64,000 bases of DNA from an uncultured Alphaproteobacteria bacterium. GTDB lineage: Bacteria; Pseudomonadota; Alphaproteobacteria; HIMB59; GCA-002718135. Of the stretch, positions 1 through 64,000 are shown piece after piece. The position numbers were made by a program, and so were the translations under genes. The stretch is taken from contig CACBDX010000003.1 of the NCBI GenBank assembly GCA_902538155.1, forward strand, positions 632-64,631. Direction: 5' to 3'. Within the stretch, counting starts at the first letter, position 1. Each line of letters begins with the position of its first letter. The notes under the pieces are model-generated. The model was not told the origin of the DNA and did no database searches. It saw only the letters and a program-made list of their open reading frames with translations.

Positions 1-1
1 A

Positions 2-214
2 CAAGGTCTTTATTCAATAAAAAATATAAATATAAGTAAATTAATAAATGAAAGCAAAAATTGGAAATTTTTAATAAAAAATAAAAATCTTAAACCTAAT
101 TCATCATTAAAAATTAATTCATCTAAACACATTAAAAAAATAAATTATTTGAAGTTAAATATTTATCCTGACGGTGGTATTTCACGGATCAGGGCAATTG
201 GAAAGTTTTTGTGA
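2..214 (+). CDS. alc: allantoicase, C-terminal fragment (5' end lies outside the window)
   Basis: Frame 2 is open from the window edge to TGA at 212-214. The C-terminus KLNIYPDGGISRIRAIGKFL matches the allantoicase repeat motif (IYPDGG-x-R-x-R). It overlaps the next gene, ureidoglycolate lyase, by 4 nt. It is absent from the ORF track because it has no start codon. Confidence 0.65.
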   Translation, partial: QGLYSIKNINISKLINESKNWKFLIKNKNLKPNSSLKINSSKHIKKINYLKLNIYPDGGISRIRAIGKFL

Positions 215-705
215 ACTATAAAATAAAGAATATTAGTAAAGAGAATTTCAAAAATTATGGTGATTTAATTACAATATCTAATAAAAATTATGAAAGTATT
301 AATAAAGATACAACCGATAGTTTTTTTGATTTAGCAAATATTCAAATAATTGGTGATGACAAAAGACCTAGATTAAATATTTTTCAGGCAAAGAAAAGAA
401 ACTTTCCATTAAAAATTAACATGTTAGAAAATCACCCCTTTAGTTCCCAAGTATTTCTTCCGTATAATGCTACAGGTTTTTTAGTTTTAGTTGCTCCAAT
501 AGGTAACAAACCTAAAATTGATTTAATTGAAATATTCAAAGTAAGCGGTGGTGATGGTATAAATTTTAATCCCAAAGTATGGCATTTTCCTCTAATATCT
601 CTTGAGAATGAAAAATATATTACCATTGATAAAAAAGATGCGGTTAATAATATTGAGATTTATAATTTTGAACAATCAGAAATATTTGAATTAAATTATG
701 AGTGA
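211..705 (+). CDS. allA: ureidoglycolate lyase (ureidoglycolate hydrolase family)
   Basis: 164 aa with a GTG start. LENHPFSSQVFLP matches the conserved HP-x-xSQ-x-F-x-P core of the AllA family. It lies directly downstream of allantoicase. Confidence 0.75.
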   Translation: MNYKIKNISKENFKNYGDLITISNKNYESINKDTTDSFFDLANIQIIGDDKRPRLNIFQAKKRNFPLKINMLENHPFSSQVFLPYNATGFLVLVAPIGNKPKIDLIEIFKVSGGDGINFNPKVWHFPLISLENEKYITIDKKDAVNNIEIYNFEQSEIFELNYE

Positions 706-2203
706 TACAATATTAAATATAGAAAATATTACAAAATCTTTTCCAAGAGTAATTGCAAATAAAAAGGTTACTTTTGATATTAAAGAAAATGCAGTTCATG
801 CAATTTTAGGAGAAAATGGAGCAGGGAAATCTACGTTGGTAAAAATTCTATATGGTCTCTTAGAACCAGATGAAGGAAATATTAAATTAAATAATAAGGA
901 TTTTAAAGTTAATTCCCCAGCAGAAGCAAGGAAACAAGGAATAGGAATGGTATTTCAGCATTTTTCTTTATTTGATTCTTTATCAGTAAAAGAAAATTTA
1001 ATTTTAGGAATTGATGAAAAGATGTCTTATTCAGATTTAGAAAATAAACTAGAAAATATAAGCTCAAGATATAATCTTCCATTAGATTTAGATGCTCCAA
1101 TTACTGCTTTATCAGCTGGAGAAAAGCAGCGTGTAGAAATTGTAAGAATTTTATTACAAGACCCTCAGATACTTATTATGGATGAGCCAACTTCAGTCTT
1201 AACACCACAAGAAGTTGAAAGTTTATTTGTAACATTAAATGCACTCGTCAAAGAAGGTCGTACAATATTATATATCACTCATAAACTCGAAGAAGTAATA
1301 TCAATATGTGATACAGTTACTATAATGAGAAGTGGTGAAATTATAGACACTTCAAGTACTGCAAATCAAACTGCAAAAACACTTGCAACAAAAATGCTAG
1401 GACAAAAATTAGATGACTTAAAAACTAATTATGGACATATAAAAGACGAAGTTAACTTTGAAGTAAAAAATATTTCATGTGACTTTAATGATCCATTTTT
1501 AACAGATCTTAAAAATATTTCTTTTCAAGTTAGAGTGGGTGAAATTTATGGCATTGCTGGAGTTGCTGGTAATGGACAATCAGAATTAATGGATATTTTA
1601 ACAGGAGAAAATATAAATATTAAATCTGGATCAATTACTTTTGATAATAAAAAAATTGAAAAGTATGGTCCACAAAAAAGAAGAGATTTATCTATTTCTT
1701 TTGTTCCGGAGAATAGATTGGGTCATAGTGCGGTACCTGAGTTAAGTTTGTCTGAAAATATTCTTTTGAGTCAATTTCCAAAAAATAATTTTATTAGAAA
1801 TGGCATAATATTGAAAAATAACGTTGATGATTTTGCGAATAATGTAATTAATGAATTTAAAGTTATTACTCCTGGTAATGATGCTAAAGCATCAAGCTTG
1901 TCCGGAGGAAATTTACAAAAATATGTCATTGGTAGAGAAATATCATCTAAGCCAAAAATATTAATTATTTCACATCCAACTTGGGGGATAGATGCTGGTG
2001 CTGAGCATTCTATAAGAGAGTCTTTGATAGAATTATCTCAAAATGGAACGTCTATAATTGTTATTTCTCAAGATTTAGATGAATTGATTGAAATTACTCA
2101 TAAAATATCTGTCATTTATGATGGTAATTTATCCAAACCTTTTAAAACTAGTGAAATAGAAATAGAAAAATTAGGATTATTGATGGGTGGAAAAAATGAA
2201 TAG
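698..2203 (+). CDS. ABC transporter ATP-binding protein with duplicated ATPase domains (BMP/nucleoside-sugar type)
   Basis: Walker A GENGAGKST and signature LSAGEKQR in the first half; signature LSGGNLQK in the second half. The ~500-aa tandem-cassette architecture is typical of CUT2/BMP importers. Confidence 0.9.
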   Translation: MSDTILNIENITKSFPRVIANKKVTFDIKENAVHAILGENGAGKSTLVKILYGLLEPDEGNIKLNNKDFKVNSPAEARKQGIGMVFQHFSLFDSLSVKENLILGIDEKMSYSDLENKLENISSRYNLPLDLDAPITALSAGEKQRVEIVRILLQDPQILIMDEPTSVLTPQEVESLFVTLNALVKEGRTILYITHKLEEVISICDTVTIMRSGEIIDTSSTANQTAKTLATKMLGQKLDDLKTNYGHIKDEVNFEVKNISCDFNDPFLTDLKNISFQVRVGEIYGIAGVAGNGQSELMDILTGENINIKSGSITFDNKKIEKYGPQKRRDLSISFVPENRLGHSAVPELSLSENILLSQFPKNNFIRNGIILKNNVDDFANNVINEFKVITPGNDAKASSLSGGNLQKYVIGREISSKPKILIISHPTWGIDAGAEHSIRESLIELSQNGTSIIVISQDLDELIEITHKISVIYDGNLSKPFKTSEIEIEKLGLLMGGKNE

Positions 2204-3269
2204 TTTATTTCCATCTATAGTTTCTCGCTCACAGAGTTCGGGTTTAATGAATTTTTTTGTTCCTATAATATCAATAGTTTTAACTTTAATTACAGGTTCA
2301 ATTATTTTTGTTCTTCTTGGTTTTGATCCAGTTTACGCATTGTATACATTTTTTATTTCACCTATTTCTTCAACCTACGGTATTTCTGAATTGTTTGTAA
2401 AAGCAACTCCTTTAGCCTTAATTGCAATTGGTCTCTCTTATTGTTTTAAGAATAATATTTATAATATTGGAGCTGAAGGACAACTTACCATGGGTGCAAT
2501 TTTTGGTGGAGGTATTGGAATATTATTTCATGATACAAATGCTTTCTGGTTGTTGCCATTAATGATTTTTGCAGGAGCAATTGGAGGAGCATTGTGGGGT
2601 TTAATACCTGCTATTTTAAAAACAAAATTTAATACAAATGAAATTTTAACAAGTTTAATGTTAGTTTACGTTGCTTTATTTATTTTAGATTATTTAGTAG
2701 TGGGACCTTGGAAAGATCCATTTGGTTATAGTTTTCCTAAATCAAGACCATTTAGTGAATCTGGAAGAATGCCTCTATTATTTGATGGTTTGAGGGTGCA
2801 CTTTGGACTAATTATAACGCTATTTTTAATTTTTGTATCTTGGTTTATATTTTCAAAAACTATTTTTGGATTTCAATTAAAAGTATCTGGTTATAGCCCC
2901 AAAGCTGCTAGATATGCTGGTTTTAATCAAACAACTTTAGTTTTTTTTGCATTTGCAATTTGTGGCGCTTTTGCAGGTATTGCAGGTTTAGCTGAAGTAT
3001 CTGGCCCAATTGGATTATTATATAGAGATATTTCTCCAAATTATGGATTTACTGCAATTATTGTTGCTTTTTTAGGTAGACTTCACCCAATTGGTATTAT
3101 TTTTGCTTCTTTAGTTATCGCTCTTACTTATCTTGGTGCTGAGGATGCACAATTGTTTTTACAAATACCTTCAGCAGTAGGTTTTATATTTCAGGGTTTG
3201 GTTTTATTTTATTTATTAGGTGCAGAATTACTAATTAACTATAAATTAACTTACAAAAAATTATTATGA
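2187..3269 (+). CDS. ABC transporter permease (BMP/nucleoside-type, first membrane component)
   Basis: 360-aa polytopic membrane protein. It overlaps the ATPase stop and its own stop overlaps the start of the second permease. Confidence 0.85.
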   Translation: MEKMNSLFPSIVSRSQSSGLMNFFVPIISIVLTLITGSIIFVLLGFDPVYALYTFFISPISSTYGISELFVKATPLALIAIGLSYCFKNNIYNIGAEGQLTMGAIFGGGIGILFHDTNAFWLLPLMIFAGAIGGALWGLIPAILKTKFNTNEILTSLMLVYVALFILDYLVVGPWKDPFGYSFPKSRPFSESGRMPLLFDGLRVHFGLIITLFLIFVSWFIFSKTIFGFQLKVSGYSPKAARYAGFNQTTLVFFAFAICGAFAGIAGLAEVSGPIGLLYRDISPNYGFTAIIVAFLGRLHPIGIIFASLVIALTYLGAEDAQLFLQIPSAVGFIFQGLVLFYLLGAELLINYKLTYKKLL

Positions 3270-4135
3270 ATTTAGATTTAATACTTGGAATATTACAAAT
3301 TGTTTTAATTGCAACAACACCTCTTGTTTTTGCTGGTATAGGTGAGTTAGTTACAGAAAAATCTGGAGTATTAAATTTAGGTGTAGAAGGAATGATGTTG
3401 GTAGGAGCAGTATCCGCTTTTATTATCTTAGTCATTACTGGAAGTTATTTTTTAGCATTTTTTGTATCTATATTTTCTGGAATTATCATGTCTGGTTTAT
3501 TTGCTTTTCTAGTTCTATTTTTAATGTCAAATCAAATTGCTACAGGATTAGCATTAACTATTTTTGGAATAGGTCTCAGTTCGATGCTTGGCAAACAATA
3601 TATTGGAACACCAATTGATGGTCTGTCACCATGGTTTTTTGTTATATTTTCTTTCTTAATAGTTTTTTTTGTTAGTTATTTTTTTTACAAAACTAAAGCT
3701 GGTTTGATTTTAAGAGCAGTAGGGGAATCTCATAATTCTGCACATGCATTAGGATATAGCGTTATTAAAATTAGATTTTTATCAATTATATTTGGAGGTT
3801 CTATGTGTGCTCTTGCAGGATCATATATTTCAATTTGTTATGCTCCAATGTGGCAAGAGGGTATGACAGCTGGACGAGGATGGATAGCATTAGCTTTAGT
3901 TGTATTTGCAACTTGGAAACCAGAAAGAGTACTTATTGGAGCTTATATATTTGGAGGTGTAACTATTCTTCAAATGAATCTTCAGGCTTTAGGTTTAAGA
4001 TTCCCTGGTCAATTTTTTAGCATGGCGCCATATGTTGCAACTATTATAGTATTAGTGTTAATTTCTAGTAATAAATTAAGAATAAAACTTAGCGCACCAG
4101 CTTCGTTAACTATTCCTTTTTATAAAGGCAGATAA
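3266..4135 (+). CDS. ABC transporter permease (BMP/nucleoside-type, second membrane component)
   Basis: 289-aa polytopic membrane protein with a 4-nt overlap on the preceding permease. Confidence 0.85.
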   Translation: MNLDLILGILQIVLIATTPLVFAGIGELVTEKSGVLNLGVEGMMLVGAVSAFIILVITGSYFLAFFVSIFSGIIMSGLFAFLVLFLMSNQIATGLALTIFGIGLSSMLGKQYIGTPIDGLSPWFFVIFSFLIVFFVSYFFYKTKAGLILRAVGESHNSAHALGYSVIKIRFLSIIFGGSMCALAGSYISICYAPMWQEGMTAGRGWIALALVVFATWKPERVLIGAYIFGGVTILQMNLQALGLRFPGQFFSMAPYVATIIVLVLISSNKLRIKLSAPASLTIPFYKGR

Positions 4136-4241
4136 ATATCCACTTTTTTTTTTCTATATTCATATAGAATTATTGATCAAACCCTTTTGTATATATTAAG
4201 TATATATTTGAGTAATCGTTATATTAGCAGGTGAGGTTAAA

Positions 4242-5309
4242 ATGATTAGAATAATAACTTTTTTATCTACTTTTTTGGTATTTGCATTTGGTTCAGCATA
4301 TGCAGACCCTAAAAAAGTTGGATTTATATACATAGGTCCTCCAGGTGATCATGGTTGGACATATATGCATGATGTAGGTAGAAAATATATGGAGAGCCAA
4401 CTTGGTGACTCTATTACTACTACTTATCTTGAAAATATTCCTGAAAACGCAGATGCTGTGAGAGCAATCCGAAAACTAGCAGACTCAGGACATGATTTAA
4501 TATTTACAACGTCTTTCAACTATATGGATCAGACACATGAAGTAGCTAAGGATTTTCCTGATATAAAATTTGAACACGCTACTGGGTATATCCAAGCAGA
4601 TAACGTTGCAACATACTCAGCTAGATTTTACGAAGGTAGAATGATTGAAGGCCATATTGCTGGTCATATGACTGAAACTAATACTATTGGTTATATTGCT
4701 TCATTCCCTATTCCAGAAGTTGTAAGAGGAATTAATGCATTTTATCTAGCGGCTTCAAAAGTAAATCCTGATATCAAAATGAAAATCATTTGGGTATTTA
4801 CTTGGTACGATCCAGGAAAAGAGGCTGATGCAGCCAATACATTAATTAATCAAGGAGCCGACATTATTGTTCAACACACAGATACATATGCTCCTTGCCA
4901 AGCTGCTCAAAAAGCAGGTGTTTATGCATTTGGTCAAGCTTCAAACCAAGAAGAATTCTGTCCTGATGCACATTTAACTTCAATTGAAGATATTTGGGGT
5001 CCTTACTATGCTGAAAGAGCAAAAGCTGTTGTGGACGGCACTTGGTCTTCAGGTGATACTTGGGATGGTATGGATAAAGGTATGGTTGTAATGTCACCAT
5101 ATAATACTAAACTTATGCCAGCAAGTTTAATTCAAGAAGCTGTAAATATGGAAGTTGGAATTAAAGATGGAACTATCCATCCTTTCACAGGTCCAATTTA
5201 CAATCAAGCTGGTGAGCTTGTGGTTCCTGAAGGTGAAGTAGCACCTGATGGGATGTTACTTGGAATGAACTTTTATGTTCAAGGTATAGACGGCGAAGTA
5301 CCACAATAA
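4242..5309 (+). CDS. BMP-family ABC transporter substrate-binding protein (purine/nucleoside-type)
   Basis: Signal peptide MIRIITFLSTFLVFAFGSAYA, then KVGFIYIGPPGDHGWTY, typical of the Bmp/Med/PnrA family. A strong SD (AGGTGAGG) lies upstream. Confidence 0.85.
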   Translation: MIRIITFLSTFLVFAFGSAYADPKKVGFIYIGPPGDHGWTYMHDVGRKYMESQLGDSITTTYLENIPENADAVRAIRKLADSGHDLIFTTSFNYMDQTHEVAKDFPDIKFEHATGYIQADNVATYSARFYEGRMIEGHIAGHMTETNTIGYIASFPIPEVVRGINAFYLAASKVNPDIKMKIIWVFTWYDPGKEADAANTLINQGADIIVQHTDTYAPCQAAQKAGVYAFGQASNQEEFCPDAHLTSIEDIWGPYYAERAKAVVDGTWSSGDTWDGMDKGMVVMSPYNTKLMPASLIQEAVNMEVGIKDGTIHPFTGPIYNQAGELVVPEGEVAPDGMLLGMNFYVQGIDGEVPQ

Positions 5310-5325
5310 TTAAAATTATTACAAC

Positions 5326-5360
5326 CCTCTCTCTTTAAAAAGGGAGAGGTTTAATTCTTA
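5326..5360 (+). terminator. putative intrinsic terminator after the binding-protein gene
   Basis: CCTCTCTC (5326-5333) pairs with GGGAGAGG (5342-5349) with one G:U pair and an 8-nt loop, followed by TTTAATTCTT. Confidence 0.45.
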
Positions 5361-5377
5361 ATTTCAAAGGAAGATTT

Positions 5378-5881
5378 ATGTCTGATTTACACATTAGTTG
5401 GGACGAATATAGAAGTAAAACAGAAGATTTAGCAAAACAAATTCATAAGGATGGATGGCAGTTTAATCAGGTTGTATGTATTGCAAAAGGAGGCATGAGA
5501 GTAGGTGATGTAATGGCAAGAATATTTGATGTTCCTTTAGCAATTCTTTCTGTTGAATCATATAAAGGCGAGGGCGTAAAAAATAAAAGAGGCGCAATAA
5601 CATTTTCAAGAGATTTAGCAAAAACAAGTCCTAACATTGGATCAAAAGTATTAATAGTAGATGATTTAGCAGACTCAGGAATTACTCTAAAAAAAAGTAT
5701 TGATTGGTTAAATCACACTTATGGTTTTTATATAGATGAACCAATAAGAACTGGAGTTTTGTTTTATAAGTCAGTATCTTCATTTAAACCAAATTATTAT
5801 GTTGATTACTTAGAAGATTCTCCTTGGATACATATGCCTTATGAGATTTATGAAACTATGAAACCAGAGGAACTTGGTTAA
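5378..5881 (+). CDS. purine phosphoribosyltransferase, Gpt-like
   Basis: PRPP-binding loop VLIVDDLADSGITL. The overall layout is collinear with xanthine-guanine PRT (ISWDEY... start, CIAKGGMRVG, PWIHMPYE end). Confidence 0.75.
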   Translation: MSDLHISWDEYRSKTEDLAKQIHKDGWQFNQVVCIAKGGMRVGDVMARIFDVPLAILSVESYKGEGVKNKRGAITFSRDLAKTSPNIGSKVLIVDDLADSGITLKKSIDWLNHTYGFYIDEPIRTGVLFYKSVSSFKPNYYVDYLEDSPWIHMPYEIYETMKPEELG

Positions 5882-6555
5882 AAAATAGAAGTAATTTCCT
5901 CAAATTTTTTCTTTTGTTTTGCAAATTTTGGAAACTTTGCATCTACTTTTGGATGTCCAACAATTAATAATACAAATGGTTTTTCATTATTTGGTCTTTT
6001 CAAAATTTTATTTAGAAATGTCATTGGGCTAGGTGTATGAGTTAACATCGCTAAGCCCGAAAAATGTAAACATGTAATTAATATTCCAGTTGCAATACCT
6101 ACTGATTCTTTAACGTAATAATTTTTAATTTTCTTATTTTTAGAGATTGAATATTTTTTTTCAAATATAGCTATTAAATATGGAGCATTTTCAATAAAAC
6201 TTTTATTTTCATCAGTTCCAAGTGGAGAAAGGGCATCTAACCACTCTTTGGGTGCCTTATATTTATAAAAATCACTCTCTTCTTTTTCTGCTGCAATTCT
6301 TATTTTCTTTTTTATTTCTTTATTTTTAATAATTACAAAATGCCATGGCTGAAGGTTGGCCCCATTCGGTGCAGAACCAGCTGCTAAAACTGCATTTTTT
6401 ATAATATCTAAATTAATTTTTTTATTTTCAAATTCTCTTACACTTCTTCTTTCTTTAATTTTATTGTAGAAATTTTGAGAATTATCTTTCATTTCTTTAA
6501 TAGTTTGATTTGAAAAATTTAATTCTTCAGCTATGTAATTCTTAGTTTTATGCAT
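5878..6555 (-). CDS. nitroreductase-superfamily flavoprotein, iodotyrosine-deiodinase (IYD)-like
   Basis: RRSVREF, NLQPWHFVII, APYLIAIFEKKY, NYYVKESVGIATGIL and LLIVGHP are collinear with my recollection of animal IYD. Confidence 0.8.
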   Translation of the reverse strand: MHKTKNYIAEELNFSNQTIKEMKDNSQNFYNKIKERRSVREFENKKINLDIIKNAVLAAGSAPNGANLQPWHFVIIKNKEIKKKIRIAAEKEESDFYKYKAPKEWLDALSPLGTDENKSFIENAPYLIAIFEKKYSISKNKKIKNYYVKESVGIATGILITCLHFSGLAMLTHTPSPMTFLNKILKRPNNEKPFVLLIVGHPKVDAKFPKFAKQKKKFEEITSIF

Positions 6556-6756
6556 TGGTTATTAATTATTTCATTTATACTTATTGGCACAATAATAATT
6601 TCTATTTCAATTAGTAATCCTTTATACCGACTTGTTGTAGAAAAAAAAATTAAATTAGGTTTGCTAATTCAAATTATTTTCAGGATACTACTCCTAATTT
6701 CTGGCGTTATAATTATTGGTTTTGGTCTATATTTTCACACAATTTATGTTGGATAA
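6550..6756 (+). CDS. hypothetical small membrane protein (two predicted TM helices)
   Basis: A 68-aa ORF fills what would otherwise be a ~200-nt gap. It is hydrophobic with a central charged loop and has no recognisable family. Confidence 0.35.
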   Translation: MHWLLIISFILIGTIIISISISNPLYRLVVEKKIKLGLLIQIIFRILLLISGVIIIGFGLYFHTIYVG

Positions 6757-6762
6757 AAGATA

Positions 6763-7095
6763 CTAGTATCTTCTTATATTTCTATCGATTAATGCGGCCC
6801 ATGCATCTATTCCGCCAAGTACATTAACACAATGATTATAACCTTGTGCTTTAAGCCATTTACATACAGCTTGGCTTCTTGTACCGGTATGACACATCAC
6901 AAAAATATTTTTTTTCTTATCCAATTCAGTGTATCTTTTGGCAATCTCTGAAAGTTTCATGTGTATTGTACCCTTAATATGGGCATGATCTCTTTCAGTA
7001 TCTTCTCTTACATCTATAATTTGAATTTTTTTGTCATCTTGCTTAAGTTCATTTAACTGATGAACTGTTATTTCACTACTACTATAAAGATCCAT
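6763..7095 (-). CDS. rhodanese-like sulfurtransferase, single domain
   Basis: 110 aa with the active-site loop CHTGTRS and the terminal GGIDAW motif. Confidence 0.85.
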   Translation of the reverse strand: MDLYSSSEITVHQLNELKQDDKKIQIIDVREDTERDHAHIKGTIHMKLSEIAKRYTELDKKKNIFVMCHTGTRSQAVCKWLKAQGYNHCVNVLGGIDAWAALIDRNIRRY

Positions 7096-7188
7096 AATAT
7101 TATCTTATTATAAATACTACTAGATTTCTACTATTTTAAATAAAATTAATTTTAAAAATTAAATTTGTTATTTCGAAGTTTTTAATGT

Positions 7189-7503
7189 ATGAGCGATTTT
7201 ATTATGTCAAAAAAAATTACTTTTTCAGCTTTTGGTAGAGATTCATACTATCACAGAGATTGGTTTAAAAAAAATGGTTTTAAATTTGATAGAAGTTCTA
7301 GAAAATGGACTGTAGAAAATTTACCAATAGATAATGCTGAAGAGTTTGCTAGTTACTGTAGAAAATACGGCTTAACATTTGAGCGATCTGATAGAATGAT
7401 TACAGAATTTGATTACGCAGATTATCTTTGGGATGGAAGAAGAGATGAATTTATGACACCATCTGAAAATATTGAGATTCCACAACCAAAAAATAAAATC
7501 TAA
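7189..7503 (+). CDS. hypothetical protein
   Basis: A 104-aa ORF in its own intergenic context. It contains WFKKNGFKFDRSSRKWTV (see findings). Confidence 0.5.
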   Translation: MSDFIMSKKITFSAFGRDSYYHRDWFKKNGFKFDRSSRKWTVENLPIDNAEEFASYCRKYGLTFERSDRMITEFDYADYLWDGRRDEFMTPSENIEIPQPKNKI

Positions 7504-7506
7504 TTT

Positions 7507-8424
7507 TTGTTAAACAAATTAGTATCAAATAATTTAATACTCCTTATAATTTTGGCCGCTATATGGGGATCATCTTTTTTTGTTATTAAAATCTGTTTAT
7601 CTAGTTTTACGCCTACTAGTATTGCTTCTTTAAGATTAATTATTGCATCTATTTTTTTAATTATTTTATATTATTCATACAACAAGCATCCTAAATTAAA
7701 TCTTGATTTAATTATAATTCTTTCATTTATTGGAATTACAGGAAATTTTTTACCATTCTATCTGATTAGTTGGGCTGAACAATACATACCTTCTTCCACT
7801 GCAGGTTTATTAATGTCTGTTGGCCCCTTAATAACATTACTAATGTCTCATGTATTAACTTCAGACGATAAATTTACTTGGATTAAATTTTTATCAATTA
7901 TTATCGGTTTTATAGGTATTATTTTTATTTTAGATATAAGTAAATTTAATTTTCAAGATGAAAACTACATTAGTACTTTAGCAAAAATATTTGTAATTAT
8001 AGCTGCATTTGGTTACATGATTTCAAATATTGCAGCTTATAATAAATTAAAAAAATTAAGCCCTATTTCAATTACAACTTTTGCTACATTGTTTGGGGCG
8101 ATAATATCATTACCTTTTTTATTCTATGATTTTATCAATTATGAAAATAATATTAATAATATTTCTTTAATTTCTATTATTTATTTAGGTGTTTTTCCAA
8201 CAGCTATCGCATTTCATATGCGCTATCATATAGTTAAACAATCTGGTCCGGTTTTCTTATCTTATGTTGCTTATTTAATCCCTGTTTTTGCTTTAATATG
8301 GGGATTCATATTCCTTTCTGAGCAAATAGTATTTAGTTCAGTAATTGGAATTATTTTAGTTTTTATTGGTCTGTTTGTGGGTCAAAAAAAATCAATGAGT
8401 AAAATATCCGTAAAAAACATATAA
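7507..8424 (+). CDS. DMT-superfamily (EamA-like) transporter
   Basis: About 10 TM segments in two EamA-type halves, with a TTG start. Confidence 0.8.
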   Translation: MLNKLVSNNLILLIILAAIWGSSFFVIKICLSSFTPTSIASLRLIIASIFLIILYYSYNKHPKLNLDLIIILSFIGITGNFLPFYLISWAEQYIPSSTAGLLMSVGPLITLLMSHVLTSDDKFTWIKFLSIIIGFIGIIFILDISKFNFQDENYISTLAKIFVIIAAFGYMISNIAAYNKLKKLSPISITTFATLFGAIISLPFLFYDFINYENNINNISLISIIYLGVFPTAIAFHMRYHIVKQSGPVFLSYVAYLIPVFALIWGFIFLSEQIVFSSVIGIILVFIGLFVGQKKSMSKISVKNI

Positions 8425-8522
8425 TACTAATAAAACAGCAATAAAAATAGACACATTTTTGAAGTTAAAATATTTCATTTATAGTTGAAATTTAATTTTT
8501 TATAGTCCAATATACTTTTATT

Positions 8523-9887
8523 ATGAGCGACTCAATTAAATACTTACTTGAAGAAAATAAAGCACCAAAGTTTTGGTATAATATTAATGCAGACTTACCA
8601 AGTCCACCACCACCACCATTACACCCTGGAACTAAACAACCAGCCGGCCCTGATGACTTTGCTCCTTTATTTCCAATGAGTTTAATTATGCAAGAAGTTT
8701 CTACTGAAAGAGAAATAGAAATTCCTGAACCAGTAAGAGAAGTATACAAACAATGGAGACCTTCTCCTTTATTTAGGGCAAGAAGATTAGAAAAGTTTTT
8801 AGATACACCAGCTAAAATTTATTACAAATATGAAGGTGTCAGTCCTACCGGAAGTCACAAACCAAATACTGCAGTCCCACAAGCATTTTTTAATAAAGAA
8901 GAAGGAATTAGTAAAATTTTTACTGAAACTGGCGCAGGTCAGTGGGGAAGTTCATTAGCTTTTGCAGGTCAGATCTTTGGTATAGATATAGAAGTTTTTA
9001 TGGTTAGGGTTAGTTTTGATCATAAGCCTTACAGAAAATTAATGATGCAATCATTCGGCGCTAACTGTCACGCTAGTCCATCTAATTTAACTGATTTCGG
9101 TAACAAGTTATTATCAGAAAATCCTGATAACCCTGGAAGCTTGGGAATAGCTATTTCAGAAGCAATAGAAGCAACTGTTAAAAGTGGAGGTAAAGCAAAA
9201 TACTCACTTGGAAGTGTTTTAGGTCATGTTTTAATGCATCAAACTATAAATGGTAACGAAGCTATTATGCAAATGGAGATGGCTGGAGATTATCCTGATA
9301 TAATTGTTGGCTGTACAGGTGGTGGCAGTAATCTTTCTGGATTAATGTTCCCATTCTTAGGACAACAATTAAGAGGTGGTCAGAAAATTGATATAATTGG
9401 TTGCGAGCCTGCATCATGCCCTTCATTTACAAAGGGTAAGTATGCTTATGATCATGGTGATATGGCAAAAATGACTCCATTAATTAAAATGCATACTCTT
9501 GGGTCTGATTTCTTACCGCCAGCTAATCACTCTGGTGGATTAAGGTACCATGGTATGTCTTATCATTTAAGTCACTTATATGAGTTAGGTCTGATGAGAG
9601 CAAAGGCCTATGGTCAAAAAGATTGTTTTGAAGCGGGTTTAACTTTTGCAAAACAAGAAGGAATTATCCCTGCTCCAGAAGGAAACCATGCAATTAAAGG
9701 CGCTATTGATGCAGCTTTAGAATGTAAAGAAAAAGGTGAGTCAAAAACAATTCTCTTTAATTTATGTGGTCATGGATATTTTGATATGTCAGCTTATGAT
9801 GATTATCTAAATGGATCAATGGCTGATGATGTAATCGACGATGATGGAATAGGTAAATCTATTTCTCAAATACCAGAAGTAGCATAA
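8523..9887 (+). CDS. trpB2: TrpB-like PLP-dependent enzyme (tryptophan synthase beta chain 2 family)
   Basis: 454 aa. TGSHKPNTA carries the PLP lysine; GCTGGGSN is the phosphate loop. The N-terminal extension is typical of TrpB2 rather than TrpB1. Confidence 0.85.
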   Translation: MSDSIKYLLEENKAPKFWYNINADLPSPPPPPLHPGTKQPAGPDDFAPLFPMSLIMQEVSTEREIEIPEPVREVYKQWRPSPLFRARRLEKFLDTPAKIYYKYEGVSPTGSHKPNTAVPQAFFNKEEGISKIFTETGAGQWGSSLAFAGQIFGIDIEVFMVRVSFDHKPYRKLMMQSFGANCHASPSNLTDFGNKLLSENPDNPGSLGIAISEAIEATVKSGGKAKYSLGSVLGHVLMHQTINGNEAIMQMEMAGDYPDIIVGCTGGGSNLSGLMFPFLGQQLRGGQKIDIIGCEPASCPSFTKGKYAYDHGDMAKMTPLIKMHTLGSDFLPPANHSGGLRYHGMSYHLSHLYELGLMRAKAYGQKDCFEAGLTFAKQEGIIPAPEGNHAIKGAIDAALECKEKGESKTILFNLCGHGYFDMSAYDDYLNGSMADDVIDDDGIGKSISQIPEVA

Positions 9888-9933
9888 TTTAAGTTTAAAT
9901 TTTTTTTTATTTAATTAAAGGTGTTTTTTTATT

Positions 9934-11151
9934 ATGGTTGAAATTAAACCTTTTAAAGGAACACGTCCTTATAACGAAGATGCAAAAAATTTAATTGCTC
10001 CTTCTACTGATCATTTAAGTATTGAAAATATAGAAATATTTAAAAAAAATAATTATTGGAATTATTTAAAAATTTTGAATCCAGTTGGACAATTAAAAGA
10101 AGCAGACACTCTTTTAGAAGCTAAATCACATTTTAATGAAATGAAAGAAAATGACGTAATTAAAAAAGATAAAGAATTATTTTATTATATTTATCAAATT
10201 GAATTTAAAGGCCATACTCAACTAGGTTTTTTATCTCTTTCTAAAATCTCAGATTTTGTAAATGAAAAAATTAAAGCACATGAAAAAATATACGAGACAA
10301 GGATGAGAGAAAGAGCAGAGCAAATGTTGAATATCAAAACACAAATTGGTCCTATTTATGTAGTATATAAAAAAAATAATAAGATAAAAGATTTGTTATC
10401 CTCTATAATTTCAAATACTCCAGATTATGATTTTGAAAGCTTTGATAAATCTATTCATAAACTTTGGTGTGTTTCCGATAAATCTTTCATCGAAAAACTA
10501 TCTTCTGTTTTTATAAACGAGGTAGATAATTTTTATATTGCTGATGGACATCATAGAATGGGAGCAATGAAAATTATTGGAGAATTAAATTATAATAAAA
10601 ATATTTTACAGGAAGATTTTATGATAGCGGCGTTTCCAAGTGATGAAGCTAAAATATTTGACTATAATAGAGTTGTTAAAGATTTAAATGGCTTGAGTGA
10701 AGAAAAGTTTTTAGAAATTCTTTCAGAAAACTTCGAAATAAAAAATGAAAAAAATCCATTCAAACCTCAATCAAATAAACAATTTGGAATGTATCATGAA
10801 AAAAAATGGTATTCATTGTATTTTAAAACTGAATTAAAAACTTATAATTTTATTGATACACTAGATATTAATATTTTAAACAATTTCGTTTTCAAAAAAT
10901 ATTTAAATATTTCTGATGTTAACAATGATGAAAGAATAAGATTTATTGCTGGATGTCATGGTTTGGCAGCTTTAGAAAAAAAAGTTGATGAAAATACTGA
11001 TAGTGTGGCATTTTCTATCTTCCCATCTTCAATAAGTGATGTTATTACGGTCGCGAATAAAAATTTGACTATGCCTCCTAAATCAACATGGTTTGATCCA
11101 AAACCCTTAGATGGCTTAGTAGTTTATGAGTTTGAAAAAGCATATGAATAA
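9934..11151 (+). CDS. DUF1015 family protein
   Basis: The start MVEIKPFKGTRP and the IADGHHR motif are characteristic of DUF1015. Confidence 0.75.
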   Translation: MVEIKPFKGTRPYNEDAKNLIAPSTDHLSIENIEIFKKNNYWNYLKILNPVGQLKEADTLLEAKSHFNEMKENDVIKKDKELFYYIYQIEFKGHTQLGFLSLSKISDFVNEKIKAHEKIYETRMRERAEQMLNIKTQIGPIYVVYKKNNKIKDLLSSIISNTPDYDFESFDKSIHKLWCVSDKSFIEKLSSVFINEVDNFYIADGHHRMGAMKIIGELNYNKNILQEDFMIAAFPSDEAKIFDYNRVVKDLNGLSEEKFLEILSENFEIKNEKNPFKPQSNKQFGMYHEKKWYSLYFKTELKTYNFIDTLDINILNNFVFKKYLNISDVNNDERIRFIAGCHGLAALEKKVDENTDSVAFSIFPSSISDVITVANKNLTMPPKSTWFDPKPLDGLVVYEFEKAYE

Positions 11152-12307
11152 ACCTAATACAAAACCTAACAATCCAAACTTTTCAAGTGGCCCAACCTCA
11201 AAAAGACCAGGCTGGGATATATCTGTTTTGAGTAATGCTTTAACCGGTAGATCTCATAGATCTGTTGAATGTAAAGCAAGACTAAAAGAAGCAATTGATA
11301 AATCAAAAGATATTCTAAAATTACCTGATGATTATTTATTGGGTATAATGCCTGGATCAAATACTGGTGCTTTAGAGGCAGCTATGTGGTGCTTATTAGG
11401 TAAAACGGGAGTTGATATTCTTGCGTGGGAAAATTTTGGTAAAGATTGGGTAATAGATGCAATTAGTGAATTAAAATTAGATAATTTAAATATTCATGAA
11501 GAAGATTATGGCAAACTACCTGACCTTAGCAAAGTCAATTTTGATAATGATGTAATTTTTACATGGAATGGGACAACTTCTGGTGTCAAAGTTCCTAATG
11601 GAGACTGGATACCTGATGACAGAAAAGGTCTAACTATTTGTGATGCTACTTCAGCAATCTTTGGTATGCCAATAGATTACAATAAATGTGATGTTATAAC
11701 CTGGTCTTGGCAAAAAATACTTGGAGGAGAAGCTGCGCATGGAATGATAGCAATTTCTCCACGTGTTGTTGAAAGATTAGAAAGTTTTACACCTAGTTGG
11801 CCAGTTCCAAAATTATTTAGATTAGCTGAAAAACAAAAATTAATAAAAGGTATCTTTGAAGGAAATACAATTAATACACCTTCTATGATATGCGTTGAGG
11901 ATATTATTGATTCTTTAAACTGGGTTTCTTCTCAAGGAGGTTTAAATTCGTTAATCTCCAAATCTCAGAATTCTTTACAAAAAATTCGAGAATGGATTAA
12001 TGAGAGAGATTGGGTTACTTTTTTATCTGAAATTGAAGATGAGAATTATATTTCAAATACTGGAATAACTTTTAAAATTATTGAAGATTGGTTTACTAAT
12101 AAAGATGAAAGTAGTCAAAGAGCTGTAATGGCCGATATTTGCAAGTTACTTTCTGAAAATAATGTTGGATTTGATTGTAATGGATATCCCAAAGCACCAC
12201 CCTCTTTTAGAATATGGGCTGGAGGAACTGTTCAAACTTCAGATGTAGAATTAGTTTTACCTTGGATTGATTGGGCTTATTCAGAAATTAAATCAAAACA
12301 TGCCTAG
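11144..12307 (+). CDS. serC: phosphoserine aminotransferase (alphaproteobacterial long type)
   Basis: NPNFSSGPTSKRPGW, WSWQKILGGE (PLP lysine region) and FRIWAGGTV. I chose the ATG at 11144 (ATGAATAA overlap with the upstream stop) over the track start at 11126. Confidence 0.85.
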   Translation: MNKPNTKPNNPNFSSGPTSKRPGWDISVLSNALTGRSHRSVECKARLKEAIDKSKDILKLPDDYLLGIMPGSNTGALEAAMWCLLGKTGVDILAWENFGKDWVIDAISELKLDNLNIHEEDYGKLPDLSKVNFDNDVIFTWNGTTSGVKVPNGDWIPDDRKGLTICDATSAIFGMPIDYNKCDVITWSWQKILGGEAAHGMIAISPRVVERLESFTPSWPVPKLFRLAEKQKLIKGIFEGNTINTPSMICVEDIIDSLNWVSSQGGLNSLISKSQNSLQKIREWINERDWVTFLSEIEDENYISNTGITFKIIEDWFTNKDESSQRAVMADICKLLSENNVGFDCNGYPKAPPSFRIWAGGTVQTSDVELVLPWIDWAYSEIKSKHA

Positions 12308-13238
12308 AGTACTAATATCAGATCCACTAGATAGTATCGCATCTGAAATTTTAACAAAGAATAATATTTCAGTTGATACAAAAACAAACTTATCTTCCAA
12401 AGAATTAAAAAAAATTATTGATAATTATGATGGTTTAATCATTCGTTCAGCAACTAAAGTACGAAAAGACATAATTGATTCTCTTTCAAATTTAAAAATT
12501 ATAGGTAGGGCAGGAGCAGGAGTAGATAATGTTGATGTGGAAGCTGCTGAAAATAAAAATATTATTGTAATGAATACTCCAGGAGGTAATACAAATGCTA
12601 CAGCAGAACATACAATTGGTTTAATATTTGCATTACTAAGAAAAATTACTGCTGCAAATGAAACAACTCATAAGGGTCTTTGGGAAAAAAAGAAATTAAA
12701 AGGAAATGAAATTAAAGGTAAAAAAATTGGTATCGTAGGTTTTGGTAATGTAGGTAAAAGAGTTGCAGAAATATCTAATGTATTGGGAATGAAAGTTTCA
12801 ATATTTTCTTCATATTTTGAAACAATTAAGGATAGCTTTCCTGAATATAATTCTTGTTCTATCGATGAGATTATTAAATATTCAGATATAATTTCATTTC
12901 ACTGTAAACCCAGTAAGGATGGTAACCCCATTATGAATAAAAATCATTTATCAATGATGAAAAAAAATTGTATCATTATCAATACCGCTAGAGGTAACTT
13001 AGTTGATGAAGATGATCTTAAAAATGCTCTAGAAAAAAAAGAAATTCAAGGCGCTGCATTAGATGTTTTTAAAAATGAGCCTTTGGAAGAAAGTGGGTTT
13101 TATAATTTAGATAATATAATTTTAACTCCACATATTGCTGCTTCTACTGATGAAGCACAAATAGTTGTAGCAGAAATGGTCGCAAATCAATTTGTTGAAT
13201 TTTTTAATAATAAAAAAATAATAAATTCGGTTACTTAA
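12300..13238 (+). CDS. serA: D-3-phosphoglycerate dehydrogenase, short form without ACT domain (D-2-hydroxyacid dehydrogenase family)
   Basis: GIVGFGNVGKRVA NAD-binding motif, RAGAGVDNVD, NTARG and LTPHIAAST. The ATG at 12300 overlaps the serC stop. Confidence 0.8.
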   Translation: MPRVLISDPLDSIASEILTKNNISVDTKTNLSSKELKKIIDNYDGLIIRSATKVRKDIIDSLSNLKIIGRAGAGVDNVDVEAAENKNIIVMNTPGGNTNATAEHTIGLIFALLRKITAANETTHKGLWEKKKLKGNEIKGKKIGIVGFGNVGKRVAEISNVLGMKVSIFSSYFETIKDSFPEYNSCSIDEIIKYSDIISFHCKPSKDGNPIMNKNHLSMMKKNCIIINTARGNLVDEDDLKNALEKKEIQGAALDVFKNEPLEESGFYNLDNIILTPHIAASTDEAQIVVAEMVANQFVEFFNNKKIINSVT

Positions 13239-15090
13239 TAAAAATTTCTGTTAAATTTTCTAAGTAAGCTGATGGATTTGAGAGAATGTTACCATCTAAT
13301 ATATTAGCTTGATCTAAAATTAAATTTGAAGCTTTTTTATGGTCAATTTTTGTTAAATTTTGTGATAGATTTACAATCATCGGATGGTCAGGATTAATCT
13401 CAAGTATCTTTTTCGAAACAGGAGTTTTTTGATTATGCATTTTCATCAGTTTTTCCATATTTATATCCATACCAGCTTCTTCAGCAACAAGCAGAATTGG
13501 GCTTTTGGTTAATCTCTTAGATACAATAACATCAGATATTGTCTCTTTAAGCTCTGTTTTAAGTATGTTGATTAAATCATTGATTTTACTATCTACTTCT
13601 TTTTTATCTTCGTCTTTCTTACTTGATTTTTCACCAACTTTTGAAACATCAACCTTACCTTTGGTTATTGATTTAAATTCTAAATCTTTAAATTTATTTA
13701 CATTTTGTATCCAAAACTCATCTACTGCATCAACCATAAACAAAACTGGTATCTTTTTATCAGTGAAAACTTCTAATTGAGGGGAGTTTTTAATATGATC
13801 CTTATCAGTATTAGCAAAATAATAAATTTCTTTTTGATCTTTAGCCATTAATTTAGTGTACTCTTCAAGAGATATTTTTTTATCATTTAAAGAATTTTCA
13901 AATCTCAATAGCGGTAGGATTTTTTCATGATGATCATTATGTTCGTATAACCCTTCTTTTAAAACAGGACCAAAATTATTCCAAAATGTCTCAAATTTAT
14001 CCTTTTCTTTCTTAGCCAAGCTATCAATTTCACTTAAAATTTTATTTGTAATACCTTTTTTTATTTTTGTAATAATAGGATTATTTTGAAGCATTTCTCT
14101 ACTTATATTTAGAGAAATATCTTGTGAGTCGACTACTCCTGGAATAAAACGTAACCAATTAGGAATTATGTCTTCACAATCATCAGTGATAAAAACTTTT
14201 TGAACATATAATTTTATTTTATTCTTCCTATCAGCATTGAATAAATCCATAGGTTGATTTGTAGGAAAATAAAGTAAAGCCTTATAACTAATAACACCCT
14301 CAGCGTTATAATGGATAGTTTTTAAGGGATCATCAAAGTTAAATGAAATATTATTATAAAATTGCTTATAGTCTTCCTCTTTTATATCTTTTTTATCTTT
14401 TAGCCATAATGGACTACCTTCATTTATTTTTTCTTCTTTTTCTTTATCATCAAGGTCCTTAAGATAAATTGGAAAAGGAATATAATTTGAGTATTTTGTT
14501 ATAATTGATCTTAAACGAAATGAATCCAAAAATTCATCAGCATCTTTCTTGATATTTAGAGTTATACAAGTGCCTCTTTTATTTTTTTTAGCTTCTTCTA
14601 TGGTATAATTTTCTTTTCCATTAGATGACCAAAGATTTGTTTCTTCATTTTCAGCATCTTTAGAGAGCACTTCAACATTATCTGCAACCATATATGAGGA
14701 ATAAAAACCAACACCAAACTGTCCAATTGCAGAAATATCGTTGCTTTTTTTATTTTTCATTGCTTCAATAAATTTACTAGTTCCTGATCTCGCTATAGTT
14801 CCTAAATTATCAATAAGTTCATTTTTTGACATTCCAATTCCATTATCTTCAATTTCAATAATTTTTTTCTTTTTTGAAACTCTGATATTAATTTTTAAAT
14901 CCTTTTCATCTTTCAAAAGATTTTTTTTGGAAAGTGATTGATATCTTAATTTTTCGCAGGCATCAGCTGAATTAGATATTAGTTCTCTTAGAAATATTTC
15001 CCTTTCACTATAAAGGGAATTAGCAACAAGATCTAAAAGCTTACTTACTTCAGCTTGAAATGTTAAATTTTCTTTAGTTTTTTCTGCCAT
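13231..15090 (-). CDS. htpG: molecular chaperone HtpG (Hsp90)
   Basis: 619 aa with RELISNSADACEKLRY and GQFGVGFYS motifs. Confidence 0.95.
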   Translation of the reverse strand: MAEKTKENLTFQAEVSKLLDLVANSLYSEREIFLRELISNSADACEKLRYQSLSKKNLLKDEKDLKINIRVSKKKKIIEIEDNGIGMSKNELIDNLGTIARSGTSKFIEAMKNKKSNDISAIGQFGVGFYSSYMVADNVEVLSKDAENEETNLWSSNGKENYTIEEAKKNKRGTCITLNIKKDADEFLDSFRLRSIITKYSNYIPFPIYLKDLDDKEKEEKINEGSPLWLKDKKDIKEEDYKQFYNNISFNFDDPLKTIHYNAEGVISYKALLYFPTNQPMDLFNADRKNKIKLYVQKVFITDDCEDIIPNWLRFIPGVVDSQDISLNISREMLQNNPIITKIKKGITNKILSEIDSLAKKEKDKFETFWNNFGPVLKEGLYEHNDHHEKILPLLRFENSLNDKKISLEEYTKLMAKDQKEIYYFANTDKDHIKNSPQLEVFTDKKIPVLFMVDAVDEFWIQNVNKFKDLEFKSITKGKVDVSKVGEKSSKKDEDKKEVDSKINDLINILKTELKETISDVIVSKRLTKSPILLVAEEAGMDINMEKLMKMHNQKTPVSKKILEINPDHPMIVNLSQNLTKIDHKKASNLILDQANILDGNILSNPSAYLENLTEIFIK

Positions 15091-15097
15091 TTTTGAA

Positions 15098-15125
15098 ATT
15101 TAAGCATTCATATCTATAATTCAAT
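15098..15125 (-). promoter_or_regulatory. possible sigma-32 (RpoH)-type promoter of htpG
   Basis: The minus strand reads ATTG-N17-CTTAAAT, ending 7 nt before the htpG ATG. The alphaproteobacterial RpoH consensus is CTTG-N17-CYTATNT. Confidence 0.25.
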
Positions 15126-15173
15126 AGTAAGCAATAATTTTTTGCCACATTTAAGACTATATAAGTAAAAGTT

Positions 15174-15806
15174 ATGGTATTTAGGTTTATAATGAAATTT
15201 GATAATTTTTTTAAATTATTGTGCATTACATTGTTATTTTTATATGCATGCACCTCAAATCAGTTAACAAATACCGCTGATAGTTGCATAATTTTTGATG
15301 AAAAGAAAAGCTGGTATAAAGCAACTAAAAATTCTTATGATAAATGGAATACCCCAATTGCATTCCAATTAGCAATTATAAAACAAGAATCATCTTTTAC
15401 TCAATTTGCAAAACCAAAAAGAAAAAAATTTTTAGGTTTAATACCAACCTCTAGACCATCAACTGCTTTTGGTTATGCACAAATAACAAATCCCACTTGG
15501 GATTGGTATAAGAATAAAACTGGAAATCAAAATGCATCAAGGGCGAATTTTAAAGATGTAACTGATTTTATTGGCTGGTACACAACGCAGTCCGAAAATA
15601 TGATTGGAATTTCAAAAAATGATTACTATAATCAATATTTAGCATACCATGAAGGTCAAAACGGATGGTCGAAAGAGACATTTAAAAGTAAAGATTGGTT
15701 GATTGATGTTGCTAAAAATGTAGAAAGAAATACTAAGATGTTTAATAAACAACTAAAACAATGTGAAGAAAAACTAAATAAAAAAGGTTTCTTCGGAATA
15801 TTATAA
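15174..15806 (+). CDS. lipoprotein with lytic-transglycosylase (SLT)-like motifs
   Basis: Lipobox-like LFLYAC. IIKQESSF (catalytic Glu context) and AFGYAQI resemble the SLT domain. Confidence 0.55.
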   Translation: MVFRFIMKFDNFFKLLCITLLFLYACTSNQLTNTADSCIIFDEKKSWYKATKNSYDKWNTPIAFQLAIIKQESSFTQFAKPKRKKFLGLIPTSRPSTAFGYAQITNPTWDWYKNKTGNQNASRANFKDVTDFIGWYTTQSENMIGISKNDYYNQYLAYHEGQNGWSKETFKSKDWLIDVAKNVERNTKMFNKQLKQCEEKLNKKGFFGIL

Positions 15807-16984
15807 TGCCAATTTTAAATAGTATAAATCAAATGCAAGATCAGATGACAGAATGGCGTCAGGATTTACATAAAATTCCTGAGATAGGCCTTCAAGAATT
15901 TGAAACATCAAAATATATCAAAAATAAGTTAAGTGAATTTAATATTAAATTTAAAGATGGTTACGCTAATACAGGTGTTGTTGCTTGGGTAGATGGTAAT
16001 GAAGTCACTAATGATAAGACAATTGGTTTAAGAGCAGATTTTGACGCTCTTCCTATGCCAGAACAAAACGAATTTAATCATAAATCACAAAATAAAGGTA
16101 TGATGCATGGTTGTGGTCATGATGGTCATACCACAATGCTTCTTGGAGCAGCGAAATATCTAAGTGAAAATAATAATTTTAATGGAAGAGTATATTTCAT
16201 TTTTCAACCAGGAGAAGAAGGTTTTGCTGGAGGAGAAAAAATGATTCAAGATGGTATGTTTGATGATTTTAAAATTGATGAAGTATATGCACTTCATAAT
16301 TGGCCTGAGTTACCTTTAGGTACGTTTGGTGTAAATAGTGGACCGATGATGGCAGCAGTTGATGAATTTGATATTACTGTAAAAGGAAAGGGCGGTCATG
16401 CTGCATCACCTCATCTAGCAATTGATCCTGTAGTAATTTCTGCGCAAGTTATTTCTGCTGTTCAAACAATTATAAGTAGATCGACAGATCCTGTTGATAA
16501 AGCTCTTATAAGTATTACAAAAATTAATGCTGGTACAGCGTATAATGTGATTGATGATCAAGTTAAAATGGGTGGGACTATTAGAACTTTTCGAAGAGAA
16601 ACACGAGCATATATAGAAAAAAGATTAAATGAATTATGTAAAGGTATAGCCGATGCACATGGTGCAGAGATAAAAATTGAGTTTGATTTAGTAAATAAAT
16701 ATCCACCTACTATCAATTCTAAAGAAGAAACAAAATTTGCTGCAAATGTAGCTAAAGATTTAGTCGGTGATGATAAAGTTATTACTGATATTGACCCTTC
16801 AATGGGAGGAGAAGATTTTTCATATTTGTTAGAAAAAAAACCTGGTTCCTATCTTTATCTTGGTCAAGGAGATGCAGAACATAGCGCTCATCTACATACA
16901 ACAAAGTATGATTTTAATGATAATTTATTACCTATTGGTGTAAATTTTTGGGTGGATCTTGTTCAAAAATACTTTTCTAAGTAA
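15806..16984 (+). CDS. M20D-family amidohydrolase (N-acyl-amino-acid / hippurate hydrolase-like)
   Basis: MHGCGHDGHTTMLLGAAKYL, FQPGEEG and GGEDFSY motifs. Confidence 0.9.
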   Translation: MPILNSINQMQDQMTEWRQDLHKIPEIGLQEFETSKYIKNKLSEFNIKFKDGYANTGVVAWVDGNEVTNDKTIGLRADFDALPMPEQNEFNHKSQNKGMMHGCGHDGHTTMLLGAAKYLSENNNFNGRVYFIFQPGEEGFAGGEKMIQDGMFDDFKIDEVYALHNWPELPLGTFGVNSGPMMAAVDEFDITVKGKGGHAASPHLAIDPVVISAQVISAVQTIISRSTDPVDKALISITKINAGTAYNVIDDQVKMGGTIRTFRRETRAYIEKRLNELCKGIADAHGAEIKIEFDLVNKYPPTINSKEETKFAANVAKDLVGDDKVITDIDPSMGGEDFSYLLEKKPGSYLYLGQGDAEHSAHLHTTKYDFNDNLLPIGVNFWVDLVQKYFSK

Positions 16985-16990
16985 TCTTAA

Positions 16991-17755
16991 TTGATGTTAA
17001 ATTTTAGTGCGATTTATTCAATAATCGCATTTAGAATAAAAGAATTTCTACAAGAGTATCATTATTCTTTATTAGCCCCTCTAACTACAAATCTTTTATT
17101 TATATTAGTTTTTATAACAGTAGAAAATTATTACTCACTTTCTATGGATTCTGGTTCTTTCGTTGAATTTATTGCTCCTGGATTAATCATTATGATCGTT
17201 GCTCAGGAAAGTTACGATAATTCGTCTGCTACTTTGATTCATATGAAACAAATTGGTTCTTTGGATGATTGGTTAATGGCACCTATCTATAGGATTGAAA
17301 TATTAATATCATTAATATTAACATCTCTTATTATTGGAATTATTTTAGCGCTGTTTAATTTTTTAATATTTACTTTTTTAATAGATATTGAAATTTATAA
17401 TTTTTTTAATTTTTTTTACTACCTATTTTTAGTTATAATATTTTTCTCATGTTTAGGGTGTTTCGTAGGAATAATTTTTAATTCTTGGGATTCACAAAGT
17501 ACATTCTCAAGCTTTTTTGTTGCTCCTATTAATTTTTTATCAGGAACCTTTTTTTCAATAAATTATCTTCCTGATAATTTGAAGGCTATACTTTTATATA
17601 ATCCTTACTATTATGTTGTAAGCTTTTTTAGGAATTCATTTAATGATGAATTTTCATTTAATTTAGTTGAAAATATCTTTATAATATTTTTTATTTTATT
17701 AACTTTGATTATTACATCATTTATTTTTTTCAAAGGTTTTAAAATTATTAAATGA
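16991..17755 (+). CDS. ABC-2-type transporter permease
   Basis: 254 aa with 6 TM segments and layout typical of the ABC-2 family. No ATPase gene is adjacent. TTG start. Confidence 0.55.
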   Translation: MMLNFSAIYSIIAFRIKEFLQEYHYSLLAPLTTNLLFILVFITVENYYSLSMDSGSFVEFIAPGLIIMIVAQESYDNSSATLIHMKQIGSLDDWLMAPIYRIEILISLILTSLIIGIILALFNFLIFTFLIDIEIYNFFNFFYYLFLVIIFFSCLGCFVGIIFNSWDSQSTFSSFFVAPINFLSGTFFSINYLPDNLKAILLYNPYYYVVSFFRNSFNDEFSFNLVENIFIIFFILLTLIITSFIFFKGFKIIK

Positions 17756-18345
17756 TTGATATTATTTTTAATTTTTTAATTCAATTTGATTTATTAATCA
17801 AAAATAATTTAGAATTATCTTTAATTTTATATTTTTTATTTTCATTTTTATTTTTTACATTTTCTCTACCTGGTAGTTTAATAATTATACTTGCATCAAG
17901 TTTCTTTTTCGGATTTATTACAGGTTTTATAATTAATATAACAACTATTGTTTTAGGTAGCTTATGTTTTTTTCTTTTTTTTAAAAAATTATTTAAAAAA
18001 TATTTTAATAAACAAATTGAAAAATTTAGTGATAAACTAAATAAAACTATTAAAAAATCATCTTTTGAATACTTAGTTTTATTACGACTTATCTTTGGGG
18101 TGCCATTATTTGTTCAAAATTTATTTTTATCAACATTGAACATTTCTAAAACTAAATTTATAATTTCATCTTTTATTGGTTTTACTCCTTATTTTCTTCT
18201 TTTTTCATTTATTGGTAATCAATTTTCTGATCTTATTGAAGTTAAGGAATTTCAACTTAGTAATATTTTATCATTTGAATTAGTTTTAATTTTTTTACTT
18301 TTAATTATTTTTTTATTACTTAGAATTTTTTTTAAATTTAAATAA
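17752..18345 (+). CDS. TVP38/TMEM64 (DedA/SNARE-associated) family membrane protein
   Basis: 197-aa membrane protein. LRLIFGVPLFVQN resembles the conserved DedA-family loop. Confidence 0.6.
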   Translation: MIDIIFNFLIQFDLLIKNNLELSLILYFLFSFLFFTFSLPGSLIIILASSFFFGFITGFIINITTIVLGSLCFFLFFKKLFKKYFNKQIEKFSDKLNKTIKKSSFEYLVLLRLIFGVPLFVQNLFLSTLNISKTKFIISSFIGFTPYFLLFSFIGNQFSDLIEVKEFQLSNILSFELVLIFLLLIIFLLLRIFFKFK

Positions 18346-27443: not shown

Positions 27444-28382
27444 ATGAGCCATTTATTTTATAAACCTGCAAAATCTAGATTACACAGAAGTGAATTGGCA
27501 GTTCCAGGCTCTAATCCAAGGATGTTTGAAAAAGCATTAAAATCAAATGCAGATTATATTTTTTTAGATTTAGAAGATGCAGTATCTCCAAATGATAAAA
27601 TTGATGCAAGAAAAAATGTTATAAATGCAATAAAAGAATACAATTGGAAAGAAGAAGGTAAAACAATCTCTATAAGAATTAACGGCTTGGATACACATTA
27701 TATGTATCGTGATGTGATTGAAATTATAGAAGAGGTCGGTGATAAGATTGATACATTATTAATTCCAAAAGTAGGCTCATCATCTGATGTATATATGGTT
27801 GATTGTATGCTCAATCAAATTGAACAAAATAAAAAATTTAAAAATAGAATAGGTTTAGAATGTTTAATTGAAACAGCACTAGGAATGTCTAACATCCAAT
27901 CAATTGCAACATCAAGTTCAAGACTAGAAGCATTACATTTTGGAGTTGCAGATTATGCAGCAAGTATGCGAGCAAGAACAGTTGTCATAGGAGGGTTAAA
28001 TCCTGATTACCCTGGAGATCAATGGCATCATGGCTTATCAACTTTAGTAATGACTTGTAGATCATATGGCTTAAGAGCAATAGACGGACCTTTTGGTGAT
28101 TTTAATGACAAAGAAGGATATCTTGATGCAGCAAAAAGAGCTGCAGCAATTGGTTTTGAGGGTAAATGGGCAATACATCCATCGCAAATAGATTTAGCTA
28201 ATGAAGTTTTTTCTCCACCCAAAGAAGAAATAGATAAAGCAAAAAGAATATTATTAGAATTAGAAAAAGCAGCTGCTGAAGGAAAGGGCGCTGCTCAGCT
28301 TGATGGAAAAATGATAGATGCTGCATCTGCTAGAATGGCTGAGAATATTGTAAATATTAATAAGTTAATTGAAAGTAAGTAA
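27444..28382 (+). CDS. mcl: L-malyl-CoA/beta-methylmalyl-CoA lyase (HpcH/CitE-like family)
   Basis: Collinear with Mcl1-type lyases: LDLEDAVSPNDK, IRINGLDT, DGPFGDFND and GKWAIHPSQIDLANEVF. Confidence 0.85.
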   Translation: MSHLFYKPAKSRLHRSELAVPGSNPRMFEKALKSNADYIFLDLEDAVSPNDKIDARKNVINAIKEYNWKEEGKTISIRINGLDTHYMYRDVIEIIEEVGDKIDTLLIPKVGSSSDVYMVDCMLNQIEQNKKFKNRIGLECLIETALGMSNIQSIATSSSRLEALHFGVADYAASMRARTVVIGGLNPDYPGDQWHHGLSTLVMTCRSYGLRAIDGPFGDFNDKEGYLDAAKRAAAIGFEGKWAIHPSQIDLANEVFSPPKEEIDKAKRILLELEKAAAEGKGAAQLDGKMIDAASARMAENIVNINKLIESK

Positions 28383-29542
28383 TGGACATACACGAATATC
28401 AAGCAAAAAAAATATTGTCCGATTTTGGTGTTAAAATTCCAACAGGTGGTATTGTTTATAGTCCAGAAAATGCAGAAAATAAAGCTAGAGAAATTGGTGG
28501 TTCAAAATGGGTTGTAAAAGCACAGATTCATTCTGGAGCAAGAGGTAAAGCTGGAGGGATAATTATTTGCAATTCTCCTCATGAAGTTGCTCTAGCAACT
28601 GAAAAACTTCTCGGAAAAAAATTAGTGACAAATCAAACTGGTGAAGAGGGCAAAATTGTAAATAGAATTTATATTGAAGAAGCAACAGATATTAAACATG
28701 AATTATATTTAGGATTGGTTTTTGATAGGCCTTCAGAGAGTATTATGGTTGTTGCATCAACTGAAGGTGGAATGAGTGTAGAAGAAATTTCCAGCGATAA
28801 ACCAGAAAGTATAATGAGATTAAAAATTGATGTTGCAGTAGGTATGAGAAAATTTCAAGCCAGAGAATTAGCTTTTGGTCTTGGAATAGAAACTGAATTA
28901 ATTTCAAAAGCTACTGATACAATTAGAGGTTGTTATAGAGCTTTCACTGATCTTGATGCAACAATGGTCGAGGTAAATCCTCTTGTAATTTCTAAACAAA
29001 ATGAAATTTTGGCTTTAGATTGTAAAATGAGTTTTGATAATAATGCTTTATTCAGAATGAATAATATCGCTGAACTTCGTGATAAAAGTCAGGAAAATCC
29101 TAATGAAGTTTATGCTTCAGATAGAGGAATGAATTACGTCAGCCTAAATGGGAATATTGGAAACATTATTAATGGAGCAGGCCTAGCTATGGCTTCAATG
29201 GACATGATAAAGTTAGCGGGTGGTGAACCTGCAAACTTTTTAGATGTTGGTGGAGGTGCAACTCCTGAGAAAATAGTTAAAGCTTTTAAATTAATTTCTA
29301 TGGATACAAAAGTTAAGGTAATTTTAGTTAATATTTTTGCAGGGATTAACAGATGTGATTGGGTTGCAGAAGGAATTGTTCAAGCTTTATCAAAAATTGA
29401 AATTAAACAACCTTTAGTTATACGTTTAGCTGGAACTAACGTCGAAAAGGGAAATGAAATACTTAAAAAAAGCAATATTAATTATATTGAAGCATCAACT
29501 TTAGAAGACGCAGCAAATAAAGCAGTAAAGGCTCTTGGATAA
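28382..29542 (+). CDS. mtkA: malate--CoA ligase (malate thiokinase) beta subunit
   Basis: MDIHEYQAK start, KMSFDNNALFR and NIFAGINRCDWVAEG. The last resembles MtkA rather than the SucC pattern NIFGGIVRCD. It follows mcl directly. Confidence 0.8.
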   Translation: MDIHEYQAKKILSDFGVKIPTGGIVYSPENAENKAREIGGSKWVVKAQIHSGARGKAGGIIICNSPHEVALATEKLLGKKLVTNQTGEEGKIVNRIYIEEATDIKHELYLGLVFDRPSESIMVVASTEGGMSVEEISSDKPESIMRLKIDVAVGMRKFQARELAFGLGIETELISKATDTIRGCYRAFTDLDATMVEVNPLVISKQNEILALDCKMSFDNNALFRMNNIAELRDKSQENPNEVYASDRGMNYVSLNGNIGNIINGAGLAMASMDMIKLAGGEPANFLDVGGGATPEKIVKAFKLISMDTKVKVILVNIFAGINRCDWVAEGIVQALSKIEIKQPLVIRLAGTNVEKGNEILKKSNINYIEASTLEDAANKAVKALG

Positions 29543-29544
29543 TA

Positions 29545-30441
29545 ATGTCTATAATCATTCATAAAAATACAAAGATTTTAGTTCAAGGTTTTACTGGAAA
29601 AATTGGAAGCTTTCATGCTGAAGAAATGATTAAGTATGGTTCAAATGTTGTTGGCGGGGTAACACCTGGTAAAGGTGGTATCACTCATTTAAATCTTCCT
29701 GTATTTAACACTGTCAAAGAAGCTGTTGATCAAACAGGAGCATCAACATCAATATTATTTGTTCCTCCAGCATTTGCAGCAGATTCTGTTATGGAAGCTG
29801 CTGATGCAGGTATTAAAACTTGTGTTGCTATTACTGACGGTATTCCTTCTCATGATATGGTAAAAATTAAAAGATTTATGAGAAGATATCCAAAAGATAA
29901 AAAAATGGGATTAGTAGGTCCGAATTGTGCAGGAATAATTAGCCCTGGTAAATCTATGTTAGGTATTATGCCTGGTCATATTTACAAAGAAGGTAAAATT
30001 GGAATAGTTAGTAGATCTGGCACTTTGGGATATGAAGCTGCACAACAACTTAAAGATTTGGAAATTGGTGTTTCAACAAGTGTAGGTATAGGAGGAGATC
30101 CAATAAATGGAAGTTCTTTTAGAGATATAATTGAAAAGTTTGAAAATGATGATGAAACTATTGCAGTTTTAATGATAGGTGAAATAGGTGGTCCACAAGA
30201 AGTTGAAGCTGGACAATTTGCTAAAGAAAATATGAGTAAACCGGTAATTGCGTATATAGCAGGACTAACTGCACCAAAAGGTCGTGTAATGGGGCATGCT
30301 GGCGCAATTGTTTCTGCTTATGGTGAAAGTGCAATAGAAAAAGTAGAACTTCTTAAAGAGTGTGGGGTTACAATTTCCAAAAACCCTTCTGTAATGGGTG
30401 AAACTGTAAAAAAAGTATTAGTAGAAAATAATTTGAATTAA
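29545..30441 (+). CDS. mtkB: malate--CoA ligase alpha subunit
   Basis: CoA-ligase alpha motifs VQGFTGK, GPNCAGII, SRSGTLGYE and the phosphohistidine loop GHAGAIV. Confidence 0.8.
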   Translation: MSIIIHKNTKILVQGFTGKIGSFHAEEMIKYGSNVVGGVTPGKGGITHLNLPVFNTVKEAVDQTGASTSILFVPPAFAADSVMEAADAGIKTCVAITDGIPSHDMVKIKRFMRRYPKDKKMGLVGPNCAGIISPGKSMLGIMPGHIYKEGKIGIVSRSGTLGYEAAQQLKDLEIGVSTSVGIGGDPINGSSFRDIIEKFENDDETIAVLMIGEIGGPQEVEAGQFAKENMSKPVIAYIAGLTAPKGRVMGHAGAIVSAYGESAIEKVELLKECGVTISKNPSVMGETVKKVLVENNLN

Positions 30442-30456
30442 TATAATTAAAAAATA

Positions 30457-30594
30457 ATGAAATTTTTATATAAAAATGAATTCTGGATGTTAATATTTTC
30501 TCTAGGTGTTCTTTATTGGTTATTTAATCCATCAGTCTTAACAACCTTAGTTATGATTGTGCCATTGCTATTGGCCGTATCTTCCCGTAAATAA
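30457..30594 (+). CDS. possible 45-aa membrane micro-protein (below the ORF-track cutoff)
   Basis: ATG at 30457 and TAA at 30592-30594. The translation is MKFLYKNEFWMLIFSLGVLYWLFNPSVLTTLVMIVPLLLAVSSRK, with two hydrophobic stretches. It sits in the largest non-coding gap of the window. Confidence 0.25.
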   Translation: MKFLYKNEFWMLIFSLGVLYWLFNPSVLTTLVMIVPLLLAVSSRK

Positions 30595-30649
30595 AGCTAA
30601 GTTTTATACTTACTGATGCATGAACGTTTATCGTATTTATAGTTAAAAA

Positions 30650-31213
30650 ATGAAATTATATCTTATTAGACATGCAGAGTCAGAAGCTAATGCAGCATCA
30701 GATTTAGATAATCCAACTTATTATTATGATGCAAGAATCACTCAAAGAGGAGTTGAGCAAGCAAAAAAATTAAATAATAGAATTAAAAATCTCAAATTTG
30801 ATAATTATTTTTGTTCCCCCCTAACAAGAACATTGGAAACATTCTCTATTGTTTTTCCATCTACTAAACCTGTAATTGAACCATTAATAAGAGAACATTT
30901 GTACCACTCATGTGATGTAGGAAGACAACCAAAAAAATTAAAAAAAGAATTTAATGATTTTGATTTTAATAATTTAAATGATTTTTGGTGGAATAATAAC
31001 AAACCTATTAATGAAAAAAAAATTATACAAGAGTCTCACAATGATATTAAAATGAGATTAAGGTCTTTTCTTCTATCTATCAAAAACCTTAATTTACAAA
31101 AAATTGTATTAGTCAGTCATGGTACATTCCTAAGTCAAATAACTGAATATATGCTGGATAACTGTGAGATATATGATTGTGAGTACAATGAGGTCTACGA
31201 AAAATTTTTTTAA
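30650..31213 (+). CDS. histidine-phosphatase (phosphoglycerate-mutase-like) family protein
   Basis: LIRHAESEAN (RH catalytic motif) and the distal VSHGTF motif. Confidence 0.8.
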   Translation: MKLYLIRHAESEANAASDLDNPTYYYDARITQRGVEQAKKLNNRIKNLKFDNYFCSPLTRTLETFSIVFPSTKPVIEPLIREHLYHSCDVGRQPKKLKKEFNDFDFNNLNDFWWNNNKPINEKKIIQESHNDIKMRLRSFLLSIKNLNLQKIVLVSHGTFLSQITEYMLDNCEIYDCEYNEVYEKFF

Positions 31214-31236
31214 TTTAATTCTTGATAAATAAAAAT

Positions 31237-32004
31237 CTAAAACATCTCATTTATTATTTTATTTAATTTTTGTGTTACTCTATCAATTATTTTTTTCCCT
31301 ATCTGTGCATTGGATTTTCTAGGATCTCCAATAATTCCACTTTTACTTAATTCTTTAGTTACCCAAGCTTTCTTAATATTTTTTTCATAAGAAATGGTTT
31401 TAGATGATAAATAATCGGAAGATAATCTATGTTTAGAAATTTTAGATAGCCTAACTAGGTTTGGAAATAAATATAACATAATAGATGTTTCAAATTCTCC
31501 ACCGTGATAACCAAAGTCTTTTTCTTTACTTGATATAATTCCTTTAAATTGATCAAATAAAAAATATGTGCCTTTTACTATGTTTATCTTAAATTCTGAT
31601 TTCAATTCTTTAGCAATAATATCTATATGGCTAATTTGTCCACCATGACTATTTAAAAGTAATATATTTTTAAATTTCAATTTACATACATTTTCTAAAA
31701 TTGATAAAGAGTGTGATATAAATTCTAATGAGTCAATACTTATAGTTCCTTCAAAATCTGTATGTTCAGCAGCTGAACCAAAATTTATTTCAGGCATAAT
31801 TAAATATTTATTTGAATTATATTTTTTATTGAATTCTAATAATATTCCTTCAATAATTTTTTTATCAGTATTTAATGGAAGATGCGGACCGTGTTGTTCT
31901 ATTGATGAAAATGGGAAAATTAAAACTGTTTTTCTATTTATTTTTTTAATTTCATTTGTTGTTAATTCTTCCCAAAAGTTTGTTAGCATTTTTTCATTAT
32001 ACAT
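31237..32004 (-). CDS. creatininase-family amidohydrolase (substrate unknown)
   Basis: SIEQHGPHLPLNTD, LNSHGGQ and HGGEFETS motifs of the creatininase/ArfB/MftE family. Confidence 0.85.
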   Translation of the reverse strand: MYNEKMLTNFWEELTTNEIKKINRKTVLIFPFSSIEQHGPHLPLNTDKKIIEGILLEFNKKYNSNKYLIMPEINFGSAAEHTDFEGTISIDSLEFISHSLSILENVCKLKFKNILLLNSHGGQISHIDIIAKELKSEFKINIVKGTYFLFDQFKGIISSKEKDFGYHGGEFETSIMLYLFPNLVRLSKISKHRLSSDYLSSKTISYEKNIKKAWVTKELSKSGIIGDPRKSNAQIGKKIIDRVTQKLNKIINEMF

Positions 32005-32017
32005 TTATAAGTAAATT

Positions 32018-32977
32018 ATGAAATCTTATTCTTTATGGATTGATAAAAAAAAACAAGCTAAAATTTATCAAAAAAAACTTGTTTACAATAAAAATAACAA
32101 AACAGTTTTAGTTAAAACTATTTACTCAGGTATTAGCAAGGGAACTGAAAAATTAGTTTCATCTAAAAGCGTAAGTAAGGATCAATTTGAATTAATGAAA
32201 GCCCCTTTTCAAGAGGGTTCTTTTAATTTACCTATAAAATACGGTTATATAAATATTGGGAATATTATCGATGGTCCAAGAAAATATATAAATAAAAAAA
32301 TATTTAGTCTTTATCCTCATCAAGATTTATATGAAATTTCTATTCAAAATTTAATTTTTTTACCAAAAGGAAATTTGAGAAAATATATTCTAACTGCAAA
32401 TATGGAAACAGCAATTAATATCTTTTGGGATGCTCAATCTAAAAGTAATAACAAAATTCTAATTGTAGGACTTGGCTCTGTAGGATTATTAACTGCATTT
32501 TTTTTTAAAATTAATGGATATAAAAATGTTTATGTTTTTGATAATAATAAAAATAAAAGAAAAATTGCCAACTATTTAGGATTAAATTTTATTGATATAA
32601 GAAAGATTGAGAAAATAGATGTAGCAATAAACACTACAGCTAATTATAAAGTTTTAAATTCTTTAATGGAAAAATTATCTATCGAAGGAAAAATAGTAGA
32701 AGCTAGTTGGTATGGTAAAAATAAAGGAGAAGTTGCCTTAGGTGGGTATTTTCATTCTAAAAGATTAAAAATTATTAGTTCACAGGTATCTAAAATACCA
32801 AAATACATGAAAAATAAATATGATTTTGAGGGGAGATTAAAATTAGCAATTAAATCTTTAAAAAATTCAAAATTAGAAAAATTAATTACTAGTGAAAGTA
32901 ATTTTTTTAATTTAGAAAAAGATTACTATAAAATCCTTCAAAATAAGGATACAATAATGCATCTAATTAAATATTAA
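32018..32977 (+). CDS. MDR-superfamily (alcohol-dehydrogenase-like) oxidoreductase lacking the catalytic zinc ligands
   Basis: GroES-like N-terminal region and the Rossmann motif IVGLGSVGL. No GHE/Cys zinc motifs are visible. Confidence 0.65.
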   Translation: MKSYSLWIDKKKQAKIYQKKLVYNKNNKTVLVKTIYSGISKGTEKLVSSKSVSKDQFELMKAPFQEGSFNLPIKYGYINIGNIIDGPRKYINKKIFSLYPHQDLYEISIQNLIFLPKGNLRKYILTANMETAINIFWDAQSKSNNKILIVGLGSVGLLTAFFFKINGYKNVYVFDNNKNKRKIANYLGLNFIDIRKIEKIDVAINTTANYKVLNSLMEKLSIEGKIVEASWYGKNKGEVALGGYFHSKRLKIISSQVSKIPKYMKNKYDFEGRLKLAIKSLKNSKLEKLITSESNFFNLEKDYYKILQNKDTIMHLIKY

Positions 32978-32979
32978 TT

Positions 32980-33378
32980 ATGTATTCGATAAAAGTAAGA
33001 GAAAATATTCTAATAGCTCATTCTTTACCTGGAGAAGTATTTGGACCAGCTCAAAATATGCATGGAGCTACATATTTAGTAGATGCAGAATTTTTCACTG
33101 ATAAACTTAATAAATACAATATAATTATGGATTTAGGAATAGTGTCCACAACTTTAAAAGATATTCTTAAAATATATAATTATCAAAATTTAGATGAGAT
33201 TGGTGAATTTAAGGGAAAAATTACCTCAACAGAGTTTTTAGCAGAGGATATTTGTAATAAGATCTTGAATAGACTAAGAAATGAATTCTCTGAAGATTAC
33301 AAATCTTTAAAAAAAATTAAAATAACTTTGCAAGAATCAAATGTTGCATGGGCATCATATGAAAAAGAGGTTATCTAA
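32980..33378 (+). CDS. 6-pyruvoyl-tetrahydropterin synthase (PTPS/QueD)-fold protein with a non-canonical active site
   Basis: 132 aa. IAHSLPG...NMHGATYLVDAEF...IMDLG follows the PTPS-fold pattern, but HGH is replaced by HGA and the catalytic Cys is absent. Confidence 0.7.
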   Translation: MYSIKVRENILIAHSLPGEVFGPAQNMHGATYLVDAEFFTDKLNKYNIIMDLGIVSTTLKDILKIYNYQNLDEIGEFKGKITSTEFLAEDICNKILNRLRNEFSEDYKSLKKIKITLQESNVAWASYEKEVI

Positions 33379-34405
33379 AAATAAATCTGATATTTATTTT
33401 GTTTATCCAGGAAATATTAATGCAAAAACTGGAGGATATATTTATGAAAAAAATATCCTAGAATATGCAAATGAAAGAGATTTAAATATTAGACCAATTG
33501 CGTTAAGTGAAAATTATCCTTTTCCTACAAATAACGATATAAAATATTTTCTAAAAATTTTAGATGAAATTGATCCTGACTCTAAAATTATAATCGATGG
33601 ATTAGCTTTAGAAGGAATGTATTCCATTTTTAAAAAAATACTTACTTATAATGTTATCGCTCTAATACATCATCCTTTATATCTTGAATTTAAAGGTCAA
33701 AGGTCAAAAAATTTCTTGAGATTAGAAAAAGAAAATTTCAAAAAAATAAATAAATTTATTGTGACTTCTAAAAATACAAAAAATTTATTAATAAATGAAT
33801 TCAAGGTTCTAAATAATAAAATATCTGTAGTTGAACCTGGAATAGAAAGACTAGTAAATTATAATTTTAAAAAAAATCGTAAAATTCATTTTTTAACATG
33901 TGGAAGTATAATAAATAGAAAAAATTATCTTTTTTTATTAAAAGTTTTAAAGCCTTTAGATAATTTTATTTTAGAAATTGTTGGTGATACTACAAGAGAT
34001 ATAGGTTATTACAAAAAACTCAAAAAATTTATTTCTAAAAATTCAATGAACAGAAAAATAATATTCCACGGTACTATTTCAGATACAAAATTAGCTAAAT
34101 TATATTCTAAAACAGATTGTTACATTTCGGTAAGTAAATATGAAGGTTTTGGAATGTCTTTAGCAAATGCATTAATAATTAAAAAACCAATTATAAGCTT
34201 TTTTACTGATACTATCTTAAATACACTAGGAAAAAAGGGTGTTATTTATTTCAAAAAATTTGAAGTAAATGATCTTAGAAATATAATCATTAAAAATATA
34301 TTAAATAAAAAAAATTTTAATAAACTAAATATTGATATTCATAAAAACAAAAGATATCTTCTTACTCCTCTAGAGTCAGCTAAGAAATTTGTTAATTTAA
34401 TTTAA
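33341..34405 (+). CDS. family-1 (GT-B) glycosyltransferase
   Basis: The C-terminal-domain motif EGFGMSLANALIIKKPII is of the E-x7-E type. The start is uncertain; the ATG at 33359 is also possible. Confidence 0.75.
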   Translation: MLHGHHMKKRLSKNKSDIYFVYPGNINAKTGGYIYEKNILEYANERDLNIRPIALSENYPFPTNNDIKYFLKILDEIDPDSKIIIDGLALEGMYSIFKKILTYNVIALIHHPLYLEFKGQRSKNFLRLEKENFKKINKFIVTSKNTKNLLINEFKVLNNKISVVEPGIERLVNYNFKKNRKIHFLTCGSIINRKNYLFLLKVLKPLDNFILEIVGDTTRDIGYYKKLKKFISKNSMNRKIIFHGTISDTKLAKLYSKTDCYISVSKYEGFGMSLANALIIKKPIISFFTDTILNTLGKKGVIYFKKFEVNDLRNIIIKNILNKKNFNKLNIDIHKNKRYLLTPLESAKKFVNLI

Positions 34406-34406
34406 T

Positions 34407-35195
34407 ATGCATGAATTTCAAAATAAATGGTTAAATCTTAGAGAATCCGTCGATAGAAATTCAAGAAACAAAAGAATATTATATTTAATTAATAAATTTT
34501 TTAAAAATAAAAAAAATATTAGAATAGTTGATTTGGGTTCAGGTGCTGGATCTAATTATAGATTTCTAAAGTCACGATTATTAAATAATCAATATTGGTC
34601 TTTTGTAGACATATCACATCAATCTACAAATTATTTTAAAAAAAATATAAAATTATCTTCTAAAATAAAAAAAACTAATTTTAAAATTGTTGATGTAATT
34701 AATAATCTAGAAAAAATAAATTTTAATGATTATAATTTAGTTACTGGATCTGCTTTTTTAGATATTCTTCCAAAAACATGGTTTAAAAATTTTCATAAAT
34801 TAAATCTTGATACAGAAATTGTCTACTTTGCCTTAAATTATAACGGTAATTTTAAATTTTTTCCAAAACACAAGGATGATAAAAAAATTCTTAATTTTTT
34901 TAATAAAGATCAAAAATCTGACAAAGGAGTAGGGGAAGTGGCCGTTGGACCAGATTGTACTGAATTAATAAATAATGTATTTGAAAGAACCCACACAACA
35001 TATGTTTTAGACTCTACATGGAACGTTAGTAAAAATTATGAATTTCAAATTTATTTCTTAAATTTTTGTAGAGAAATTATTCAAAAAAATAAACTTAACT
35101 TAGATGATTGGTTAAAATTTCGTTTAAAATTTATTAAAGAAAAAAATTCCAGATTTATTTTAAATAATACAGATTTTTTAGCTATTAAGAAATAA
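34407..35195 (+). CDS. class I SAM-dependent methyltransferase
   Basis: Motif I IVDLGSGAGSN and an acidic motif II region. It begins 1 nt after the glycosyltransferase stop. Confidence 0.7.
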   Translation: MHEFQNKWLNLRESVDRNSRNKRILYLINKFFKNKKNIRIVDLGSGAGSNYRFLKSRLLNNQYWSFVDISHQSTNYFKKNIKLSSKIKKTNFKIVDVINNLEKINFNDYNLVTGSAFLDILPKTWFKNFHKLNLDTEIVYFALNYNGNFKFFPKHKDDKKILNFFNKDQKSDKGVGEVAVGPDCTELINNVFERTHTTYVLDSTWNVSKNYEFQIYFLNFCREIIQKNKLNLDDWLKFRLKFIKEKNSRFILNNTDFLAIKK

Positions 35196-36011
35196 ATTAA
35201 CTATAATTTCATTTTCTAATTCATTAAAATTATGTTTTGGTCTGATAGCTTTATTGAGATTTGAGATTTTTTTTAAATTTAATGAATTAATTCCGGAACC
35301 TATTAATATTGGTGCAATCATAAATTGAAGAATATCAATATATTTATTATTTATTAATTCTGAAATAGTTTTTGATCCTCCCTCTACTAAAATATTTTTA
35401 TAATTAAGTTTTTTTATTTGCGTAATAAAGTTTTTAGTAAAATTTTTTTCTTTTAATCTTATTATTGTGGTATTATTTAATTTAATTTTTTTATTACTTT
35501 TTGTAAAAATTATATTTTCATTACCGTCATTAAATATTTTATATTTATTATTTAGCGAAAGACTGCCATCAATAATAATTCTTTTTGGATTTGTGCCCTT
35601 TATTTTTCTTGTTGTTAATAGAGGATCGTCTTTTTTAATGGTATTTGAACCTACAATAATTGCATCACTGATACTTCGTAAACAATGTAGATAAATAATA
35701 CTCTTTGGATTATTTATGTAATGTGAATTTCCATTATTTAATGCAATTCTACCATCAATACTTTGTCCTATCTGAGCTATAACTAATTTTTTGTTTTTTC
35801 TTAATATTGGAATCAGGATATTTAAGATTGACTGATAAAATTTACTTATATTAATTTTAGATACCAGATTTTTATTTTTTATGTAAAAGTTACTTTTTGT
35901 TTTTGATGATAAAGAAATACTATTTTTTTTAACCAATAAATATAAATCATTATCCTTTTTAGAATTTTTTATGAAATTTAATAAAATTCCTATATTTTTT
36001 GATGTAATCAT
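35178..36011 (-). CDS. RibD C-terminal-domain (DHFR-fold) reductase with no deaminase domain
   Basis: IAQIGQSIDGRIAL, LRSISDAIIVGSNTIKKDDPLLTTR and NPKRIIIDG match the RibD_C pattern. No HAE/PCxxC deaminase motif is present. Confidence 0.8.
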   Translation of the reverse strand: MITSKNIGILLNFIKNSKKDNDLYLLVKKNSISLSSKTKSNFYIKNKNLVSKINISKFYQSILNILIPILRKNKKLVIAQIGQSIDGRIALNNGNSHYINNPKSIIYLHCLRSISDAIIVGSNTIKKDDPLLTTRKIKGTNPKRIIIDGSLSLNNKYKIFNDGNENIIFTKSNKKIKLNNTTIIRLKEKNFTKNFITQIKKLNYKNILVEGGSKTISELINNKYIDILQFMIAPILIGSGINSLNLKKISNLNKAIRPKHNFNELENEIIVNLFLNS

Positions 36012-36047
36012 TTGTTTTTATTACAATTATATCTATATAAAGTTTTC

Positions 36048-37169
36048 ATGAGTTTCAAATCTAATACAGGAACTATTATAGATAGGGCAATTAACGAACT
36101 CAGAACTGGAAGACCCTTAATAATTCAGAATAACAAGGAATACTGGATGTTCTTTAATATAGAGCATTCCCAAAGTAAAATTTTTAACCAATTCAATAAG
36201 CACTTAATTAATGAAAAATATCTACTTATTACTAAACAAAAAGCTCAATCAATTTTTAATAAGAATATTAAAAGTAATGTTTATTTCGAGATAAATCCTA
36301 AAACAGATGTAAATCAAATAATAAATTTATTTGTCAATCCTCTTAGCAATAATAAAGTAATTAAATTTACCAATATTAAAAAATTCAAAGCTAAAAATTT
36401 TCATAATGTTTGTATTGATCTTTCCAAAAATGCTAAAATGATACCATCGCTAGTTTTTAAAAAAATTAATAAAAAATATTATAAAAATATAAATGAATTT
36501 GGATTTAAAAATGGAATTTTAATATTCGATTATAAAGATTTATTGAGGCAAAATGAATTAATTTGTGAAAGTATCAAATTAGTTTCTAGCGCAAAAGTTC
36601 CACTACCAAAAAATGAAAATTCTAATTTTAAAATATTTAAATCATATATTGGATCTGATAAACATGTAGCAATTATTGTTAACCCAAAAAAAATAAATAG
36701 AAAATCTGTTAATTTAAGAATACACTCAGCTTGTTTTACAGGTGATATTTTTCATTCTTTAAAATGTGATTGTGGTGAACAATTAAATCAATCAATTAAT
36801 TACATGGTTAGAAATAATGGCGGAATTATATTATATTTAGAACAAGAAGGTAGAGGAATAGGATTAGCTAATAAAATGAGAGCCTATTCTCTTCAAGCAA
36901 GGGGTATGGATACAATAGATGCCGATCATAATATTGGTTTTTTAGACGATGAAAGAGATTTTAATATTGCAGCTAGAATACTTAAATTATTAAAAATAAA
37001 TAAAGTTAATCTTATTACAAATAACAAAAATAAAATTAATTCTATTAAGAAAGCTGGAATTAAAGTCGAAAATCAAATAAATACAAAGCCAACTTTAAAT
37101 AAATTTAATAAAAATTATTTTAAAACAAGAGTCAAAAAAGCCGGGTACGGTCTTAAACTAGTAGTATAA
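36048..37169 (+). CDS. degenerate RibB-like domain fused to GTP cyclohydrolase II
   Basis: The C-terminal half has HSACFTGD, KCDCG (zinc Cys triad), EQEGRGIGLANKMRAYSLQ and LITNN. The N-terminal half starts like DHBP synthase but lacks the DDEDRENEGD loop. I prefer the ATG at 36048 to the TTG at 36012. Confidence 0.85.
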   Translation: MSFKSNTGTIIDRAINELRTGRPLIIQNNKEYWMFFNIEHSQSKIFNQFNKHLINEKYLLITKQKAQSIFNKNIKSNVYFEINPKTDVNQIINLFVNPLSNNKVIKFTNIKKFKAKNFHNVCIDLSKNAKMIPSLVFKKINKKYYKNINEFGFKNGILIFDYKDLLRQNELICESIKLVSSAKVPLPKNENSNFKIFKSYIGSDKHVAIIVNPKKINRKSVNLRIHSACFTGDIFHSLKCDCGEQLNQSINYMVRNNGGIILYLEQEGRGIGLANKMRAYSLQARGMDTIDADHNIGFLDDERDFNIAARILKLLKINKVNLITNNKNKINSIKKAGIKVENQINTKPTLNKFNKNYFKTRVKKAGYGLKLVV

Positions 37170-37171
37170 TT

Positions 37172-37615
37172 ATGAAAAAAATTCCTAAGATAAAACTTCA
37201 ATTAACTAATGATAATGAGTTTGATTCATCTAAATTAAAAAACAAAACAGTTTTATTCTTTTACCCTAAGGCGTTGACTGGTGGATGCTCAGTAGAAGTC
37301 GCAGACTTTCAGAAATATTTAACAAAATTTAATAAAATTGGCTTTGATGTAATAGGAGCCTCTAAAGATCCTATTGATCGGAATAAAAAATTTTCTGATA
37401 AGTATAAATTGAAATATCCACTTGGTTCGGATGAAGGGAAGAGTTGTGATAAACTTGGCATTTGGATTGAAAAATCCATGTACGGTAGGAAATATTTTGG
37501 AATAGATAGATCTACATTTGTAATGGATAAAAATGGAAAAATTTTAAATTCTTGGAATAAAGTCAAAGTTAAAGGCCATGCTGAAGAAGTTTATAATTTT
37601 TGTAAGAGCCAGTAA
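37172..37615 (+). CDS. bcp: peroxiredoxin, Bcp/PrxQ type
   Basis: Active site PKALTGGC (PxxxTxxC), 147 aa. It begins 2 nt after the cyclohydrolase gene. Confidence 0.85.
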   Translation: MKKIPKIKLQLTNDNEFDSSKLKNKTVLFFYPKALTGGCSVEVADFQKYLTKFNKIGFDVIGASKDPIDRNKKFSDKYKLKYPLGSDEGKSCDKLGIWIEKSMYGRKYFGIDRSTFVMDKNGKILNSWNKVKVKGHAEEVYNFCKSQ

Positions 37616-37619
37616 ATTT

Positions 37620-38513
37620 TTATTTAATTTTTCCTATTTCTTTTTCTCTTTTGATTACAAATAAACCACTTAAGGTAATAATTATAGCGCCTATTATCAT
37701 ATTATAAGTTGGAGTTTCACCTAGTATTAAATATCCAAAAATCATCCCAAATATAATTACACTATATCTTGCAGAGGCCGTTAATGAGAGTGGTGCATAA
37801 AAAACTGTTAATACTGAAAATAAATAGCCGAACAAAACAAATATACTAGAAACAAGAATATAATTTACATCTTCACCGCTTACTTGATAACCAAAAATTA
37901 TTGAACCCAAGCCTGCAAATCCAGTAATCAACAAAGCAGTCACAAATGTAATTTCAACACTATTTGATTTAGTCGCTAAACTCTTTGTAGCAATATCTCT
38001 AATAGTTAAAAAAATAGCAGCTAAAATTGGTAAAACTAAAAGATAATTAAATTGAAAATTTTGTGGATTTACAACAACTAGGACACCTAAGAATCCAATT
38101 ATGACTGCACACCATCTTCTTATACCAACTTTCTCTCCCAAAAAAAGAAAAGCAAATATTGTGACAAAGAAAGGATTAGTCATTAAAAGTGTGTAAACCT
38201 CAGATATTGGAAGTAATATTAATCCAACCAAAAAAAATAATGCCGTTAAAACTTCATACAAACCTCTTATATGAAAACTTTTGATTGAGAGTATTTTAAT
38301 TAAATTCTTTTTTTCGAAAAAAATTAAATATAAACCTAATAGACTTGATGTTACTAAACCTCTCAAAAAAATTACAGAATATAATGAATTGTCATCACCT
38401 ATATTTTTTACAACAAGTTTGACATAACTATCATTTATAGAGAATGATAATTGGCCAGCCATCATGAAAAGTACACCTATCGTCCCAACTGAAAATAAAA
38501 TCTTGCTTTTCAT
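37620..38513 (-). CDS. DMT-superfamily (EamA-like) transporter
   Basis: 297 aa with 10 TM segments in two EamA halves. Confidence 0.8.
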   Translation of the reverse strand: MKSKILFSVGTIGVLFMMAGQLSFSINDSYVKLVVKNIGDDNSLYSVIFLRGLVTSSLLGLYLIFFEKKNLIKILSIKSFHIRGLYEVLTALFFLVGLILLPISEVYTLLMTNPFFVTIFAFLFLGEKVGIRRWCAVIIGFLGVLVVVNPQNFQFNYLLVLPILAAIFLTIRDIATKSLATKSNSVEITFVTALLITGFAGLGSIIFGYQVSGEDVNYILVSSIFVLFGYLFSVLTVFYAPLSLTASARYSVIIFGMIFGYLILGETPTYNMIIGAIIITLSGLFVIKREKEIGKIK

Positions 38514-38537
38514 AATAAAAAAAAATATTTAACCGAT

Positions 38538-39872
38538 ATGTTACAAAGAAATTCTTCAAGTCATTTATATGGATTTACTGACTTGAAGTCATTAAATGAA
38601 AGAGGCCCTTTAGTTATTTCTTATGGAAAAGGAATATATGTTTACGATACTAAAGGTAGTAAATATCTAGATGCAAATTCTGGTCTATGGAATCAGTGTG
38701 CAGGTTTTGATCATCCTGGATTAATTGAAGTTGCAAAAAAACAGTATGAAAAATTTGCTGGTTATCATTCTTTATTTGGAAGGTTGTCTGAAGAAACGTT
38801 ACAGCTATCTGAAAAAATTATTGAAGTATCACCTTTTGATCAAGGTCGTGTATTTTTTTGTAATTCAGGATCTGAAGCAAATGACACCATGGTCAAAATG
38901 TTATGGATGTTAAATGCAAGAATTGGAAAGCCAAATAGACGAAAAATTATAACAAGAATTAATGGATATCATGGCGTTACTTTAGGAGCTTCTTCAATGA
39001 CAGCCAAACCATACAATAAAGAGTTTGGATTACCATCAAAAGAATTCATTCATATTGAATGTCCTCATTATTGGAAATATGGAATAGAGAATGAAACTGA
39101 AGAAGAATTTTCTATTAGAATGGCTAAAAATTTAGAAGAAAAAATCATTAAAGAAGATCCAGAAACTATTGCCGGTTTTGTTGCTGAACCTGTTCAAGGT
39201 GCAGGTGGTTGTATACCTCCTTCAAAATCGTATTTTGATTTAGTTCAGCCTATATTAAAAAAATATGATATTCCTTTTATCGCAGATGAGGTAATTTGTG
39301 GATTTGGTAGAACTGGAAATTTATGGGGTTGTGAAACATACAATATCAAACCAGATATAATTATTTCATCTAAATGTTTAACAGCTGGGTACTTTCCTAT
39401 GGGTGCAGTTTTAGTTAATAAAGAATTTTCAGATAAATTTGTTGAAGTATCAGAAGAGGCAGAAGAATTTCCACACGGTTTTACTGCTGGCGGCCATCCT
39501 GTGGGATGTGCAATTGCTTTGAAGGCAATAGATGTAATTATTAATGAGGGTTTACTAGATAATGTAAAATTGATGGAACCCTATTTTTTTGAAAGATTAA
39601 ATGAATTTAATGATTATGAACACATAGGAGAAACTAGAGGAATAGGTCTTATGGCTGCATTAGAGATGGTAAAAAATAAAGATACAAAAGAACCATTTGA
39701 AAGTCATCTTAACATGGGAGACAAAGTTGCTAATTTATCAATTGATAATGGATTAATTTGCAGACCTTTAGGTCCTGCAATTGTTTTGTGCCCTCAGTTT
39801 ATAATTACTAAAAATCAGATTGATGAAATATTTGACTCCCTTCATAAAACTATAAAGCAAGTTTTTAATTAA
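38538..39872 (+). CDS. class-III (omega) aminotransferase
   Basis: NSGSEANDT, ADEVICGFGRTG and the PLP lysine in ISSKCLTAGY, 444 aa. Confidence 0.9.
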   Translation: MLQRNSSSHLYGFTDLKSLNERGPLVISYGKGIYVYDTKGSKYLDANSGLWNQCAGFDHPGLIEVAKKQYEKFAGYHSLFGRLSEETLQLSEKIIEVSPFDQGRVFFCNSGSEANDTMVKMLWMLNARIGKPNRRKIITRINGYHGVTLGASSMTAKPYNKEFGLPSKEFIHIECPHYWKYGIENETEEEFSIRMAKNLEEKIIKEDPETIAGFVAEPVQGAGGCIPPSKSYFDLVQPILKKYDIPFIADEVICGFGRTGNLWGCETYNIKPDIIISSKCLTAGYFPMGAVLVNKEFSDKFVEVSEEAEEFPHGFTAGGHPVGCAIALKAIDVIINEGLLDNVKLMEPYFFERLNEFNDYEHIGETRGIGLMAALEMVKNKDTKEPFESHLNMGDKVANLSIDNGLICRPLGPAIVLCPQFIITKNQIDEIFDSLHKTIKQVFN

Positions 39873-40165
39873 GTTTCGTATTTAACTATAAAACCTGAAT
39901 ACTTCACATTGCTAATGATACTATTTGGAATAACTCCTTCAACTAGAGCTAGTGATGGTCCATCTTTCGCTTTTTCAGTTATAGATAGTATACTTTTCAT
40001 ATCTCCTTGAATTATAGCTTCTACTTCATCTTTACTTTCTTTATTTTGAATATATCCATTTAATCCTAACGAAATAGCTAAATCACTAAACCAGTGTCTA
40101 AATCCAACACCTTGAACTTTTCCTTTTATTATTAAACTATACGTTTTTATTTCATTTGTATTCAT
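39869..40165 (-). CDS. acyP: acylphosphatase
   Basis: KGKVQGVGFRHW signature. The ATG at 40165 gives a typical 98-aa product; the track start at 40198 is a GTG extension. Confidence 0.8.
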   Translation of the reverse strand: MNTNEIKTYSLIIKGKVQGVGFRHWFSDLAISLGLNGYIQNKESKDEVEAIIQGDMKSILSITEKAKDGPSLALVEGVIPNSIISNVKYSGFIVKYET

Positions 40166-40221
40166 TATACTATCAATATAAGTACTTTTTATATTCACAC
40201 AATCCCTAAATAGTAAAATTC

Positions 40222-41097
40222 ATGATTAATAAAAAAATTTTGTACTGTTCATTGTCATTAATTTTGGGTGGAATTTTTTTTGTAATACATGATGCAATAA
40301 TTAATCATTTAACTGAAGTAGAGTTTAAGTTTTATCATCATGTATTCTTTGGAAGTCCTTGGTTAATTATAATATTTATATATTTATACTTCACTGGAAA
40401 TATTAAAACTTATTTGGGGTCATCAAATTATTCAATTTTAATGTTAAGAGGTTTTTTATTTTTACCTTTACCTTATATGTTATTTATAAGTTTACAAAAT
40501 ATTTCATTACCTGAATGGACAACTCTAAATATGATCTCCCCTATTTTAGGATCAATTCTAGCAATTTTATTTTTAGGAGAAAAAATAAATTATGTAACAA
40601 CCACTGCAATTTTTTTAGGATTTATAGGTGTGATATTTATTATCCAGCCAGGTTTTCAAGATTTTAGCTTTTATTATTTATTTCCTGTTTATGGTGCATT
40701 TACTTTGGCTTTGCAAAGTTTTTTAGCAAATAAATATTCTAATATTACAACCACTCTAGGATTTTTTGTATATGGATTAATACCTATTAATTTGGTTTCT
40801 GTTATTTTATTTATATTTAATCCATTAATAAATTATCAACTATTAATCATTTCATTATTTGCCGGTTTAATCGTTTTATTAGGTGTTTATCTTGTAACTT
40901 ATGCGTTTCAAAATTCTAAAAATCATTTTTCATCAATATTTGCATTATTTTATTTGCAAATATTATGGTCATTAATAATTGGTATTTTATTTTTTAATGA
41001 ATATCTTAATTTTTTTGCATTGATAGGAGCTTTTTTAATTGTATTAAGTGGGATTTTATCTCTTCAGGCTCAAAAAAAACAACTGAATGCTTTATGA
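40222..41097 (+). CDS. DMT-superfamily (EamA-like) transporter, tandem paralogue 1
   Basis: 291 aa with 10 TM segments, collinear with the next gene. Confidence 0.75.
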   Translation: MINKKILYCSLSLILGGIFFVIHDAIINHLTEVEFKFYHHVFFGSPWLIIIFIYLYFTGNIKTYLGSSNYSILMLRGFLFLPLPYMLFISLQNISLPEWTTLNMISPILGSILAILFLGEKINYVTTTAIFLGFIGVIFIIQPGFQDFSFYYLFPVYGAFTLALQSFLANKYSNITTTLGFFVYGLIPINLVSVILFIFNPLINYQLLIISLFAGLIVLLGVYLVTYAFQNSKNHFSSIFALFYLQILWSLIIGILFFNEYLNFFALIGAFLIVLSGILSLQAQKKQLNAL

Positions 41098-41117
41098 TTA
41101 TTATTAAAAATTAATTT

Positions 41118-41996
41118 ATGAAAAAAAGTATTATTTATTCTTCAATTCTTTTGTTTTTTGCAGGAATTTTTTTTGTAACAAATGACGCAATAATAAATTA
41201 TCTATCTCAAACAAATGTGAAATTTTATCATTTCATATTTTATGGAATACCGATTTATTTATGTTTCCCATTTTATTTATTTATTAATGGAACTTTAAAA
41301 CAAAATATAAAATGTACTAATTATTTTCCCCCTATTTTTAGAGGTTTTTTAAATATCCCTTTGCCATTTATTGCTTTTATAACACTTGAACAAATTAAAC
41401 TTCCAGAATTCACAACATTAAATATGACTGCACCATTGATGGGAACGATTTTTGCTATTTTTTTACTAAATGAAAAGCTAAATTTCTTAACTTATTTATC
41501 TTTGTTAATTGGTTTTTTAGGAGTTTTATTTGTTATTCAGCCTGGATTTGAAAGCTTTAATATTTATTACCTCATTGTTCTTATTGGGGTATTATTAATT
41601 ACAATTACAACATTTATTGTAAATAAATATAATCATGTAACTACAAATATTGGTTATTTTCTTTATGGCGGCTTTTTCGTTCACTTAGTTTCAATACCTT
41701 TATTTTTATTCAATCCATTAAAAGTAACTCTTTTTGAATTTTTCTTAATTTCAACTGCCGCATTATTTATCAATTCAGCTATGTTTTTTGCTACTACTGC
41801 ATTTAAGATTGCTCAAAAACATTATGCATCTGTTTTTAGTTTAGTTTACCTACAGGTATTGTGGTCATCATTGGTTGGAATATTTATATTTAATGAATAT
41901 ATGAATTTATATGCTTATATTGGAGCAATATTTATTGTTTTAAGTGGAATTGTTTCATTACCTTCACAGATAAAACAATTACAGGAAGCAAATTAA
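41118..41996 (+). CDS. DMT-superfamily (EamA-like) transporter, tandem paralogue 2
   Basis: 292 aa. Blocks shared with paralogue 1 include GIFFV-x-DAIIN, LPE-x-TTLNM, IQPGF, FNPL and FNEY-x-N. Confidence 0.75.
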   Translation: MKKSIIYSSILLFFAGIFFVTNDAIINYLSQTNVKFYHFIFYGIPIYLCFPFYLFINGTLKQNIKCTNYFPPIFRGFLNIPLPFIAFITLEQIKLPEFTTLNMTAPLMGTIFAIFLLNEKLNFLTYLSLLIGFLGVLFVIQPGFESFNIYYLIVLIGVLLITITTFIVNKYNHVTTNIGYFLYGGFFVHLVSIPLFLFNPLKVTLFEFFLISTAALFINSAMFFATTAFKIAQKHYASVFSLVYLQVLWSSLVGIFIFNEYMNLYAYIGAIFIVLSGIVSLPSQIKQLQEAN

Positions 41997-42718
41997 TGTA
42001 TAAAATTTTATTATTTTTATTTCTTTTCTTTTTTAGCTATAACTCTTTTTCAAATGAAGTTAAGATTTTAAATGAAACTATTGGTAATGGTTTAGAAGTA
42101 AAAAATCATTCAAAATTATCTGTTCATTACATTGGTAGACTTGAGGATAATACTGTTTTTGATAGTTCATATGATAGAGGGCAATTCTTTGATTTTCAAA
42201 TAGGGGTAAGAAAAGTAATCCTAGGTTGGGAAACTGGGTTACTTGGAATGAGAGAAGGTGGAAAAAGAACAATATTTATTCCTTATCAATTAGCTTATGG
42301 AGAAAGTGGTGCAGGAAGTTTAATTCCACCAAAATCAAATCTTATTTTTGATATTGAAGTAATTAAAGTAATTCCCCCTGGTTATAAAGAGATAGATGGT
42401 TATCAATTAAAATTAGCTTTAACAGATGATTTTAAAATTATAGATATTAGAAGTGAAGATCAAAGAACTAATAAAAATAAAATTCCAGGAGCTATTCAGA
42501 TCACAGCATTTGATAAAAATGGTAAATTTTTTCCTGATTTTTTTGAAAAGTATAAAGAAAATATACAAATAGGAGAGAAGGTTATTTTCATAAGTCAAAA
42601 AGGAGACATATCTTCAATTTTAGCTAATGGATTTGTTGAACAACTAAATCAAACAAATATTTATCATTTAAAGGACGGTGTATCAGGTTTAGAAAAAATA
42701 AATTTTGATTTTGAGTAA
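41996..42718 (+). CDS. secreted FKBP-type peptidyl-prolyl isomerase fused to a Cys-less rhodanese-like domain
   Basis: It has a signal peptide. The FKBP core reads VHYIGRLEDNTVFDSSYDRG...GWETGLLGMREGGKR...IFDIEVIKV. The C-terminal IIDIRSEDQR...IPGAI...VIFISQKGDISS has Ser where the rhodanese catalytic Cys would be. Confidence 0.8.
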   Translation: MYKILLFLFLFFFSYNSFSNEVKILNETIGNGLEVKNHSKLSVHYIGRLEDNTVFDSSYDRGQFFDFQIGVRKVILGWETGLLGMREGGKRTIFIPYQLAYGESGAGSLIPPKSNLIFDIEVIKVIPPGYKEIDGYQLKLALTDDFKIIDIRSEDQRTNKNKIPGAIQITAFDKNGKFFPDFFEKYKENIQIGEKVIFISQKGDISSILANGFVEQLNQTNIYHLKDGVSGLEKINFDFE

Positions 42719-42719
42719 A

Positions 42720-43523
42720 TCAAAAATCTATTTTTTTATTATTTTCAGCTGCATAATTAATAATAAATTGCCATGCTGATCTCCCAGTTCTATTACCTCT
42801 TTGTAAACTCCATTTAATTGCTTCTTTTTCAGTCTTTTCATTAAAAGGAAGTTTAAATTTTTCACAATACTGAAAAATTATATTAACAAAATCATTTTGA
42901 GAAATATTATGAAAGCCAATCCATAGACCAAAACGATCACTTAGACTTATTTTTTCTTCAACACTTTCATCTGTATGAATAGCAGAAGATCTTTCATTTT
43001 CTATCATATCTCTTGGCATTAAATGCCTTCTATTTGAGGTAACATATAGAACTATATTTTTGGGTTGATTTTGTATACTCCCATCTAATGTTGATTTAAT
43101 TATTTTGTAATCACTATCTATTTTTTCGAATGATAAATCATCAATAAAAATTATAAAATTATAATTTTTTAAATTAGCATATTTTTCGTAAATAACTTCG
43201 ATATCAAAAATATTATTCTTATTTAATTGAATTAATTTTAAATTTTTATTCTTTTTATTTATTTCATAAAAAACTGATTTAATCAGAGAACTTTTACCAT
43301 TCCCCCTAGATCCCCATAACAAAGCATTATTGGTAAAATTTCCTTCAGCAAAATTAATAGTATTATTATAAATAGTTTCTTTTTGTCTTTCTATTCCAAT
43401 TAATAGATCTAAATCTAAGCATCTAAAATGTGAGATTATTTTAAGGTTTTTTATTTTACTATCCCAAATAAATGCATTTGCTCTTGAGAGTGTAATATTA
43501 GATAAAAAATTGCTTAAAAACAT
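42720..43523 (-). CDS. DUF815-family P-loop ATPase
   Basis: Walker A LLWGSRGNGKSS, Walker B IIFIDDLSF, and a DUF815-like length and layout. Confidence 0.7.
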   Translation of the reverse strand: MFLSNFLSNITLSRANAFIWDSKIKNLKIISHFRCLDLDLLIGIERQKETIYNNTINFAEGNFTNNALLWGSRGNGKSSLIKSVFYEINKKNKNLKLIQLNKNNIFDIEVIYEKYANLKNYNFIIFIDDLSFEKIDSDYKIIKSTLDGSIQNQPKNIVLYVTSNRRHLMPRDMIENERSSAIHTDESVEEKISLSDRFGLWIGFHNISQNDFVNIIFQYCEKFKLPFNEKTEKEAIKWSLQRGNRTGRSAWQFIINYAAENNKKIDF

Positions 43524-43598
43524 AATAAATACTTTATTTGATTTTTCTTATTACACAGTATAATAAATCACTCAAATTAAATCATCATAGGTACTATT

Positions 43599-43940
43599 AT
43601 GGAAGCTTTTGGAACATTTTTACCACTTATTTTAATATTTGTAGTTTTTTATTTTTTATTAATTAGACCACAACAAAGAAAAGTTAAACAGCATAAAGAA
43701 ATGCTATCTAATCTTAAAAGAGGTGATAAAATTGTCACTTCAGGTGGAATTATAGGTACTATAAACAAAGTTGCTGATAATAGGGAATTAACTTTAGAAG
43801 TTGCAGATAATGTTGAAATTAAAATTGCATCAGGAATGGTTGCGGATTTATATGCAATGCCAGAAGTTCAAAAAAAAGAGCCACCAAAAGAAGAGAATAA
43901 GAGTAAATCTGGCTTCTCTTTATTTTCTAGAAAAAAATAA
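43599..43940 (+). CDS. yajC: preprotein translocase subunit YajC
   Basis: A single TM segment followed by LLIRPQQRK and GDKIVTSGGIIGTI. Confidence 0.9.
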   Translation: MEAFGTFLPLILIFVVFYFLLIRPQQRKVKQHKEMLSNLKRGDKIVTSGGIIGTINKVADNRELTLEVADNVEIKIASGMVADLYAMPEVQKKEPPKEENKSKSGFSLFSRKK

Positions 43941-43952
43941 TTTTTTTTATTA

Positions 43953-45503
43953 ATGAAAAATTATCCTATCTGGAAATCATTTACCGTAATATCGTTAGTT
44001 CTATTAGGAATAATTTTTGCAATTCCTTCAATTATTTATGATGAAAATTCCAAAAATTGGTTTTTAAAAAATAAGATTAATCTAGGTTTAGACTTACAAG
44101 GTGGATCATATTTATTATTAGAAGTTCAACTAGATGTTTTATATAAAGAAGAATTAGATAATTTTGTTGATAGTGTTCGTTTGATTTCAAGAGATCAAGC
44201 TGCAAAAATTGAAAAAATTGATATTCAAGAAAATGAGGTTGTTGTTTTTTTTACTAACATTGAGAAGATAAAAGATATTAGAGATAGCTTTTTCCAAATG
44301 TATAGAGGAGTTTCCTTACAAATTAGTAATAATAGACTTAGTATAAAGTTAAATGATGAATATAGAAAAATTATTCAAGACTCAGCAATTAAGCAATCAC
44401 TTGAAATTGTTAGAAAAAGGATTGATGAATCTGGAACTAAAGAACCTTTAATTCAAAGATCTGGTAAAAAGAGAATACTCTTACAATTACCAGGAGTAAA
44501 GGATCCTGAAAGAATTAAAGATTTATTAGGCAAAACTGCAAAATTAACTTTTCACATTGTAGATAATGAGAATACTTCAGCTCTTCAAAATAACTTAGCT
44601 CCTTTTGGAAAAATTATTGTTTCAGATATGTATGATGAAAATACAAAATATTTATTAGATAAAAGAGCAGTTGTTGGTGGAGAAAATTTAGTAGATGCCA
44701 AAGGTTCATTTGATCAAACAGAGGGTCATGCAGTATCTTTCCGTTTTGATACAGAAGGTGCTCAAAAATTTGGTAAAGTCACAACAAACAATATTGGGAA
44801 AAATCTTGCTGTTGTATTAGATGGTGTTGTTATTACAGCTCCTAGAATTAATAGTGCTATTACAGGAGGGTCAGGTATCATAACTGGAAACTTTAATGCC
44901 CAAGAAGCATCTGATTTGGCAGTCTTATTAAGAGCTGGTGCATTGCCAGCGCCTTTAGAAATAGTTGAAGAAAGATCAGTGGGCGCTGGTTTGGGAGCAG
45001 ACTCTATAGCTGCTGGTCAAATAGCTGCTATTATTGGAATGGTTTTTGTATGTATATTTATGATACTAATTTATGGAACTTTTGGCGCTCTTGCTAATGT
45101 TTCTTTAATTGTAAATTTATTTATAATAATTTCATTATTAGGTACTATAGGTGCAACATTAACATTACCTGGTATAGCTGGAATAGTATTAACAATTGGA
45201 ATGGCAGTAGATGCAAATGTTCTAATTTTTGAAAGAATTAAAGAAGAAAGTTTAAAACAAACAAAAGTTTTTCATATTGTAAAAAATGGCTTCGACAGAG
45301 CTATGTCAACTATACTTGATGCCAATATTACAACGCTTATTGCTGCTGTGTTACTATTTGCATTTGGCTCTGGTCCAATTAGAGGTTTTTCAATTACATT
45401 ATCTTTAGGTGTGATAGCATCAATGTTCACAGCTTTAATGCTTACAAATTTTTTAGTATATATGTATTTATCATTTGCAAACAAAAAAGAATTAACATTA
45501 TAA
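43953..45503 (+). CDS. secD: protein translocase subunit SecD
   Basis: 516 aa with GLDLQGGSYLLLEV and the C-terminal 6-TM RND-like domain. Confidence 0.95.
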   Translation: MKNYPIWKSFTVISLVLLGIIFAIPSIIYDENSKNWFLKNKINLGLDLQGGSYLLLEVQLDVLYKEELDNFVDSVRLISRDQAAKIEKIDIQENEVVVFFTNIEKIKDIRDSFFQMYRGVSLQISNNRLSIKLNDEYRKIIQDSAIKQSLEIVRKRIDESGTKEPLIQRSGKKRILLQLPGVKDPERIKDLLGKTAKLTFHIVDNENTSALQNNLAPFGKIIVSDMYDENTKYLLDKRAVVGGENLVDAKGSFDQTEGHAVSFRFDTEGAQKFGKVTTNNIGKNLAVVLDGVVITAPRINSAITGGSGIITGNFNAQEASDLAVLLRAGALPAPLEIVEERSVGAGLGADSIAAGQIAAIIGMVFVCIFMILIYGTFGALANVSLIVNLFIIISLLGTIGATLTLPGIAGIVLTIGMAVDANVLIFERIKEESLKQTKVFHIVKNGFDRAMSTILDANITTLIAAVLLFAFGSGPIRGFSITLSLGVIASMFTALMLTNFLVYMYLSFANKKELTL

Positions 45504-46402
45504 TGTTTGGTTTAAATAAAATTATTCCTGTTGAGCCTAATATTAATTTTTTAGGTTTAAGAAGAAATTTTTTAATTTTTTCTATTTTAGCAATGCTAAT
45601 TTCAATTGTTTTATTAAGTATAAAAGGTTTAAATCTAGGTATTGATTTTAAAGGAGGTACTTTAATCGAAGTTAGTACAAAAAATACTTCAATTGGAGAA
45701 TTAAGAGAAATTTTATCTTCTTCTTATAGTGATGTATCTTTACAAGAATTTGGTAATGAAAATATTATTTTGATTAGACTTCAAAATAAAAGTAATCAAG
45801 AAAGTATAGAGACTGTTAATTCTGTTAAAAATTTAATTCAAGATAAAGTTGTTGAATTTAGGAGATCTGAATTCGTAGGTCCTACAATTAGTTCTGAGCT
45901 ATTGTTTCGAGGTTTTCAAGCAGTCTCTTTTGCATTAATTGCTATTCTAATTTACATTTGGTTGCGTTTTGAATGGCAATTTGGTTTTGGGGCAGTTGTA
46001 GCATTAACTCATGATGTATTATTTACTCTTGGATTGCTGTCTATTTTAAATGTAGAATTTTCTCTTGCAACAATAGCAGCAATTCTAACAATTGCTGGTT
46101 ATTCCATTAATGATACAGTTGTAATATTTGATAGAGTTCGTGAAAATTTGAGAAAATATAAAAAGTTAGAGTTAGTAGATCTATTTAATTTATCAGTTAA
46201 TAATACTTTATCCAGAACTATAATGACAAGTTTAACTACACTTCTTGCTTTAGTATCTTTATTTATTTTTGGAGGAGAGGTTATTAGACCTTTCGCTTTA
46301 ACAATGATTATAGGTGTAATAATCGGAACATATTCATCTGTTTTTATTGCGGTCCCAACTTTATTAATCTTTAAGTTTAGACCGCAAGATGAAGATGATT
46401 AA
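45503..46402 (+). CDS. secF: protein translocase subunit SecF
   Basis: GIDFKGGT motif. Its start overlaps the secD stop. Confidence 0.95.
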   Translation: MFGLNKIIPVEPNINFLGLRRNFLIFSILAMLISIVLLSIKGLNLGIDFKGGTLIEVSTKNTSIGELREILSSSYSDVSLQEFGNENIILIRLQNKSNQESIETVNSVKNLIQDKVVEFRRSEFVGPTISSELLFRGFQAVSFALIAILIYIWLRFEWQFGFGAVVALTHDVLFTLGLLSILNVEFSLATIAAILTIAGYSINDTVVIFDRVRENLRKYKKLELVDLFNLSVNNTLSRTIMTSLTTLLALVSLFIFGGEVIRPFALTMIIGVIIGTYSSVFIAVPTLLIFKFRPQDEDD

Positions 46403-46995
46403 GCGTTATTTAAGTTTTCTGTAACTTTTTCCCAATTAACTAAATTATCAATAAAAGCTTTTAAATAATCAGGTCTTCTGTTTCTATAATCAACATAATA
46501 TGAGTGTTCCCAAACATCACATCCAAGTAGAGGAGTATGACCATGTACAATCGGGTTTTCTCCATTTGGTGTTTTAGTAATTTCTAATTTTCCATTATTT
46601 AGAACTAACCAACACCAACCTGATCCAAATTGACCAATGCCTGCATTTATAAAATCTTCTTTCATTTTTTCTATTGAACCTATATCTGAAACTATCTTAT
46701 TTTCGAGTTCAGAGGGAATTTTTCCATTTGGATTATTTTTCATCACTTCCCAAAAATGAACATGATTTATATGTTGCGCTACATTGTTGAATACTGGAGC
46801 ATTTTTTTGATAAGAGTTGATAACTATATCACTAACGTTATCGTCAGCTATATTTTGTTCTTTAATAAATTTATTTCCATTAGTAATGTAAGCCATGTGA
46901 TGCTTATCATGATGCAACTCTAAAGTTTCTGCCGACATATACGGCATTAGAGCATCTTTACTGTAGGGTAGATCTGGTAACTCTAGATTTATCAT
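46399..46995 (-). CDS. sodB: superoxide dismutase, Fe-type
   Basis: LHHDKHH, AQHINHVHFW (AQ suggests the Fe type) and DVWEHSYY motifs. Confidence 0.9.
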   Translation of the reverse strand: MINLELPDLPYSKDALMPYMSAETLELHHDKHHMAYITNGNKFIKEQNIADDNVSDIVINSYQKNAPVFNNVAQHINHVHFWEVMKNNPNGKIPSELENKIVSDIGSIEKMKEDFINAGIGQFGSGWCWLVLNNGKLEITKTPNGENPIVHGHTPLLGCDVWEHSYYVDYRNRRPDYLKAFIDNLVNWEKVTENLNNA

Positions 46996-47010
46996 TTTAT
47001 TTCCTTTGAT

Positions 47011-49815
47011 TTATAAAATTTTCTTTAAAAATTCACCTGTAAAGCTTTTTTTATTATTTGCAATATCTTCGGGAGTACCAGTTCCAACAATTTGACCACC
47101 TTTCACACCTCCTAGCGGACCCAGATCAATTATATGATCAGCTGTTTTGATAACATCAAGATTATGCTCAATAACGATTACAGTATTACCTTCATCAACA
47201 AGTGTATGAAGAATTTTAAGTAATTTTTTAACATCATCAAAATGAAGACCGGTTGTTGGTTCATCTAGAATATATAGTGTTTTTCCTGTTGATCTTTTTG
47301 ATAATTCTTTTGATAATTTTATTCTTTGTGCTTCACCACCTGACAATGTAGTAGCTGATTGACCTATTTTTATATAATCTAATCCAACATCCATTAAAGT
47401 TTGTAATTTTTGTTTTATTGAAGGAATTTTATCGAAAAATTTATAACCTTCCTCAACAGTCATTTCTAAAACATCAGAAATTGATTTATCTTTATATTTT
47501 ACCTCTAAAGTTTCTCTATTGTATCGTTTTCCTTTACAGATATCGCATTCAACATAAACATCCGCTAAAAAATGCATTTCTATTTTTTTTACTCCGTCTC
47601 CTTCGCATGACTCACATCTACCACCCTTAACATTAAAAGAAAAACGACCTGGTTTATATCCTCTAGCACTTGATTCATTTAAATTTGCAAACCAATCTCT
47701 AATAGGTGTAAAGCAACCTGTGTATGTTGCTGGATTTGATCTTGGTGTTCTTCCAATAGGAGATTGATCTATATCAATTACTTTATCGATATGATTAATG
47801 CCTTTAAAGTTAAAACGACTTTCATCTTTATTTAACGATTTATTAAAATATTCATCTAACCTTTGATATAATGTATCAATTATTAATGAAGATTTTCCAC
47901 TTCCAGAAACACCTGTCACAGTAATAAAATTTCCTAGAGGTAAAGTAACGTTAAGATTATCTAAATTATTTGTTTTAATTTTATTAAGTTTAAAAACTTT
48001 GTTTTTATTAAATTTTCTTCTATTTTTAGGAACTTCAATTTCTAAGGATTTATTCAAATATTTGGCTGTCAAACTTTTATTATTTTTCAGTATTTTCTTA
48101 AGACCTCCCTCTGCAATTATGTGACCTCCGTTAACTCCCGCCTTAACACCAATATCAATTATATGATCAGATTGTCTAATTGCATCTTCATCATGCTCTA
48201 CAACAATAACTGTATTTCCTAAATCTCTTAATCTAAATAAAGTTTCAATTAGTTGCTGATTATCTTTTTGATGTAATCCAATAGATGGTTCATCTAAAAC
48301 ATATAAAACTCCCGTTAAACCAGAACCAATTTGACTTGCCAATCTAATTCTTTGACTTTCACCTCCAGACAAAGTTTTACTAGCTCTTGCCAATGATAGA
48401 TAATCCAAACCAACTCTATTTAGAAAAATTAATCGATCTTTAATTTCTTTAATTACGCCCTCGGCAATTTTTTTATTATTTTTATCCAGTTTACTCTCTA
48501 GTAATGAAAACCAACTTAAACACTCGCTAATTGATTTTTTAGTTATATTTCCAATATGATTTTCATCTATTTTTACAGCTAAAGCTTTTTCGTTAAGACG
48601 ATAACCATTACAAACTTCACAATCTCTCTCTGATAAATATTTTTCTAACTCATATTGAAGCCACCATCTCTCAGTTTCTTCATATTTTCGATCAATAAAA
48701 TTTATTATTCCCTCAAAATCATATAAAAAATTTAATTCACTATTTTCATCTCCATAAAGAATTATATTTTTTACCTTTTTAGGAATATCGCTCCATGGAA
48801 CATTTTTCTTTACTTTAAATTGTTTTAAAATTTTATCTATTGTTTCAACAAAATATTTTTTTTGATAACCAAATACTTTCGTTTCCCATGGTTTAATAGC
48901 TCCATCAGAAATTGATCTAGTCTCATCTGGCACAATCTTGTATTCATCAAAATATTTTTCAACTCCTAATCCATCACACTCTGAACATGCGCCTTGTGGT
49001 GCATTAAAACTAAATAATCGAGGTTCAATTTCTTCAATACTAAATCCAGATACAGGACATGCAAATTTTGATGAAAATACAGATATTTTATTTGTATCCA
49101 AATTTTCTAAATATAACAAACCATCTGATAGTATTAGTGCAACTTCTATACTTTCACTTAATCTTTGTTGAATATTTTTTTTTACAACAAGACGATCAAT
49201 CACAACATCGATATTGTGTTTAAAATTCTTTTTAAGTGAAGGCACTTCATCAATATCATAAACCACATTATCTACTTTTAACCGTTGGTAGCCTCTTTTC
49301 TTTAAATCTTCGATTTCTTTTCTGTATTCACCTTTTCTATCTCTAACTATAGGAGATAAAATATATATTCTCTTATCAATATTATTTTTTATAATTTGAT
49401 CAGTCATTTCACTTACTGATTGTGATTTAATTGGTTTACCTGTTGTTGGAGAGTAGGGAACACCAACTCTAGCATAAAGAACTCTTAGGTAATCATAAAT
49501 TTCAGTAACAGTTCCAACAGTACTACGGGGGTTTTTTTGTGTTGTTTTTTGTTCAATAGAAATAGCTGGTGATAAACCATCAATGCTATCTACATCAGGC
49601 TTATTCATCATTTGAAGAAATTGTCTTGCATATGCTGAGAGACTTTCGACATACTTCCTTTGTCCCTCAGAATAAATTGTATCAAATGCTAAAGTTGATT
49701 TTCCTGATCCACTCACACCAGTTATTACTACAAGTTTATTTTTTGGTATTTCAACATTTATATTTTTTAAATTATGCTCTCTTGCACCTTTAATTGTAAT
49801 TTTATCCTGATTCAT
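47011..49815 (-). CDS. uvrA: excinuclease ABC subunit A
   Basis: 934 aa with two ABC modules (GVSGSGKSTLAFDT, GVSGSGKSSLI) and zinc-finger Cys clusters. Confidence 0.97.
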   Translation of the reverse strand: MNQDKITIKGAREHNLKNINVEIPKNKLVVITGVSGSGKSTLAFDTIYSEGQRKYVESLSAYARQFLQMMNKPDVDSIDGLSPAISIEQKTTQKNPRSTVGTVTEIYDYLRVLYARVGVPYSPTTGKPIKSQSVSEMTDQIIKNNIDKRIYILSPIVRDRKGEYRKEIEDLKKRGYQRLKVDNVVYDIDEVPSLKKNFKHNIDVVIDRLVVKKNIQQRLSESIEVALILSDGLLYLENLDTNKISVFSSKFACPVSGFSIEEIEPRLFSFNAPQGACSECDGLGVEKYFDEYKIVPDETRSISDGAIKPWETKVFGYQKKYFVETIDKILKQFKVKKNVPWSDIPKKVKNIILYGDENSELNFLYDFEGIINFIDRKYEETERWWLQYELEKYLSERDCEVCNGYRLNEKALAVKIDENHIGNITKKSISECLSWFSLLESKLDKNNKKIAEGVIKEIKDRLIFLNRVGLDYLSLARASKTLSGGESQRIRLASQIGSGLTGVLYVLDEPSIGLHQKDNQQLIETLFRLRDLGNTVIVVEHDEDAIRQSDHIIDIGVKAGVNGGHIIAEGGLKKILKNNKSLTAKYLNKSLEIEVPKNRRKFNKNKVFKLNKIKTNNLDNLNVTLPLGNFITVTGVSGSGKSSLIIDTLYQRLDEYFNKSLNKDESRFNFKGINHIDKVIDIDQSPIGRTPRSNPATYTGCFTPIRDWFANLNESSARGYKPGRFSFNVKGGRCESCEGDGVKKIEMHFLADVYVECDICKGKRYNRETLEVKYKDKSISDVLEMTVEEGYKFFDKIPSIKQKLQTLMDVGLDYIKIGQSATTLSGGEAQRIKLSKELSKRSTGKTLYILDEPTTGLHFDDVKKLLKILHTLVDEGNTVIVIEHNLDVIKTADHIIDLGPLGGVKGGQIVGTGTPEDIANNKKSFTGEFLKKIL

Positions 49816-49952
49816 TGATCAATTTTTAATATATCTTAAAAAATATCTAAAAGTAGTGGTTAAAAATAATTAATTATATCAATATTTTTAACATCTTTGG
49901 TTGACTATTTGATACAAATATTATTATTAATAATAAAAATTTGGGAGGAATT

Positions 49953-51554
49953 ATGAATATTTTCAAAAAAATTTCTATTCTCTTTGCTACAGTATTAGTG
50001 TTGTTTTCTAACACATCATACTCCGATACATTCTATGGAGTAGGTGATTCAACAACTGGTACATATGCTGATTGGATGAAAACGGTTTATAACAGAGCAG
50101 GTATGCCTGAACTTTTATCATTACCACTAACTACATTTGATAAAGATTATAATTTAGTTGCTATGGGGGCTGAATCATGGTCACAATCAGATGATGGATT
50201 AACATGGACATTCAAATTAAGGGATGGCCTTGTTTGGAGTGATGGACCTAAACTTAAAGCTAGTGATTATGTATTTGCATTAACTAGAGCCGTCACAACT
50301 GGTTTTGATTTTGGATGGTACTATAGTTTTGCTGCCGGTATCAAAAATTGGAATGCTGTATCAGATGGCTCAAAAGATGTAAGTGAATTAGGAATTAGAG
50401 CAGTTGATGATCTAACAATAGAAGTTACAACTGAGTCAGTAAAACCATATCTTCCTGGCGTATTTTCATTATGGTTCCCTGTCGCTGAACACGCATGGAA
50501 AAAACACGGTGATGAGTATGCTGCAAACGTAGATACTCTTCCATCATCTTATGCTTTCGTTATGGAGAGTTGGGAAAAATCTACAAATAAACAAACATTT
50601 GTAAAAAACCCTACTTATAATGGTCCTTGGCCAGCAAAAATTGATAAAGTAGTTATTGATCCAACAATTGGTGCTCCAGAAGTTGGCTTTCCTGCTTACA
50701 TGGCTGGAGATGCAGATATGACTACTCTAAACGTTGGTCAAATACCTTACGCTAAAAGTAAATTTCCAAATGATTTAAGAACTAATGCAATTTTTGCAGT
50801 TTCTTATATTTCATTTGATCTAACTTCAGCTCCTTTTGATAATGTGGATGTAAGAAAAGCATTATGGTATGCAGTTGATAGAGATGAAATGACAAGTACT
50901 GTCTTAAAAGATCTCGCAATTCCTGGTAAGTCTTTATTGGCTCCTGGTTTCCCAGGTTACAATGAAAAACTTACAGAATACGCGGTCTTTGATCCAGCAA
51001 AAGCTAAAGAGCATTTAGCTAAAGCAGGATATCCAAATGGAGAAGGTTTTCCTGAAATTGAAATTTGGTATCGAGATCAAGGTGGTTACAATGGCGCTAT
51101 TACAGCACCAATGTTGCAATATCTTCAAGCTGAGTACAAAGAACATCTAGGCATTGATATGAAAATTAAAATTATGTCTATTGGTGAATGGTATGATGCT
51201 TTAACAAATAATAAAAATAATCTATTTTTATCGCCATATGAGTATGATTATCTAGATCCAAGTAACTTTTATGGAATCTTTTATAATGGAGGAAGACATA
51301 GCCATTATTTAGATTCTTATGATAAACTTGTGGCTGAAGCAGATGCTCATCCAGATTATAATACGAGATTAGAGTTATATGAAAAAGCTGAAATGGAATT
51401 AATTAATAATGTTTCAATTATTCCACTGATGCACCCTATAACAACATCTCTTGTTAAAGATTCTGTTAAAGGTGATGGACCTAAAAATAATAATCTTGGG
51501 TTTGCACCTCTGAATCAAAGAAGTCATTACTTCTTTACTCATATAACAAAATAA
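49953..51554 (+). CDS. ABC transporter substrate-binding protein, family 5 (peptide/nickel/opine type)
   Basis: Signal peptide MNIFKKISILFATVLVLFSNTSYS. GGGAGG SD at 49943-49948, 4 nt before the ATG at 49953. Length and motifs fit SBP family 5. Confidence 0.85.
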   Translation: MNIFKKISILFATVLVLFSNTSYSDTFYGVGDSTTGTYADWMKTVYNRAGMPELLSLPLTTFDKDYNLVAMGAESWSQSDDGLTWTFKLRDGLVWSDGPKLKASDYVFALTRAVTTGFDFGWYYSFAAGIKNWNAVSDGSKDVSELGIRAVDDLTIEVTTESVKPYLPGVFSLWFPVAEHAWKKHGDEYAANVDTLPSSYAFVMESWEKSTNKQTFVKNPTYNGPWPAKIDKVVIDPTIGAPEVGFPAYMAGDADMTTLNVGQIPYAKSKFPNDLRTNAIFAVSYISFDLTSAPFDNVDVRKALWYAVDRDEMTSTVLKDLAIPGKSLLAPGFPGYNEKLTEYAVFDPAKAKEHLAKAGYPNGEGFPEIEIWYRDQGGYNGAITAPMLQYLQAEYKEHLGIDMKIKIMSIGEWYDALTNNKNNLFLSPYEYDYLDPSNFYGIFYNGGRHSHYLDSYDKLVAEADAHPDYNTRLELYEKAEMELINNVSIIPLMHPITTSLVKDSVKGDGPKNNNLGFAPLNQRSHYFFTHITK

Positions 51555-51569
51555 TATTATTTATTATTT

Positions 51570-51599
51570 ATGCCCCATTATTATGGGGCATATTTTTTT
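51570..51599 (+). terminator. intrinsic terminator/attenuator between the binding-protein gene and the ATPase genes
   Basis: Perfect 8-bp stem ATGCCCCA (51570-51577) / TGGGGCAT (51584-51591) with a 6-nt loop, followed by ATTTTTTT (51592-51599). Confidence 0.8.
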
Positions 51600-51602
51600 C
51601 AG

Positions 51603-52454
51603 ATGAGTATTGTCAAAGTTAAAAATTTAAAAATTAGTTTTAAGCAGTATGATAATATTGTTCATGCAGTAAGAGGTATTTCTTTTGATATTAATCAAGG
51701 AGAAAGCTTAGGGGTTGTTGGTGAGTCTGGCTCAGGTAAATCAGTAACATTTATGACTGTGATGGGATTACTTAATTCTCCAACATCTATCATAGAAGCC
51801 GACTTAATTGAAATTGATGGAATAAATGTTTTAGATCAATCAAAAGAGAATATAAAAAAAATAAGAGGAAAAATTGCAGCAATGGTTTTTCAAGACTCAA
51901 TGACATCTTTTGATCCTCTTCATACAATTGGATATCAAATTGCTGAAACTATAATGATTCATAAAAATATAGATAAAAAAGACGCATTAAAAAAAACAGA
52001 ACATTTACTTGAAAGAGTTGAAATACAAAATGCAAATAAAGTAATTAATTATTACCCTCATCAATTGTCAGGAGGGATGCTTCAAAGAGCTATGATTGCC
52101 ATGGCTTTATCATGTGAACCAAAATTATTGATCGCAGATGAACCAACAACAGCACTTGATGTAACTGTTCAAGCACAAATACTACAATTGTTAACTGATA
52201 TTCAACAAGAAACAAATATGAGCTTTGTAATGATTACCCATGACTTAGGGGTGATTGCAGAAACGGTTGATAGAGTATTAGTTATGTATAGTGGAAAAAT
52301 TATGGAGAATTCAAATGTTTTTGATATTTTCAATAAACCTAAACATCCCTATACAAAAGCTCTTATTGATAGTATTCCAGGGCGAGAACCTGGAAAGAAA
52401 AGACTTAAAGAGATATCTAAAGAAGACAGAGATCTTTGGTATGCAGTAACATAA
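51603..52454 (+). CDS. peptide-type ABC transporter ATP-binding protein (OppD/DppD-like)
   Basis: [16 protein letters not shown] and [12 protein letters not shown] motifs. I chose the start at 51603 because the upstream ATG at 51570 is part of the terminator hairpin. Confidence 0.9.
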
Positions 52455-53411
52455 ATGAACAAAGTTTTAGAATTAAAGAATGTTTCTAAAATTTATTCCG
52501 AAACAAAAAATATTACAAATTTTTTATCAAAGAATGAGGATAATTTTGTAGCTGTTGATAATGTTTCATTTTCTCTTGAGTCTAAAAAAGTTTTAGGTTT
52601 AGTTGGAGAGTCAGGATCTGGAAAATCTACTTGTGCTTTAATGGCTATGAAATTACTGGACATAACTGAAGGTGAAATTTTTGTAAATAATAACAATATT
52701 ACAAATCTAAATTTACAAGAATTAAAAAAATATAGAAAAGAAATGCAAATAGTCTTTCAAGATAGTTATTCTTCACTTGATCCTATGATGACTATATCAA
52801 AAATTATCATTGAACCATTCATCATACATAAATTGCACTCTACAAATGAGCGTAATGAAATAGCAATTGATTTATTAGAAAAAGTAGGATTGAATAAAAC
52901 GTACACCAATAGGTATCCTCATGAATTATCTGGAGGTGAGAGACAACGTGTATCCATTGCAAGAGCGCTTGCTCTTAAACCAAGTATTTTAGTTGCTGAT
53001 GAGCCAACATCTGCTCTTGATGTATGTGTTAAAGCACAAGTAATTAATCTTCTTCAGGACTTACAGGATGAGATGGGGCTTTCAATTTTATTTATAAGTC
53101 ATGAATTAAACGTATTAAGAAGTTTAGCAGATAACATAACTGTTATGTACAGAGGTAGGGTAGTAGAAGAGGCGCCTACAGAGCAAATTTTTGCAAACCC
53201 TATTCATCCATATACAAAATCTTTATTGGACGCTATTCCCAAATTAGATCCCTCATTAAGAAAAAGAAGAACATTTATTGATGATAATTATATTCAATCA
53301 AATATTCCAATTTTTAATCTTAATGATGTTAAATTTGTATCAAAAGATCATTCTGATATTGGTTTTGTTGAGGTTGATAATAATCATTTTGTTGAAGCTA
53401 AGGTAACGTAG
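52455..53411 (+). CDS. peptide-type ABC transporter ATP-binding protein (OppF/DppF-like)
   Basis: [17 protein letters not shown] and LVADEPTSALD motifs. Confidence 0.9.
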   Translation: MNKVLELKNVSKIYSETKNITNFLSKNEDNFVAVDNVSFSLESKKVLGLVGESGSGKSTCALMAMKLLDITEGEIFVNNNNITNLNLQELKKYRKEMQIVFQDSYSSLDPMMTISKIIIEPFIIHKLHSTNERNEIAIDLLEKVGLNKTYTNRYPHELSGGERQRVSIARALALKPSILVADEPTSALDVCVKAQVINLLQDLQDEMGLSILFISHELNVLRSLADNITVMYRGRVVEEAPTEQIFANPIHPYTKSLLDAIPKLDPSLRKRRTFIDDNYIQSNIPIFNLNDVKFVSKDHSDIGFVEVDNNHFVEAKVT

Positions 53412-54347
53412 ATGATTAGGTATATAATTAATAGATTGCTATCGATTGTTTTTACTTTCTTCTTTATTTCAATTTTAGTTTTTATCTTAATGCATGCAAT
53501 ACCTGGCGGACCTTTTGATCCAGTTGATATGCCGTTATCAGACTCTGCAAAAGCAAAAATTTTAAAACAATACGGTTTAGATCAGCCTTTATACGTTCAG
53601 TACTTTAAGTATATGTGGGGAGTATTACAATTTGATTTTGGCATTCCATATCAGAGTCCAGGAGAAACTGTTCTTGAGCTTATTGGAAGAGCTTGGGTGC
53701 CAAGTTTGATTTTAGGTGGATCAGGAGTTCTAATAGGCGCTCCAATAGGTATAGCATTAGGTTTAATTGCTGCAATTAAAAGAAATAGTATTATTGATTA
53801 CATTACTTCAGCTATTTCAACACTTGGACTTACTGTGCCTGTGTTTGTAATCAGTATGTTATTAATTTTGTTGTTTTCTGTTTGGTTGGAATGGCTACCA
53901 GCTTCCGGTTGGGGTGAGCCAAAGAAATGGATATTACCAATTACTGCTTACGCTGCAATACCAATGGCTACTTATGCTCGTTACACACGTTCGGCTATAC
54001 TTGATACTTTGAACAAACCTTTTGTAACTGTGCTTAGAGCTAAAGGATTAAGTGAAAGAAAAATTTTATTTCGACATGTAATTAAAAATTCAGCTATCCC
54101 ACTTGTTACAGTTTTTTTACCAATGTTTATAGGCACAGCAACGGGTAGTATATTTGTTGAAGCAATGTTTAGAGTTCCTGGCTTAGGCGCATATTTTGTA
54201 TCAAGTATTGAGAATAAAGATTACCCTTTAGAGATGTCATTACTCTTAATGATAACAGTAATGTTTTGTTTTGCGTATTTTATTGCCGATCTAATATACG
54301 CATTATTAAATCCACGTATCAGATTAGGTGATAAGAAAAAGCAGTAG
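53412..54347 (+). CDS. peptide-type ABC transporter permease (OppB/DppB-like)
   Basis: 311 aa with the N-terminus MIRYIINRLL and the EAA-like loop region of the BPD family. Confidence 0.9.
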   Translation: MIRYIINRLLSIVFTFFFISILVFILMHAIPGGPFDPVDMPLSDSAKAKILKQYGLDQPLYVQYFKYMWGVLQFDFGIPYQSPGETVLELIGRAWVPSLILGGSGVLIGAPIGIALGLIAAIKRNSIIDYITSAISTLGLTVPVFVISMLLILLFSVWLEWLPASGWGEPKKWILPITAYAAIPMATYARYTRSAILDTLNKPFVTVLRAKGLSERKILFRHVIKNSAIPLVTVFLPMFIGTATGSIFVEAMFRVPGLGAYFVSSIENKDYPLEMSLLLMITVMFCFAYFIADLIYALLNPRIRLGDKKKQ

Positions 54348-54348
54348 T

Positions 54349-55218
54349 ATGGAAAATCAGTATAAAATTAGAAGCCCATTTTTTTACGCAGTAATGCGGT
54401 TAATTTCAAATAGAGCAGCTTTAGTGTCTGGTGTTTTACTATTTCTAATAGTTTTAATGGCAATTTTTGCACCATTAATAACAACAACAAGTTACGAGGA
54501 ACAAAAATTTTTAATGAACAGCTTAGCTTTTCCAAGTCAAGCTCACTGGTTTGGTATTGATGATTTAGGAAGGGATTTATTTTCTCGAATAATTTATGGA
54601 GCTCGAGTGTCACTTACAATTGGTTTTGCAGCAGCGGTTTGTAGTGTTTTTATTGGTTTACCTCTTGGTGCCTTATCTGGTTTTTATGGTGGTAAAGTTG
54701 ATTGGATCATTATGAGAATTATTGAAGTTTTCTCTGTAGTTCCTCCACTCATTGCTGCTCTACTTTTAGCTGCTTTAGTAGATGGCGGTTTCTTTAGTAT
54801 AATATTTATCGCAGGTATTTTTGGATGGGTTCAGGTTTGTTTATTGGTGAGAGCTCAAGTTATGGCATTTAAAGAAAAAGAATTTATACGATCTAGCTTA
54901 GCTTTAGGTGCATCCCCAATGTATGTTATTTTTGTGCACCTAATTCCTAATTCAATATCACCAATAATTGTAGGATTTGTTCAAGCAATACCCTTAGCAA
55001 TGATGTTAGAAGCTGGATTAAGTTTTTTAGGTGTTGGTATTCAACCTCCGCTACCAAGTTGGGGTCAAATGATAAATCTTGGAATTAATTTTATGTTTTT
55101 TTACTGGCATATGGCTCTCTTTCCTACTTTAGCCCTTGCAATCACTGTATTAGTGACAACTTTATTTGGTGATGGATTGCGTGATGCACTTGATCCTACA
55201 TTAAAAGGTAAAAGCTAG
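54349..55218 (+). CDS. peptide-type ABC transporter permease (OppC/DppC-like)
   Basis: HWFGIDDLGRDLFSRIIYGAR is the typical OppC N-terminal motif. The ATG at 54349 lies 2 nt after the upstream stop. Confidence 0.9.
   Translation: MENQYKIRSPFFYAVMRLISNRAALVSGVLLFLIVLMAIFAPLITTTSYEEQKFLMNSLAFPSQAHWFGIDDLGRDLFSRIIYGARVSLTIGFAAAVCSVFIGLPLGALSGFYGGKVDWIIMRIIEVFSVVPPLIAALLLAALVDGGFFSIIFIAGIFGWVQVCLLVRAQVMAFKEKEFIRSSLALGASPMYVIFVHLIPNSISPIIVGFVQAIPLAMMLEAGLSFLGVGIQPPLPSWGQMINLGINFMFFYWHMALFPTLALAITVLVTTLFGDGLRDALDPTLKGKS

Positions 55219-64000: not shown

What the first reader, a model, noticed from the sequence alone, without database searches (positions are those of the whole stretch)
31237..37615. 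Orphan seven-gene cluster for a modified GTP-derived pyrimidine/pteridine metabolite (best candidate for an undescribed system)
Seven genes occupy about 6 kb. The junctions are a 13-nt spacer, a 2-nt spacer, an overlap, a 1-nt spacer, an 18-nt convergent overlap and a 36-nt spacer. The genes are:
- a creatininase-family amidohydrolase (31237-32004, minus strand)
- a zinc-less MDR dehydrogenase (32018-32977)
- a PTPS/QueD-fold protein (32980-33378)
- a GT1 glycosyltransferase (33341-34405)
- a SAM methyltransferase (34407-35195)
- a stand-alone RibD_C reductase (35178-36011, minus strand)
- a RibB-like/GTP cyclohydrolase II fusion (36048-37169), with bcp 2 nt downstream

GCH II plus a RibD_C reductase are the opening steps of riboflavin synthesis. 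The creatininase family includes the archaeal FAPy deformylase ArfB, which acts on GTP-derived ribosylaminopyrimidines. PTPS-fold enzymes act on GTP-derived pterins. However, no deaminase, lumazine synthase, riboflavin synthase or intact DHBP synthase is present here, whereas a glycosyltransferase and a methyltransferase are. The logic fits diversion of a GTP-derived diaminopyrimidine or pteridine intermediate into a reduced, glycosylated and methylated product, such as a cofactor, pigment, signal or compatible solute. I cannot match it to any characterised pathway. It is not toxoflavin-like because the gene set differs. It is not a pterin-glycoside pathway of the cyanobacterial type, which uses GCH I.
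Basis: partly seen in the sequence, partly recalled or inferred. Interest (0 to 1): 0.8.

Follow-up and report, generated by a model that had tools for sequence, protein, structure and literature searches.

The report
Uncharacterised GTP-derived glycoside pathway cluster
A tightly packed set of eight genes in the abundant ocean bacterium SAR11 appears to turn a GTP-derived riboflavin precursor into an unknown sugar-bearing, methylated pterin-like molecule; the same gene set is widespread in bacteria and salt-loving archaea, and its product has never been identified.

Summary
All seven ORFs, their junctions and their domain assignments check out. The window is SAR11 (Pelagibacterales).

Three corrections apply:
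- **bcp is not part of the cluster.** It is adjacent in only 8/18 SAR11 loci.
- **A His_Phos_1 phosphatase (30650-31213) is an eighth member.** It is adjacent in three of the four SAR11 arrangements (11/18 loci).
- **The cluster is not wholly undescribed.** It is the 'PTPS-IV' (FGPAQ motif, SCO6650-type) neighbourhood, noticed before but with no known product.

The core genes are MDR, PTPS-IV, GT4 and MT, plus a dedicated RibD_C and a GTP cyclohydrolase. This core recurs in Alpha- and Gammaproteobacteria, Actinobacteria, Acidobacteria and haloarchaea, with RibD_C-MDR and GT4-MT fusions. In one haloarchaeal plasmid the archaeal GTP cyclohydrolase IIa sits next to the MDR gene in place of RibA.

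Pelagibacter also carries a canonical ribD-ribE-ribB-ribH operon, but the GTP cyclohydrolase II (GCH II) half of its RibBA is dead. The cluster's 'dead RibB + live GCH II' protein is therefore probably SAR11's only working GCH II, and it probably also feeds riboflavin synthesis.

Best model, which is inferred and not shown: GTP → diaminopyrimidine → ribityl (RibD_C) → re-oxidation (MDR) → pterin ring closure (PTPS-IV) → glycosylation, methylation and dephosphorylation.

The parts
30650..31213 (+). His_Phos_1 (histidine-phosphatase family) protein. Probable eighth member: it would remove the 5'/3' phosphate from the ribityl- or pterin-phosphate intermediate.
   Evidence: Pfam His_Phos_1, E 6e-23. 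The nearest solved structures are CobC alpha-ribazole phosphatases, E 4e-7. It is adjacent to the cluster in 11/18 SAR11 loci. In two other SAR11 arrangements it has moved to just downstream of GCH II. Precedent: a histidine-family phosphatase is the specific 5-amino-6-ribitylaminopyrimidinedione-5'-phosphate phosphatase of Aquifex (PMC12051542). Its role here is inferred.
31237..32004 (-). Creatininase-family metal amidohydrolase. Proposed formamidase for 2-amino-5-formylamino-6-ribosylaminopyrimidinone 5'-phosphate (ArfB/BrbF-like).
   Evidence: Pfam Creatininase, E 3e-55. It is below the cut-off of every NCBIfam equivalog: MftE 106 bits against a cut-off of 172, and ArfB 29 bits against 180. 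It is present in 18/18 SAR11 loci and in 13/52 non-SAR11 loci, including the Streptomyces and Haloarcula versions. Those versions sit in lineages with formyl-producing cyclohydrolases (Streptomyces; haloarchaeal GCH IIa seen in Natrarchaeobaculum). Bacterial precedent: BrbF (PMC9478397). The activity here is inferred.
32018..32977 (+). Zinc-less MDR-superfamily dehydrogenase of the polyol/secondary-alcohol dehydrogenase fold. It has an NAD-type acidic residue after the GxGxxG motif. Proposed oxidation of the ribityl 2'-OH.
   Evidence: Weak ADH_zinc_N / Glu_dehyd_C / BchC hits. No sequence match in PDB. The AF2 model (pLDDT 84.8) matches threonine, glucose, sorbitol, xylitol and arabinitol dehydrogenases and TarJ ribulose-5-P reductase. 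Family invariants are S40, G42, T43, E44, Y75, G76, Y77, P100 and H101, in place of the Cys/His zinc ligands, and D/E follows strand beta-2. It is fused to the cluster-type RibD_C in P0221.
32980..33378 (+). PTPS-IV (T-fold, SCO6650-type) protein. It keeps the pterin/guanine-face-binding residues but lacks the catalytic Cys, the third zinc His and the Asp-His pair of PTPS/QueD.
   Evidence: Pfam PTPS, E 2e-20. E 1.2e-33 to SCO6650, PDB 3d7j. It carries the FGPAQ signature that defines PTPS-IV (PMC5445326). Family invariants are H14, F21-G-P-A-Q25, H28, A30, D35, D51, N70-L-D72, T84, E85 and E119.
33341..34405 (+). GT-B glycosyltransferase (CAZy GT4-type; Pfam Glycos_transf_1 with a Glyco_transf_4 N-domain).
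   Evidence: Pfam hits at E 1e-17 and 1e-5. PGAP names the orthologues 'glycosyltransferase family 4 protein'. It overlaps the PTPS-IV gene by 38 nt here and by 29 nt in L001. It is fused to the methyltransferase in Halomonas/Vreelandella (the 652-aa family).
34407..35195 (+). Class I SAM-dependent small-molecule methyltransferase of an uncharacterised subfamily.
   Evidence: Only weak Pfam and NCBIfam hits. The AF2 model (pLDDT 94) has a Rossmann methyltransferase fold. The nearest PDB entries are small-molecule N- and O-methyltransferases, with TM at most 0.63. It is present in 51/52 non-SAR11 loci.
35178..36011 (-). Stand-alone RibD_C pyrimidine reductase paralogue with an extra N-terminal region of about 70 aa. 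It is predicted to reduce the 2,5-diamino (non-deaminated) ribosylaminopyrimidine.
   Evidence: Pfam RibD_C, E 2e-31. It is below the cut-offs of all NCBIfam riboflavin equivalogs. At the position that is Lys in bacterial RibD (2HXV, 9NO2, 8DQ9) and Asn in the archaeal diaminopyrimidine reductases (2AZN, 6P8C), it has Gln. Across the 58 aligned cluster-family sequences (window included) the count is Q 52, H 6, K 0. The canonical Pelagibacter RibD keeps Lys and is only distantly related, E 5e-8.
36048..37169 (+). Long-form GTP cyclohydrolase II: an intact GCH II domain (residues about 180-373) behind a degenerate RibB-like N-domain that has no DHBP-synthase catalytic loop.
   Evidence: Pfam GTP_cyclohydro2, E 2e-48. 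The best NCBIfam model is PRK08815, at 267 bits against a cut-off of 464. Cys54, Cys65, Cys67, Tyr105 and Arg128 (E. coli numbering) are all kept. For the N-domain, hhalign against RibB gives probability 89.5%. The same architecture occurs alone in other marine alphaproteobacteria. The canonical Pelagibacter RibBA has a dead GCH II half.

Best explanation
Positions 30650-37169 hold the SAR11 version of the conserved but uncharacterised 'PTPS-IV' pathway. It branches from the first riboflavin intermediate and makes a small, soluble, decorated 2-amino-4-oxo heterocycle, most likely a methylated pterin glycoside.

**Proposed steps**
1. [quoted passage not shown] The catalytic residues are intact (shown). 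It probably also serves riboflavin synthesis (inferred).
2. The creatininase-family enzyme clears any 5-formyl intermediate (inferred from ArfB and BrbF).
3. The dedicated Gln-type RibD_C reduces the ribosyl group to ribityl with NADPH, keeping the 2-amino group (inferred from the specificity residue and the absence of a deaminase).
4. The zinc-less, NAD-type MDR dehydrogenase re-oxidises the 2'-hydroxyl. This gives the same 2'-keto compound that GTP cyclohydrolase I or Chlamydia TrpF reach by Amadori rearrangement (inferred).
5. The metal-poor T-fold PTPS-IV binds the 2-amino-4-oxo face and closes or processes the ring, giving a 7,8-dihydroneopterin-3'-phosphate-like pterin (inferred).
6. GT4 and the methyltransferase decorate it, and the histidine phosphatase removes the phosphate (inferred).

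**Other lineages.** In most other bacteria and in haloarchaea the same core is joined to a CDP-alcohol phosphatidyltransferase, an MprF-like flippase domain, cytochrome b561/YceI and glucan genes. This points to a membrane or periplasmic form. SAR11 has none of these genes within about 10 kb of the cluster.

**Probabilities.**
- A dedicated branch pathway from the GCH II product to a glycosylated, methylated 2-aminopyrimidine- or pteridine-type product: about 0.7.
- The specific reduce-then-re-oxidise route to a pterin: about 0.35.
For: **Gene unit**
- 18/18 SAR11 loci keep all seven genes, in four different genomic contexts.
- Among 52 non-SAR11 loci found through the MDR gene: PTPS-IV 50, MT 51, GT4 47, RibD_C 43, GCH II 27.
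- The taxa include Rhizobiales, Rhodobacterales, Halomonas, Thioalkalivibrio, Granulosicoccus, Acidobacteria, Streptomyces, Microbacterium, Methylosinus and haloarchaea.
- Fusions: RibD_C-MDR and GT4-MT.

**GTP origin**
- Archaeal GTP cyclohydrolase IIa (337 bits, above its cut-off) overlaps the MDR gene start in Natrarchaeobaculum.
- The Streptomyces copy is a Met-type RibA placed next to a creatininase gene.

**Retention of the 2-amino group**
- There is no deaminase in the cluster.
- The specificity position of RibD_C is Gln or His, never Lys.
- PTPS-IV keeps the T-fold Thr-Glu and Glu residues.

**Re-oxidation idea**
- The MDR protein has an NAD-type acidic residue.
- Its model has a polyol-dehydrogenase fold and matches TarJ, which acts at C2 of ribitol-5-phosphate (the TarJ chemistry is from my own knowledge).
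- It is fused to the reductase.
- The GCH II product is known to be convertible to dihydroneopterin phosphate (PMC4161248).

**Enzyme precedents**
- Creatininase family: BrbF (PMC9478397).
- Phosphatase family: Aquifex histidine-family phosphatase (PMC12051542).
- Known pteridine glycosyltransferases are placed in the GT-1 / AviGT-4-like family (PMC5683033), which from my own knowledge is the same broad GT-B class as this enzyme.

**Separation from riboflavin synthesis**
- Pelagibacter has a canonical ribD(Lys)-ribE-ribB-ribH-nusB operon elsewhere.
Against: - No product is known for any member of the cluster family, and no enzyme of the back half has been assayed.
- Most organisms that carry the cluster are expected to have GTP cyclohydrolase I (general knowledge, not tested here). 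A second, roundabout route to a neopterin-type pterin therefore needs a reason.
- The position the MDR enzyme oxidises is a guess. The fold search only says 'secondary alcohol or polyol dehydrogenase'.
- PTPS-IV lacks any obvious catalytic apparatus.
- A published aside links PTPS-IV to coenzyme F420 instead (PMC5041015).
- The creatininase gene is present alongside a Tyr-type GCH II, which should not need a deformylase. Its role in SAR11 is therefore unexplained.
- GCH II lies within 8 kb in only 27/52 non-SAR11 loci, and the same long-form protein occurs alone elsewhere. Its adjacency in SAR11 could be partly historical.
- I could not show that the cluster and the canonical rib operon lie in the same genome. 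I showed only that both occur in Pelagibacter-type contigs.
Confidence: 0.35

Rival explanations
1. The same dedicated branch pathway, but the product is not a pterin. The ribitylamino-diaminopyrimidine stays open-chain or forms another ring, such as an 8-ribityl-pteridine or lumazine-like ring, or a vicine-like pyrimidine glycoside. It is then oxidised elsewhere by the MDR enzyme, glycosylated and methylated.
For: All the evidence for a GTP-derived, non-deaminated, reduced intermediate applies equally here. RibD_C reduction normally commits the molecule to the ribityl series, as in riboflavin and F420 (established pathway knowledge). The histidine phosphatase precedent acts on a ribitylaminopyrimidine phosphate. 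A plant GCH II-derived pyrimidine glucoside, vicine, exists (my own knowledge, not checked here).
Against: This reading leaves the RibD_C-MDR fusion and the pterin-type T-fold protein without a specific role. No such metabolite is known from bacteria as far as my searches reached.
Confidence: 0.3
2. There is no single pathway. GCH II, the creatininase (BrbF-like), RibD_C and the histidine phosphatase are SAR11's housekeeping or alternative riboflavin genes. MDR-PTPS-GT4-MT is an unrelated operon that merely sits between them.
For: The canonical Pelagibacter RibBA has a dead GCH II half, so the cluster's GCH II is probably needed for riboflavin. The long-form GCH II occurs alone in other marine alphaproteobacteria. 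A creatininase-family formamidase is essential for riboflavin synthesis in S. meliloti and Brucella. A histidine-family phosphatase completes riboflavin synthesis in Aquifex.
Against: The Gln-type RibD_C forms its own clade. It co-occurs with the four-gene core in 43/52 distant loci, including accessory plasmids, and is fused to the MDR protein. It is translationally coupled (4-nt overlap) to cluster genes in Thiodictyon. Pelagibacter already has a complete Lys-type RibD. The archaeal cyclohydrolase IIa is coupled to the MDR gene. The creatininase gene is adjacent to the core in SAR11, Halomonas, Thioalkalivibrio, Streptomyces and Haloarcula.
Confidence: 0.1
3. In SAR11 the front half of the cluster is a GTP-cyclohydrolase-I-independent supply of the pterin moiety for folate or for a pterin-dependent hydroxylase. 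The GT4 and MT enzymes make only a storage or export form.
For: Pelagibacterales are predicted to be extensively folate-auxotrophic from standard gene sets (PMC13408713). Such predictions would miss a non-canonical pterin route. Chlamydia replaces FolE with RibA plus an isomerase.
Against: The same cluster occurs in many organisms expected to have folE (general knowledge), often on accessory plasmids. The GT4 and MT genes are among the most conserved members, which does not fit a folate precursor. I could not examine folE, folB, folK or folP in SAR11 genomes.
Confidence: 0.07
4. The SAR11 product, like that inferred for other lineages, ends up as a phosphodiester-linked lipid head group or envelope substituent. 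The coupling enzymes would be encoded elsewhere in the genome.
For: Within 8 kb of the core in the 52 non-SAR11 loci: CDP-alcohol phosphatidyltransferase in 31, an MprF-like flippase domain in 26, cytochrome b561 in 16 and MdoH in 11. MdoG and YceI also recur in these neighbourhoods. RibD and the CDP-alcohol transferase overlap by 4 nt in Thiodictyon.
Against: None of these families is found in the 64-kb window or within 8 kb of the core in the 18 SAR11 loci with at least 8 kb on each side. SAR11 has a soluble phosphatase instead.
Confidence: 0.05
5. The cluster belongs to coenzyme F420 / deazaflavin biosynthesis, as suggested in an unpublished remark about PTPS-IV.
For: [quoted passage not shown] The front-end enzymes resemble the archaeal riboflavin/F420 early steps.
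Against: FO synthesis needs the deaminated uracil form, yet the cluster lacks a deaminase and its reductase is of the non-Lys type. None of the cluster proteins matched F420-pathway families in Pfam or NCBIfam, and reading the window's other ORFs by eye suggested none. SAR11 is not known to make F420 (my own knowledge).
Confidence: 0.02

Closest known systems
PTPS-IV / SCO6650-SCO6655 neighbourhood of Streptomyces coelicolor (COG0720 subfamily IV)
   Same: The window protein carries the FGPAQ signature and matches SCO6650 (PDB 3d7j) at E 1e-33. A Streptomyces plasmid holds the same set: CDP-alcohol transferase, MDR, PTPS-IV, GT4, MT, flippase-like protein, creatininase and a Met-type RibA. The GCH II linkage of PTPS-IV was already noted (PMC5445326).
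   Different: SAR11 has a Tyr-type long-form GCH II rather than the short Met-type. It lacks the membrane genes and adds a histidine phosphatase. No function is established for either version. From memory, not checked here: SCO6655 makes the formylated pyrimidine, and SCO6650 lacks zinc and the catalytic triad.
Archaeal riboflavin/F420 front end (ArfA GCH IIa/III, ArfB deformylase, ArfC reductase) and bacterial BrbF
   Same: The logic is the same: cyclohydrolase, then a creatininase-family deformylase, then reduction of the still-2-amino pyrimidine. The reductase has an amide residue (Gln) where the archaeal enzymes have Asn. A haloarchaeal version uses ArfA itself. BrbF shows that the creatininase family does this reaction in alphaproteobacteria.
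   Different: The creatininase reaches only 29 bits on the ArfB model, against a cut-off of 180. I could not compare it with BrbF because I had no sequence. The pathway continues into MDR, PTPS-IV, GT4 and MT instead of a deaminase and lumazine synthase.
Canonical bacterial riboflavin genes, including the RibBX / separate RibA arrangement of Proteobacteria
   Same: The GCH II domain is fully intact and of the long-form type whose nearest NCBIfam model is PRK08815. The Pelagibacter rib operon carries RibB fused to a dead RibA-like domain. The cluster's GCH II therefore probably supplies riboflavin synthesis too.
   Different: The cluster has no deaminase, DHBP synthase activity, lumazine synthase or riboflavin synthase. 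Its RibD_C is a separate non-Lys clade.
Chlamydia folate bypass (RibA + TrpF giving dihydroneopterin phosphate)
   Same: A pterin is made from the GCH II product rather than by GTP cyclohydrolase I (PMC4161248). My model reaches the same 2'-keto intermediate.
   Different: Chlamydia uses a direct Amadori isomerase. Here a reductase plus a dehydrogenase are proposed to achieve the same net isomerisation, and this is untested.
Cyanobacterial and Chlorobium pterin-glycoside pathways (GCH I, PTPS, sepiapterin reductase, pteridine glycosyltransferase)
   Same: The logic is PTPS-fold protein plus side-chain oxidoreductase plus glycosyltransferase (PMC5683033). That the pteridine glycosyltransferases share the GT-B class of this GT4 enzyme is from my own knowledge.
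   Different: There is no GCH I. The PTPS homologue lacks the Cys and the zinc triad. The oxidoreductase is an MDR enzyme, not an SDR. A methyltransferase is added. Orthology of the glycosyltransferases was not tested.
Toxoflavin (tox) cluster
   Same: It starts with a GCH II and contains a SAM methyltransferase (my own knowledge).
   Different: Toxoflavin needs a full RibD-type deaminase/reductase and the ToxC and ToxD proteins. None of these is here, and tox clusters have no PTPS-IV, MDR or GT4 (gene content; tox gene content from memory).

Membership tests
PTPS-IV (COG0720 subfamily IV) gene neighbourhood | FGPAQ sequence signature in the PTPS homologue | tested here: met
   The motif F21-G-P-A-Q25 is present and invariant in the family. 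The signature is defined in PMC5445326.
PTPS-IV (COG0720 subfamily IV) gene neighbourhood | Close similarity to SCO6650 (PDB 3d7j) | tested here: met
   E 1.2e-33 over residues 1-129.
PTPS-IV (COG0720 subfamily IV) gene neighbourhood | GTP cyclohydrolase II (PF00925) in the neighbourhood | tested here: met
   GCH II lies 2.7 kb downstream in the window. It is present in 18/18 SAR11 loci and 27/52 other loci.
Canonical riboflavin biosynthesis (RibA, RibB, RibD, RibH, RibE) | GCH II catalytic residues (three zinc Cys, Tyr105, Arg128) | tested here: met
   All five are kept.
Canonical riboflavin biosynthesis (RibA, RibB, RibD, RibH, RibE) | Functional DHBP synthase (RibB) domain | tested here: not met
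   No Pfam DHBP_synthase hit, even at E 10. The fold is recognisable, but the DDEDRENEGD loop is deleted.
Canonical riboflavin biosynthesis (RibA, RibB, RibD, RibH, RibE) | Pyrimidine deaminase domain, and Lys at the reductase specificity position | tested here: not met
   There is no deaminase domain in the cluster. The position is Gln. The true Pelagibacter RibD has both features.
Canonical riboflavin biosynthesis (RibA, RibB, RibD, RibH, RibE) | Lumazine synthase and riboflavin synthase nearby | tested here: not met
   The cluster proteins match neither family, and reading the window's other ORFs by eye suggested none. In Pelagibacter they lie in a separate operon.
Archaeal ArfB / bacterial BrbF formamidase | Equivalog-level match to ArfB | tested here: not met
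   28.8 bits against a cut-off of 180. The match is at family level only.
Archaeal ArfB / bacterial BrbF formamidase | Orthology to BrbF (SMc02977) and formamidase activity | not testable with these tools
   No BrbF sequence or model was available. Activity needs an assay (PMC9478397).
Pterin-glycoside pathway (cyanobacteria, Chlorobium) | GTP cyclohydrolase I, and a PTPS with the Cys + His3-zinc site | tested here: not met
   There is no GCH I in the cluster. The Cys, the third His and the Asp-His pair are lost from the PTPS homologue.
Pterin-glycoside pathway (cyanobacteria, Chlorobium) | Pteridine glycosyltransferase orthologue | not tested
   PMC5683033 places the Chlorobium enzyme in the GT-1 / AviGT-4-like family. 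No pteridine glycosyltransferase sequence was available for comparison.
Toxoflavin cluster | ToxE-type deaminase/reductase plus ToxC and ToxD | tested here: not met
   The gene content of the cluster holds no such domains. The tox gene list is from memory.
Zinc-dependent MDR alcohol/polyol dehydrogenases | Catalytic zinc ligands (Cys, His, Glu or Cys) | tested here: not met
   The family alignment shows S40/T43/E44 and Y75-G-Y77 at the corresponding motifs (read by eye), with no conserved Cys or His ligands. The fold is nevertheless MDR.

The most novel reading that the evidence does not exclude
The PTPS-IV cluster encodes a previously unknown way of making a pterin. A ribosylaminopyrimidine reductase and an NAD-dependent dehydrogenase together replace the Amadori rearrangement of GTP cyclohydrolase I, and a metal-free T-fold protein closes the ring. 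The end product is a new methylated pterin glycoside.

In most bacteria and haloarchaea this product would be phosphodiester-linked by a CDP-alcohol transferase. It would then be flipped to the outer face of the membrane as a redox-active head group serviced by cytochrome b561.

SAR11 would keep only the soluble form. SAR11 would also run riboflavin synthesis and this pathway from a single GCH II, because its RibBA has split into two reciprocally degenerate proteins.
Probability: 0.1. Interest if true: 0.9.

Novelty: new variant of a known kind. Interest (0 to 1): 0.62.

Why it matters
- **A costly cluster in a streamlined genome.** SAR11 is among the most abundant organisms in the ocean and has a minimal genome. 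Eight contiguous genes (about 6.5 kb) are kept intact across four divergent arrangements, which implies a product that matters to the cell. No one knows what that product is.
- **A widespread family with no known product.** The 61 non-SAR11 loci kept, plus plasmid hits, spanned at least four bacterial phyla and haloarchaea. Solving the chemistry once would annotate many genes that are now mislabelled 'zinc-binding alcohol dehydrogenase', '6-carboxytetrahydropterin synthase' and 'RibD family protein'.
- **Open questions it makes testable.**
  - What PTPS-IV does.
  - Why creatininase-family enzymes travel with GTP cyclohydrolases in bacteria.
  - Whether predictions of vitamin auxotrophy in SAR11, which rest on canonical folate and pterin genes, miss a non-canonical pterin route.
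- **A practical annotation point.** RibBA in SAR11 has split into reciprocally degenerate proteins (RibB-X and X-RibA). Automated 'ribBA' calls therefore overstate GCH II capacity in the rib operon.

Tried and rejected
- **Literature.** Searches for the gene combination, for SCO6650/SCO6655, for pterin glycosides, for halopterins and for CDP-alcohol transferase plus GCH II found no characterised product. Phillips et al. 2012 (COG0720) was not held.
- **Halopterin lead.** From memory, Haloarcula marismortui makes phosphodiester-linked 'halopterins'. I could not verify this, so I left it as a lead only.
- **First locus search.** The search for related loci with a 60-sequence alignment failed because no stretch was conserved enough. 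A 14-sequence alignment worked.
- **Regulation.** An Rfam scan found no riboswitch in the cluster. The promoter/terminator scan was uninformative in this AT-rich DNA, with fewer hits than in shuffles.
- **Structures.** Fold searches with the MDR and MT models gave only generic class assignments.
- **Histidine phosphatase.** It does not specifically match the Aquifex enzyme. Its nearest structures are CobC.
- **PTPS-IV on plasmids.** This search turned up only stand-alone Streptomyces paralogues next to regulators, which were not informative.
- **An apparent short-form SAR11 GCH II (P0315).** It proved to be a frameshifted long-read assembly of the same cluster.
- **Timeouts.** One cluster look-up timed out.
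- **Same-genome test.** I could not scan a complete SAR11 genome, so 'both loci in one genome' and 'no other GCH II' remain untested.
- **Ideas rejected.**
  - Toxoflavin: the gene set is wrong.
  - An inositol-type pathway, suggested by weak IolM and IolN hits: it does not fit the GTP cyclohydrolase, RibD_C and T-fold linkage.
  - bcp as a cluster member.

Full report
**1. What is in the sequence**

Their junctions, worked out from those coordinates, are:
- 13 nt between the divergent creatininase and MDR genes;
- 2 nt between MDR and PTPS;
- a 38-nt PTPS/GT overlap;
- 1 nt between GT and MT;
- an 18-nt convergent MT/RibD_C overlap;
- 36 nt between the divergent RibD_C and GCH II genes (ATG at 36048);
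- 2 nt before bcp.

Pfam and NCBIfam confirm every domain call. No protein reaches the curated cut-off of any NCBIfam 'equivalog' model, so each belongs to a family but not to a named function.

The window is AT-rich (20-33% GC). It is 95-98% identical at protein level to single-cell genomes labelled Pelagibacteraceae or uncultured Alphaproteobacteria. It is therefore SAR11.

**2. Anatomy of the proteins**

- **GCH II (36048-37169).**
  - All three zinc cysteines, Tyr105 and Arg128 (E. coli numbering) are kept.
  - Its N-terminal 180 residues are invisible to Pfam.
  - They align to RibB by profile comparison: probability 89.5%, E 2e-6, 160 columns. The acidic DDEDRENEGD loop is deleted, so this is a dead RibB domain.
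- **RibD_C.**
  - It matches riboflavin reductases in PDB.
  - Bacterial RibD structures have Lys at the specificity position and the archaeal diaminopyrimidine reductases have Asn. This protein has Gln.
  - Across the 58 aligned cluster-family sequences (window included) the position is Q 52, H 6, K 0.
  - That this position discriminates the 2-oxo from the 2-amino substrate is from my own knowledge of the RibG and Rib7 structures.
- **MDR protein.**
  - It has no sequence relative in PDB.
  - Its model (pLDDT 84.8) is a polyol / threonine / glucose dehydrogenase fold that also matches TarJ.
  - The zinc ligands are replaced, and a conserved D/E follows the second beta strand of the Rossmann fold. 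That residue is the usual mark of NAD rather than NADP use.
- **PTPS homologue.**
  - It is the PTPS-IV subfamily. It carries the FGPAQ signature and matches SCO6650 (3d7j) at E 1e-33.
  - Compared with QueD (sequence from memory), it has lost the catalytic Cys, the third zinc His and the Asp-His pair. It keeps the T-fold Thr-Glu and Glu residues that hold a 2-amino-4-oxo ring.
- **Glycosyltransferase and methyltransferase.**
  - The glycosyltransferase is a GT4-type GT-B enzyme.
  - The methyltransferase model (pLDDT 94) is a small-molecule class I methyltransferase with no close structural relative.

**3. Is it a unit?**

*Within SAR11.*
- There are four arrangements with different flanking genes: the window; L001; L089; and L230.
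- Protein identity between them is 48-73%.
- All keep the seven genes in the same order: 18 of 18 loci with enough flanking DNA.
- The histidine phosphatase gene (30650-31213 here) is adjacent in 11/18 loci. In L001 and L230 it sits about 20 nt after GCH II instead.
- bcp is adjacent only in the window's own clade (8/18).

*Outside SAR11.*
- In 52 non-SAR11 loci with at least 8 kb on each side, genes within 8 kb were: PTPS-IV 50, MT 51, GT4 47, RibD_C 43, GCH II 27, creatininase 13.
- Carriers include Agrobacterium, Rhizobium, Roseovarius, Paracoccus, Halomonas/Vreelandella, Thioalkalivibrio, Marinobacter, Granulosicoccus and Acidobacteria.
- On plasmids, carriers include Streptomyces, Microbacterium, Methylosinus OB3b, Thiodictyon, Haloarcula and Natrarchaeobaculum.

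*Fusions.* A RibD_C-MDR fusion protein exists (P0221). In Halomonas the GT4 and MT are one 652-aa protein.

*Non-orthologous replacement.*
- In Natrarchaeobaculum the gene overlapping the start of the MDR gene is archaeal GTP cyclohydrolase IIa, at 337 bits and above its cut-off.
- The Streptomyces copy is a short RibA with Met in place of Tyr105, placed next to a creatininase gene. From memory, this Met is the residue that makes SCO6655 a formylaminopyrimidine producer.
- Three different ways of opening GTP are therefore attached to the same core. This is strong evidence that the pathway starts from GTP.

**4. Relation to riboflavin synthesis**

I scanned metagenomes for an AT-rich DRENEGD-coding motif. 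This recovered many low-GC ribB genes. One family is named by NCBI as 'Candidatus Pelagibacter sp.'. It lies in a classical operon, nrdR-ribD-ribE-ribB(A)-ribH-nusB, on a contig of 26.9% GC.

That RibD has the deaminase domain and the Lys. The cluster's RibD_C is therefore an extra paralogue, related to it only at E 5e-8.

The C-terminal 'RibA' half of the operon's RibBA has lost all three zinc cysteines, the EGRGIGL motif and Tyr105. From memory, this is the GCH II-dead 'RibBX' type. SAR11 thus has two reciprocally degenerate proteins: RibB-X in the rib operon and X-RibA in this cluster.

The long-form X-RibA also occurs on its own, without the cluster, in other marine alphaproteobacteria. 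The cluster's GCH II is therefore most likely the housekeeping enzyme as well, and the PTPS-IV pathway taps its product.

I could not prove two things. One is that no other GCH II exists in SAR11. The other is that both loci sit in one genome.

**5. Accessory genes elsewhere**

Within 8 kb of the core, the 52 non-SAR11 loci carry:

| Gene family | Loci |
|---|---|
| Divergent CDP-alcohol phosphatidyltransferase | 31 |
| MprF-like flippase domain | 26 |
| FkbM methyltransferase | 25 |
| Cytochrome b561 | 16 |
| MdoH glucan glucosyltransferase (GT2) | 11 |

The counts come and the family assignments. In the clustering of all fetched loci, a PGAP-annotated 'sulfatase' family occurs in 25 loci, and YceI and MdoG also recur.

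In Thiodictyon the order is MDR-PTPS-GT4-MT-cyt b561-RibD-CDP-alcohol transferase on one strand, with a 4-nt RibD/transferase overlap. This suggests a membrane-bound or periplasmic end product in those organisms.

None of these families is in the window or near the SAR11 clusters.

**6. How it most likely works**

*Shown.*
- The gene unit.
- The intact GCH II site.
- The non-Lys reductase clade.
- The zinc-less NAD-type MDR protein.
- The PTPS-IV signature and its lost catalytic residues.
- The fusions.
- The cyclohydrolase replacements.
- The separate canonical rib operon.

*Inferred.*
1. GCH II makes the diaminopyrimidine ribotide.
2. The creatininase-family enzyme removes any residual formyl group.
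   - Precedents are ArfB and the bacterial BrbF, which is essential for riboflavin synthesis in S. meliloti and Brucella.
   - Its need alongside a Tyr-type GCH II is unexplained.
3. RibD_C reduces the ribosyl group to ribityl.
4. The MDR enzyme re-oxidises the 2'-OH. This gives exactly the keto-amine that GTP cyclohydrolase I, or Chlamydia TrpF acting on the RibA product, reaches by Amadori rearrangement.
5. PTPS-IV closes the ring, giving a dihydroneopterin-phosphate-like pterin.
6. GT4, MT and the phosphatase finish the molecule. A histidine-family phosphatase acting on a ribitylaminopyrimidine phosphate has a precedent in Aquifex.

I put about 0.7 on 'a dedicated branch pathway to a decorated 2-aminopyrimidine- or pteridine-type product'. 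I put about 0.35 on the specific pterin route. The main rival (0.3) keeps the branch but not the pterin ring.

**7. Comparison with what is known**

- **Not the riboflavin pathway.** It has no deaminase, DHBP synthase, lumazine synthase or riboflavin synthase.
- **Not toxoflavin.** The gene set is wrong.
- **Not the cyanobacterial or Chlorobium pterin-glycoside pathway.** It has no GCH I, and the PTPS homologue lacks the catalytic site. The pteridine glycosyltransferases are placed in the GT-1 / AviGT-4-like family, which from my own knowledge is the same broad GT-B class.
- **It is the PTPS-IV neighbourhood.**
  - This was already noticed in Streptomyces and in a neighbourhood-network study.
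  - One review ascribes PTPS-IV to F420 synthesis on unpublished grounds.
  - A 2026 review of bacterial pterins does not mention the cluster.
- I found no paper that names a product.

**8. Verdict**

The finding is real and is a coherent, widely conserved, functionally unknown pathway. Three points need correction:
- the boundaries of the cluster;
- prior notice of it in the literature;
- the role of its GCH II, which is probably SAR11's housekeeping GCH II rather than a dedicated duplicate.

Novelty: a new variant within GTP-derived pteridine/pyrimidine metabolism, with unknown chemistry. Interest: 0.62.

Noticed in passing
L227 10001-11059 (Pelagibacter rib operon) versus window 36048-37169: SAR11's RibBA seems to have split its functions between two reciprocally degenerate proteins. 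The rib-operon protein keeps RibB but has a RibA-like half with no zinc cysteines, no EGRGIGL motif and no Tyr105. The cluster protein keeps RibA but has a RibB-like half with no catalytic loop. Automatic 'ribBA' annotation would mislead here.
   Followed up: yes
L085, L086, L088, L092, L093 and many of L024-L084 (for example L093 13503-15851): Outside SAR11 the core cluster travels with a divergent CDP-alcohol phosphatidyltransferase, an MprF-like flippase domain, an FkbM methyltransferase, cytochrome b561/YceI, a PGAP-annotated 'sulfatase' with no Pfam hit, and MdoG/MdoH glucan genes. This suggests a membrane or periplasmic form of the product.
   Followed up: partly
L094 9237-10984 (Natrarchaeobaculum plasmid) and L088 10015-10452 (Haloarcula pHMA411): In L094, archaeal GTP cyclohydrolase IIa overlaps the MDR gene start, and the cluster is cut short by an IS5 transposase. 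In Haloarcula, the ORF between the MDR and GT4 genes starts like a PTPS (…FVAQHYL…PGPEGDPH…) and then turns into low-complexity sequence, as if frameshifted.
   Followed up: partly
window 22598-25651 (+): A 1017-aa ORF that, read by eye, looks like a three-part fusion: an N-terminal kinase/phosphotransferase-like region, an M23-peptidase-like segment (…HLHFQI…) and a C-terminal class III aminotransferase. It was not run through any family search.
   Followed up: no
window 20820-22617 (-): Two overlapping genes that, read by eye, look like a pseudouridine-5'-phosphate glycosidase and a ribokinase-family (pseudouridine) kinase. They sit next to a nucleoside hydrolase-like gene (19807-20823).
   Followed up: no
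window 37620-38513 (-), 40222-41097 (+), 41118-41996 (+): Three EamA-family transporter genes lie within 4.5 kb, and the last two are tandem paralogues (tblastn E 1e-9 and 1e-7 to the first). One abuts bcp directly downstream of the cluster, but it is conserved only in the window's own clade.
   Followed up: partly
window 30457-30594 (+): A 45-codon ORF encoding a hydrophobic peptide (MKFLYKNEFWMLIFSLGVLYWLFNPSVLTTLVMIVPLLLAVSSRK). It sits in the 208-nt gap between the succinyl-CoA synthetase alpha-like gene and the phosphatase gene. It could be a small membrane protein or could be chance.
   Followed up: no
L095 9001-9426 and L096 9001-9399 (Streptomyces plasmids): Stand-alone PTPS-IV paralogues without the rest of the cluster, next to sigma-70 and BTAD-type regulators.
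   Followed up: partly
L233 3567-8678: A long-read metagenome contig carries the same cluster with the MDR, PTPS and GCH II genes each split into fragments. This is probably assembly frameshifts rather than pseudogenes. It produced a spurious 'short-form' GCH II in the protein database.
   Followed up: yes
window 27444-30441 (+): Directly upstream of the cluster are a malyl-CoA/citrate-lyase-beta-like gene and a succinyl-CoA-synthetase-like beta/alpha pair (read by eye). This context is not shared by the other SAR11 arrangements.
   Followed up: partly
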